Assembly (NCBI GenBank): GCA_964016885.1
Contig: OZ024740.1
Coordinates: 359,600,001-359,664,000, forward strand
Reading direction: 5' to 3'
DNA from: Eledone cirrhosa
Taxonomy: Eukaryota
Length of the DNA stretch: 64,000 bases
The first letter of the stretch is position 1. Every line of letters begins with the position of its first letter. The translations under genes and the position numbers were made by a program. Under the pieces are notes generated by a model. The model had not been told where the DNA came from. It was given only the letters and a program-made list of their open reading frames with translations, and made no database searches. This document shows, piece by piece, positions 1-64,000 of this stretch.

Positions 1-3000
1 AGGCATATAGTAAATTTGGTTCAAGATATGTTTACGACTGAGTTTAATCACTATATATGCTCCCAAAAGTAAGAGTTGTTCCCTTCCTTTTAACTGGCAG
101 TTTTGAATGAATTAACATGTACATTGCCAGAGCAAGTACTTTACAGTTGCATTATCTTTTTACTGCTACCTAAAAATACAGGAAAAAAGGTGAAAACTGT
201 GGTCCCCCTCAAGCAAAGCGCAATGTGATTTGCTTATGGGCACTGAAGTCACTTTAGCATGTTTTGAACAATTTATTTATTAGCTAAGTTTCTGAATTTA
301 AAAAGCAATCATCTAAAACAATCCAACACACCAATTTGGCAGTTTTACAAGTAATGCCCAAAATTAAAATATTTTTTAACAAAATAAATTGCAGATATTT
401 TTGCCCCTATTTCTACAATGATCTAGAATGCAAGTATTAAATTTTCTGTCTTACTGAAATAAATATCATATATAACAAGACAAATATTAAATTATGGAAA
501 TTGAATTGATACCCACCAATGATTATCATATTTGATATCACAGCAGTTTCTGTAGTTTTGTGCTAGCTTGGCCAGAATTGAATTAAATTATCAGTGAATG
601 AGTAAAATATGAAAAATAACGAGTTTTAGAAAACAATGTACATTGTTACCTATTTACCTAGACTTCACTTGGATAATTCTAAATTTTTCATAGCATTTCA
701 TATAGATTTCTAATCTCTTACATACTTAGCATGTCTATATGCAATTATTCATTAATTGTTGCACCTATTAGCAATAGCTAATGATTTGGATCTAATAAAA
801 TCTTACGCAAACTATTTTAACATGCCTCATACATAAAACCAACATGGCAGTTACCCATAAGTATCTATATTTTCCATAAGACTATACAACATATGGAACT
901 CTTAAATACTTTCAAATTAGAAATTATTTTTTCAATTCATATTCAAAATCTATCTTATAATTATATCACCAAATTCACGCAAATAAATAATTAGCAATTG
1001 TACGTTATATAACTTCAGTATTGCAGCAACTCCAAGATCAGTTTTTAGCACGTTACCACCAACACTATATCACTCTTAGCTTTATAGCATATGACAAATA
1101 TTTTTAAGTTAACCATTGGGGATAAAAATGAACAACAGGGATAGAAAGAGAGATGAATATTGGAGTAAGGTTAGCCATTTTTGTATTGAATGCAGCATGG
1201 GATAATGTACAAAACGAGGGAGGTAATTTAAAGGCATCAACAATTCTTTTAAGTAGTACCCAAGTTAGAAATAGTTATATTGAAATACACTTGGCTACAG
1301 ACAGCATTCCATAACCAAAATAAAAACCAACTTTCAATTTAATATTCAAAATTGAAATGTTAAAACAACCTCTAATTATTTATAACACAAAATTGCATAT
1401 TTTCGAACAAATGCATTTCTACAGATATAGACATAGGTTAAGGCAAACAAAAATGTAAGGCTGAAAATTGTGTTAATGAAAATTTTTTAAAGTCAGTTTT
1501 AAAGAACTGACATTAAGATATTAACCAATTACATCTTATGTATATTTTATATGATGATGTTCAACAGTATTAGTAAATTTCCAAATCATGAGCTTAACAT
1601 CTCAGTGTATAACTTTTACAACACTTGATATCAAACTGTTTAATTCTAAAATACACATTTTCATATAAGAATCTTTAAGTTATCTAACAAACACCTGCTT
1701 AATAAAGAGAAAGATAATTATCTTAATTAAACCCCCAAATTTCGTGATTATTTTCAAAATTAATTGAAAATCAATTGCTATGTTTGTCACTTGGCTAAGC
1801 AAGTTAAATGCACATTTTGGTAAAATATATGGTATCCATTCATAATTTTAAAACTTATCAGTTCATAATTTTACATTCAGCTGAGTTTAATTCCTTTGTA
1901 TTCAATCACTTCTCATTTCTTAAATTCACTTTTATGATCTAGCATATTTTGCAGTTGATTGCTTCAATGATTAGCTGTAGCATGCTGAAATATTTTGACA
2001 TTCAGAAATGAACATTCATAATTTATCCAGAGTAACAATAACAGCATGTTGTGAAGTTTTCAGTAATGAAAGTTTAACAGAGGAAATCATTGCAAAACAA
2101 AGATAGCCAAGATTCTTCAAATTTAGTAATAAGTAGGTATATTTAGGGTGAAGTCATTCAATAAGATGGTCAACGGAAAGCATTAAAAATGGGATAATTT
2201 TCAAGAAAGCAAGTTAAATTAATTGCATTTAACACTTACCTTCAGTAAAGGTTGCACTGAAGTAAAAATAAAAAATGCTAGCAAATAGGGAAGATTTGAA
2301 GAAATATAGGACAGTAGTTATATATATGTGGCCTTAACTGTTTTGACACCACTCATAACTACCATGCACTATGAATTGCCAGAATTAAGGCTTTAGATTA
2401 TATAAGGCCTCAGTCGCATAATTTGTTGAATATTTCATCAACAGTGCAGCTATAAAAAAATTTGTTCTATGTTACAATCATGAGAAAATAACATTTATAA
2501 TGCAATATAAATTATCAATAGCTGAATCTATTAAAATCATGTTCAAGCAAACTGCCTGAAACACATAAACTGGTGTTCTGACATAGAAAAATTCCTTCAA
2601 TGAATATAATTTAAACATTTGTTTATGACTAGTAACTCTAAAGTGTAATTTTTATAAATAAAGTAGTTTTCAAATATTTGAGTAATATTTAACACAAGCA
2701 GAAACGCAGTTCATGAGATGAGGTATTTTAGTGTGGAATTAAAAAAGTGATGGAAAAAACAACTTAGTATAATCTTTTTAGTATATAAAAAAGATAACTC
2801 AAATTATCTTCTCTCACTCCCTGGGTTTGTGGTATAATATACTCATGCTAAAAATGATTGAAAATTATATAAGATATAATCATCTTTTTTTTCAGATATA
2901 TAAAATCTTATATTACTTTCAAGGATCTATAGACAATACATTAAAAACATCACATTTCAGAAGAATTTTCTTTCTATTAAGTACATCTATATTCTTAAAA

Positions 3001-3164
3001 TCATTACCTGAAATGAATATATCTAACTAAACAATGCATGTTTCCACTTAGTTTTGTATCAGTACTTAAAATATGCTGGAGGGAGCCTCTGTGTTTGTTC
3101 AACCAATTAGAAACAGCTGCTAAATCTCCCTCAAATTACACCCTACTATCTTAAAAAGCTCAAA

Positions 3165-3710
3165 AAGAAAAGCATGGCAGGTTCGGAGCAAAAATCAAGG
3201 CGATGCAGATTTCTTCGACTACCAAGGCATTGTGAATCATGAATACATACCAGATGAACAAATAGTTACAAAGGAGTACTATCAGAAAATCCTCTGACGT
3301 CCTCATGTTGCAATTCAGCACAAGCAACTGGATCTCTGATCTTCGTACAAGTCACAGCTGCATTATGATAATGCCCAAGTTCCTTTGTCACAGTTGATCC
3401 AAGGTTTCTTAGTAAGGAAAATCATTTCACTCACTTGCTAGTCTCCCTGCTCTTAAGAAATAGCTCCTTCTGATTTTGGATGTTCCCAAAAATGAAGATA
3501 CCACTGAAAAGCCTGTTTTGAGAGCCAAAAGGATATCATGTGAACTGTGATGGCAGAGTTGAGAGCCACTCCAGAAGAAGGATTCAAGACAATGAAGGGA
3601 TTGCTGGATTAAGTGTGTGGAGGAACAAGGAGCTTACTTCAACAGGACATAGCAATTAAAACCCACCAATATACATTTTTTCCCAACCTAAAGTCAGATA
3701 CTTTTTCAGC
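3165..3710 (+). mobile_element. Decayed mariner transposase relic
   Basis: Broken frames give FFDYQGIVNHEYIP..IVTKEYYQKIL, LHYDNAQ, EIAPSDF, FPKMKIPLK and WIKCVEEQGAYF, the mariner catalytic-domain motifs, with stops and frameshifts. Confidence 0.8.
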
Positions 3711-4689
3711 AGACCTTGTTATATACATATATGTAGGCATGTGTGTGTATGTATGTATATACACATATATATATATAATGATGATGATATATCTGAACAC
3801 TGAAATAAAAGTAATTAGACTGAAAATAAGGCATAAGAAACTGCAAAATATAAACTCACATCAGTAGGTGACTGACATACAGCTTGATCTTGTGTAGTAA
3901 TTCTGTTCTTGTAGACTATAAGCTGTTAGAAGAGGTTTTCCTTTCCTGCTAATCAAATATTAAAATTCCAAGAGAATTTTTGCATATGATATGCAACAAA
4001 TAAATTGCTTTAGTCAGCAAAGCAGATGGTTTTAATGCTTAACAGCATTCTTTGTAAACTGTGAGCAAGGAACGAACCAACACTTCAGAAACAAAAGAAC
4101 TTTATTTCTCATAACAATCATACAATATCCATTTCCAGCACAAACAACATAATTCACAACAGTATCAGGTGGCATTATTTATGTCTCTATGAAACTTGGT
4201 TGCCAATTTAAAAAATGGATTTATAGCAACTTGTAAGATTTTTTTCCAATTAATTTATCTGCATGTGATATTTTAAGGGCACTTGTGGCAGTTCCATGAT
4301 TAAAAAGTATCTTGCACAAATATCAACCAAAATTAGTAAATTTAGTAAATATTTCAATACTTTCTATATTGGTGGAATAGTCCATGCTGCAATACCATTC
4401 AATTTTAGAATATATTAGGGATTCAAATTTATTGCATCAAATTGAGATAGGATAACAAATTTAGCACCGTTATCTGAGAGTAAAATGAGTGGAACATCAA
4501 ATCTTCAACTTATACCCTACTTCCTCAATACTTCTACAACAATGGAAAGCTTCAATCTATGAGGAATAGAGCCAACAATTGTGCTTGTAAATAGAAAGGT
4601 ACCTTATGAACAACAGTTATTTTATTGTAGTCATGATTCTTATATATAACACTAGCTACATAACCCATTATATCATTTTATGTATGCTT

Positions 4690-5470
4690 TTCCAAGCGGG
4701 CATGGGTTGGACAGGCTGTTGTTATGGACCAAATCAGTGCTTAACAGAGCTAGTCCTCTTAGGTGGGCCACGGTTTGCATCTCATCTTACTTACACACAC
4801 ATCAGTTATGGTATGGTTTCTATGGCTGGATACTCTTCTTAAAAACAACCACTTTATAGAATGTACTGGACACTAGAAATAACTGTCAATTATAAAACCA
4901 TGTACCCCGATATAATATGGGACACTAATTGATCAAGTCATATGAAGAATATATGACCACAAATTCCTGCTTCACAACTTTATTATTAAATAAAAACTAA
5001 GTAATTACATTTCCTCCATCTCGCATGCATTTCCATATTCTACAGTGTACTGGGTGCATTTTATCATAGCACCAGTTCTAGGGAGATTGTCGTGCCTTTG
5101 ACACAACTGAGGAGTCCTCTTGACTCTTTGTTTGGCAAGTTTTCTATGGCTGGATGCCCATCCCATCAATCACTGTATTTTATCATGACACCAACACTAG
5201 AGGCGGCTGTGCCCTTGAAACAATTGAAGAGTCCTTACAATCTTTTTTTAGCATGGTTTCTATAGCTGGATGACCTTCCTATCACCAGCCACTTTACTAT
5301 GCATACTGGGTGCATTTTGGTGACAACAGCATTAAACAGGTTCTCATGTCATGACAAGTCCTCTCAACCCTTGTTTTGGCATGGTTTCTACAGCTGGGAA
5401 CCATTCTTAACACCAATCACTTTACAGAGTGCACTGGGTGCATTTATCTTGAGACCAGCACTAGGGATGT
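4690..5470. repeat. Degenerate tandem copies of a ~125-bp SINE-related unit
   Basis: TGGTTTCTAyRGCTGGA...CACTTTAyAGArTGyACTGG recurs near 4815, 5140, 5255 and 5383; its reverse complement occurs near 12860-12900. Confidence 0.55.
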
Positions 5471-6944
5471 TATTGACTTAACAGCCCTCTTTACTGTATG
5501 GTGGCAGGATGATGACTTGTCCCAAGTTAGTCATGTTGATGGGGGTTGGATGGAGAGAGGTAAAGTGGGTGATAGGCAATATGTCATTGTTGAAAGAAGG
5601 ATGACATGTCTGGTGTCATGGATATGTTGACAAGTATGGTGGAAGTTGGCATGGTGATGTAAAAGAGAAGAAAGGAGGAACAGGTGATCCCAGATAAAGG
5701 TTAAATATAAATATAGTGAAGATGAGAACAGTTACTAAAGCTGTTATTTTTTTATTTTTCTTATCTGTCAGCTCTGAGATTGTGGGGCAAGAGCGTATCT
5801 TCAAATCAGACACCTGAGCAGAATGCTTGCAACAGGGAAAGCTCTGCTAAAGGCACCCAAAGGTCAAGAGGTGGAGTTAAAGCTGGAGACTAATACTACC
5901 AGTCAAATGGTTGTGACTTAGTCATGAAATCACCAATTTTCAATTCCCACTATGAATAAGAGATAGCTAAATGATTTGATTAAAAAAACATTCCAGACAA
6001 ATGTTTTTTTACTAAGTAACAATATATTCTTATATAATTTTGCTCTGCTCTAAAAACTGATAAAAATTGAAATTCATTCCTGAATAGTTATATTGAAATA
6101 AATATAAATATAGTTTTTAAATTGCCAGACTATTTACTGTTGGTATTTTACTCTACACCAATACAAGTGTAGTTATGTGAATCAGTTCTTATCTCACAAT
6201 AAATAATATAGCCATTTACAACAGTATTTAGAAATTATCAAACTATGTTGGACAGAAAAAGAGATTTTATACACAAATTCAGTTATTTTGATTCAATATA
6301 AATTAAAAACTCAAGTGAAAATTCAATTTTAAATGTTTTGAAATTATATCAATACCACTTGAGGGTTTATTTTCAGTAGAGGTGATTCATTAAAAATCTT
6401 TTTTCTATAGTTATAATTAACATTAATTTGTGCCTTAGGAACTACCATATCTTTTTAATGCAAATCTCAAGTATTTCAAGCCATATCTCTTTAGTTGACT
6501 ATTTAGGCAAGTCGAGACTTTGTTCCACAAAATATTTTATAATTCTTTCTCGGGTACTAGTTACATGTATTGAGTACTTTTTTCTTGTTTATACCTCTAA
6601 ACACACATACATACCAAATATTTACACCAGACATGTTCAATGCGACACAAATTATTGCCAATTTCATTTCCTTATATACTGTTCACCACTGATATTTACA
6701 TCCTACTTTTACACAATTGTTCTTTCCACAGAGTGATAAGCATGCTGTGGTTACTATTCATTTCAAAAACAACCCATCACATTCTGCCTCAAGGGCATAA
6801 GTGGCAAACATTAAATAATAACAAGCTAAAATATTTTGTAGTAGAAAACCCACACGCTGCAAAATATGTTATGAATTGGTGTGAGATTAATTTATTCAAA
6901 TATATTTACACATTAGTGCAGATATGACTGAAGGAGGTCATTTC

Positions 6945-7200
6945 TCAATCAGTTTGGTTCTGGATTCAGTACTGTTGCATGGCACCATGGGCAAGTGTCG
7001 TCGTTATAGCCTTGGGTTGACTAATGCCTTGTAGAAGGAAACTCGAAAAACGTGTGTGTGTGTGTGTGGAGGGCGGTGTTTATGTTCATGCCCCTTAACT
7101 TAGCAATTCGATGAAATATGTACCAGAGTCAATATAACCTACTAAATAAAGGCTGTGTCCCAGTGTGGTCGCAGTCTGATGACTGGGTTGAAAAATTAAA
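6945..7200 (+). mobile_element. tRNA-derived SINE relic with CORE-like segment and internal (TG)n
   Basis: GGATTCAGT...GGCACCATGGGCAAGTGTC...TATAGCCTTGGG; a related copy lies at about 59350-59660. Confidence 0.55.
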
Positions 7201-7469
7201 AGGTAATCCTGTCTTAATGCAATTCAATGATCAACCTGTTCTGGTATAATTCTTTCACAACAAATTTATTATAAAATATACTGAAAATGTACAAATTCTT
7301 CTATCCTTTACACCTAAAAGTGTAAAATTCTCAAATAATTTTTTAAGTTGGACTGTTCAGATTTTTTCTTTAAATTGAACATTTTAAAATGTGACTTTTG
7401 TTAATGTATGTCTTTCTCTTTTAAAAGGAGTCACTCTACTCCAAAAATAAACCAGCACTTAAAATTATA

Positions 7470-8484
7470 TTATTAATGACATAGATGCCAACTTAAAGAA
7501 TGCCACAGAACTGAAATATGCAGATGACATCAAGCTGTACCTTGAGATAAAAAGGACAGATCCTGAACACTATAGATCTTGCCTGCAATCTGACCTGGAC
7601 ACAATGCAACAATGGATCACAGACTGGCAACTCAAGCTAGCTGTGGACAAGTGTACCACCATGCATTTTGGGAGTAAAAACCCAGCGTCCACATACTCCC
7701 TCCACAACACTAATATCAAGAAGTCTTCTTGTGAACGTGACCTGGGCATTACGGTCAGCAGCGATTTGCGTTGGACGAAGCACATCTCTAAAATTGTCAA
7801 GAAGGCCAAGGGTGTCTTAGCATCACTCAGCAAGACCTTTGTCAGCCACTCTCCAGCTATCTATTTTAAGCTATATACAGCTATGGTATGACCACACTTG
7901 GAATTCGCATCATCAGTCTGCAACCCCTATCTTGCTCAGAACATTGACCGCCTGGAAACTGTTCAGAGACCTGCAACCAAGCGAATACCCTCCATCAGGC
8001 ATCTACCATACTCTGAACGCCTTGCTTCCCTGGGCATGGATACATTGAAGCTCCGACGCCTGGCAACTGACTTGGTAAACACCCACAAAATTATTAACCA
8101 TCTTGCCAACAACAACCCCGAGTACCTTTTTGATTTCCATGTGTCTAACACACGTGGGCATGCCCACAAAGTCAGAAAACAGCACAGCTCCCATGACTTT
8201 CGGAAACATTTTTTCACGCTCAGAGTTGCTGAAAGATAGAACAAATTACCTGCATCAGTTATTAGCTGTCGAGACACTGCATCCTTTAAAACCTCCATGC
8301 TTCCTGAGATTCGCCAACACTACACCTAATATTCCTCCTCCATACACACGCACACATGTATATCATAACTCACACTATTCACTTCCCTGACATTTGTATA
8401 TTATTCTATGTACTATACATACACCTTTGACGAGTTGTAGTGCACCTGAGCACTCACTGTACACAATAATTTCATTATTATTGT
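7470..8484 (+). mobile_element. 5'-truncated CR1-clade LINE (RT C-terminus and 3' UTR)
   Basis: KYADDIKLY...ERDLGI...RPHLEFASSV...NTRGHAHK...HFFTLRVAE; closely matches 51825-52965; ends in an (ATT)n tail and has in-frame stops. Confidence 0.9.
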
Positions 8485-9053
8485 AAATAGAAAACTAGAA
8501 ACAATTATTGTATGTATATATGTGTGTGTAAACGATTATGGGTTCACGCTGGTGTGAAGTATAATAAAGTGAAAAAAGTACTCAATACTGTTAGGTAGAG
8601 TGGAATAATATTTATTCAAATTTGAATCCACGTAGTTTTTCATTCTTGGACATTCAGACGGCTCTGCCGAATACAAAAAAACTCCGAGTATATATATGGA
8701 GAGAAGTATTGATAAGTGTCTACATGTATGTGAGATATAGGATGAAATTATTCCAGAAAAGAAATTCAAGCTATGATAAAGTGCTACCATAATATAAATT
8801 TTCCTTCGACTTATATTAACAAAATCTAACTTCTAAAATCTCACACAACTTAAGATTCTTCATTACACCAGTTTCATTTTTATATCCAGACATTTCAATA
8901 TCCTGTTCTTAGCAAATTCCCACTTCAACCCAAACACAGAATTACAAACTATTTACTTTTACAAAACATATAGAATTCTAACCAGTTTGCTTATAAATTT
9001 ACAATAAACTTCCGACGGTCACACATTGAATAGCAATTCTAAATTTATGGTCA

Positions 9054-9262
9054 AGTTTCAGATTAATCACGCCAGTTTCGGATTCCGTATTGAAATTTAG
9101 TTTGCGGAGTTAATATTTTATGTTTTCTTTAATGTTGTTGCTTTTTTAATCCAGTGAATTAATTGATATAAAGTGTATTTTGTAATTTGTTAACGAAAGA
9201 TAAAGTTTCGTTATTGTAACTAACGTACTGAATCCGAAACTAACATGCTGAATCTGTAACTA
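9054..9262. repeat. Degenerate ~37-bp inverted repeat, possible MITE relic
   Basis: AGTTTCAGATTAATCACGCCAGTTTCGGATTCCGTA at ~9054 resembles the reverse complement of ~9225-9262. Confidence 0.35.
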
Positions 9263-10069
9263 AATTAACACACCAAACAGAATTTATATATGTATTCTAA
9301 TCGTAGCTTATTGCCAAATCTGTATTTAGTCAATTTCTGGCGACTTGTACCGGATACAATGACATACGTGCCAGAGATCTCGTTAATATAGAATCGATGT
9401 GGCATTCTTCCATCTTTGTCTTTCAAATCTAATAACACAAGCGGTAATGACACCTCACAACAGGAATACTGAAGCCGTTGGAGATTTATACTCACATCAA
9501 CTCCTTAACTGACTGCCAACAGCAATAAGATCGTTCAGGATTCCTAGCCGTAGACTCTTGCTTGAAGAAGCATGGGAGGCACTAGTATTAATGAGATTAA
9601 ATCGACTCAAGTACTTTTATAGATGCAGGAGAGATGAAAGCAAAGTTGACCTTGGCAAGGTTTTGAGAAATGCTATAAGGTATTTTGTCCGACACCAACG
9701 ATTCTGACAATCTGTCGATTTTAGACAACTACAGTTTTGCTTATTTTGGAGTAGGGGAAACATTGTAATGCGAAATCTATAAAACTATTTTCAGAAGCTG
9801 CTGAGGAAACATTACATTGGCTAGAAAAAGTATTTGGTAACAACAAAATCTGGAGCAGATTTGATTTTTAAGTTTAAAATATTTAATTCATTAATAAAAA
9901 TTCTATTTTTCAAGACTATGTAAGGGAATTTGTAAATCAGAAAGCTGGAGGAAACCGAAAAATTGAAACTAATTTATTAAAATATTCATAGTTTGAATGG
10001 TATAAAACGACCACAAAACTTATAGAATTCTGTTTAAATTCTTACCAACTTATTTACGTTTATATTACA

Positions 10070-10352
10070 ATAATTGTTTCTACTTTTTGCACAAGGCCAG
10101 CAATTACCCAGTGCATTAATGGTACTTTATTTTATCGACCCCGTAAGGATGAAAGGCAAAGTTAACCTCGGCGGGATTTGAACTCAGATCGTAAAGGGAC
10201 GTAACTTCGCTGGAAAGCATGTCCGACCCTCTACCGATACTGCCAATTCACCGCCCTTTTATATTACAATAATTGTTTCTACTTTTGGCACAAGGCCAGC
10301 AATTACAGGGTGTATTACTGGTACTTTATTTTATCGACCCCGTAAGGATGCC
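10070..10352 (-). mobile_element. tRNA-derived SINE, full copy plus adjacent partial copy
   Basis: On the minus strand: box A-like TGGCAGTATCGG, box B GAGTTCAAATCCC, body TTTCATCCTTACGGGGTCGATAAAATAAAGTACC, tail GTAGAAACAATTAT. Confidence 0.85.
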
Positions 10353-11269
10353 TTTCTTTGGCTTTGTTTTCTTTAATTCCTCACCTAAACATCTCCAGAT
10401 TTCCTTATCTAAAACAAAACAACTATTCCTATTTCATGTTCACTTATCACATACTTGAATTCACTGCACCTTTCCAATTCACATTCATTCCATTTTCAAA
10501 TCAATGCAGCTATCCACTTTTATCCTCCATACTTCATATCAGATATATATTTATATTTTTTACCAAATCAATTTCTTCCTGTTCATCTCACAAAAAGAAT
10601 CCATTAGACTTTGCAATGTTCACTTTTTACTATTCCTGTGAGAAAATTTCTCTGCTTTTCTCTTGAGTGGCCTAATCTGAAGTCTATTTAAGACGCAGAC
10701 ACAAATAGAAAAATATAGTGCCTAAATATACACTTACCTGGTTCTCAAATCTCTTAACAAAACATTATTTGAAAAGGTAAAAAATATATAAAAAGCAAGA
10801 CAGTTGCTATTCAGTGTACAAAGTATGTGATAGATTGTACAATCAGTCAAGTTCATTGTTAGTGTTGAAAGAGATTGAGTTTGTCAGATCATGGGGAATG
10901 AAACAATCAAAATGTCAAAACAAAAGGTTAATTATGAATTACACAGTTTGTTAAAAGTTACAAAAGATGGACTTAGGTCAACATACAAAAAAAATTCAGC
11001 ATTATGTAGAGCAAATGAAAATCGTGCAATGTCTGAAAGACAACAATTTCAGAAACATTTTGATATTCCCAGTAAGACTGATAAATAAAAGCTATAAGAC
11101 TAGAAAATTCTTTCTAGAAAAAAATAAGATTTGGGGAGAAAATGTGCTAAAAGTTTTGCTATTTAAGAAGGAGGTTCTAATTACACAGAAATCCAATACA
11201 TAGCATGTTGAAGGTTCAACATTCCAGATAAATCTTCAAAAGCAAGCAAAATAATTTATAATTCATATG

Positions 11270-12500
11270 ATTTATTGAACTAATGGAAAATTCTACAAGA
11301 ATAAATTAAGATAAACAAAAACCCATTTCATATACTATCTGTCACATAGAACATTGGAAAATTCTAGAACTGCTAAAGCCAATATGATTTTGAATTGATG
11401 GAAAATTCTACAAAAATGAATTAAGATAAGCAAAAGCCCCACTTCATAGCTGTCTGTCACAGAAAAATTGAAATATTCTAAAAGAATCTGTTAGACTTAA
11501 AAGCCAAGTCCTGTATAATCTCTAAGTTTTATTGAATTGATTTAAAATTCTATACAAGAATAAATTAAGATAAAGAAAAATTATTTTATATGCTGCCTAT
11601 TACATAGAATAACTGGAAAATTCTTATAAAATCTAATAAAACTAAAAGCAAAGTCCTTTATATTCTCAGTTTTACTGAATTGGTAAAAAAATTCTATACA
11701 AGAATAAATTAAGATAACCAAAGGCCCTATTTTATATGCTGCCTGTCACAGAACAATTGGAATATTCTAGAATCTGGTAAAACTAAAAGCCAAGTCCTTT
11801 ATAATGTCTAAACTTTATTAAATTGATGGAAAATTCTCCAAGAATAAATAAGATAAGCAAAAACCCTATTTTATATGCTGCCTGTCACATATAAAAATTG
11901 GAATATTCTAGAAGAATCTCGTAAGGGCAGGCCATATCTCATAAGCTTCATTGAATTGATGGAAAATTCTGAAAAATAAATTAAAATAAGCAAAAACCCT
12001 TCTTCATAGCTGTCTGTTAGAGAAAAATATTAATATTCTAGAAGAATCTGTTAAAGTTAAAAACCAAGTGCTTTATATCTAAGATATTGAATTGATAGAA
12101 AATTCTACAAGAATAAATTAAGATAAGCTGTCACAGAAAAATTGAAATATTCTAGAAGTCCTTTATAATCTATAAAGTTTTATTGAATTGGTGGAAAATT
12201 CTATACAAGAATAAATTAAGATAAGCAAAAGTCCTACTTCATATGCTGCCTGCCACAGAATAATTGGAATATTCTAGAATCTGGTAAAACTAAAAGCCAA
12301 GTCCTTTATAATCTCTAAACTTTATTGAATTGATGGAAAATTCTACAAGAATAAATTAAGATAAGCGAAAACCCTATTTTATATGCTGCCTGTCACATAT
12401 AACAATTGGAAAATTCCATCAGTATGAGGTAGAGCCAAGTTCTTTATTTCTCATTAGTTGCACTGAATAGATGGAAAATTCTAGAACAATTGGAAAATTC
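11270..12500. repeat. Minisatellite, ~10 copies of a ~140-bp AT-rich unit
   Basis: TTGAATTGATGGAAAATTCTACAAGAATAAATTAAGATAAG restarts at about 11275, 11390, 11532, 11675, 11818, 11951, 12087, 12183, 12325 and 12463. Confidence 0.9.
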
Positions 12501-12789
12501 CAGAAATATTTGATAAAGTATGCAAAACCTCAATTCGGAACTGATAGAAAGTTAAAAATTTAACATATTTATGTTGTTATAAATCACTGCTAGAAAATTC
12601 TAGAAGAGTCATTTGGTATAAGCAATGCCTACAGCAGACCAGACTTCCAACGAGTACAAGCTGAAGCATATTTACAGTATGCCCCACCCCACCCTCCCAT
12701 ACTAGCGTGAAAATGGACGTAAAGACGGATGTGATATGTGCGTATCTACACAAATATGTATATATAAACCATGTGTGTATATATGTATA

Positions 12790-13005
12790 TAACATCCAGC
12801 CCACACTGTAAAGTGGACGTGTAAAAGACACGGCAAAAAGCACCTAGCACACAGTCAATGTGGTTGGCGTTAGAAAGGGCATCCAGTCGTAGAAAACCAG
12901 TCAGAAACACTCCTATATGAGCGAGACACGGTCACCCGACCCAACTTGCCTCTAAATGGGACCCGTCTAGAGTGGAAGATAGACGTTATTCGATGATGAT
13001 GATGG
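12790..13005 (+). mobile_element. SINE relic with (GAT)n tail
   Basis: GTGGTTGGCGTTAGAAAGGGCATCCAGTCGTAGAAAACC motif and terminal GATGATGATGATG. Confidence 0.5.
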
Positions 13006-13949
13006 TCCACATCATATTAGCAATGCATAGCATACTGCTGGAACATTCTAGTAGTTTATCTGCAAGAGTCAACAATACTAATCCATCCCATCTTTTTCTC
13101 AAGACAAACTATATCTAGGACAGCATTATCTAATTGATCAAATGATAAGATATGATTTGAAGAAAATTTGGCTGTTACTTCTAGCAGGTCAACTGGCTGC
13201 ATAGAGAATGTCATGCTAACTCCTTGAAATCTTTGTGAAATTCCTTGGTTAAAAAAGGGAGGGGGAGAAAATTGCAGGATAAAATTTATTCCAAAACTGC
13301 ACAAAGTAAGAACTGTTCTGAATACAAAAGAAAAATACAGATTGTCAATTTTAAGTGAGCTACATAGAAGACGGTCTATGTGAAGGCCATGTCCACATCC
13401 CCGCATTTAAGACAAAACCAATAAGATATATTCCAAAAATGCAAAATATTAGAATGGTCATATTAAAACCTGAAGACCCAACAACAAATAATGACCACTG
13501 AGCAGATTAGAATCTGGAAATATGAATTTCATATTTCGGAATTCTATGATCTGGAAAAATAAAAAATTCCAGATTTGACAGGTATTTAATGCACTTAAAT
13601 TGACTGGAATCTCACAGAAACATTAGAATAAATTTTTATAAATGTAATAAATTAGAAATAATCAAAAACATAGATAAGGTATTGTGATATATCTATACCC
13701 AATCAAACATCCTATTATAAGATATTGATTATCGAATGCGAGAAAATTCCAACTGGCTAACCAATAAAAACACAACTGAAAGTTCCAGAATATTGAATCA
13801 GATAATGACAACCGGCATTCAGCAAGTCAAAAAAGTAAACATTTAGACTAACTGAACTTAAATGTCTCTAAACAAAATACAACCGACTCAGGAAATTCGA
13901 TACTAATCGTGTGAGAGGGTAGACATCAAATCAGCGCTTAAGCACTCAC

Positions 13950-14235
13950 CATCCAAAATGATATTCTCAGGTTTTACCATGGGTAGAAGATAATTTAAAG
14001 GTACAAAAACATCTTCTCCTGTAGGACTGTTTCCCAGACATACAGTACTAGATTGGGTGATTGATCCATAATAGTTGGACTGTTGCATCCCCTTCTTAGT
14101 TGGCCATGTCATGCCGAATTTATTTGCAATCAACGTTGCAGCCAGAGTCGAACCATTATTGCCTCCGATGCCGACTAGCATAACACCAAGGCGAGGAACT
14201 TTCCTTTCGGTTCGGAAAGTGTATTTAGTTGTTAT
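13950..14235 (-). CDS. ISYNA1: Inositol-3-phosphate synthase 1, coding exon 2
   Basis: ITTKYTFRTERKVPRLGVMLVGIGGNNGST...SNYYGSITQSSTVCLG...LLPMVKPENIILD|G contains the MIPS GxGGNNG NAD-binding motif; acceptor TTTTCAG, phase-1 donor GTGAGT; 286 nt. Confidence 0.92.
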
Positions 14236-14495
14236 CTGAAAATTAAAATGAAAATAGAATAAAATAAACTGAAACTGCGTTAACTCACAAGAGATAACTG
14301 AAATTAAAATAGATATATTTTAGTGAAAAATACATTATTTACTGATTACTAAAAATTAAAAGTTGATTTTCACATTGTTGTCTCTCCGTTATCTGTAGTC
14401 ATCGATTTATGAAAATAATACATTGAAAATAGCAATATATAAATATCGTAAAAACGTTAGAGTAGATCGTGTAAGTAAATTTGTTTTACACGTAC

Positions 14496-14621
14496 TGGTT
14501 CGGCGATAAGAAAATCTCCATCATTAGTAACTTTTGTACTCGAATAATCGTATACTGCTTCGATAAATTCATTGGTATACTTGACATTGGGAGATTGAAC
14601 TTTCATTAGCTTTCCAGACAT
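14496..14621 (-). CDS. ISYNA1: Inositol-3-phosphate synthase 1, coding exon 1
   Basis: MSGKLMKVQSPNVKYTNEFIEAVYDYSSTKV...IAEP (42 codons) matches the MIPS N-terminus; phase-0 donor GTACGT joins exon 2 in frame. Confidence 0.88.
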
Positions 14622-14942
14622 GATGAGATTGGTGATCGTTTGACAACTGATAACACGGCTGAGGAAGTTGAATTGACTTCGGTGCTTTGAATTCTTCAGC
14701 AGCAAATATATAATGGTACTTCGATAATTTATGTATTTATATATTTTTTATTTACTTATTTATAGACAGAATGGAATTTTCTAAATTTATATATCATTAA
14801 TTGGAGCTTAAAAAAAAACCCGTTGAAGGGGGACATAATGATAGATGTAAAGAAGGAAAGGCAGGTAGTTGTGCCATCCCTCCTCTATATTTATTATGCA
14901 TAACGCACTTAGGTAATTTTCCATCCATCATCCGTATTGTTA

Positions 14943-14982
<40 letters not shown>

Positions 14983-15899
14983 GAAAGGTATAGAAAACAT
15001 TGTAGCAAAAAGCCAACAGTATTATAAGTGACTATAGCGTCAAAATGGGGAAAATAGTTAACTTAAGATGTGGGAAAAATAATTCAAACTCATCTCAAAG
15101 AGAATCAGGATATAGATTCATCCACAGAATTTAGTGAAATCCAGGGATTGTATATGTATATATATATATATATATACATAGTATCTGCTATACTGCGGCT
15201 ACAACTCCGATTGTTATTTATTTGTGCCAAAAGTAGAAACAATTATATATAGTGTTTTATCATAATATATTTTTCTCTATTTTACTTATTATTATTTTAA
15301 TGAATAAAGAAATCATTATTTAATAAAATAAACAATGTCTAACAAGTGACTAGAACAATTACTTCGTGGAAGAGTCATTTTAACCTTTTAAAAACACAAA
15401 TGCTTTTAATTTTACTTTAGTTTTTAGTATTTAGGCATACTACATCTTGGTCCAATCTGTCCTTCCTTCTTCAATCGGCTGTTATTTCTTGCATATCAAA
15501 GAAGGGAGTCTGTGTGATCACTCGGCCTGCTAGAAAAAATAGGCAAATATCCCTAAAATCGTATACTTTTTTTTTAAATAGAAGACATAATAGAGTGCAA
15601 CTACCGATACTGACTTTGTTTCTTCATAAATTTCTTAATAATGAATATTTTTAATGAAATTTTCGAAGGAATAGATTAATATTCTGTTGATTAAATCTAA
15701 AAGAAAAATGATGTATTTCTTTCTTTTTTTTTTTCCGCAATTCAAAAACGTAGAAATGACTTCGCGCACTTCTAGAAAACCTGATTATCCTGATTTATAT
15801 TATTCATTAGCTACATGTAATTGGAAGGCAGGGTGAAATAATTAGCCTACTACAAACTCTAATCGAAAATATTAAACTATACAATATAGTAACAATATA

Positions 15900-15999
15900 C
15901 AGGGTGTCCTCCCAAAATGTATACACACTTTGATTACCTGTCCAGGCAATATTTATATGAATGCTGTTGAAGTGTGTATACATTTTGGGGGACACCTTG
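15900..15999. mobile_element. 100-bp Tc1/mariner-type MITE
   Basis: TIRs CAGGGTGTCCTCCCAAAATGTATACACACTT and AAGTGTGTATACATTTTGGGGGACACCTTG, with TA on both flanks. Confidence 0.85.
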
Positions 16000-16931
16000 T
16001 ATATTTAAATATTTTGGGGGGGAGGTTGGTTATTTTTATTGCTTCATCATAACTGTAATTTACCTCATGGAAAGGTGCATTTACAATATTTCAGTTAAAT
16101 ATGAATTATTAAGCAAGTTATGAGGTAACTAAGTCGGAGATGGGGGTAGCAGTAAACTAGTTAGGCCACCAAGGCGTTATGGTTATGACTAGAATAGTTT
16201 TTAAAGTAAAGTTAGAATTCAATGAGATTTGCCTGCTATTTCTAGCAGATAAAGCGACCACATAAAAGCTCATATTCAGTTTCAATAGGAAGTGGCGTGT
16301 TTGTTTGACACGTTGCTTAGTAAAGAAAGGTTTAATTGTTTCATTGCTTGCGGCTTTTCTTGTTTTTGTAATTTTATAAGGATATTTTAAATGTATTATT
16401 TTAATAAATTAAAGCAAATAAATATTGTATATTTAAACATAAATTATAGCATTTATTTTGACGTTAAAGGGTTAAAATATAAACGATGTTCACATATTTC
16501 ACTTGTAAAAACTCCGTGTAACATATAAAACAGATTTCTATTTTATCTTATCAAGAAAGAAAAAATAGGGCGATATCCAATTTTAACGGCCTAAATGCCG
16601 CTTACTTGCTGTAGTTGCTGCTTACTTCAATGTATGAGGCTATTCCAACAAATTTACATTCCCCTTTTTTTAGCCGTTAAAAGAAATATAGATTTATTTA
16701 TTGTTGTTTTTTTTTGCGATTTATTTGCCACTGGGGCATAGATTTCTTTATTTGCCCCTTTTTTTTTTTTTTTTTTTTTTTTGCGATTTATTAGCCTTTT
16801 GGGGTCACACACACCCCCGTAGAAAGTGTGCGACCTTTCTGCCAGGGAGCACAGAGAGAGGGGGTGTTCCCTTCTCTTACCTGTACAAGCCGATATAGAG
16901 AGATGGCCCACTTACACGGGCCATTATTGCT

Positions 16932-17120
16932 GGATTGGCAGTATCGGTAGAGGGTCGGACGCCATGCTTTGACGCATAGAGTTACGGCCCTTTCCATTCT
17001 GAGTTCAAATCCCGCCGAAGTTAACTTTGCCTTTCATCCTTTCGGGGTCGATAAAATAAAGTACCAGTCATGTACTGGGTAATTGCTGGCCTTGTGCCAA
17101 AAGTAGAAACAATTATTGCT
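16932..17120 (+). mobile_element. tRNA-derived SINE inserted in the left foldback arm
   Basis: Full SINE flanked by ATTATTGCT (16923-16931 and 17112-17120); the right arm has the empty site. Confidence 0.9.
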
Positions 17121-17399
17121 ACTTTCACCCATCTTTCATGGAATTGGCTGGGACTGAGTGCCTTTTTCTCCACCTTGATCCTTCTTTCGAAGTGGTATCG
17201 GAAGAAGAGGACCATTTGTTGGCCGGCGACATATCCCCACAGTTTCCTCGTTGCAAACGCATCTGGGACATTTCTTTTCCAAGGGGTTTCCGTCCCGGAA
17301 TTCGTGTCTGTAGAGCCTTTCCCGAACGGGCAGGGCCCCTCGGTATAATAGTAAGTATTAGTGGTTGTAATAAAAATGCAATCAAAATGTAATAAATAC

Positions 17400-17535
17400 C
17401 TTCACTGATTTCTTTCCTTATATTATCAACAGAAGTTGGTATGTCACCCAAAGTTCGCTTTGTATGTTCCCGAATAGCAGTGAATTTTGATAAAACTGTT
17501 TCTAATTCCTTCTCCACAGTAAGACAAATATCCAT
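17400..17535 (-). pseudogene. RMND5: Captured first coding exon of RMND5/GID2 E3 ligase (left-arm copy)
   Basis: MDICLTVEKELETVLSKFTAIREHTKRTLGDIPTSVDNIRKEISE resembles the RMND5A N-terminus as I recall it (MDQCVTVERELEKVLHKF); followed by a phase-1 GTATTT donor and AT-rich intron; no downstream exons. Confidence 0.75.
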
Positions 17536-17708
17536 GTGTAGTCCAAAAAGATATAAATCTTTTAAAAAATTATAATAATTCTTTATTATTATTTTCTTTT
17601 TCTGTAAATAATTATTTTTCTATATATCTCAAACCCTGCCAAACACCACATCTGTCCATCTGTAAATTTAAATGACTGTTCTTTCATACTTATCCTCTTC
17701 AACTACAC

Positions 17709-17844
17709 ATGGATATTTGTCTTACTGTGGAGAAGGAATTAGAAACAGTTTTATCAAAATTCACTGTTATTCGGGAACATACAAAGCGAACTTTGGGTGA
17801 TATACCAACTTCTGTTGATAATATAAGGAAAGAAATCAGTGAAG
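17709..17844 (+). pseudogene. RMND5: Captured first coding exon of RMND5/GID2 E3 ligase (right-arm copy)
   Basis: Mirror of 17400-17535 with one amino-acid change (A20V) and one synonymous change; same GT donor at 17845. Confidence 0.75.
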
Positions 17845-17899
17845 GTATTTATTACATTTTGATTGCATTTTTATTACAACCACTAATACTTACTATTAT

Positions 17900-18260
17900 A
17901 CCGAGGGGCCCTGCCCGTTCGGGAAAGGCTCTACAGACACGGATTCCGGGACGGAAACCTCTTGGAAAAGAAATGTCCCAGATGCGTTTGCAACGAGGAA
18001 ACTGTGGGGATATGTCGCCGGCCAACAAATGGTCCTCTTCTTCCGATACCACTTCGAAAGAAGGATCAAGGTGGAGAAAAAGGCACTCAGTCCCAGCCAA
18101 TTCCATGAAAGATGGGTGAAAGTAGCAATAATGGCCCGTGTAAGTGGGCCATCTCTCTATATCGGCTTGTACAGGTAAGAGAAGGGAACACCCCCTCTCT
18201 CTGTGCTCCCTGGCAGAAAGGTCGCACACTTTCTACGGGGGTGTGTGTGACCCCAAAAGG
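17900..18260 (+). mobile_element. Tx1/L1-type LINE 3' fragment inside the foldback arm (mirrored in the left arm)
   Basis: RGALPVRERLYRHG...KKCPRC...EET and FFRYHFERRIKVEKKALSPSQFHERWVKVA resemble the zf-RVT C-terminus also seen at 30990-31100. Confidence 0.7.
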
Positions 18261-18667
18261 CTAATAAATCGCAAAAAAAAAACAAACAAACAAAAAAGGG
18301 GCAAATAAAGAAATCTATGCCCCAGTGGCAAATAAATCGCAAAAAAAAAACAATAAATAAATCTATATTTCTTTTAACGGCTAAAAAAAGGGGAATGTAA
18401 ATTTGTTGGAATAGCCTCATACATTGAAGTAAGCAGCAACTGCAGCAAGTAAGCGGCATTTAGGCCGCTAAAATTGGATATCGCCAAAAATAGATTATAT
18501 GCCACAACAAGAGGTGCTGGAATTGTCCTCTTATAGATGTTTGAGGCAAGTCAACACACACGCAACATTGCCGCGGATGATAGTGAGTCTAAAACGTTGG
18601 AATAACTAAGCACCTTCGGTAATGTGAGCCGTCAACTATTACAAGAACATTATTGATATGGCCCTTG

Positions 18668-18990
18668 GATTGGCAGTATCGGTAGAGGGTCGGACGCCAT
18701 GTTTCCAGCATAGTTACGTCCCTTTAAGATCTGAGTTCAAATCCCGCCGAGGTTGACTTTGCCTTTCATCCTTACGGGGTCGATAAAATAAAGTACCAGT
18801 AATGCACTGGAATAATTGCTGGCCTTGTGCCTAAAGTAGAAACAATTATTGATATGGCCCTTTACGTTCTGAGTTCAAATCCCGCCGAAGTTAACTTTGC
18901 CTTTCATCCTTACGGGGTCGATAAAATAAAGTACCAGTAATGCTCTGAGATAATTGCTGGCCTTGTGCCAAAAGTAGAAACAATTATTGA
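18668..18990 (+). mobile_element. Nested pair of tRNA-derived SINEs
   Basis: A full copy flanked by duplicated ATTATTGATATGGCCCTT is followed by a 5'-truncated copy. Confidence 0.85.
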
Positions 18991-19315
18991 TAATGACCCA
19001 GCTCGTCCGAACGGCTCCAGGTGGGGGTAGAGTCACAAGTTGATAACAAATCGTTTGCTGATAATTCCTTGTTTTAAATTTTAATTCCGTTCGGCTAAGG
19101 ATGCGGTGACTGTCGCCTTCGCCGTAACATCCAAAATTTTATTCATAGCTGTAGAAAAATATAATGATATAATGCTTACAGAACGAAAACACAAGCATAA
19201 ATGAAATATACAAATAAAAACGCATAAAAGAGAGATTACAAAAAAAGCATAAAAAAGAAAGGGGAGGCAATTCACCACGAAGTGCGACAATCGGCCGCAC
19301 ATCACATCTTAGGGG

Positions 19316-19950
19316 TTAACTAAATAATTTGAGGCAAGCCAATACGCTCGCAGCATTGCCACGAGTGTTGGCAAGGCTAAGGCGCTGAAACATCCAGGCA
19401 CCCTCATGGGCATCACCTGACACCTCAGTAAGGCGAACCGCCAACGATGACAAGAACTTCGCTATCAGCGGCCCAACTCCACCAAACGCCACAGGCAGGA
19501 AAAAACAATTACTGAATAAATCTAGGTATTTCCGAATTTTATTCCGTTTTGGCAACGGAAGCTGTGACCCCCACATTTACCGCGGCGTCCATGATGTGGG
19601 AATGAGCAGAAGAGTCACTGACTGTAGCGTCCCAGATGAGACACTTATTCTTACCCCGGGATAAGGGTAAAGCCGTCTGGTCTCTTCCCATCACTTCTGG
19701 ATAAACCAGCCAGCTCCAGAACTAAAGGGATATTTACCCGAGTCAGGGCCCGTTTGAGGATCAGGTTTAACTCGGTGTGGCGGGCGGCAAGACAAACCAT
19801 GTGGATCTATGGATTCAAGGGACCTACCCAGACCCCCACAGACGTCGGCTCCCGTCGAAGTGCAATGGAGATGCGGATCTCGTCCTGACTGAAAAGGCCC
19901 CCCAATGCTGGCTACAGGCAGGGCATCAATCCAGTCCCCCAAGAACAACC
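19316..19950 (-). mobile_element. CRE-clade non-LTR retrotransposon relic (RLE endonuclease end)
   Basis: PVAF.GGVGP...FLSSLAVRLTEVSGDAHEGAWMFQRLSLANTRGNAASVL matches the C-terminal signature of CRE-like elements; GDWIDALPVASIG lies upstream. Confidence 0.75.
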
Positions 19951-20598
19951 TATTGTTATCAGCAAAGAAATTACTCGTTTAATGAGCAAATTTTTAGGGG
20001 GAAATGGAAGGTATGGGTGCTATATGGATGGACCATGAAACGCAATACAACACTAAGCCAACTTATAATGTAAAACTAATGAACATGGTCGGCACTTACA
20101 AGAAGGAAATAATTCAGAAGCATTCAAAACAAGCAAAGGGTTGGTTTTAAAGATTCAACATTATGTCTAGTGAAGCTGAAACAGTAGATACACAGGCAGT
20201 CGAACATTTCCCCCACCTTATTAAGAGTATCTTCGAGCTTAGCACCTAGCCTCCCAATTTGTAATCAAAGCATCTTGCACTTTCAACTCTAAAAGAAGAA
20301 AAATTCTTTCTTGTTTCGGTATGGAAACAAACCATTTACACTACTACTTAACGATAATGTTTCAAGAACCTTTATCAATCAAAAACACTATGACCAATGA
20401 AGGCAATATCATAGATATATTTTTAACGAAGGGTATTAGTAATTAAGAAATCGTTAAATGGATTAACATGATTGTTAGATGAAATAACAAGAATAAATGA
20501 TTTAGTTTATATATTAAGGTTTACTTCACTTGAGTCAAAATATAGAAGAATAAACATGAGTCAAAAGGAACAATAATCAAGTTACCACGAGTTGCGAA

Positions 20599-21145
20599 TG
20601 TTGACAATGTTATTTTGTTGTTGATGTGAAAACAGCGAGCGACCAGATAAAGTTTGTTGGGCGTCGCAGTCCGTGGTAGTAGTTCTCGTCGTGAGTTTGG
20701 TTTAGTCTGAGACCAAGAGAGAGAGAGAGGTAGTAATGGTCTGTAATTGACTGTAGACCACTGGGGCCTGAAGGTAGCAGTGAATATTTACATAGCTTGT
20801 TGTAGGCGTAATGCTCCGATCTCTCTGTTTAAACGTGGGATGATACAGGCTTTATATACCTGTCGCTTTCTGTCCCCCACCTTGAGGGGATAGCCCACGC
20901 ATGAACCTGTTCACACCAAAAGAGTGGTGACCTAGAGTTTGACCTTTAGGTGTCATCCAAGGTTCAAGGTGTGGACAGATTTGCCTGTGATTTGAAAATC
21001 AAACAAGAAGGCTAGTGTAACAATTAAGATTTTCACACAGTTATGTACTTTTCATACCTTTGTCCATTATTGAGGCAATATTGCCGGCATTTATTTCGTC
21101 GTTGACATCTTGTTGGGGCCTTCTCGACAAGGTTCTCCACAACAC
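20599..21145 (-). mobile_element. Possible LTR-like relic
   Basis: Non-coding, GC-richer block with TGTTG...CAACA candidate ends and a minus-strand TATATAAAG; no TSD or PBS found. Confidence 0.3.
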
Positions 21146-21589
21146 ATCAGAGCCTAATGCGATTAGAAGACTCGAGATGGCCTACGTGACTTGGAGCAGA
21201 CTTGGCCTCCATACTGTGGCCATCCGATCACCCCGACGAAAATGTGACGCAATCCAGTGCGATAAAGCTTCGGACAGCTTTGTGTTTCTGCTTGACCAAG
21301 ACCATCTGGCATGTTTCTGTTCCACCTAACCCTATAGCGATGCATGGGTAAGCACCGTAGCCACGCTGTCAACTGGTACTCAGCTGGACTGCAGCTATTT
21401 ACGCATTGGTGTTAGTTTGAGGCTCGATCTGCGAGCAACACAAATACCGCTTCGGATTCATGGTAGAAGCAACAGTAACAGTACCAACCTCATCCGTCTC
21501 TGAAACACCGCAAAATCATGGGCAAAGCTACGTCCACCTGACAGAATCGTTGAAAAACATTCTATACATTATCACTGAAAATTAATGGT

Positions 21590-21785
21590 TTTTGATTTAG
21601 GCACAAGGCCAACAATTTTTGGAGAAGAGTGTGTCGATGAAATTGATCCCCAGTGCATTACTGTTACTTTATTTTATCGACCCCGTAGGGATGAAAAGCA
21701 AAGCTAACCTCGGCGAGATTTGAACTCATAACTCTGTGCCACAAAGCATATTGTCAGACGCTCTACCGATACTGCCAATCAACAC
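21590..21785 (-). mobile_element. tRNA-derived SINE
   Basis: Same family body and boxes as 10070-10255. Confidence 0.8.
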
Positions 21786-23014
21786 CACTGAAAATTAATA
21801 CCAGTGAAACATGGACAATGACAATAAGAACGAGGCTGAAAATAGTTCACGAACGATATCTGCTAAAGGATTATGCAGATATGACAAATGATAAAATCTT
21901 ACATACCCGTAGATAAATATTACTGCAAAACTGTGACAGAAGGCTGCTGATTTGAACTCAGAATGCAAAGAGACGTAGCTAAATGCTTACAAGGCACTTT
22001 GTCACTACCAATTCTGTCATCCCCAATATTATACTATAATTAGCTTAAAAATAGGTTATCTATATCTTTTAAGGAAAAGTGTGCAGCACTTAACGATAAG
22101 TAACACCAACAAGCATTAGATAATAATCATTTAACACGAGCTTTTTTTTAAATTTACTACACAACCCAGGCACTTTCAAGGGTCATTTAAAAAATGAAAA
22201 TCCAAATCACGCGCAAGTATCATGAATGTAAATGGTACTTCAGTGTGATGATGAGAGTAGTAGTAAAGGTTGAATTCAGATAACAAACTCGCATTAGTAC
22301 CAATATCAATTTGGAGTCCATAATGTATTTACAGATAGTGAATCGCTCATGAATGAAAAAAAAAGCGGAGAGAGTGGCGAAGCGGAGTTCTACAGAAGTG
22401 AATGGAGATGATTGACTAGTGTATATACATATGTAACAATTCTTTTCTTTCATTTTTAAAGTTTCCTTTATACATTAAAAAATGTAATTGAAAGTTCTGT
22501 ATCATTTATATTAGCTTTGTAAATTTTTGACACAAGTATTGTCAGGAGAATAAAAAAAATATCAGAACACTTCTTTGCAACTTCAAATATGTTTATTCAA
22601 CCACCAACGTCAGAGTCGACAATGACAAAAAAGACACAGATGTCAAAAATAATTATTCAGCATTTGTGCCTAGCTTTCATCACTTGACAGGTTCTCACAA
22701 AAAAACAACAACTTTATTTTAAGTTTCTCTCATTTATTCGTAGTTTAATTTCAATTTGCAGACTGTTAGTAACAAGTTTGATTCTGACAAGTGTCAAACT
22801 GATCTTGCATTTTTTCAGATTTTCTATAATCATTTCAATATCAACATTAGCATCTCTTGCCTGTAATACCGCTTTAGCAAGATAGCTTTGGCTGTCTTCT
22901 GTAATGGTAGCGGAGATTATATCCTTAAAGAAGATAGAGATGTAAGACTGCGTGTTTATGTTTAGTCCTGGTGGAAAGATCAGAAGGCATATTTCAAAAC
23001 ATAATAAAGATGTA

Positions 23015-23183
23015 TTTTTGCTTGACGTGAACGCATGTACAAAGGGTGTGAAGTGGTACAGAGATTTTGTGTAACAAAGCTGACATGTAATGGAAAATCA
23101 TTTTTGCTTGACGTGAACGCATGTACAAAGGGTGTGAAGTGGTACAGAGATTTTGTGTAACAAAGCTGACATGTAATGGAAAA
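23015..23183. repeat. Perfect tandem duplication, period 86 bp
   Basis: TTTTTGCTTGACGTGAACGCATGTAC...ACATGTAATGGAAAA at 23015 and 23101. Confidence 0.92.
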
Positions 23184-23896
23184 CCTCTTAAAGGCAAATA
23201 CTTTGGAACCAAGTTGTCGGTCACAGTAAATCTCCTAAAAGCCGTATAATGAAACTACTCTCATTGTTAGCGAGCAAAGTCACAGGAGTAGGGAAGCCAT
23301 TGCGAGCTACTAGTCGACGTCACCAAAACGCAACTGCTAGATAGTTTTGAAAGATGGTGCATCGACCGGGAAAAGCCATTTGTGAGCTGCTGGTGTCGAC
23401 AAAATGCAAAGCGCAACTGCTAGCTAGAACTGAAAAAAGGCGCGAAGCAACTGCTGGGTGGAAGTCGTTTTTTGTATTCATACGCCACCAACCCTAAGGG
23501 CCGGGAAGTGACAAAGCACGACCAAATTACTCTGCAGCGATAAAATAGTGCCATTGCTTGTTACATCACGTTAGTATTGGGAGCAATAATATTGAACCAT
23601 ATTAACTCGTTTTTTCCCTAATGAGTTGATGTGGTAAACAATATATGATTTGATTCCTAAGATTGGAAAAACTTGATGCTCATTATCACCTGAAAATGTT
23701 TTGGTCAAAGATTTATGTCCTTTCCATACACTTTTTCCGTTTTTCTTTCACTTTTTTAAATATCAAATATCAAATCCATCCCATGTGTGTTCCTATAGAG
23801 CTCAGGTTTAAGATAATGTTATGATGTTCATCTTCTGGTGTGATTTATTTGGTCCCTGTTGATCGACTATGATCATCAGTTTCACTGACATTTATA

Positions 23897-24063
23897 ATAA
23901 TTGTTTCTACTTTTGGCACAGGGCCAGCAATTACACAGTACATTACTGGTACTTTATTTTATCGACCCCATAAGGATGAAAGGTAAAGTTAACCTCGGCG
24001 GGATTTGAACTCAGAATGGCGAGGGCCGTAATTCTATGCGTCAAAGCATGGTGTCCGACCCTC
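23897..24063 (-). mobile_element. tRNA-derived SINE
   Basis: Same family as 10070-10255. Confidence 0.85.
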
Positions 24064-25279
24064 TTGAAAATACTTTACACGCGCTTGGAGGTTTTATCTA
24101 ATTTCTATTGTGTAGGAATACAACACACCTTCATCTCACTTTTGGTTCGGCTCGCTAATTGTTAATACGTATAAATATTCTTTTTCTATAATATAAAGTA
24201 ATATTGTCAGGTCGCTTTCAAAAGCTACTGATAACATGTAACCCAGTACAACCTGTAACACGGCAAACCTACCAAACTTATTTGGGGAGAAGGGTGATTT
24301 TTTGGACATTCCGCGGGATGAAAAAGAAAACTTCCGAAAGGAAGTCAACGGCCATCTAATAATGTTTTTAAAAAAACAGTATACACAACTAGTTATCCTC
24401 GGTTGGCAGTTTGTCTTGGAGAAGGATAACCTTGATTTCAAAACCGGGGTAGATATAACTCTTTAGTCATCTTGGTGATGAAGACAAATGAGCAACAGCT
24501 CAGTACCCAGCTTCAGAGTAATGATCGGACGAGGATTCAGAACCCACCGACGTCTCTTTTTGCCCAGTTAGACATTTTCATACAGCAGCATCATATATAT
24601 GTGCATTGGTACAATTGTCCATGGTTCCCAGCCCTTAGCAATGAGGAAGGGAAGAGATCAGACAAAGGAATTAATAAAACACTTGTTACATACAACTGTT
24701 TTGATTATCATTACATCACAAAACGCGGTGACAGCAAAGAAGACGTTAATTTAAGAACGTCAGAAAATTTAATTCCAATCAAAACAACAAAACGATAAAA
24801 ATATATTCATTTCAAAACAAAATTAACGGGGGAAAAGAAACGAAAGTCCTGCATTCGTCAAACAACTACAATAAAAGAAAATGGACATTTATTTCAATCA
24901 AAACAAGCTATCCAGGTAAACAGGAAATAAACATTTATTTACAATTTAATGTGCAGACACAAATGCATGATTGAAAACCGAAAACAATTGGAAATTTACC
25001 CAATATGCATTAAAACATTTTTATTGTTTCCTTTGTTTGTCGCTTTGAACTTTAAGTGACCTAGCAGTTTCCTTTGTCTGTTTATTAAACTACTACGTCA
25101 CTCTCCCTCATTGACATACATATAAAGTGTGCATATGTACAAAGTATTAATTATGGCGCACAAGAAATTTTGTCCAACGATAGATTAGTCAGTACCCAAT
25201 CAAGTTCATACATTCAAACTCTTCAAACAGTGAACGGAGTAGTATTTTATTGTTAATAATTTTTTTTTTTTTCCAACAA

Positions 25280-28200
25280 GTATGTCAGCCATATTTTACT
25301 TAACGTGGCTGACGAAGAATTAGACCCCTACAATTCCCGATTACTTACAGACGCAGAGAAGCAATCAACAAATACCATGTTTAATAAATTCCTTGAGCAG
25401 TTAGAACCTAGTGTAAGTTATAGAATTAGTCTTTTAGCGAAGATAATAGCGGTGTATGAATGTAACAAGGAGACATGGTTTGTGTGTATAATATTTAATT
25501 AACAATCATGGATATATATAGAACAGTATAGTTGTCATGTCAAAGAAATAGATGATAGAATGAAGCAAAGTTAGTAGTTACCGTTTTGATTGCCAGGCAA
25601 ACGCGAGACGCCTGGCGAAGGCCAGGCGCCGGAAGGGCAAATGAGAGAGTGAGAACTTAAAGTTGTTAGTTTTATAGGGTTCTGACCGGAAGTTACAGAA
25701 AGGGTTCTACTTCCCGTCTAGATGTTGTTAATCTATTGGGGTTGTGAGTCACAACAAGGGAGGCTACTGCTACATAACCTCCCGCCAGAATTTTAGAATA
25801 TAAAAATCGAATGAAATATGTAGCAAGTTGGCGAGAATGTTGTAACAGGCATGAAAATTACGACAAAAGAATGTTTGCAAAAATCAATGATAGATGTCAA
25901 GGTAGCCAACCGCTCTTGGCCAGAGAACGACTGGACATCTATCTATCCATCACCCAAAGATACAATGTAATAAAGTAAGAGAAGAGCTCAAAGTTCAAAT
26001 GTACAAAATATAGTTCATATGTGTGCAATCACATGACAGTAGGAAAGAAAGTGTGTTCCAGAGAATTAATGCAGGTGGTTTCTGTTCTGTGGTATATCGT
26101 GAAATTTCCAACCTCCGAATGGATTTTCTCACAGGAAGAGTGCTGCAAAAATAAATTCTCTGGCTTGTTCTGCTGGTTTTGGTTGTTTGTGAAGTTGTGT
26201 TGCTGTTGATGTTGTCTCGCGGAGTGAGCGTATTCGGTGTTTAAATTCACAGTAAAAAAAAATTTTGGGGGGAAAAAAAATGAGTTGTGCAAAGTGTTAG
26301 AAATAACAGCCGAAGTTGATGGTCGATGTTGAGAATGCGTTGACCTGGAAGGGTCAAGAGGCCAGCGACCAAAGAAATAAGCATTCTGAATAAATGCGCA
26401 GTTTTCAACGGCAAATTTACGTGGTAAATTTTTAAACCGGCAAATAGGAGAATATAGCTTAGGGCTGAAGAATCCTTGGCGAGAAACGTTATCTCTGGCG
26501 TGCGGCTATCTCTGTGAGTCGAGATATCTCTGTGAGTCGAGAATTTGTGCTGCCTACACGTGCCAATACAAGGTTAAGTTAGGTTTAAAAAATAATATTT
26601 CTAACGCGCGAGAAAATGATAGTGCTGGTGTGAAAGTGACAATGATGAAAAAGAAAGGCTTCACTTAGCATAATTATTGGTGTGAACTTTGGAAAAAAAA
26701 AACTTGAACGATGAAGAAAACGATGAAAACAAAAGGCAATGGTTCATCGAAAATAAATGTTCCTGTTGAAATGTTGTTTTTTTTTAAATATCAAATTTCT
26801 TTTTTTTTTTTTTTTAAGTGTTCGTTGTAAGAAACGAGAAACATATATATATCGTGAAATGCGACAGTTAGTTGATGCGTGAGAGAAAAAGTCTGTCTGA
26901 ACGCGAATTTCACATGTGCGTGGTGCGTTCGTTTCTTTGACTGAGTATTTTCATAGTTTGTCAATAAATTTGCTGTGTATTCGTAATGTTACTCACACAA
27001 CACCAGATTCTGCTATTTTTTTCTTTTTTTCGAGGTGACCACTTATAACAATGAACGGCTGCGTGTTCGTATCACGTCAGGGTTACCAATTTTGCGAGTA
27101 TACTAGCGGTGTATGAATGTAACAAGGAGACATGGTTTGTGTGTATAATATTTAATTAACAATCATGGATATATATAGAACAGTATAGTTGTCATGTCAA
27201 AGAAATAGATGATAGAATGAAGCAAAGTTAGTAGTTACCGTTTTGATTGCCAGGCAAACGCGAGACGCCTGGCGAAGGCCAGGCGCCGGAAGGGCAAATG
27301 AGAGAGTGAGAACTTAAAGTTGTTAGTTTTATAGGGTTCTGACCGGAAGTTACAGAAAGGGTTCTACTTCCCGTCTAGATGTTGTTAATCTATTGAGGTT
27401 GTGAGGCTACTGCTACAGTCTTCTTAAATTCACGATGTATAGACAAAAATAAAAGAATCACTAGAAGACACATTAAAAGCAAAAAAGAGTTCATTTACCG
27501 AATTATGAACGCATAATAGATCTTATCATTGTTATTTCATATCTTATAGATTTCCAAAAAGAACTAAAGAAAAGACACTCGACTAAAATTCACAGATGTA
27601 CGCCCTTGTAAGTAGAGCACAAAAAACTCCAAACGCTCATAGTAAACAGCTTAAAGTTATGTCTAATATAAGTAATGCTCCCAACACAGTTATACAACAC
27701 TCAAAAGAAAACATGAATATTGTCGCAAAGCTTGCCCTGTATTTGGTTCAATGTTCAATTTATATGGAAAAGCCAGTTACCGGGTTATATAGCAAAAATG
27801 AAGTCCCCTTATCGAGATTACACTATATAAAGGTTATCACTATTTTCGTTAGAAAAAGAATGCAGCTTTAGACTGATATTGTGTACAACACTCAACATCC
27901 CAAATAACAATTTGAGAACTTAACTTTTAGTAAAATCAAAGCATCCTTTGTCTCACAACAAATGGATGAAGGTTTTATGCTGATATAAACCAAATTGTTA
28001 AACAGACTAGGTATTCGTAACCTTCTGAAGGTAGACAGATGAGTGTTTTCGGAATAAATGCTAAAGGATTTCTAAACTGGAACATCCATGCATATGGAAG
28101 AAGACTGACAGCATTTAATAAAACACCAATTGAACATTACAGTAATATTGACATTGTTGGTGTACATGTATCAGCGGTCATAGGGCTACTATCACCAGAG

Positions 28201-28900
28201 AATTTGAAATTAATAACCCTACTGTAAAAAGAGACACTGTCTCTCAACGGAATACAGAACATGCCAAAATAAGGACATCAACCAACAAAGTTGACGATCT
28301 TTTCGACAAAGTTGGATCTATACCAGGCAATGTCAAACTTTTTGCAGATGAAAATGTCTATCCACACATCTACCTATCTAGGAAAACACCAATAGCATTA
28401 AGTGGTTCAATAAAAAGGGGAGCTAGATGAAATAGAAAATTATGGTGTTGTCAAAAAAGTAACAGAACCAATAGATATGATTTCAAGTTTAGCTTACTCG
28501 CATAAGAAAGGTAGAAATCTACGAATCTGCCTCAACCCCAGACATCTAAACAAAACACCCAAAAGACCATGTCATAAGATTCCAACACTTGATTAACTGG
28601 CATTTTATAGGTGTTAAAATATTCTTCACGTTTGATACTAAAACTAGTTACTGTCTATTTACTTAAACACATATTCTCAGTTGCTAACCACCTTCATATC
28701 ACCATACGGCAGATACTGTTTCCAGAGACTACCATTTTGAATTCTGCATGGAAAATTAAAAACCGACCGCCTCCTGGTACACGCAACTCCAGGAGTCTAT
28801 GTAGAACTCTTGGAAAGGTTTCTGCAGGATGTAGGATATTTTAGAAAGAAACCTAAATCAAAGATACTCCAAGGACCATTCGGGCATACACAAGATTACC
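25280..28900 (+). mobile_element. Decayed Gypsy gag-pol relic interrupted by a younger LTR element
   Basis: Gag-like YVSHILLNVADEELDPYNSRLLTDAEKQ...FNKFLEQLEP before the insertion; RT-like RKTPIAL...KKVTEPIDMISSLAYSHKKGRNLRICLNPRHLNK...HKIPTL after it. Confidence 0.75.
25434..27417 (-). mobile_element. Non-autonomous LTR retrotransposon (TRIM/LARD-like), ~330-bp LTRs
   Basis: Direct repeats 25434-25773 and ~27091-27417 end in GCTACA; tRNA-Trp-type PBS (plus strand ATCACGTCAGGGTTACCA, 27071-27088); PPT GGCGGGAGG next to the other LTR; TSD GTCT(T). Confidence 0.85.
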
Positions 28901-29039
28901 AGAAAATGATCAGGTCTTTATATTTTGATATTTTCTCCATTTATAATATATTATTTCGCCCTTCTTTCACATTAATAGGTTAAGTGATCCTCCTCACTTT
29001 TTCCTCCGCTTCTTCAAGCCTCTCTCAGGATCGGCAGTG

Positions 29040-31310
29040 TTAATGCAATGGCGTGAGGTCGTTTTGGAAGCAAGGTCACTGAACATTAGCGAAATCAGAA
29101 TTTCCGAGGCACGAGCCTTTGCACCCATTTTCGGCAGCTAGGATATGGAGGTGGGGTCGCTGTATTGTTTCGGAAAGATTTAGATTTCATGACACGAACC
29201 ATCTTTCTGGACCCAGAAGGTAGGTTGGTAGGGACGGGCGTGACCAGCAGCAAAAGGTATGCCTTTAGGCTTTTGGCCGTCAATGCTCTGGCGGTCGCAA
29301 TACGGCCTGATTTCTTCAGGCACCTAGGGAGCGCTTCTAGGAACGTTCGAGGAACGTCCCACTCTTTGTGTGACTGGAACAATATCTTAGAGACATGCTA
29401 TAACTGTGTGGAGCTAGCAGAAAGAGGAGAAGGGTGTGAAACCCTCGCAAACCTACTCAGATATTTCCAACTGTCTGACAGGTACCGAGTGGATTTTCCG
29501 AATGTGACAATGTGTACATGGACAAACTGCATCGGGTCATCTAGATCGTATTTAGATAGGGTATTCTGTAGGAAAGTAGATAAGGCTAGCATGGCTGTCC
29601 ACAATTCAAAGTACTCGACTATACAGACAACAAATTTGTGATCTGTACAATCGATAGGCTTCATAGACAGATACCCGATTACTGGAAGCTGAACGCGTCG
29701 TTTCCGAGACCGGGTAAGTGAATTAGTTAAGCAAGTGTTAACAGGGGTAATCGTCAACAACGAATGGTTGAAAAGGACAATTAGAGTAGAATCAATAAGG
29801 TTTAGTGAAGGTGTAGCGATAGAGAAAACTAGAAAACTAGATTAGAGAGAGGGCTAGTTAGAAATCTAGAGGAAGCGTTTAGGAAAGGCAACGCAACTGA
29901 CGTGCTTGCAGCGAGATTGTCTCTCGACAAATTCTTCAACGTAAAACACGAAGGCTGCGTTGTTATGGCTATGATGTGTGCTCTTAGACACAAAGGAACG
30001 AAAGTAGTTCAATAAGCCCGGTTGATGGTGGCGTGGTGTGAAAACACAGTCACAATCCGGTCATTAGCGGACCACGACGGACGCAGATGTGTGAGACTTT
30101 TCATCAACACTTCGCTCCACTGTTTGGGAGCAGTGTTGGGTCGGATCAGGAGATGTACTTCAGTGCCTACCTCAATGGCCTGCCACGGCTCTCGACCACG
30201 GAGGCAGACTGATGTGAAAAGCCAATAACAGCCGCTGAAATACGGGGGTCAATGACTAATTACACAAGGGGTAAATCACTTGGTTTAGATGGTCTGCTCT
30301 AAGAGCTTTCCAGACGTCGTCTGGACGTTGGCAGACATCGTCTACAGCAACTGGCAGAAGAACGGGAGAATTTCCAGTTCTGTGAGCTGAGGGGCAGTGG
30401 CGCTGCTGAGAAATTATTCAAACAAGGGGGACTATATTAATAATTTTAGGCCCATAACTCAGCGAAATGCAGAGTTTAAAATTTTAGCCACGGTGTTAGA
30501 AACAAGGTAGGCGCTTGTCGTCGGTTATCTGATAGGGGACTGCGAAGATGCGCCATCCCGAACAGATCCATCTACGACTACTTCCACCTCATGCGATACA
30601 TCATAGATAGGGTGACTAAGGAAACTGGCACGGGTGGAATGCTGATCAATTTAGATCAATCGAAAAGTTTCAATAGAGTTGACCATCGGTACTAGAAGGC
30701 AACCCCCAGGGCAGCTGGCTTCGGAAACGTTTCCCTGAGAATGGATCGCTGTAATGCACAGTGACGTCTGCTCTGTTGTCAGAGTATACGGTCACCTCTC
30801 GGTGATTCTGAATTTATGTCGAACAGCTGCTGTCTCGTGTAGGATGGATCGGGTTATCAGCTTAGTTGATGGCCCTCCTTTAACCAGGAAGGGAAGGTTG
30901 TTTTTATTTGCCTGGTAGCCATGGTGAAGTGGTCGTATGGTGGACGCGTCTGAAAGGGTTGAAGACGGACAGTTTCCTTTTCGATGACACTCTCATTGAC
31001 CTTTTCAGGTTTCACCTGAAAAGGAAAAATAGGTTGGAGAAGGAAGTAATGCCTTCAAAGCAATTTATTGAAAGGTGGGTGAGAGAGGCGAGAATGACAG
31101 GCCTTCCCTGAGCGTTTACCTGTAGTATTGAAAGAGGACAACTGGGAGGGGCTCTTGCTCTGGGTAACCGTTACATTGTGGGCTTCCTTGGGGAATATTT
31201 TCTTTTGTTCTAATTTTAACCTTTTCGTTATCGTTTCCTTTTACACGCAGAAACCCACATTGGACCGTCCTGTGTTGCTCTTAATGAATTTTTTATGTAA
31301 ACCCTTTGTA
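29040..31310 (+). mobile_element. Decayed Tx1/L1-clade LINE (APE, RT and C-terminal fragments)
   Basis: GGGVAVLFRK...DPEGRLV...FRLLAV, TWTN...SRSYLDRVF, KSLGLDGL, NFRPIT, LDQSKSFNRVDH; many disablements. Confidence 0.8.
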
Positions 31311-31317
31311 AACATTA

Positions 31318-31620
31318 ATTGGCAGTATCGGTAGAGAGTTGGACGCCATGCTTTCTAGCATAGTTACGGCCCTTGCCATTCTGAGTTCAAATCCCGCCGA
31401 GGTTAACTTTGCCTTTCACCCTTACGGGGTCGATAAAATAAAGTACCAGTAATGCACTGGGTAATTGCTGGCTTTGTGCCAAAAGTAGAAACAATTATTA
31501 TTATTATTATTCGCAGGGAAAACGAACTTTAAATGACTACTACTACTGCTGCTGCTGCTGCTACTGATGATGCAGCTGCTGCTGCTGCTGTTGTTGTTGT
31601 TGTTGATGTTGTTTTGTTGC
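31318..31620 (+). mobile_element. tRNA-derived SINE followed by (ATT)n, (CTA/CTG)n and (TTG)n microsatellites
   Basis: Full SINE at 31318-31500 with tail ATTATT...; trinucleotide runs at 31536-31620. Confidence 0.85.
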
Positions 31621-32699
31621 TTCAATTGTAAGAACCACAAAAGGTCCTTGATGTATAACCACTAATGATAGCTTTTCCCATGGTTGTTGTCCATAAATGT
31701 TTTACATGTTGCTTTGTCTGGTCATACATTGTAATTTTCAGTAACTATGAGGCCGAAATAAATCAATTGAGTTGAAATTTATATAATATTCAAGTCATTC
31801 GAATATTTAAGACTTGATATAAGAGTTTCTGTTCACATTTAATTTTCTTTGTCCGTTAGATGGGCATTCTACTAGTAAGCTTGAATTAATCAATTAAATT
31901 TATATTCAGCTTGATGCTATGAAATGTCATTTATTTTTTCAAATAGAATTATCACTAATAAAATAGATAAATATCTGCAGGCGTACGATCAATAAACAAA
32001 CAGGTTTGGTGGTTTAGCTTATAACACACTAAAGCACAGGTTCACAACCCATTTAGGCCAAACGCCCCCTTTTGTCCCTCGAAATCACGAAACGCCCCCT
32101 ACCCTATTTTTCCATTTTTCAATATACTTCTGATTTTGATATCAGTAGATTACTAAAAAATTGATTAACAATATTCCAAAGATACCATTGCAGGCAGCTG
32201 AGAGTATAAATACATTCCTTGAAAGGAAATATATAAATTTAAAAAAAAGGAACATAAATGTTCTTTTTTATGAATAAGGACCAGTTGAATTTGTTATATT
32301 CTCACCAGGCGATACCAGCTATTTTGAACATTTATACAAGAGCAACTCTGTCTATCCCAAGTGTGCTCTTATCTGGAAGAAAGTGGCAATTATATCATTT
32401 CAAAGCTTTCCAATGTTCCCTTTAATGAAACGGACAGGATAAATGTTGATATCTAACTTGATGTCCGTCCGTCGTCGTCGTCGTCGTCGTCCCCCCCCCC
32501 CCGCTTTGTGACCACGGAAGAGGGTATATTTATTAGTAAATGGTAAAATATATACAACAAATGAGTAAGTGAATTGAAGTAAATGGTTTCCAATCCAGGC
32601 AGACTGCAAGTACAAATAAAAAAAATTGTTAGTTTACTTTGTAACAATAGCATATCCAAGTTTTCGGATAAATCAACTTACTTTAACTTTGACCTTATT

Positions 32700-33762
32700 T
32701 CAATGTGACCCTTGAGCTTCATGGAGTCTAGCTAATTCTTTGATGCCAGGCTGGATTTTCGTAAGATGTAGCCGGAGATCTCCACGCGTAATTACATTGT
32801 AGCGGTTGCGAGCCTTACTGTACAGTCTGGAAACAGCGCCAAACCCCCTCTCGACTAAGTATGAGCTTGGAAAAGGCAGAGCAAATCTCTTAGCGTCTGC
32901 ATGTAGGTGTGGAAATCGACGCTGAATTTCCTCTTGCATCCCCAAAAGGGGTTCACCTATTTTGGGAAATCTAATTTTGATCATGTCATCTGCTTGAAAT
33001 TCAATGCATTCTTCCTGAAATTTAACGTCCAAATCATCGACGTTAGCTATGAAGGGATCTGCTATCCACATTGGGATGTCCATCGGCAAAAGGTCGACAA
33101 ACCGTTCTCTCGTGTTGTCTTGTAGCGCACGGAGGTGAGTGATATAAATTTGAAGTTGATCATCGCTTACAATGTTTTGAACATTGGCGACACTAGGAAA
33201 ATTATAGAATTCCCGTCAACAAAGATTCTTTTCGATGACATTCAATTTGGCCAGGAATGTTTTCACAGCATTCCTTGTTTTAAGCAAGGTGATCTTCTCC
33301 CCCTGCAAAGCCAAAATGACGCTATTGCATTTGTCGAAGATGTCGGTGAGGTAGGTGCAGTTTTGCCTCACATCGAGGGTTTTCTTGTACAGTTCTGTGT
33401 TGCGTCCTCGCAGAAAATCAATGATAGAATCGAAGAGTTCAAAGAAGTGGGTAAAGCACTTGCCCTTTGAAAGCCACCTCACTTCAGTATGAAGGAGCAA
33501 CTTGACGAATTCTTCGTTATTATCTTGGCACAGTTGCCGGAAAATTCGTTCATTGAGAGCATGGCGTTTGATATAATTGATGATATCAATGGCTACCTGC
33601 AAAGACTTGCTCAGCGGTTCGCTGTGTTTCTTCGCAGCCAAGTGTTGTCTATGAATGACACAATGAACAGCAAATACAGATAGATTTTCTCTCTTCAGAA
33701 GAGTGACGAAACCCTTATGTTGGCTGACCATTGCTCTTGCGTCGTCCGTAGCACATGATACA
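32700..33762 (-). pseudogene. hAT transposase C-terminal two-thirds (ZBED5/SCAND3-like), frameshifted
   Basis: CATDDARAM...VHCVIHRQHLAAK...LLLHTEVRWLSKG...FPSSYLVERGFGAV...RGDLRLHLT...QGSH. Confidence 0.88.
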
Positions 33763-33764
33763 AT

Positions 33765-34360
33765 GTGTGTTGTATGTGGTCCTAGATGTATGTATTACCT
33801 GCCTGTGTGTTGTATGTAGTCCTAGATGTATGTATTACCTGCTTATGTATTGTATGTGGTCCTAGCTGTATGTATTACATGCTTGTGTGTTGTATGTGGT
33901 CCTAGATGTGCGTATTATCTCCTTATGTGTTGTATGTGGTCCTAGATGTGTGTATTACTTCCTTATGTGTTGTATGTGGTCCTAGATGTATGTATTACCT
34001 GATTATCTGTTGTATGTAGTCCTAGATGTATGTATTACCTGATTATCTGTTGTATGTAGTCCTAGATGTTTTTATTACCTGATTATGTGTTGTATGTGGT
34101 CCTATATGTTTGTATTACTTGCTTATGTGTTGTATGTGGTCCTAGATGTATGTATTACATGCCTGTGTGTTGTATGTAGTCCTAGATGTATGTATTACCT
34201 CCTTATGTGTTGCATGTGGTCCTAGATGTGTGTATTACCTGCTTATGTATTGTATATGGTCCTAGATGTGTGTATTACCTGCTTATCTGTTATAGGTAGT
34301 TCTAGATGTGTGTATTATCTGATTATGTGTTGTATGTCGTCCTAGATGTGTGTGCTACTC
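33765..34360 (+). repeat. Tandem array, ~15 copies of a 40-bp unit
   Basis: Consensus TGTGTTGTATGTGGTCCTAGATGTATGTATTACCTGCTTA, head-to-tail without spacers. Confidence 0.95.
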
Positions 34361-35559
34361 GCTTCTGTTTTTTCTTTTCTTTTTTTTTGTTTGTAATATT
34401 ATTTATACAATAGGGAATAAAATAGATCTACATAGTGTAAACTCGTTACGGTTGAGTCAATGACTTCAGACATGAAATACATTGTTATCGGTGAAGGAAA
34501 GATAAGATTCTAACTGGCTGCGCTCAAAGTGTCTTTGACCCAGTTGACTGTGGGTTTTTCCATTTTTAGGATCTCAATTGCCGGTTAATGTCTAGACACG
34601 CCTGCACACCTGCTCACAACTGCGGTCAGACCATAGTTATGCTGTCTGCATGCTCATTCAAATGCATTTACACTGGCTGTCTCAAAGACATACAAATATG
34701 GCTTATAAAACTTACCAAAGTAAAGAGCCTTCCAGCGCCCCCCTAGCGCCCTCAAAGCTCTAAACGCCCCCCTAACGCCCCCTGGAGTTCCGAAACGCCC
34801 CCCGGGGGTGCATATGACCCCCGCTGAGAACCTTTGCACTAAAGCACATACAATATACAGCTGATATATGTGAAGCCTGTTAGCGTTAAGATATTATTGT
34901 TTATTAACAAGCTATTGACAGGTGACAACTGACTGATCGGTCAATTGTTGTGACTAGGTTTAAGCTACCGCAGCCACATTTAGCGGCACCTTCTCCAGCG
35001 GCAATCTGGTGTGTTCTGCTACTAGGCCAAGCTTCGCTGTTCGTCTGGCTGAAGAAGACAAACTGTCAAAGTATTGGCCACTCCCTGATAGGTTTATGGT
35101 CTAACCTGGGGCAGTGGAGACTTCCGGCGTTCTTAGCCCCCGGACCACATCCCTACTCACTGCTATCGGGACGAAGTTGACTACCCGCAAATGCGGGCCC
35201 CGTGAGTTGGAGTGACTTTTCCAGTATATATATATATATTGCTTTTGATTGTTTTTTGTTTGTTTGTTTGCTACTTATTCATCAACTTCGCACTTCATCG
35301 CAACCATTAAAAATGAACAAATCCATCAGGAAAACAACTCAAACTAACTTTTATTTATATACCGCAAAAGCGGCACTTTCCTGCGGTGCTCTTACTGTTG
35401 AAGGTTGCTTTGGATCTATGGGGTTTCAAACTGACCCCTGAGAAGTGCTCCCCTTATTGTAGATGTCTATTGTTTTGTCGTTTATTGTTATCTTTCATTT
35501 TACACGCTTATATATGTAAATGACAACAGTCTGTCTTTTATTTTGTCCATAATGCTTCA

Positions 35560-35920
35560 GTCCTAGTGGCCAATAAAGAAATACCATGATCTATCGGTTA
35601 ACTACATTTTCCAGCCTGTGGCATTCGAGACGTTTGGGGGAGTCGGGCCGCTAACTGCGAGGTTCTTGTCCTCACTGGCGGCTCGCCTAACCGAGGTAAC
35701 TGGGGATGCTGGTGAGGGCGCTTGGCTGTTCCAGTGCATCACCCTCGCCATCACCCGAGGAAACGCTGTGAGCGTGCTGGTTTGCCTAAAAAATGATTAG
35801 AGAAGTTTCTCAGTGCTCCTTGTGATGCTGTTATCTTTTGCTCGGGCAACGGTTCGTTTGTCTACTCCTTTGACCTGCCTTTTGTTGTATGTGGCCCTTA
35901 GATGTGTGTATTACCTGCGT
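35560..35920 (+). mobile_element. CRE-clade retrotransposon 3' fragment
   Basis: KKYHDL...FQPVAFETFGGVGP...FQCITLAITRGNAVSVL; its 3' UTR ends in one copy of the 40-bp array unit. Confidence 0.78.
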
Positions 35921-36579
35921 TTAGAAAATTAGAGTTATTTTTCCAGAAAAGAATAAGCTTGTTGCTAGGATTAAAAATAAACTTGTAGATTCTGTATCTG
36001 TGATGCTTATAAAAAGCATTTAAAACATGGTTTTTATTCAAAATGTTCAACCTTAAAAGGTTTTGTTCACAGAACGGTAAATTTTTTATAGCAAATGTCA
36101 GTAAATTAACAACGTATTGGTGTGCCTCGGCCGGGTGATCAGAGCAGAATGGTTATTAGCAGAACACAATACGTCGTAATAACAATAGCACCAGAAGCAG
36201 TGATCGTGGTGGTGGTGGTTGCAATAGTAGTAGGATTAGTGTTCTCGAGAGATTTTACGTACATTCTAGGTGTCTTAAAAATTTAGCTTCTTTTTGTAAG
36301 TAATTTATTTAATTTTGGAAGACGGTAGTTGAAGGATATTGTTATTCTTTGGTAAGGTATTGATACTCATAAAAAGTACACGCACCAGTTGAGTTTCATT
36401 TCGATTCATGTATATATATATGAGTGTGCATATGTGTGTGGATTTGAACTGAGGACGCAAATGACTCAACCTCTATTATTTTTTTTTTTTATGAGGGGTT
36501 GGCGTCTTGACACTTGGCATTCCTAGACCTGGCAGAGCCCACTCCTCTCCAGGTTGGAACATAGCCAATTTCTTCTTCT

Positions 36580-36585
<6 letters not shown>

Positions 36586-36649
<64 letters not shown>

Positions 36650-36770
36650 AGAATCAACCTCAGTATTGGATTGGTACTTTATCGCCCTCGGAGGTGGGAT
36701 TCGAACTCAGAACGTAGTGAGCCGAGGTACTTTTAATCCGATCCCCTAAAGGCTCTGTCAAATCGCCGCC
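36586..36770 (-). mobile_element. (GA)n tract plus decayed SINE
   Basis: (GA)n at 36586-36645; GGTACTTTATCG...GGGATTCGAACTCAGAACG. Confidence 0.6.
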
Positions 36771-36923
36771 TTGTGTGCATGTATATAAAAAAATTATCAT
36801 TTTAGAGAGAAAGAGGACGAAAGAGAAGGAGAAGAGGAGATATGGGGGGGAGACACACTGATGATAAACAAACAGACAGAGAGAAGACACACAAAGAGAG
36901 AAAGAGAGACTGTCTACAGTGCT

Positions 36924-37024
36924 CAATGACGTAGCTAGAGTGTGTGCCGCCCGAAGCAGACCTCAGTTTACTGCCCCGGGGCCCCCATAAAAAATGCATA
37001 TTGCTCAGTGACTAACTCTTAAAG

Positions 37025-37025
<1 letters not shown>
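36924..37025 (+). mobile_element. hAT-like transposon terminus abutting (TA)n(GA)n
   Basis: CAATGACGTAGCTAGAGTGTGTGCCGCCCG...; the same terminus occurs inverted at 58152-58256. Confidence 0.55.
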
Positions 37026-37121
<96 letters not shown>

Positions 37122-37166
37122 ACTGGAAGGTAATATCCGTAGTGGTAGAGCATGGGACGAGTTAGG

Positions 37167-37250
37167 TAGAAGTGGTAACAACAGTTAGTTCACCATACCG
37201 AGAACAATTGTTCTCGGTATGGTGAACTAACTGTTGTGTTACCACTTCTA
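37167..37250. repeat. Near-perfect 84-bp palindrome between microsatellites
   Basis: Centre GAGAACAA|TTGTTCTC at 37207/37208; one 2-nt indel. Confidence 0.9.
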
Positions 37251-37273
37251 TACATATATATATATATACAGTA

Positions 37274-37353
<80 letters not shown>

Positions 37354-37471
37354 TTAGTTAAGCAAAACAAGACCACAAATTTCACAAGGAGGACATTATT
37401 AAAAGATTGTCAACATATTTTAGTTTGATGTAAGTAATGTAAAGAATAATAATATTAATAATAATAATGTC

Positions 37472-37592
37472 AGTTTACAATTCTTTCGCTACTCCATATA
37501 ATATTTCTGGATCAAATGATTATATATCATTATTGATCTGGTTCAGTTGAAAATAATTAACATAGGTAAAGATAGAGCAGCTCATCGGAACT
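37472..37592 (-). ncRNA. Type I hammerhead ribozyme motif, long stem II, CCGAUGA core (inverted copy)
   Basis: AGUU-CCGAUGA-GCUGCUCUAU...AUGGAGUAGC-GAAAG-AAUU-GUA-AACU; the stem III pair is mutated in this copy. Confidence 0.55.
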
Positions 37593-38366
37593 TCAAAAGG
37601 AATATAAATTAAAATAATTAAAATAGTTTATAGGTGCACGGTTAAAACTACTTCGCATACCAGCTCCTATATCGGGTCTACCTCTAACCCTTTTAAGCAA
37701 CGCTATAACGCGCACTCTTTTTCCTTCCGAGACCCTAACAACAGATGTTCGACATCTCTAGCTAGGCTCATTAAAAACCATAAATTAACCAACATTGAAC
37801 ACTCACTAACATAGGATATCTTGGCTAGGGCCCAACCGTTCAATGGACGAAGAAAATCTTGTGACCTCTGTCTTACCGAAGCATATTACATAACTCTATC
37901 ACGACCTCTACCGATTAACGATAGAACGGAGGTAACTATTAGCTGTCAACATCGAAGGGCTAATTCCTTCGCCAACAGAATATTGACCCAACATAGTCAT
38001 CTAGCCCCATTTTTACTTGTAGCTAATAAGTTAAATAGCCATAACTAATTTAGATAATTACAAGTTACATTGTCTCTCAATTAAAAAATTAAAAAATTAG
38101 CACTTAACTATAAACTACCCACAATTTCTAATCTCGCGAGGAGTTACTTCCCCTGAAACCACTCTCTAATTATTAAGGTAAATATGTCCATTGGCGGCCA
38201 TCTTGTTACCCATAGGCAGATCTCACACAATGCAGCCTCTACAGAAGAATACTGCTCGACTATGGCAGACAATTGATATACCCAGAACACCATAGTGAGA
38301 TACCAATATATGGAACATTACATTTATGTAACTTTCTTTCCTTATTTTAATTTATATTCCTTTTGA

Positions 38367-38487
38367 AGTTCCGATGAGCTGCTCTATCTTTACCCATGTT
38401 AATTATTTTCAACTGAACCAGATCAATAATGATATATAATCATTTGATCCAGACATATTATATGGAGTAACGAAACAATTGTAAACG
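38367..38487 (+). ncRNA. Type I hammerhead ribozyme motif, long stem II, CCGAUGA core
   Basis: AGUU-CCGAUGA-GCUGCUCUAU...AUGGAGUAAC-GAAAC-AAUU-GUA-AAC; stem III loop region is palindromic (ACAAUUGU). Confidence 0.6.
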
Positions 38488-38822
38488 GACATTATTATTA
38501 TTAATATTATTATTATTATTCTCTACATTACTTACATCAATCTAAAATATGTTGACAATATTTTAATAATGTCTTCCTTGTGAAATTTGTGGTCTTGTTT
38601 TGCTTAACTAATGAATATTTCCAGCTCTGTGCACCTAACCTCTGCATGAACCCAGCCACCTAGCTGCTTTCCACTGCATATTGCACATTGAGCACATGCC
38701 TTTACACTTTGGCTTCTAACTAATTCACCAATCTCTCCTCTCCTATCTCCTCTCCTATCTCCAGCTCTCTCTTTAAGATTGGTTACTCTTGAACTGTGTA
38801 TATATATATATATATATATATA

Positions 38823-39282
38823 TCGTTTCTGAATTTGTTTAGCAAGATTCTTTATCTGAAAACGTGTGTTGAAACCGATATTGTTATACTTTGGGAGGGT
38901 CACACACACGCACATAGAACAAACAACCAACCAGTAACATGTAAATAAACAAATAAATAAACGAATATAAACACACACAGACACCCGGATGTAACACATG
39001 CGCAAACTAAGCACACAACACACACACAAAAACAAGATGGCCTAGGACAGAACAAAGGAGAGGCACAAAAACAAAGAAAAGAAAAGAATCCCAGTCACTG
39101 AAGAGGTCACAGAATGTGTGACGAAAGAACTTTGACAATATATAAACAATCATCTGGTTGTGGAACCAACCAACCAACCGGAAATTTATAAATTCCTAAA
39201 TTTATAAATTTATTATAATAAATTGAAGTGAAAGCAACTGGTGCGTGTGTTTCTTATTGGCAACATGGCCCTCCCAAAGTAT

Positions 39283-39290
<8 letters not shown>
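38823..39290 (+). mobile_element. ORF-less Penelope pseudo-LTR with inverted tail, between (TA)n tracts
   Basis: 38823-38902 is the inverted continuation of 39265-39290; homologous to 58740-59010 and 62990-63270; contains a hammerhead and a putative ORF start MALPKYNNI. Confidence 0.75.
39094..39136 (+). ncRNA. Minimal type I hammerhead ribozyme
   Basis: GUCA-CUGAAGA-G-GUCACA-gaaug-UGUGAC-GAAAG-aa-CUU-UGAC: intact core, stem I GUCA/UGAC, CUU cleavage triplet. Confidence 0.8.
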
Positions 39291-39313
<23 letters not shown>

Positions 39314-39779
39314 CATTAACTAGTCTGTGTACAATTATATTATACTGCAGCATTAAAAGAACGTTTATAGCCTACAGCAGGCCCAAAAGTGTCGCCGGGA
39401 GCGGACCCCCCCCCCCCCCCCCCCCTCCACCTACACTACTGACATTGCTGGTTAACTTTGGGATTTCAGAGTATATTCGTTGGTTTTATCAAAATTAATT
39501 TTCGCTGTTAAAACTAAATAAAGATTGTTGAGAGGATTTAGACTGATTTATGGGAAGGTGTTCGATAAATCGTAAATCGTATGCTTATCATATAATCAAC
39601 ATGATTAAGAGAAATGTAAATTTCCTGGCCTTGACATTAATTACAAATTAAGTTACGCATCACCATCTTCCGCCTTCTCTTCTTTCTCCTCGTCTTCTTT
39701 ATCTTGTGCTTCTACATATTCATCTAACATACATGTACGTACGTTTTGGAAATATCAGCCAAATAATATATATAGAAAC

Positions 39780-40620
39780 ATATTCTTTCCAATAAGAAGA
39801 GCCATGTTTGCATATGCAGAAGACGTTACTGTTATGTGTTGGACATGTCGCAAATCGTAAGTCGGTGGGTCAGAACTCGACATCTACAGGGGCCGATTCA
39901 ATCAAGATGTTTGGAATATGATTCGGACTAGACCTCCAGGTGAACAAAAACTGTGAAGAAAACATATACAAGGTGGCAAGTTTCATTCAAAAGTGGAGTG
40001 TGAGGAAAATGTATCTAAAAGGCCGATTGGCAGTAGCTAACGTACATGTTGGTTTGGTGTTAGTCGACTTCCTTGTGGTCGTGCCTTTTTCTAAGACATA
40101 CCCGACCAGTTTTTTTGTAGAAGATAGAGGTCCGCTGGTCAGACGGTCTCTCTGCTGCCAACATCCACTACAAGGAAGTCGCGGATAGTCGTCACCGATG
40201 ATGTGCTGATGCAGACACGGCTACAGAAAGTTATGGACAACAGCGGTGGAAAGGTGTATTCAATATTCATGCGACTCGCTTTCCCGCAGCTTGTCTCCTT
40301 GATGGAGCTGCAGTCCTGAGTCCAGCGCAAACCGAGGTAGGTTCTTTGGCATCAATTAGTTAGTAGAAAGTCAACTTTCGCGTTTTATAGAGGGATAGTG
40401 AAAGATATAAGCGTTAATATCCTTGGAGCGTTTCTGGGCGTCAATGAGGATAGTCTGGTATTATGGATAATTTCAAAAAGTCCCTGGGTTTGCAATGCTA
40501 CAGAGGGTCTTCGCCTGGTCGGGATAAAATGTGCATCTGAAAGATTTAGAAATACTATTGCACGTTTCTATGGACTTGGATATATCTACATCAGAAGAGA
40601 ATTATTGAAATCTTGATGAT
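39780..40620 (+). mobile_element. Decayed Tx1/L1 RT fragment
   Basis: FAYAEDVT, IKMFGI, KVASFIQKWSVRKMYLKGRLAVAN. Confidence 0.6.
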
Positions 40621-41723
40621 AAAATTCTGGCACGAAGGGATACTGTCAGAAGTAACCGCCTTAAGTAGAAGCGATCGGAGAAGTTTTTATTTTTGTTATT
40701 ACTTAGCCTCAGGCTAAACCTTATCGAACAGACCTATGATCAAAGGCATTCCGGCTGTCACTACCATGTCTTTCTAATGGTATAAAGAACTATGTTAACT
40801 TACGTTTCATTTTCTTCAACAGGCAGATTATGATTTGAAGGAAAATTCACTTCTATATTTAGTAGGTCTAGCAATCACACAATGGCTTTCTCATTGATTT
40901 GTCGAGCTTCAGAATTCTAAAGAAAGTAATGTTCTAGATGATGTGATGTCCTTGTCTTTTGTAGGGTAAAATGGTGCACTTATAAGAAACACCAAAGAAA
41001 TATATATATTAGAATTTAAATCGATTAGTAATTCAAATGTTGTTGAAATATTAATGTCTTCTAGACAAATCTTTAATTTATTTGGAATGGTAAATTTTAT
41101 TTGGAGTAGTAAATTTTAGTCTCTTAGTGTGTGAACATTTTTTGTGATAAAAAGCAGTATTAACATTTAAATTATTATCCTTATGAAGTAGTTTCATTAT
41201 CTCGACTATAAATAGTATCTGTATCTTGATTTCCAGTAAAAATATAATAAAATATGATTTTTATTGTAAAATTGGTACTACAACCTACATTTTAAAAAAT
41301 GGCATGACACGATGCATATGGAACAAAGTTTAAATCCAAATGATAAAGGAATATGCTTTTAGCTGATGTTAGATGTCAATTCTGCTATCAGAATTGATAA
41401 TCTTTAAGCTTTCATTCCTTATCAGAAAATAAAATTTTTACAATATCTAACAAAAGTACTTTAGTTAAACTTTGTTTCGTCAGTCGATTTCTTCTGCTTT
41501 GGAATATGGCAGAATTGGTTACGATGATTCAAACGTCATACTTGTTATGATGTCCTCATATTCTAGCTAATGAAAAATTAGCCGATTTGCCTGAAGTGCG
41601 TTGTAGGTTCTAGTATTTTCCCTGTATTTTGGGAGCCTACCTGGGTAGGATTTGAACTCGGAACACAGAAAGTGGTAACTAAATACCGTGTAGCGAAAAA
41701 TGTTTGTGAAGCTGTGGGTTCGA

Positions 41724-42174
41724 ATCACGTCGGCGGTCACCATTTGTAGTGGGATATATGGTATTCTTTGATGGATGTTTGATAAGAAGAATAATGCCAT
41801 GATTGTGATGTTGACAATGTTTATTTTACAATAACAATATGTGACAGAATTTATAGCTACTTCGAGCTAGCGTGCACAGAAATAAACAGTATAATCAAAC
41901 CTACTGTGGGGGGTTAGTATTCATTATTCCCTGCTGCTTCGTCTCTCTTGTCTGGTGGCGTAGTCTGTGGCCGAGAAGGTGATGAGAGCCAGTAAGGCCA
42001 GGAGAGAGAAAGAATAAAAGGTCTGCTTCATCGTTAACCTTAACACGGACTGCTTGCTTCGTAGTCTCTGCTTGCTGGATTCCCTAAGTCCTTGTATTTA
42101 TAATAATGCTATAGCTAAAAGGATGTGTATATGAGTTGATTTATGATTAGCCATCTGTGTTTCCTCTGTCTACA
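41724..42174 (-). mobile_element. Gypsy 5' LTR (41745-42174) with tRNA-Trp PBS
   Basis: TGTAG...CTACA termini; plus-strand ATCACGTCGGCGGTCACCA (41724-41742) lies 2 nt from the LTR and matches the tRNA-Trp 3' end; minus-strand AATAAA and TATA-like motifs inside. Confidence 0.72.
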
Positions 42175-42319
42175 AGCTGGGGTCACAGGTCAAGTGGTAT
42201 GTACGTTTATCATACTTGTTTCTTGACAGAGCGATCGTGGGAAACTCGCGATAATGGGTGGTCTCAGAGGCGAGAAACCTCTGATTCGGTTTAGAATCTT
42301 CGCCGATAAAACATAGGAG

Positions 42320-42545
42320 TATTCCGTTATAACCGCAAAGCATTTTGTCCGACGCTCTATCGACCCCACCAATAAACCACCCTTTCATAATAAATATGAT
42401 TTCTGATTTAGGCACAAGACCAACCATTTGGGGGAGGGGAAAGTCAATTAAATCGACCCCGGTGCATTACTGGTGCTTTATTTATCTACCCCGTAAGGAT
42501 GAAAGGCAAAGCTAACCTCGGTGGGATTTGAACTCAGAACGTAAA
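42320..42545 (-). mobile_element. SINE fragments
   Basis: AAGCATTTTGTCCGACGCTCTA head plus a near-complete body ending GGGATTTGAACTCAGAACG. Confidence 0.7.
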
Positions 42546-43124
42546 GAGAAAGTTCGACAAATGAACACCGAAAGGAAGTGTTACGTTCATATAACACACC
42601 AACAGAACATCAAACACACAGGGACGCTATAACAAAGACGCATGTGTTATAGGTAGGTTGGGTGAGGACGAAGAAGTGAGAGAAATATCAATTCGAACAC
42701 ACGAATATAAGATGTGCAATAAGTAATACCGAAATCCCCAAAATTGAAAGAATACAGACCAAAAATAGATAGAACACATAAAGTTTCACCAAAGAAACAT
42801 AACAGCGACTACTGCACGTATAATAAATGGGCTTCCAAAATACAATGAAAATACTAGAACCCACAACGCAAGAAAAAAAAGCATTACAACAAATTTAAAA
42901 TAGACACGAAAAAAAGAGACCTAAATTCCAGATCGAGGATGAAAAACATGGAAATCCATATGGAAATATTAAAATATATTGTATATATCTCCGACAAAAG
43001 TGTTTCGATCCTACACATAACAACAAATGTATATTACAACAGATTAGCCATAATTAATATTGAAGAAGACCAAACAGAAATAATTCATTCTAGCAGTGGC
43101 ACATGACTAGAAGGGGAAAGTCGA

Positions 43125-44700
43125 TTATATCTGTAGCGACGTGGGGTAGGTTGCCAAGAGTTCGCGGCCAAAGGTACTGTATTTCGTTTCTGCCGGTTGC
43201 AACCGCTTAGAAAAGAAGGATAAGGGTTGCCACACGCCGTCGACATGTTGTTGTAAAACGCCTCCAACCCCCGTGTCTGATGCGTCCACTAGCAGCGAAA
43301 GAGGAGCGCCAGACCTGGGGAAAACGAGCATGGAAGCGTTTGCCAACATTACCTTCAGGCGGTTAAAAGATGTTAATTCTTCCTCGTTTAGAGTGATCTC
43401 TTCGTTTTTGCGAGTCCGGTTACGAAGAAGGTCCGTGAGGAGTCTGGCTGCGTCGGAACAATGAGGGATAAAACGCCTATAAAAATTCACCAGACCGAGG
43501 AATTCACACAGTTTCCGAAGTGATGTAGGTGCGGGAAAACTGCGGATAGCTTCTACTTTTTCGGGAAGTGGACGAATGCCGTCTTTATCGATGATGTGTC
43601 CGAGAAAGGACAATGAAGGAACGCCGAGAAGGCACTTGCTGGGGTTGATGATGATACCGTACTCAGCCAAACGTTGGAAAAGGAGATCTAAGTGCTTCTC
43701 GTGTTCCTGCTCGGAAGTACTTGCTACCAGCACGTCGTCAATATACGCGTATACGAAGGGTAGATCGCGTGACACGGTGTCAATAAACCGCTGAAAAGTT
43801 TGTGCAGCGTTGCGCAGACCGAACGGCATTCGCAGGAATTCGAATAAACCGAACGGTGTTGTGATTGCGGTCTTCGGAATATCTACAAGCTCCATAGGTA
43901 TCTGGTTATATGCACGCACCAAATCTATCTTGGAAAAGATGCGTACGCCTTGCAGAGAGGCAGAAAAGTCGTGCAAGTGAGGTACAGGGTAATTATCGGG
44001 CACTGTAGAATTGTTAAGTGCACGATAATCCCCACATGGTCGCCAATCATTCTCGTTTATTTTAGGAACAAGGTGTAGGGGTGCAGACCAGTTGCTGGAG
44101 GAAGGGCGAATGATTCCGAGGTCCAGCATGTGTTGGAACTCCTGTTTGGCGATTCTCAATCGGTCTGGAGGCAGTCTCCTTGGTCGGGCAGATGTGGATG
44201 GTCCCCTTGTCTCGATGTGGTGCGTGACCTTATGCTTAATAGGACCATCCTTAAATACCGGGCGAGTGATGTCTGGGTATTTCTGGAGAATGCCGTTGTA
44301 CCGCGAAGGCTCTGACTGGCAAATTACAGGGCTCACTGTGGATTGCGTGGTAAATATACCTCTCACAGTGAGGTTTGTGGTAGTGTCGATAAGCCTCCGG
44401 TTCTTCATATCCACCAGAAGGTTGAAGTGGTGGAGAAAATTGGCTCCTAGGATAGGGGTCGGCAGGTCTGCCACGACGAACACCCATTGAAAACGCCGCC
44501 TCAGGCCTAAATTGAGGGTCAGTGATTTTTACCCGAATGTCGGAATTGACGATCGGTTCACTGCCTGCAGAAAGGACGGTGTTGGGTGTCTTTTGCCCGA
44601 GATTAGTGAAACAGGAATAACACTAACCTGGGCTCCTGTATCGCCTGGTCGTTAATAAAAAATAGACGACTTTTCTTTTCAGTACCAGGGGTGAACGTCG
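43125..44700 (-). pseudogene. CsRn1-clade Gypsy pol (protease, RT, partial RNase H), 3'-truncated
   Basis: DTGAQVSVIP (upstream residues deleted), [51 protein letters not shown]; integrase absent. Confidence 0.92.
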
Positions 44701-44728
44701 TCGCTAGGCCCTGGTCTGCCCGTTTCCC
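44684..44728 (-). promoter_or_regulatory. Putative -1 programmed ribosomal frameshift signal (gag to pol)
   Basis: In-frame slippery heptamer G_GGA_AAC (44722-44728), 6-nt spacer, then stem ACCAGGG/CCCUGGU; the -1 frame reads into SRLFFIND of pol. Confidence 0.75.
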
Positions 44729-45516
44729 TGGGTGGTATTCTGGAAAGAGCACGGAGCCCTACACTTAGATGCCCGTGCGCCGAATTCTTCGTGATACCAG
44801 CAGAGGTTGCCAGACACACGATTTTGACTGGGACTTCTCGATCTTCGACGGTGAAAGGGCCTGGACCTACTGTTGCTGCGCCGCCGGTGTGTTTGCAAGG
44901 TCAGGCTCTCTAATTGGTTTGAGAGGGCATTAATTTGACCAGCCTGCTCTCTGATCATAGCCCGCAGCTCTGAAATCTCGGAGGTGGAGTCCGAGGACGC
45001 TACGTAAGGGTTCGTCCGACGATCTACCTGTGCTACTGAGGCAAAAGGGTTTGACACCTCAGCGATCTTATCTGCGACACTCGCCAGTTCCTCCGGGGTT
45101 GCTGACTCGTTAGTCGACGTCAGAATGCCCTGAATCGATAAGGGCAAGCGATGTATAAACAGCCGTTTCAGCAGATCTTCTGAAAGCGGCTGGTCCTCCA
45201 TCAGCTGTCTCATCTTTCGCAATAGTTGGGACGGTTTTCTGTCCCCCAATTCTTCTGCAGACACGAGTTGGTTGAGTCGTCTCTGCTGTGACGCGGTCGT
45301 CCGCTTGATCAATTCCTTGCGGAATGATTCATATGACACCGTGCCCGGCGGTGCCATGACGAGGTCCCTCACCTCAGCCAAGACTTCTGGCGGGACAGAC
45401 CCAATGATGTAGGTGAGCTTTGCGGAATCGCTCTTAATTCTGTTCGCGGCGAATTGCGCTTCTATGTGAGCGAACCACAGAGTCGGGTCGTTGGACCAAA
45501 AAACGGGGACTTTCAA
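44704..45516 (-). CDS. CsRn1-clade Gypsy Gag
   Basis: VPVFWSNDPTLWFAHIEAQF...ELGDRKPSQLLRKMRQL...CWYHEEFGARASKCRAPC (CHCC knuckle); the true start was probably lost upstream. Confidence 0.9.
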   Translation of the reverse strand: MKVPVFWSNDPTLWFAHIEAQFAANRIKSDSAKLTYIIGSVPPEVLAEVRDLVMAPPGTVSYESFRKELIKRTTASQQRRLNQLVSAEELGDRKPSQLLRKMRQLMEDQPLSEDLLKRLFIHRLPLSIQGILTSTNESATPEELASVADKIAEVSNPFASVAQVDRRTNPYVASSDSTSEISELRAMIREQAGQINALSNQLESLTLQTHRRRSNSRSRPFHRRRSRSPSQNRVSGNLCWYHEEFGARASKCRAPCSFQNTTQGNGQTRA

Positions 45517-45649
45517 TGTTAACGCCGCTTGTGTGGTGTTTATTCTGGTAGCTTTTAAGGGTTCTTTTGTTTCACGTTGCGGTAGCTAGCTAACAGGTAG
45601 ATGGCGCTGTATATTTCGCAGATGTTATTTCCGGTGGCTGTACATATCG

Positions 45650-45815
45650 ACTCAGTAATTAACTGGTATTTCATTTTACGATAAAATGAAATAAAATGAA
45701 ACCCCGGAAGGATGTAAGCAAAGTTGACCGCGACAGGATTTAAATTCAAAACGAAGAAATGTCGTAACTACACACCGCAAAGCATTTTGTCCGGCGCTCT
45801 ACTGACATTGCCGAT
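45650..45815 (-). mobile_element. Decayed tRNA-derived SINE replacing the Gypsy 5' end
   Basis: CCCCGGAAGGATGTAAGCAAAGTTGACC...AAGCATTTTGTCCGGCGCTCTAC. Confidence 0.65.
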
Positions 45816-45839
45816 ACACCACACTGGATCTTAGACAAA

Positions 45840-45922
45840 TCTATATATAATATAAAAGAAAGATGTTTATTGGTTGGTTGGTTGGCACACACACACACAC
45901 ACACACACACTCACGCACGCGC

Positions 45923-45986
<64 letters not shown>

Positions 45987-46409
45987 CTAAAGAGAGAGAA
46001 ACACAGAAGGAGATGCAGAAAGAGAGAGATAGACCATTATACAGAGAGAGATACAATTAAAGTGTTAGATATTCAGAGAGACGGCTTAAACTATAGATCA
46101 GAGTATATGAGTTGAAGTTTTAACAATATTGCGTTAGCTTTTATAAAGTAGTTTTACTGTCTTTGATTTTACAGAACAAAGAAAAATTGATACTATTTGA
46201 AATGTATCTACCCTCCAGCTTTTATCCATAACTTTTACTCCACCAGCCTAACAAGGAAGTTTTATTATTGTTTTTTTTTTTTATGTTTCTCTCACACACA
46301 CACATTACGGTCTCACCTCATACCAGACAACACATCCAATACAGACGTTTGCTCTTTTATCCGTCTTCTCTTAGATGTTCTCCCGGGCGAAGCCGGGTAC
46401 CTCAGCTAG
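45840..46409 (+). mobile_element. Non-autonomous Helitron (570 bp) with internal microsatellites
   Basis: 5' A|TCTATATATAATATAAAAG; 3' hairpin CCCGGGCGAAGCCGGG then CTAG|T; inserted between A and T with no TSD; internal (TTGG)n, (CA)n and (GA)n. Confidence 0.85.
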
Positions 46410-47082
46410 TAATAAACACTGAGTGTTTTCCTTTTCTTCCTAGACATCCTAACATGCATACATAAAAAGAAAACTATGGATAAAAATATAAAACCATGCC
46501 AGAGCTCACAATGTTATACACGGTCGGTCTAATAGATAACCCTGCTAAGAATAGCCCACATCCTTCACAATATAGTTTAAGCTCAATAATACTATGAAAA
46601 CAGTCAACTCTAGGCATCTCTCTGCCCTGTCTGTTGGCAGGGCGGAAAGATGTTGCCTGTGACTTACATGACTCTGGTTCCTTGATGCGTTGAAATGCAG
46701 ATGTAAGAATGATGCTGGGCCCTGGTCGAGAAAGGAAAGATTTGTTTTGCTATATGCTACATCTTACCAGTTCTTTGAGCAACTCAATCTCATGCGTCTG
46801 TTGCGAGGGACCAGAGTAGACTGGCTGTTTACTCTTCGAAGATTCTGAATCGACTACCGAAAGAACCTATTTTGCTTTCACCTAAAATGACCTGCCACTT
46901 CAGACGGTCATTTAGGTGACGCCAATAGAGATAACAGAGAAAATGACAGCTAGATGTCACCTGAGGGTCAGTCCGTGAAGAGATTTCGCTACAAGAAGAT
47001 ATAGTGACAGACCAAGCGTCTATCGAGAAAAGGACAAAGCCTGTCCTGTATACCTAAAGATTATTGGGCAGACCATCTAAAC

Positions 47083-47550
47083 CATAGGTTCTCAACCCAT
47101 TTTGTCCTTCGAAATCACGAAACGCCCTACCCTATTTTTCCATTTTTCAATATACTACTGATTTTGATATCAGTCGATTACTAAAAAATTGATTAACAAT
47201 ATTCCAAAGATACCATTGCAGGCAGCTGAGAGTATAAATACATTCCTTGAAAGGAAATATATAAATTTAAAAAAAAGGAACATAAATGTTCTTTTTTATG
47301 AATAAGGACCATTTGAATTTGTTATATTCCCACCAGGCGATACCAGCTATTTTGAGCATTTATACAAGAGCAACTCTGTCTATCCAAAGAGTGCTCTTAT
47401 CTGAAAGAAAGTGGCAATTATATCATTTCAAAGCTTTCCAATTTTCCTTTTAATGAAACGGACAGAATAAATGTTGATATCTAACTTGATGTCCCCTCCG
47501 CTTTATGAGCTTAGAGACCATGGAAAAGTGTTTTCGTGACCATATAAGAG
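47083..47550 (-). mobile_element. Solo terminus of the same hAT family as 32035-34836
   Basis: CATAGGTTCTCAACCC start preceded by ATCTAAAC (NNNTANNN); closely matches 32035-32520. Confidence 0.85.
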
Positions 47551-48605
47551 GGAAAGCGAATTTATTATTGTAGCAACATGACTGAGATAGGAAATGCATT
47601 GTGTGCATGCTTGAGTGAATTTTAAAGATTTTCAGACGGAGATATATATATTAATATAAAAGCACACATGACATATTATTATGGATAATAATTGCGTAGA
47701 ATACAAGTTATATAGGGGAAATAACTCTTACTCTCTAACCTCCTGTAATTATAATAGAAAATTTTTTCCGTTTCGTTTTGTTAATTCTATCATAACACGT
47801 ATTCTCTGATAGTTTTCCTTCCCGTCTTTTCTCTGTGTGGATGTACATTAATATTGTCTAATTAAATTAAGCTTATGTTTTGTTTAAGTGAATGTGTTCA
47901 TTTTGAAGTTGTACAATATTCATTATTACAACTACTTTAACTGTTCCCTGACAAATAGTACCAGTTTCAAGATAGAATTATCTTAACGAAGTATATATAA
48001 TTTGACTTGATTTTCGCCAACAAACCACGTGTGGACATGGACGGGAAAAAAGGAAAAAAAAACAAAAACAAATCACTACATTCCTTAGGGATCGCAGTAA
48101 GTACTCCACAAAACATATAAACAACAAAATACACACAGATTTATATACAGATATATACCATATGCATATACACACACGTGAAAAGAAACCACACTATTTC
48201 GTGTGAGACACTATACCGGCCAATTTTACCAATTTACATTGGTAAAATATTTCTTAACATTGACTTCGCTTCTAACCCACATACACCTTTTAATTATATA
48301 TATATACTAGCAGCTGAAAGTTAATAATTTGAAAAAAAATATTATTGAAAGTTTATTATAAAGAAGCAGTATCAGGGAAAAAAAAACAAAAAAAACGTTA
48401 TTTCGCTGTTAATAAACAACTGCCTTCTACAGTACGTTTCATTTAACTTACGCAGCATATTTATTTGTTTACATGCACAGACTCTTCTACACACACACAA
48501 CATTTAGGAAAACGGAAACAAAATACACAAAAAAACAGACATTTTATTTCTATCGTAATCAAGTGCGCTAAACCTATATTGTTTACATTCTGTGTTTTTC
48601 TACGG

Positions 48606-50891
48606 ATGGGTAGAAATAACAAAATTGCCATGGTGATATCCATCGATGAAATTTGCGACAAAACCGGTCGATGTCCCAAAATAGAATATTGCCCAGAAAA
48701 TCACATCTGCCATATCTGTGCGGAACCCGAAAACTCGTTCCGTAATCGCTGGGTCGAATGTGGAACCTGTCGCATCTCTGTCTGCCTTCAATGCGCCACA
48801 GGCTTCCGGAGGATCCCAGGCCAAAAAAAGAGACATCATAATGCTATGATGGAGGGAATATGGGAGATGGTCCAGCTAAAATCCTTGTCCTTTCAGTGTC
48901 TGGCCTGTGTGCCTGCCTCCACTAATGTTATTGAAAAACAACAACAACAACAAAAACCAATGACTGTGTCTTCCTCTACCATTGTTACTGAACAACAGCA
49001 AAAACCTATGACACTGGCTTCTACTGCTATTCCTGTGGGAGAACATCAGAAACAACAACAACCCATGTCTTCCACTCCCAGTACATCTCGACACCAACAA
49101 CTGGTGACTGTGTCTTCCCCTACCATTCCCTTGGAGGAACATCATCATCACCAACAACAACAACCTGCGACTGTGTCCTTCCCTGCCATTCCCGTGGAGG
49201 AACATCATCATCACCAACAACGACAGCAGCAGCAGCAACAACAACAACAACAACAACAACCGACCAGTACAGATTTTGCGGAACTGCAACTAATGATTTC
49301 TGCTCTGAGAAGGGAAGTTGCAGGAATAAAGGCAGGCATTCGGGTAGGACCCCACAATGAGGGGTCTTATCGGAATGCCTTGCTAAAGAATCTCCCTGTA
49401 CCTCTTGGTGAAAAGACTGCGGAATCTGCTACCCATGAAGTGATTGCCATTGGGGTACCAGAGGACAAGGCTGATCTTCAGGCATTTGCTGCCAGCTCAG
49501 CCAAAGACCTAGGCTGTGTTCCCCCAAAGGGTGCTCTCCGCCTTGGTCGACCTGGTCCAAAACCCAGACTCATCAGGCTGTCTTTTTCGGACCCCGCAGA
49601 GGCAACCTCATATCATCTGGCCTCTGCTAAAGCTGGGCGTGAAAATCGGATTACCTTCCAAACACGCCCAGGCCTACCACCCCATGTACGTCCAAAGCTA
49701 CGTGCTGCAGCTTCCTTGAATCGGAACTCAGCACAAGATGAAAGTTTTAGTCTGCGTGATGATGGGCAGATCTGGAGGTTTGTCAAGGCTGGTGAAACGT
49801 GGAAGAGAGATAACAGCTGGTCTGAGTGTGATCTACCCACAATAACTGGCAATGTAAAAACTGCTACAACTCTGGGAAACCAGAACAACCTGCCACCCTC
49901 TACACACCATCATAAACTGCGAGCAGGGTACAAATTGTTGTCCTTAAATGCTCGCAGTTTATGCAACAAGATACATCTGTTCGAATCCTACGTCAGAAGC
50001 ATCGACCCTGACTTCATCACAGTCACGGAAACATGGGCACATTCCTTACTCTGTGATGGGGTTTTCAGCATTACTGGGTACAACCTTTTCCGCATTAACC
50101 GCCGTGGTGGTGGTGTGATGGTCTACGTTCGTTCAAACTTTTCGGTAATTCCTTGCGTTGATTTGAACGAATCACAAGAAGAAGTTTTTTTCTGTGACAT
50201 ACGTATGACCATGTCAACACTTCTGCTTGGTGTTGTTTATCGCCCCCCAAACTACCATCAGGACACACAGCTTTGCGATATCCTCAGAGTTGCTGCCAAG
50301 AAAACAGCCACTTATGTGTTTATTGCAGGTGACTTCAATCATCCAGAGATCGATTGGGAAACCTTTCGTTGGCCACAAGGTGCAAACGATTTCCTTGAAC
50401 TAGTGCTGGACTCAAACTGGTCACAAGTAGTCACCTCTCCAACAAGAGGTGACAACACTTTGGACCTGATCTTCACCACTACTCCTGAAGTGGTTATCAG
50501 TTGTACTACTGAGGAACCTCTAGGCGACTCTGATCATGCTATGATCATTGCCAATCTGGCACTTGAGGGCAGCAACAAAAACCAGAGCCATCTCCAATCT
50601 GCTTGCTTTGATTGGAAGAGGGCGGATTGGAACTTGTACTGCACTGAGCTACAGCGCCCAAACTGGCATGAGATGTATAACTCTGGAGATGTGAACTCTA
50701 TACTCCAGAGCATCCTGGACACAATATGGATAGCATGTGCAGCATCAGTGCCACGGAAGCGGAAAAATAACCACCCCAAAAGTGCAATCTGGGAAACTTC
50801 AGCGGTCCGACTTGCCAGGAAAGAACGTCGGAACGCTGAACGGGAATATAAACTGCATAGATCAGATGCCAACAGAAAAAAAGCGGAATAA
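48606..50891 (+). CDS. LINE ORF1 (PHD, Q/H-rich, RRM-like) continuous with APE endonuclease
   Basis: CHIC...WVECGTC...C..C...FQCLAC; polyQ; IAIGVPE...LRLGR...PRLIRL; then LNARSL, VTETW, GGGV, YRPP, GDFN, LDL, SDH with no intervening stop. The frame ends at a frameshift. Confidence 0.85.
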   Translation: MGRNNKIAMVISIDEICDKTGRCPKIEYCPENHICHICAEPENSFRNRWVECGTCRISVCLQCATGFRRIPGQKKRHHNAMMEGIWEMVQLKSLSFQCLACVPASTNVIEKQQQQQKPMTVSSSTIVTEQQQKPMTLASTAIPVGEHQKQQQPMSSTPSTSRHQQLVTVSSPTIPLEEHHHHQQQQPATVSFPAIPVEEHHHHQQRQQQQQQQQQQQQPTSTDFAELQLMISALRREVAGIKAGIRVGPHNEGSYRNALLKNLPVPLGEKTAESATHEVIAIGVPEDKADLQAFAASSAKDLGCVPPKGALRLGRPGPKPRLIRLSFSDPAEATSYHLASAKAGRENRITFQTRPGLPPHVRPKLRAAASLNRNSAQDESFSLRDDGQIWRFVKAGETWKRDNSWSECDLPTITGNVKTATTLGNQNNLPPSTHHHKLRAGYKLLSLNARSLCNKIHLFESYVRSIDPDFITVTETWAHSLLCDGVFSITGYNLFRINRRGGGVMVYVRSNFSVIPCVDLNESQEEVFFCDIRMTMSTLLLGVVYRPPNYHQDTQLCDILRVAAKKTATYVFIAGDFNHPEIDWETFRWPQGANDFLELVLDSNWSQVVTSPTRGDNTLDLIFTTTPEVVISCTTEEPLGDSDHAMIIANLALEGSNKNQSHLQSACFDWKRADWNLYCTELQRPNWHEMYNSGDVNSILQSILDTIWIACAASVPRKRKNNHPKSAIWETSAVRLARKERRNAEREYKLHRSDANRKKAE

Positions 50892-52681
50892 ATCTTCTAA
50901 CCATCTCAAGCAAGTGACAAAGAAGGCAGTGCTTGAATTTGAACAGTGCATCGCAACCAATCCTGACAGGTGTTCTGGAAATATGTTCATTCAAAGCAGA
51001 GACCTCACTCTCCAGTTGGTCCTCTTCGCAATCCCCACACAAGCCAGATCACTGAGGATCCCAAGGAATGCGCAGAACTCATTGCTGAGTGCTATGCAAG
51101 TATTTTTACTGTTGAAAACCAGAATGTACCATCTCCACCATCTCTAACATCAAATTCCATAACAACTATGGAATTTACACCTGCAATGTTGCGACGTCAC
51201 CTTAAGAATAAGCGCAACTATGCCTCCCCTGGTCTTGATGGTGTGACATACCTGCTTCTCAAACGTGGCGGGTATTTCCTTTTGCGCCAGCTTTCTTTCT
51301 TCTTTCTTCTCTCAACAATGGTGCTACTCCGGAGCAGTGGAAAACTGCCAGTGTCATTCCCCTGTTCAAAAAGGGCAACCGCATGTCACCTGTCAACTAT
51401 CGTCCAGTCAGTCTTACTAGCTGTATGGCCAAGCTGATGGAATCCTGTGTCAGAGAAACACTTTGGAACTTCTGGAGCTCTCACAGCCTCATCCGGCCCT
51501 CACAGTTTGGATTTATCCCTAACTCCAGCTGTGTGATCAGCTTATCGAGTTCCTTGAGGACATCACCCAGATCACTGATAGGGGCTCATGGGTGGATGTT
51601 GTTTACCTTGACTTTGCTAAGGCTTTTAATTCTGTGCCACACAAAAGACTTATGGCAAAACTCTCTGCAATGGGTGTGAGGGATGATCTTTTCGACTGGT
51701 TGAAATCCTTCATTCTCAGCCGAAAAGAAGTAGTCACGGTTCTAGGACAGCATTCTTCACCATATGAGATGTCATCTGGTGTACCACAGGGATCTGTTCT
51801 TGGTCCTCTTTTGTTTGTGGCATATATTAACGACAGATGCCAACTTACAGAATGCCACGGTACTAAAATATGCAGATGACATCAAGCTGTACCTTGAAAT
51901 CAAAAGGACTGATCCTGAAATTTACAACTCTTTCCTACAATCAGACCTGGACACAATGCAGCAATGGATCACAGACTGGCAACTGAAGCTGGCTGTGGAC
52001 AAGTGTACCACCATGCATTTTGGAAGGAAAAATCCAGCGTCCACATACTCCCTCCACAACACTGATATCAAAAAGTCCTCTTGTGAACGTGACCTGGGCA
52101 TTACTGTCAGCAACGATTTGCGTTGGACAAAGCATGTCTCTAAGATTGTCAAGAAGGCCGAGGGTGTCTTGGCATCACTCAGCAAGACCTTTGTTAGCCG
52201 CTCTCCAGCCATCTATTTAAAACTGTATACAGCTATGGTACGACCACACTTGGAATTCGCATCATCAGTCTGGAACCCCTATCTTGCTCAGAACATTGAC
52301 CTCCTGGAAACTGTTCAGAGACGTGCAACCAAGCGCATACCCTCCATCAGACACCTACCATACTCTGAACGCCTTGCTTCCCTGGGCATGGATTCATTGA
52401 AGCTCCGACGTCTGGCAATGGACTTGGTGAATACCCACAAAGTTTTTAACCATCTCGCCAATTGCAACCCTGAGCGCCTCTTTGATCTCCATGTGTCTAA
52501 CACACGTGGACATGCCTACAAGATCAGAAAACAGCACAGCTCCCATGACTTTCGTAGACATTTTTTCACGCTCAGAGTTGCTGAAGCATGGAACAAACTG
52601 CCTGCGTCAATTGTTAGCTGCCGAGACACTGCATCCTTTAAGACACTCATGCTTCCCGAAATACGCCAAAACTACACCTGA
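50892..52681 (+). pseudogene. CR1 reverse transcriptase region, several frameshifts
   Basis: FWKYV, SPGLDG, NYRPVSLTS, QFGF, YADD and NTRGH motifs are spread over successive frames. Confidence 0.9.
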
Positions 52682-52987
52682 TGTACCCCTTCCATGCACA
52701 TGCACACATGTGTGTATCATGACTCGTGCACTGTTCATTTTACTGATGTTTGTGCATTGCCCTATGTACTGTACATGCACTTTTTTGATGAGTTGTGGTG
52801 CACCTGGGCACTGTGCACAATATTTCATTATTGTTATTGTTATTATATCATGACTCGTACACTGTTCATTTTCCTGACATCTGTACATTATTCTATGTAC
52901 TATACATGCACCTTTGATGAGTTGTAGTGCACCTGAGCACTGTACACAATAATTTCATTATTATTAATACTTTCAAACGCTGTAGAT

Positions 52988-53305
52988 CAGGGGCGGGCAA
53001 CAGGCGGTCCGCGGGCCACAATCCGGCCCACGAGACCAGTCAGAGTGGCCCGTGATGACCGTTTTTAATTTTTACCTTGTAGGCTATTTAGAATTTCTTT
53101 CGTAACCGTAATACAATTTTCTGTTAGTTGACCTATACTAAAGGGCTTCACTGATAGGGTTATGTGTGTTATAATTTCCCAGTTCCATGTTATGGAAAGA
53201 AATTGTGGTGAATCTTTGGAATAGTGCTTAATAAATATTAATGGCCCTAATAGTTGTTCCAATGTTCAAAAGTGGCCCGCCAATGGAATATGTTGCACAC
53301 CGCTG
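52988..53305. mobile_element. 318-bp hAT (Charlie-type) MITE
   Basis: TIRs CAGGGGCGGGCAAC and GTTGCACACCGCTG; 8-bp TSD CTGTAGAT; GGCCC subterminal motifs. Confidence 0.9.
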
Positions 53306-53459
53306 CTGTAGATCACTAATCCGGTCGCTGTAGGCATTCTACAACCGGGAATATCGTAATAAGCTGCCAATAGCCGGGGGGGGGGGGGTCTTTTGTCTTT
53401 GGCTCCCATATAGATGAACTACGCAAATCACTAACTTGGGGTCTGTGTGCCTGACCAAG

Positions 53460-53990
53460 CGAAACTGTCGTCATTACTCGCAATCTCAATCCACTGATCG
53501 AACAAATACTCTATTAAGGCACGATTTAGATGACCTGGTGCGCTTTGTCTATGTCTATGTTGACACATTCAAGAAATTCAGTCAGTACCTGAATTGAAAC
53601 TACCTACGTAGGTTTGCGAAACGTTTACACCTTCTCTTTTATCGGATACATTGACACAATCCTAATATGAGTCTAAGGCACTATTTTAATCCTCCACTTG
53701 AAATAATAAGAATGACAAGAATACACACGAAAAAATCCAATCTCTTTACTCCAATCTTGCTATAAACGGCTAGTAGTCTAAAGGTAACGTCTTCATTGTT
53801 GTTCACCTCCAAGAAGACTGACTTACCATTCATACCAACCATAACATACCTACGCTTCAATGATGTCGAAAAGAAACGCACGTGACTGCATAAAAGGAAT
53901 TATGATCTCCCTGATGACAACATCAAAATACAGTGACCTGAGGACGTTAAACGAGTGATTTGTTTAATCCTCGTAATAAGTATTTATAGG
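53460..53990 (-). mobile_element. Tx1/L1 endonuclease fragment
   Basis: MNGKSVFLEV...TFRLLAVYS parallels the APE segment at 29200-29300. Confidence 0.55.
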
Positions 53991-54051
53991 ACCATCCACT
54001 GTCGTTTTCAAATGTTTCCATCCAGACTTCTTAAAGTATTTCTGTCGTGAC

Positions 54052-54220
54052 CAGTGTCGGATTTAGGACAAATGAAGCCCTGTGCTAGTTAAGTTATGAG
54101 GCCCCTTACATTTGAAAAATTCATCGTAAAATTTTTTTTAGCAGGGAGATTGTGTGTGTGTGTCGACCAACACGGCCCTGTGCTTAAGCACACCTAAGTA
54201 CAATGATAAGTCCAGCATTG
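54052..54220. mobile_element. 169-bp hAT-type MITE
   Basis: TIRs CAGTGTCGGATTTA and TAAGTCCAGCATTG; 8-bp TSD GTCGTGAC on both sides. Confidence 0.88.
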
Positions 54221-54242
54221 GTCGTGACCATTCAGTAGAATT

Positions 54243-54413
54243 ATAATTGTTTCTACTTTTGGCACAAGGCCGGCAATTACCCTGTGCATTACTGGTACTT
54301 TATTTTATTGACCCCGTAAGGGTGAAAGGCAAAGTTAACTTCGGCGGGATTTGAACTCAGATCATACAGGCGGGTAACTCACAGCATAGCGTCCGACCCT
54401 CTACCGATACTGT
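54243..54413 (-). mobile_element. tRNA-derived SINE
   Basis: Same family as 10070-10255. Confidence 0.85.
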
Positions 54414-55650
54414 GATTCTCAAACAACAGAAGAGGTATTAATTCAGTGCCTTATTTCCCGGACAACGCTGGGTACCTTTCTATTATGGAGGTCTAGTTAA
54501 CCGAAAATAAGTTATATTAAATATACATAAGTATATCGTTCACTTCTTACAATTTTATATTAAATTAGACAAAGGCATTCCAGATATGAGCAGCCAGTTT
54601 TCTTCGTTATATTGTATATCCATGACTACAATGGTTTCGATTTGCAGTATTCAAGATGGAGTGATTGATCTGTGGTATAAATGTGTGACATTCATACACA
54701 GAAGTACTATGATTTGGTTTTAACAAACTCACAACCAATCCAGTAAGGGTGTTCGGCTCACGATCGCAAAGTTGTAAGTTCGATTCCTAGCGTCAGCTTT
54801 GTTATCGACTGTCACGCCGAATCTCCTAGGAACCACGTGTCTGTGGAATTCTCAGCCATTTGCACGTTAATTTCGCAAGCAGGCCGTCCTATTATTCAAA
54901 CAATGGAATACACTTCGTCTGAATCAACAGGCACCCCCCTCCCCCGCAACACACATATACATCATCATTTCCCTACTTGCAAGGTTTGGACGAGTTGTCT
55001 CAGACCAAGTTTGTACTTAATCAGAGCTACTCACATCTCCGATGATGAACTGCGGTCGCATCACGCTTACATGCATTCTTCCACCTTACCAAGTACCATG
55101 CATGTGTGTGTGTGTGAGATGTCGGTCATGGTTGATGGTAATCCAGTACAACCGGCTACATGGTCGGATATCCCAGTCGAACTTGGTAAAGAGGGTTGCG
55201 AGTTACCTAACATCATAAAATACAGGACCTGAAGTCACATCATACGCTTTATGCAAGCGAAGCAGGAGCAAACTTATTAATGTATACTTTAATTTTAAAC
55301 ATGTTTATGTATCTCTTAAATCAACTCTTGCAGATACGTGGAAAAGAGATTGTTTGATGTCTATGTATGTTACCGCATTTCCTTTTCTTTATGCATGCTG
55401 CAATATTTCCTTTCCTTGTAATAATAAATCATTCAGAACAATAGCGTGGCTACTAGAGGGGGGAGGTGAAGTAGGCGGTATATACATATATATATATAAA
55501 AGAAATAGGATTTCGCTTCAAGCATAGCTTTATACAATATGTATAAATATTTCGTATCTCCAAAGAAATACAGTTTTAGGAAGCCGTAGCTATGCAAACA
55601 CCGGGGGACTAACGCCCTCTGGTGATGTCCAGCAGAAGCAAGGGGGACAA

Positions 55651-55692
55651 CCGTCTATGCATTTCAGGCTTAACTGGCCTTCGTCAGGGCGG
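55651..55692 (-). ncRNA. Minimal type I hammerhead ribozyme
   Basis: CCGCC-CUGACGA-AGGC-caguuaa-GCCU-GAAAU-gc-AUA-GACGG. Confidence 0.8.
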
Positions 55693-56052
55693 TCCCTCCC
55701 ACCGCTTGCGACTGCTGGACTAGAAGACAGCTGAGAATATATACTTTTCTCGTCTGTGTAAATGAGGTGATTAATCTCATTTGCATATGAAGCTGCGTAA
55801 GTTGGCTCAACTTATAATAGAAAAGAAATAGGATTTTGCTTCAAGCATAGCTTTATACAATATTTCGTATATCCAAAGAAAAACAGTTTTAGGAAGCCGT
55901 AGCTATGCAAACACCGGGGGGCGGGGGACTAACGCCCTCTGTTGATGTCGCAAGGGGGACAACCGTCTATGCATTTCAGGCTTAACTGGCCGTCTATGCA
56001 TTTCAGGCTTAACTTGTCTTCTCGTCCAGCAGTCGCAAGCGGTGGGAGGGAC

Positions 56053-56092
56053 CGTCCTGACGAAGGCCAGTTAAGCCTGAAATGCATAGACG
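56053..56092 (+). ncRNA. Minimal type I hammerhead ribozyme
   Basis: CGUC-CUGACGA-AGGC-caguuaa-GCCU-GAAAU-gc-AUA-GACG; palindromic stem III AUGCAU. Confidence 0.85.
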
Positions 56093-56340
56093 ATTGTCCC
56101 CCTTGCTTCTGCTGGACATCACCAGAGGGCGTTAGTCCCCCGGTGTTTGCATAGCTACGGCTTCCTAAAACTGTATTTCTTTGGAGATACGAAATATTTA
56201 TACATATATATATATATATATATTAATAAGAGGAATTCCAACTTTGTCTGATTTACTCGTTTTATTTACAATCCTTTAAAATATATATAATGGTATTATA
56301 ATGAAATAGTATGATAGAATATTAAATTCTAAGTGTTAAT

Positions 56341-56379
56341 TGAACAAGTACTTTCATGCTTTCGCAATCTTCAGGTTCA
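56341..56379 (-). ncRNA. Minimal type I hammerhead ribozyme (left arm)
   Basis: Reverse complement of 56452-56490. Confidence 0.78.
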
Positions 56380-56451
56380 TGATATGTGGTGACAGTCGAG
56401 TTTGCAATTTTCACAGTTGAAAATTGCAAACTCGACTGTCACCACATATCA

Positions 56452-56490
56452 TGAACCTGAAGATTGCGAAAGCATGAAAGTACTTGTTCA
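56452..56490 (+). ncRNA. Minimal type I hammerhead ribozyme (right arm)
   Basis: UGAAC-CUGAAGA-UUGC-gaaa-GCAU-GAAAG-ua-CUU-GUUCA; 5-bp stem I; palindromic AAGUACUU. Confidence 0.78.
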
Positions 56491-56666
56491 ATTAACACTT
56501 AGAATTTAATATTCTATCATACTATTTCATTATAATACCATTATATATATTTTAAAGGATTGTAAATAAAACGAGTAAATCAGACAAAGTTGGAATTCCT
56601 CTTATTAATATAATCTTCTATACACAATCATACACACCCGTGTATATTTACCTATCTATATCTATA

Positions 56667-56749
<83 letters not shown>

Positions 56750-56759
56750 TTTTCTGATA

Positions 56760-57530
56760 TCAGATGGTTAATTTGCTGACGACATAGTTCTGGTGCCAAA
56801 CACAGTGAAGGAGGCAGAGGTGTTGATGCAGGAGGTGGAGACGGTGTCGATGCGTGTGGAGCTGGGAGTGAATGAGATTAAGACGATATATCTGGTAGAG
56901 AACATTAAGAAGCCAGAGAAGATTATGAATGTAGTCGGGAAGCCACTCGAGTTGGTTGAGGACTTCCTGTGTCTGGGAGCAAAGATTGGGAACACAGAGG
57001 ATGATGTGGTTGACAGGAAGAGCAAAGACTGGGTGGCGTGCCACAGTTTGAGATCGGTGTGGAAGTCGGACCTTCGTAAAGACTGAAGATCTGTCTCTTC
57101 GTTGCTACAGTGAAGTCTGTGTTACTGTACGGGTTTGAGACTTGGACACTGACCAAGAAACTCACTCAGATGGTGGATGGGTGCTACACGAGAGTGCTGA
57201 GGATGGCTCTGAACATTAATTAGTTACACTGAGGATGAAGAACTCAGAGCTGTATGGGAGCTTCTCAAAAGTCAGCTCGAAAGTAACACAGAGGAGACTG
57301 AGTTAGCTGGACATGTTCACTGACATTCAGAGTTGACACTGCCCTCAGTGCTCCTGTGGAAGTCCCTACACGTAGTCACTAGAAGAGGGAGACTAAGGTT
57401 TACATATGTTGATGCCCTAAAGACAGACACAGGTCTCTTGGAGACGCAGGACATGGCGGCGATGTTGAAGGACAGAGACCACTGGAGAGAACTTGTACAT
57501 GGATCTCGGGAATTTTACCCGCTCTAGTTA
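56760..57530 (+). mobile_element. RTE-like LINE 3' fragment
   Basis: FADDIVLV, VEDFLCLGA, SVLLYGFETWTLT, DGCYTRVLRMAL, RDHWRELV. Confidence 0.8.
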
Positions 57531-57689
57531 GATAGATATGGTTTTATACCAAAATGGCCGCCGATTTCTTTATCATTTTGTTCATGCGCGAAAGTCTGCA
57601 GTATTTCTGGATTTGCAGTTTGTTAATTTTCGTACAGTACGGTTCATCCTTATCCCTTTTTGTGACATTATTGTAAACAACTTATTTTT

Positions 57690-57965
57690 CCTCTGAGGAT
57701 TTGGAATCGGGCATATCTATGGATGTATACAAATATAATATAAAGGAAAGGGAAAGGGAAAGCAGAAAAAAAAGAAAGGAAAAGAAAGAGAAAAGAAAAA
57801 GAAACACATCTGGGACCACATACAACAAAAGGCAGGTGAAAGGAGCCGTTACCAGAGTAAAAGATAACAGTATCGCGAGGAGCACAAGGAAACCTCTCTA
57901 ATGATTTTTTAGGCAAGCCAGCACTCTCGCCGCGTCACCTATTCGGATGAAACAATTTGTAAGAA
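57690..57965 (+). mobile_element. Possible Penelope 3' relic with a decayed hammerhead
   Basis: RIWNR/LES-like end, then UCU-CUAAUGA...UAGG...CCUA...GAAAC-aauuu-GUA-AGA with core G5 mutated. Confidence 0.35.
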
Positions 57966-58090
57966 ATAAAAAATGTTGATAAGTGCCTTTGATTCTCCAT
58001 CATAAATTTCTGTTTATATATCATCATCATCATCATCATCATTTTACGTCCGCTTTTCCCTTCAATCTATTTTATTTCTCATTCTTTCTT

Positions 58091-58118
58091 CTGATGAAAG
58101 ACTAGCGTCCGAAACGTT
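58091..58118 (+). ncRNA. Minimal hammerhead core truncated at the cleavage site
   Basis: CUGAUGA-AAGAC-uagc-GUCC-GAAACGUU directly followed by (TA)n; palindromic AACGUU. Confidence 0.6.
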
Positions 58119-58151
58119 ATATATATATATGTGTATGTGTGTGTGTGTGTG

Positions 58152-58256
58152 TAACTTAAAAGTAAGTCACTGAGCAATATGTATTTTTTTGTGGGGCCCC
58201 GGGGGCAGCAAGCTGAAGAGCTGCCCCGGGCGGCACACACTCTAGCTATGTCACTG
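58152..58256 (-). mobile_element. hAT-like terminus, second copy
   Basis: Reverse complement of 36924-37025, again abutting a microsatellite. Confidence 0.55.
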
Positions 58257-58739
58257 ATTCAGAATTTACATATACAGATCAATCAAGTATCGTTTATTTT
58301 CATTTTATTTATTTCTCTCTTTATATTGCCCTGTTGCATTCATTTTCATGCTATTCATTAACTGTATTACTGTTCAAATAAGCACGTGAGTTTAGAAGAC
58401 GGCGAGTGGAAATGGAAAATTGAATTAGAAGCCTTTTCTCCATATTTTAGACAACAGAAAATAGTCAAATAACAGGGTATATAAGCCGCCTGAACGAGTA
58501 AGAAATACGGTGAAAAAGCTCCTACCGTTTAAGTAGGAAATTGCATTTAATGATAAAGAGCAATTTTTTTTAAAGTCCTGACAATAAACAATAAAACAAA
58601 TAGTAAAAATAAAACAAAGGTGCATATGACCTGGTTATCTACTAGGAAATTATCTACCGCTGTTTTTTTTTTTTTGGGGGGGGGGGGGTTTCATCAGTAG
58701 GAATTAAACGTTAAACGTTATTTCAAAATTCGTTATTGA

Positions 58740-59010
58740 ATTTATTTTGCGAGATTTCTTATCTGAAAATGTGTGTTGAAATAGATAGCTATACTTTGGG
58801 AGGGTCATGTTTCCAATAAAAAGACACACTCCTGTTGGTTTTCACTTCAATTTATTATAAGTTTCCGGTTGGTTGGTTCGATAACCGGAAGGTTATATAT
58901 ATTGTCAAAGTTCTTTCATCACACATTCTGTGACCTCCTCAGTGACTAGGTTTTTATTTTGTGTGACTCTCCTTTGTTCTGTCCGACACCATTTTGTTTT
59001 TGTGTGTTAT
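58740..59010 (-). mobile_element. Penelope pseudo-LTR copy
   Basis: Diverged homolog of 62990-63270 and 38823-39290. Confidence 0.75.
58904..58946 (-). ncRNA. Minimal type I hammerhead ribozyme
   Basis: GUCA-CUGAGGA-G-GUCACA-gaaug-UGUGAU-GAAAG-aa-CUU-UGAC; changes relative to 39094 fall at N7 and create a G-U pair. Confidence 0.75.
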
Positions 59011-59292
59011 TTGAAAACCATATGGAGCACAATTTTAATTTGCGCCCGAGTAGATAGCTGGTAGATAGTGTAGTTTATATATGACGAATTCCTATTGATG
59101 AGAAAAATTGCCAAGATTAGTAATTTGTTATTGATACTGATTGCTGAGATTGATGGCTGCCGTTTTTTCTCTGATTTTTCAAATCAGATCTGCCATGGCC
59201 TTAGTATTTTATGATACCATCTTTAGAGAATTGGGGAAGAAGGAGGAGGAGGATGGTGGGATGAGGGGGAGGAGAAGAAGAAGAAGAAGAAG

Positions 59293-59323
<31 letters not shown>

Positions 59324-59349
59324 TTTGTTTTCTGGTTCAAGCCAAAATG

Positions 59350-59480
59350 TTAATAGTGTTTTCAAACCAGTTAATTCTGCATTCAGTCCTATAGCGTGGC
59401 ACCCTGGGTGTCTTCCTAGATTGCCCCGATGACTTGTGGGTGAAATTTGGTTGACTGAAGCTGCAGAAACCTGTCGTATA

Positions 59481-59523
<43 letters not shown>

Positions 59524-59660
59524 ACGCATGTGTGTGTGTATGTATGTGTGTGTGTGTATATATATGCATGTATGTATGTATCTATGTGTGTTTTGTGTGT
59601 GTGTTTATGCCCCATAGCATAAGAGATCGGTTAAATAAATACCGGTTTGACAAATAAGTA
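59350..59660 (+). mobile_element. SINE relic with (TG)n, preceded by (GAA)n
   Basis: ATTCAGTCC...GTGGCACCCTGGG...CTTGTGGGTGAAATTTGG...CCTGTCGTATAT(GT)n. Confidence 0.55.
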
Positions 59661-61034
59661 CTGGGATCGATATGCATGCATGGCCTCGTAACTTCTGAGT
59701 GAGTCGTAGGGCGCCCACCGTATTCGACATACGGCGTTCTAGAACATTTTAAAACCTGGTGGAACCCATCTCCTATCGAGGTCTGAATACCATAGAATTC
59801 TTCCAGAGAAGGATAGAGCGTGAGAAAATGAAAATGAGAAAGAGATATAGAGGAAGAATCGTCCCCAATACTTGACTGGTACTTTTTTTATCGACCTCGG
59901 ATTGATGACAGCCAAAGTTGACCTGGAGTCGATATAATTGACTAAATCAATGCTGTGTCCCAGCATGGCCGCGGTATACTGACTGAAACAAGTAAAAGCG
60001 TATAAAAGACAATTTGTTCCAGAACATTATCTTGAGAATAATTTATGTGTAGCATACACTCTGGTAGCTTGTTGCACATCTCTGTGTATTCAAGAAATAA
60101 ATAACTACACTGCCTTTGAGTGTGTGTCTGTGAAACATATACATATACACCAGGTCCGAACATAAAAGAACTCCCACTGTCACTGCCTCCGTCTTTCCCA
60201 CTCTCCCCATATCTCACTATTATGAGCAAATGGAGGCCCACGCGCTGGCCGCCTCGTGGCTCGTGCAGACGGAATAGAGAAGACGTTTCTCCGGAAGAGC
60301 TATTGCAGCTCGCGAGTCTCACACCTGCGGGTAGACAACACTGTGTTGATAGTGGTGAGTAGGGAGGTAACCCTAGGGCCAAGGGCACCAGAAGTCTCTA
60401 CTGCTACGCGCTCTATCGCAAACCTGTCGGAGAAGAACCTATATTTGGTGAGTTTACTCTCCGCGACCCGAAGTACAGCAGAGCTTTGGTTAGTCACTGT
60501 GTTTTTTGTTTGTTTGTTTTTGTTTGTCATTGTTTTTTTAAATTTTATCTGCATTCTTCGTGATCATTGTTAGTCAACGGAGAAAAATCACTAAACCGAC
60601 CATCACCTATTTCCATTCAGCGAATAAAATCTAATTTCTCTTTCTAACATTATGATGGCTCAGTGTAATTTCATGACAACTAGAACACTTAGATTCATTA
60701 ATTTCTTATTACTTGACACAGCTGTTCTTTTTAGTTTTAGTTTTATTATTAGTCAATAACTTCACAAAAAGATGGTAAAATACCTGATGCGAAAACAAAC
60801 ACTTGGAGATAGGAACAAACAAATAAACAAACACTTGATTTTATGACAATTAAATTTTCAGAGATGTCATTTAAAACAAATAAATAACACTTCTAATAAA
60901 TGAATGAATAACGACTTTTCTAGTTAGGACATAAGTTGTTACGGCATAAATAAGAAACGTCACTAAAAATCAAAGGATATAGGATACATTCTTCATATAG
61001 AATGCAAAGAAAACGAAAAGATCATGTATATATA

Positions 61035-61126
<92 letters not shown>

Positions 61127-61149
61127 CAAGTATTGCGCCAAGAAAAATA

Positions 61150-62810
61150 AAAAGTCGGCGTGAAGAGATTATGAATTATGTTTCAGTATCTATTATAAAT
61201 TGTCTACATATGCTGACTACAATATATATTGTTCAATCATATGCAATACTTAATTATTTATTACACTTCATCAGAAAGCCTATAGTAGTGGAATTCAACT
61301 ATTCACTACGCGGTAGAATTCAGTAATGGGATTTTCGTTTAAGAAAATGTAAATAAATTAAAAATAGAATGAAATACTGTCAGTTAGTGTGATAGTAGAG
61401 AGGAGAGGGAGTGGGGGTAAAGAGTTTCACACTATCAATCTGTGTGCTGTGATGTGGAACAATTATTCCTTGACTGTTGGTATAGGTAAAGGATTTGATG
61501 TTTACCATATATGAGGGTAACGAACGTATAAATAGAGGGACAGAGAAAGAGAGGATAGAGATTAAGAGTGGGAAAGGGGGAAAGGAATTAAGAAAATTGG
61601 ATTGTTTTGAATATTACCGAATCCATTTATTAAATAGGATATTGTAAAACCTAGGTATTAGGGATCGAATCTTGTTCTAGTCCAGTTTGTATTTTTAGAA
61701 CCTTGTGTTTGCAATTAAATATCCTATCGTGCCGGGAATTTAGAAGGTCCTTTCTGGTCGCTATTTCAATTACCTCTGCCAGACATAATTCACAGGGGTG
61801 TCTTTCATTCCGGTATGGACGGGCAAATTTTAGCACAGACCATTGTAGTGTGTATTCAATATTAGCGCGTTTCAGATCCCAGATTTTTTTCGCCAAGGCC
61901 GTAGATCTAGCTAAACTGGGGGTTTTAAACGTGTGGGTGTGCACATACCATCTTTTCTTGAAAACATTCGAAGTGAAACCCACATATTTATATATCCCCA
62001 GTTTATATTTTACCACACATTGATAAATGTTATTTTTGTATAAGCATTTGCCCGATAGAGGACAATTGCTGGGATTTCTGCAGTTGCAGTTTGTCCGTGT
62101 ATAGTGTGTGGTTTCTTCCCTGGTTCCTGTGTTGAGGGTGTTTTTCCAGGTATTTTGTTGTTGCTCCGGATATGCGCGTAAAGTGGAAAAGACGTTTGTA
62201 TTTGCCGGTGTCGGTCTGGTCAGTGTTGAAAGCTGCGGATGTTGTTGAAAGTTCAGATTATGTCCGGATTTCCGTTGGCTGTTGGTATTGCCATACCTGC
62301 AAAGGCATTTGTTATTCAATTTCATGATTGCCCAGGTTAGTTGTGGTGTAAGAGGATAGCGGGATCGTGCCTCTATTTAGTATTCTATGGAATTTATGTG
62401 TAGGAGGAAAGTGTTCGTCTATAAGTTTAAAGAAGAGATAGGATAGCTTGGTAGTTACCAGATCGTAATGCGGGGGATTATACCATAGGTATGATTTTGT
62501 TGTTTTCTTATTTGCAGTATTATTATTTGTCTCGCCACTGTGGGGCTTTGAGCCGCTTGTATATTTTGCGTGGTATGCTTGTGATGTTTTCCTATTCGTG
62601 TAGTTGGACTTTTCCCCGCATGGTGTATCTGGAAGAAATTTCAGTGGTTCATCAATACCGGCCCTAAGTAGAGCAGCGTTGTAGTAATCCGCGTGTGTGT
62701 TAAAAGCGGATTCAGAGGCAGACAATCTGGAGATTCTAACGGATACATTTTTAACAATGGAGCTAGTGATAGTCCTAGGATGGTTAGACCAACGATTAAC
62801 ATAGTTTAAG
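61150..62810 (-). mobile_element. Penelope-like element (RT thumb/linker, GIY-YIG, 3' region)
   Basis: [30 protein letters not shown]...IYQCVV...YVGFT...FKKRW...CELCLAE...CKH; one frameshift; microsatellites at both ends. Confidence 0.9.
61180..61274 (-). ncRNA. Hammerhead core with ~80-nt stem II; stems I and III not recoverable
   Basis: CUGAUGA-AGUGU...GCAUAUG..ACAAUAU|AUAUUGU..CAUAUGU...AUACU-GAAAC downstream of the Penelope ORF. Confidence 0.5.
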
Positions 62811-62822
62811 TTATATATATAT

Positions 62823-62975
<153 letters not shown>

Positions 62976-62989
62976 CTTCATTTATATAT

Positions 62990-63270
62990 ATTTCGTTTCT
63001 GAATTTGTTTAGCAAGATTCTTTATCTGAAAACGTGTGTTGAAACCGATATTGTTATACTTTGGGAGGGTCATGTCAATAAGAAACACACGCACCAGTTG
63101 CTTTCACTCCAATTTATTATAAATTAAATTATAAATTAAAAAATTTATAAATTTCCGGTTGGTTGGTTGGTTCCACAACTGGACGGTTGTTCATATATTG
63201 TCAAAGTTCTTTCGTCGCACATTCTGTGACCTCTTCAGTGAGTGGGATTCTTTTCTTTGTTTTGTGCCTC
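62990..63270 (-). mobile_element. Penelope pseudo-LTR copy abutting (TA)n
   Basis: Closely matches 38823-38902 and the reverse complement of 39055-39290. Confidence 0.8.
63200..63242 (-). ncRNA. Minimal type I hammerhead ribozyme
   Basis: (C)UCA-CUGAAGA-G-GUCACA-gaaug-UGCGAC-GAAAG-aa-CUU-UGAC. Confidence 0.72.
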
Positions 63271-63273
63271 TCC

Positions 63274-64000
63274 TATTGCTATCATACTATGAGTTTATTC
63301 TATTAACCTTATTCCTAGTTCTTTCTATTCTATTCCAAAATTTGCTCCACCGTATGCAGTTCTCTGGTTACAATCAGAGAGATAAAATCAGAGTATATAA
63401 AGGAGCCAGAACCAAATGGGAAAAAATGGGAAATAATGATTCAAATGGGACCTGCCCCTTGTATGGGAGCAAATTTTGGAATAGAATAGAACGAACTAGG
63501 AATAAGGTTAATAGAATAAACTCATGGTATGGTAGCAATAAATACCAGAGTGTAATGTTCATCAATACAACCCCTAGAAGTGAATTAGCTTACGCATTTA
63601 GAAGGGCCCTAGATAAACTTAAACTAAATATAAAGATAGTAGAAAGACCAGGTACCTCCATAAAAACACTTATTAGTAATACATACCCTTTTCAAAGACC
63701 TCCCTGTATAGATAAGAAATGCATAATCTGTAAACTAAGCCCCCATATTAACTGTAAAACATAGTATATAGCATAAGATGTACTGAAGGTCAATGTAAAG
63801 ATAAGAATATAGTGTACATAGGAGAACGGTTAAATGAACACTGGCGAGAGCTTCAAGATAGAAAAGAGTCACCAGTACTCCACCAACATGCTAAAATAGA
63901 ACATAAGGTCAAATTAGAGAACATAGAAATAAAAATAAAATCTACACACAGAAAAGACGCAATGTTTAGACAAATCACAGAGGCAATAAACATAAATGAA
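63274..64000 (+). mobile_element. Second Penelope-like element fragment with 5' inversion, running off the window
   Basis: MQFSGYN...VMFINTTPRSELA...IKIVERPG...CIDKKCIIC...YSIRC...YIGE...RQITEAINI; 63275-63348 is an inverted copy of 63466-63540. Confidence 0.82.

Follow-up and report, generated by a model that had tools for sequence, protein, structure and literature searches.

Genomic Context and Architecture of the Element

The window, that is, the whole 64-kb stretch of octopod DNA analyzed here, contains a foldback element of 1,917 bp (16569-18485), in which two inverted arms each carry an exon assigned to RMND5A, a LINE-like tail and an outer terminal part (Table 1). An inositol-3-phosphate synthase gene has its start codon at 14621, and the element lies ~1.95 kb upstream of it. 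No exon was found upstream of this start codon, and the later exons of the gene were not located.

By global alignment, the two arms share 775 matching positions, with 8 mismatches, one 2-bp gap, one 1-bp gap and an extra 189-bp insertion on the left side. Past the inner arm boundary, base agreement drops to 9/20. Both termini read GGCGATATCCAATTTTA, starting with GGCGA, and no further occurrence of this 17-mer was found in the window at up to three mismatches. Exact copies of the 8-bp duplication AAAAATAG abut the two termini. The chance agreement of random 8-mer pairs in this window is 7.4e-5, and the 8-mer itself is found 8 times in the 64 kb. The preliminary description had reported near-identical arms of ~785 bp that differ by a SINE and point substitutions, a 159-bp spacer, GGCGA termini and a perfect 8-bp duplication, and the alignment bears out each of these features. 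The SINE, which has five more near full-length copies in the window (86-93%), is confined to the left arm, so its insertion is later than the equality of the arms. Five other inverted repeats in the window lack GGCGA ends and show no clear flanking duplication.

Table 1. Coordinates of the foldback element, its parts, and other features of the window
Feature	Position	Strand	Basis
Minisatellite arrays, two	11244-12490; 33764-34371		
Inositol-3-phosphate synthase, two coding exons (start codon 14621, second exon from ~14235)	13945-14621	-	PF07994 E 1e-29; PDB E 7e-30
Nested inverted repeats, old and degenerate, immediately to the left of the element (48 nt, 71%; 39 nt, 82%)	15513-16262		
Stretch resembling the left junction of the element	15532-15552		86% over 21 nt
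Target site duplication AAAAATAG, left copy	16561-16568		Sequence, alignment
Left arm, the inverted counterpart of the right arm, with a SINE	16569-17542	-	Arm alignment
Outer terminal part of the left arm, mirroring the high-copy terminal family; inner limit approximate	16569-16761		Mirror of 18294-18485 by arm alignment
LINE-like piece in left arm, split by the SINE	16799-17345	-	blastn
SINE (16932-17111) with 9-bp flanking repeat ATTATTGCT; left arm only	16923-17120	+	Alignment; window copies
Exon assigned to RMND5A (first coding exon), left copy, 136 nt, then GT donor; ATG at 17535	17400-17535	-	Sequence comparison
Spacer, 159 bp; from 17661 onward aligned with the part of the parent-like contig that precedes the start codon	17543-17701		Run X5 record 10
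Right arm, 784 bp; runs on from the apparently parent-derived spacer	17702-18485	+	Alignment, runs
Exon assigned to RMND5A (first coding exon), right copy, 136 nt, phase-1 donor; ATG at 17709	17709-17844	+	Profile, protein comparison
Read-through ORF of 136 codons (45 assigned to RMND5A, 91 from linker and repeat), mirror at 17125-17535; probably due to chance	17709-18119	+	Shuffles
GT donor and intron-like linker; approximately the first 8 nt match the parent-like contig	17845-17898	+	Run contigs
5'-cut LINE-like ORF2 tail and 3' region	17899-18256	+	Loose ends at 17899, very high depth, tblastn
Outer terminal part common to a far more abundant family; GGCGA end; short internal repeat; inner limit approximate	18294-18485		X1 depth
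Target site duplication, right copy	18486-18493		Sequence, alignment
Broken LINE: endonuclease-like ORF (29090-29638) and ORF2 tail (30974-31099) akin to the arm piece	29090-31100	+	E 0.002 (endonuclease-like ORF)
Repeated segment, second copy at 47096-47494	32066-32466		96%
Two adjacent ORFs, presumably a broken hAT-type transposase	32700-33794	-	Sequence likeness; no Pfam match
Inverted-repeat pairs (277 bp, 95%; 193 bp, 98%; 75 bp, 96%, respectively), ends unlike GGCGA, no clear 8-bp duplication; probably other miniature DNA elements	37347-38618; 55537-56207; 63274-63540		
Gag-like and reverse-transcriptase ORFs, which we take to be a Ty3/Gypsy-type retrotransposon	43125-45585	-	Judged by eye
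CR1-like LINE, long ORFs at 48447-52681; 3' kilobase recurs at 7471-8482 (87%)	48447-52966		RVT_1 match
ORFs presumed to encode a Penelope-type reverse transcriptase and GIY-YIG endonuclease; related fragments at 38799-39292 and 58729-59007	61651-63764		Sequence likeness; no Pfam support

Identity of the Exon and of the LINE-Like Tail

In each arm an ATG is followed by 45 codons, one extra base, and then GT. The preliminary description had taken this exon for RMND5 from apparent similarity and expected its 45-aa peptide to find RMND5A. The lone peptide does have human RMND5A as the top of six matches, in register (1-40/1-40), but only at E 0.086. A direct word search with the same peptide gave no match, and an Atlas search gave no usable match. 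Among 1.84 billion proteins, 49 relatives were found, with 44 or 45 residues aligned in most of them, and the profile of these and the two arm peptides matches RMND5A at E 2.5e-9. The top relative, P0003, led to P0060, a protein of 401 aa with a CTLH domain. P0060 has a match to human RMND5A at E 5e-156, and its cluster includes Octopus and Argonauta proteins annotated as RMND5A. These relationships suggest an octopod cephalopod as the host, probably none of the species so annotated. The arm peptides agree with P0060 at 36/45 and 35/45 positions, and with P0003 at 39/45 and 38/45. Genomic read-through ORFs part after ...SEG, while spliced P0060 runs on as ...SEV. Since the read-through ORFs lose similarity after the same codon, the exon boundary (codon 45, phase 1) is conserved. 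Judged by the profile and by the comparison with P0060, both of which uphold the RMND5 identity, the arm exons are the first coding exon of RMND5A. No second RMND5 exon is present in the 64-kb window, and on these grounds a location of the element within or next to its parent gene is rejected here.

Each arm had been described as an exon, a donor with intron, and a Tx1 LINE fragment, in this order. The exon and the GT donor stand. Past the donor, ~8 nt match the parent-like contig considered below and are followed by a 46-nt linker, which may or may not be parental intron. The LINE-like tail also stands: it is a very abundant repeat of very high depth, and it resembles the segment at 30974-31099, downstream of the endonuclease-like ORF, by tblastn (E 6e-7). 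Its assignment to Tx1 is presumed, and no Pfam, protein or Atlas match supports this clade.

Probable Copies of the Element in Public Sequencing Runs

Four of the 12 sequencing runs were compared, namely X1 (organism A), X5 (organism B), X6 (organism C), and X10 (RAD-seq raw reads), with X2-X4, X7-X9, X11, and X12 left out. No RNA run appears among those listed, which speaks neither for nor against expression. The comparison covers the spacer, right arm, and flank from 17554 rightward, and the contig figures below are those among the pieces listed (24 of 1,304).

The clearest picture is provided by X1, where the spacer contig has a depth of 332.1 and the exon contig 641.1, a ratio of 1.93. The depth of 1300.7 at 17705 equals 641.1 + 659.6, as two junction contigs of ~330 predict. 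Other arm pieces have depths of 556, 727, and 760, and the lowest contigs among those listed are at 10.7-20. Because the spacer and exon contigs are far above these lowest-depth contigs, the whole foldback is likely a multi-copy family. Summed contig depth is not a copy number, by the tool's own statement, and with the one-copy level set from few listed contigs (~11-20 in X1, ~15-33 in X6), the depths suggest roughly 15-30 elements and 30-60 exon copies in organism A.

The outer terminal part behaves differently. In X1 its depth is 3,000-14,700, against 760 just inside and 54 beyond 18515, with a summed depth of 10,400-14,700 over the last 150 bp of the element. As the outer part is so much deeper than the cargo, the true terminal family is short and far commoner than the cargo-bearing form; judged by depth, the original terminal repeat would be the outer ~190-230 bp alone. 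One X1 contig departs from the element at exactly 18485 into other DNA (joint, depth 12.7), so that a second site is known from one side.

In X5, for which depth was excluded from copy-number use (low, with the library type unrecorded), record 9 has 219 nt, that is 30+159+30, and record 11 begins at 17702, the pattern of breaks given by a foldback. Depth is zero over 18405-18485 in this run, though the interior is present.

The situation in X6 is different. An unbroken contig spans 17572-17818 at a depth of 250, and the next contig has 266, a ratio of 1.07; a second junction of comparable depth is absent among the listed pieces. From the unbroken contig and the ratio, the exon is likely undoubled in organism C, which thus probably carries the spacer and a single exon. 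At low depth, X6 also contains variant copies in which the start of the exon lacks 2 or 3 bases (record 18 and gap rows 17705 and 17729), suggestive of older, decayed members of the family.

The right arm of this copy differs from X1, X5, and X6 at 17767 and 17801, and from X1 and X6 also at 17960. At each of these positions the runs named carry the left-arm letter, so the right-arm changes are private.

Two further lines were rejected. In X10, 89 varied loose ends behind 18475 at first suggested many flanks, but the five listed molecule ends (17610, 17665, 17740, 18400, and 18475) are at AATT sites and are thus a library artefact. Scanning metagenomes for the terminal 17-mer led to 80 loci, none of which aligned over more than 28 bp, and these are put down to chance.

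An assembly artefact or a one-off, immobile palindromic duplication could be considered, as none of the listed pieces (24 of 1,304) crosses the 18485/18486 junction of this copy. We regard it as extremely unlikely: a SINE carrying its own 9-bp repeat and 8 point changes set the arms apart, the two copies of the 8-bp duplication agree exactly, and the spacer, the two junction signatures, and high depth are seen in independent runs. The low likelihood given to an artefact in the preliminary description agrees with this, and its suggestion that the unit moved as one piece is supported by run depth, breakpoints, and the exact duplication. Target duplications were observed at one site only, and an empty AAAAATAG site was not seen among the listed run pieces.

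Parent-Like Sequence and Age of the Capture

A contig of 510 nt from organism B (X5 record 10) aligns to 17661-17852 with 21 differences (~89% alike) and extends into the spacer. It was seen in one of the three contig runs and is read from its listed differences. Eleven of the differences listed fall in the exon, where six codons are changed and four others are altered silently. All six changed codons give the P0003 residue, and five of the six give the octopus RMND5A residue. Two of the eleven, 17767 and 17801, are those private to the right arm.

Beyond the exon itself, the alignment takes in 48 nt ahead of the ATG and 8 nt on the donor side. Since non-exon sequence is kept on both sides of the exon, the capture took place at the level of genomic DNA. 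On this alignment, part of the spacer appears to be parent-derived. The parent-derived sequence runs from the spacer into the right arm, and thus the right arm probably has the original orientation. In organisms A, B, and C, copies differ from the window by 0-3 positions over these contigs, and the parent-like contig by ~11%. This contrast points to an old capture and a young spread.

The order of events, single cargo and then double, is suggested by the 99% identity of the arms, set against the age of the cargo, and from organism C. The reverse order would have an ancestral foldback and, in organism C, a founder copy from which the inner portion of one arm had dropped out, hairpins being prone to deletion. 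The doubled form is found in two of the three labelled organisms, and in organism C the sequence left of the spacer lies outside the region compared (17554 onward), as this order would allow. However, the arms are ~1% apart and differ by private changes, against a distance of ~11% between the cargo and the parent-like contig, which needs either recent doubling or steady homogenization. In addition, the spacer continues the parental sequence of the right arm, as predicted if the right side is original. We therefore consider the ancestral foldback unlikely and keep to doubling of a single captured exon.

Comparison with Known Gene-Capturing Transposons

The element resembles the Pack-TIR elements of animals, of which 370 cases, defined by cargo between two repeats, are counted in the available text of one survey (Tan et al., 2021; PMC8277862). 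Both carry a host fragment in a terminal-repeat DNA transposon and are amplified by transposition. Inverted arms and a target duplication are present here, and the cargo comes from a host gene with its parent elsewhere, given the RMND5A identity, the parent-like contig, and the lack of any other RMND5 exon in the window. The location of the cargo is different: in the animal Pack-TIRs it lies between the repeats, whereas in the octopod element the exon is inside both arms, likely in 15-30 copies, and the single-copy cargo is part of the spacer. In that text, four of the 370 animal cases are multi-copy and the majority are hAT or TcMariner. A term search of its 12 supplementary files finds "Merlin" just as a column head and "Octopus" nowhere, with no case labelled Merlin.

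A case of acquired DNA within the repeats is provided by plants. In the part available to us, Ferguson and Jiang (2012; PMC3310237), citing Hanada 2009 and Lisch 2002, describe acquired DNA in the extended repeats of plant Pack-MULEs and call the mechanism of this growth not understood. The captured sequence is likewise in a terminal inverted repeat, but these are plant MULEs, whereas the octopod element is from an animal, has Merlin-type ends, and likely has an undoubled sister form in a relative. Plant MULEs thus already provide cases of cargo within terminal repeats. For an animal or for Merlin, no example of such a doubled exon turned up in the literature searched, to which Repbase and most subscription journals are external. 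Cargo inside terminal repeats is supported as a variant of the Pack type. The earlier Pack-type reading, with cargo turned into terminal repeat, is supported.

Assignment to a superfamily relies on the ends. Merlin elements, in the available part of PMC8101967, have 5'-GG ends, an 8- or 9-bp duplication, repeats of 24-462 bp, and internal short repeats, with 191 sequences in Octopus bimaculoides. The octopod element shares the GG ends, the 8-bp duplication (at one site), and the short internal repeats. Its full arms of 784 bp exceed 24-462 bp, while the abundant outer part of ~190-230 bp is within this range. Gene capture by Merlin was not found in the literature searched.

The same structure and history could instead belong to a Mutator-like foldback. 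Long arms, capture, and acquired DNA built into extended repeats are MULE traits. In Drosophila melanogaster, Ssk-FB4 is likewise a foldback with long repeats (~700 bp in FB4) and a captured gene with introns at several loci, and the available text gives a near-whole gene held once, internally, with 9-10-bp duplications, expressed and selected (PMC8277862), whereas the octopod element has one exon twice, in its arms, and 8 bp. Octopus vulgaris has 21 recently active Mutator families against two of Merlin in the portion of PMC13282606 available. Long repeats, as in MULE foldbacks, are present here (784 bp), but they look secondary, the abundant part being ~190 bp, and the duplication is 8 bp at the one site known, not the 9-10 bp of FB4. 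GG ends with 8-9 bp form the very definition of Merlin, which is abundant in Octopus bimaculoides (191 sequences). Some MULEs make 8-bp duplications as well. We find the Mutator-like origin somewhat unlikely and treat the element as Merlin-like in what follows.

Proposed Origin and Function of the Cargo

The element is probably a non-autonomous, Merlin-like DNA transposon with two mirrored RMND5A exons, the result of a single capture, the copying of one end over the other, and neutral multiplication. In this scenario, a member of an abundant family with GGCGA-ended repeats of ~190-230 bp would have gained RMND5A DNA (the exon, its donor, and 48 nt or more of upstream sequence) beside a LINE-like tail. 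The uptake may have involved gap repair or template switching, both proposed for other Pack elements in the available text of PMC8277862. Decay of the cargo would have followed, down to ~89% identity to the parent-like sequence and with six residues altered. The left interior could next have been overwritten by the inverted right side, from 7 nt before the ATG, through a fold-back template switch or conversion, and the cargo would thereby have become terminal repeat. Spread of the doubled form, supported by contig depth and breakpoints, would have reached ~15-30 places in the genome of organism A, with a transposase, not seen in the window, acting in trans. No autonomous partner or IS1595-type transposase was found among 91 ORFs of at least 65 aa at 1-32,000 or in the scanned part of the remaining window. 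Finally, this copy gained the SINE and its private point changes, as shown by the arm comparison.

Another scenario is retention of the element for a function, either as a long hairpin RNA that tunes RMND5A or as a truncated N-terminal RMND5A peptide that competes for MAEA. The inner 741 nt fold into a predicted hairpin of 312 pairs, as would be expected from any such inverted repeat; the ATG, frame, and donor are intact, and the 136-codon read-through frame is present; the N-terminus of RMND5A/Gid2 forms a coiled coil with MAEA/Gid9. On the other side, 8-14 random changes leave the ATG, frame, and donor undamaged in 35-55% of simulations, and the 91 codons stay open in 295 of 5,000 shuffles (~6%). 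The arm copy has six amino-acid changes relative to P0003, compared with four between P0003 and octopus RMND5A. Placement of this copy, ~1.95 kb upstream of the host start codon, in an intron is unsupported by any upstream exon. A retained function is accordingly quite unlikely. An intact frame does not point to selection here, and the exon is probably a functionless passenger.

A more far-reaching interpretation would make this the first gene-capturing Merlin family, seen on both sides of the cargo-to-repeat step, with 15-30 foldbacks as the source of long hairpin RNA (small RNAs, or RNA that is heavily edited) directed at RMND5A, the catalytic subunit of the CTLH ligase in octopods. In full it is very unlikely, the RNA role being its unlikely part. 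Without that role, a Merlin Pack family that includes a genuine before/after pair may be put forward tentatively.

Multi-copy gene capture by DNA transposons is rare in the animals surveyed, with four families among 370 cases. Surveys keyed to cargo between repeats would likely read the cargo described here as repeat and miss it. If the proposed history is true, gene capture is extended to Merlin-type ends, and octopods with single and doubled cargo form a natural before/after pair for the growth of terminal repeats by absorbed DNA. A transcript through any copy would be predicted to fold into a long hairpin, and the captured part starts the MAEA-pairing region. Dozens of hairpins homologous to a conserved E3-ligase gene would thus be spread through the genome, where silencing or editing of the parent is directly testable in an animal.
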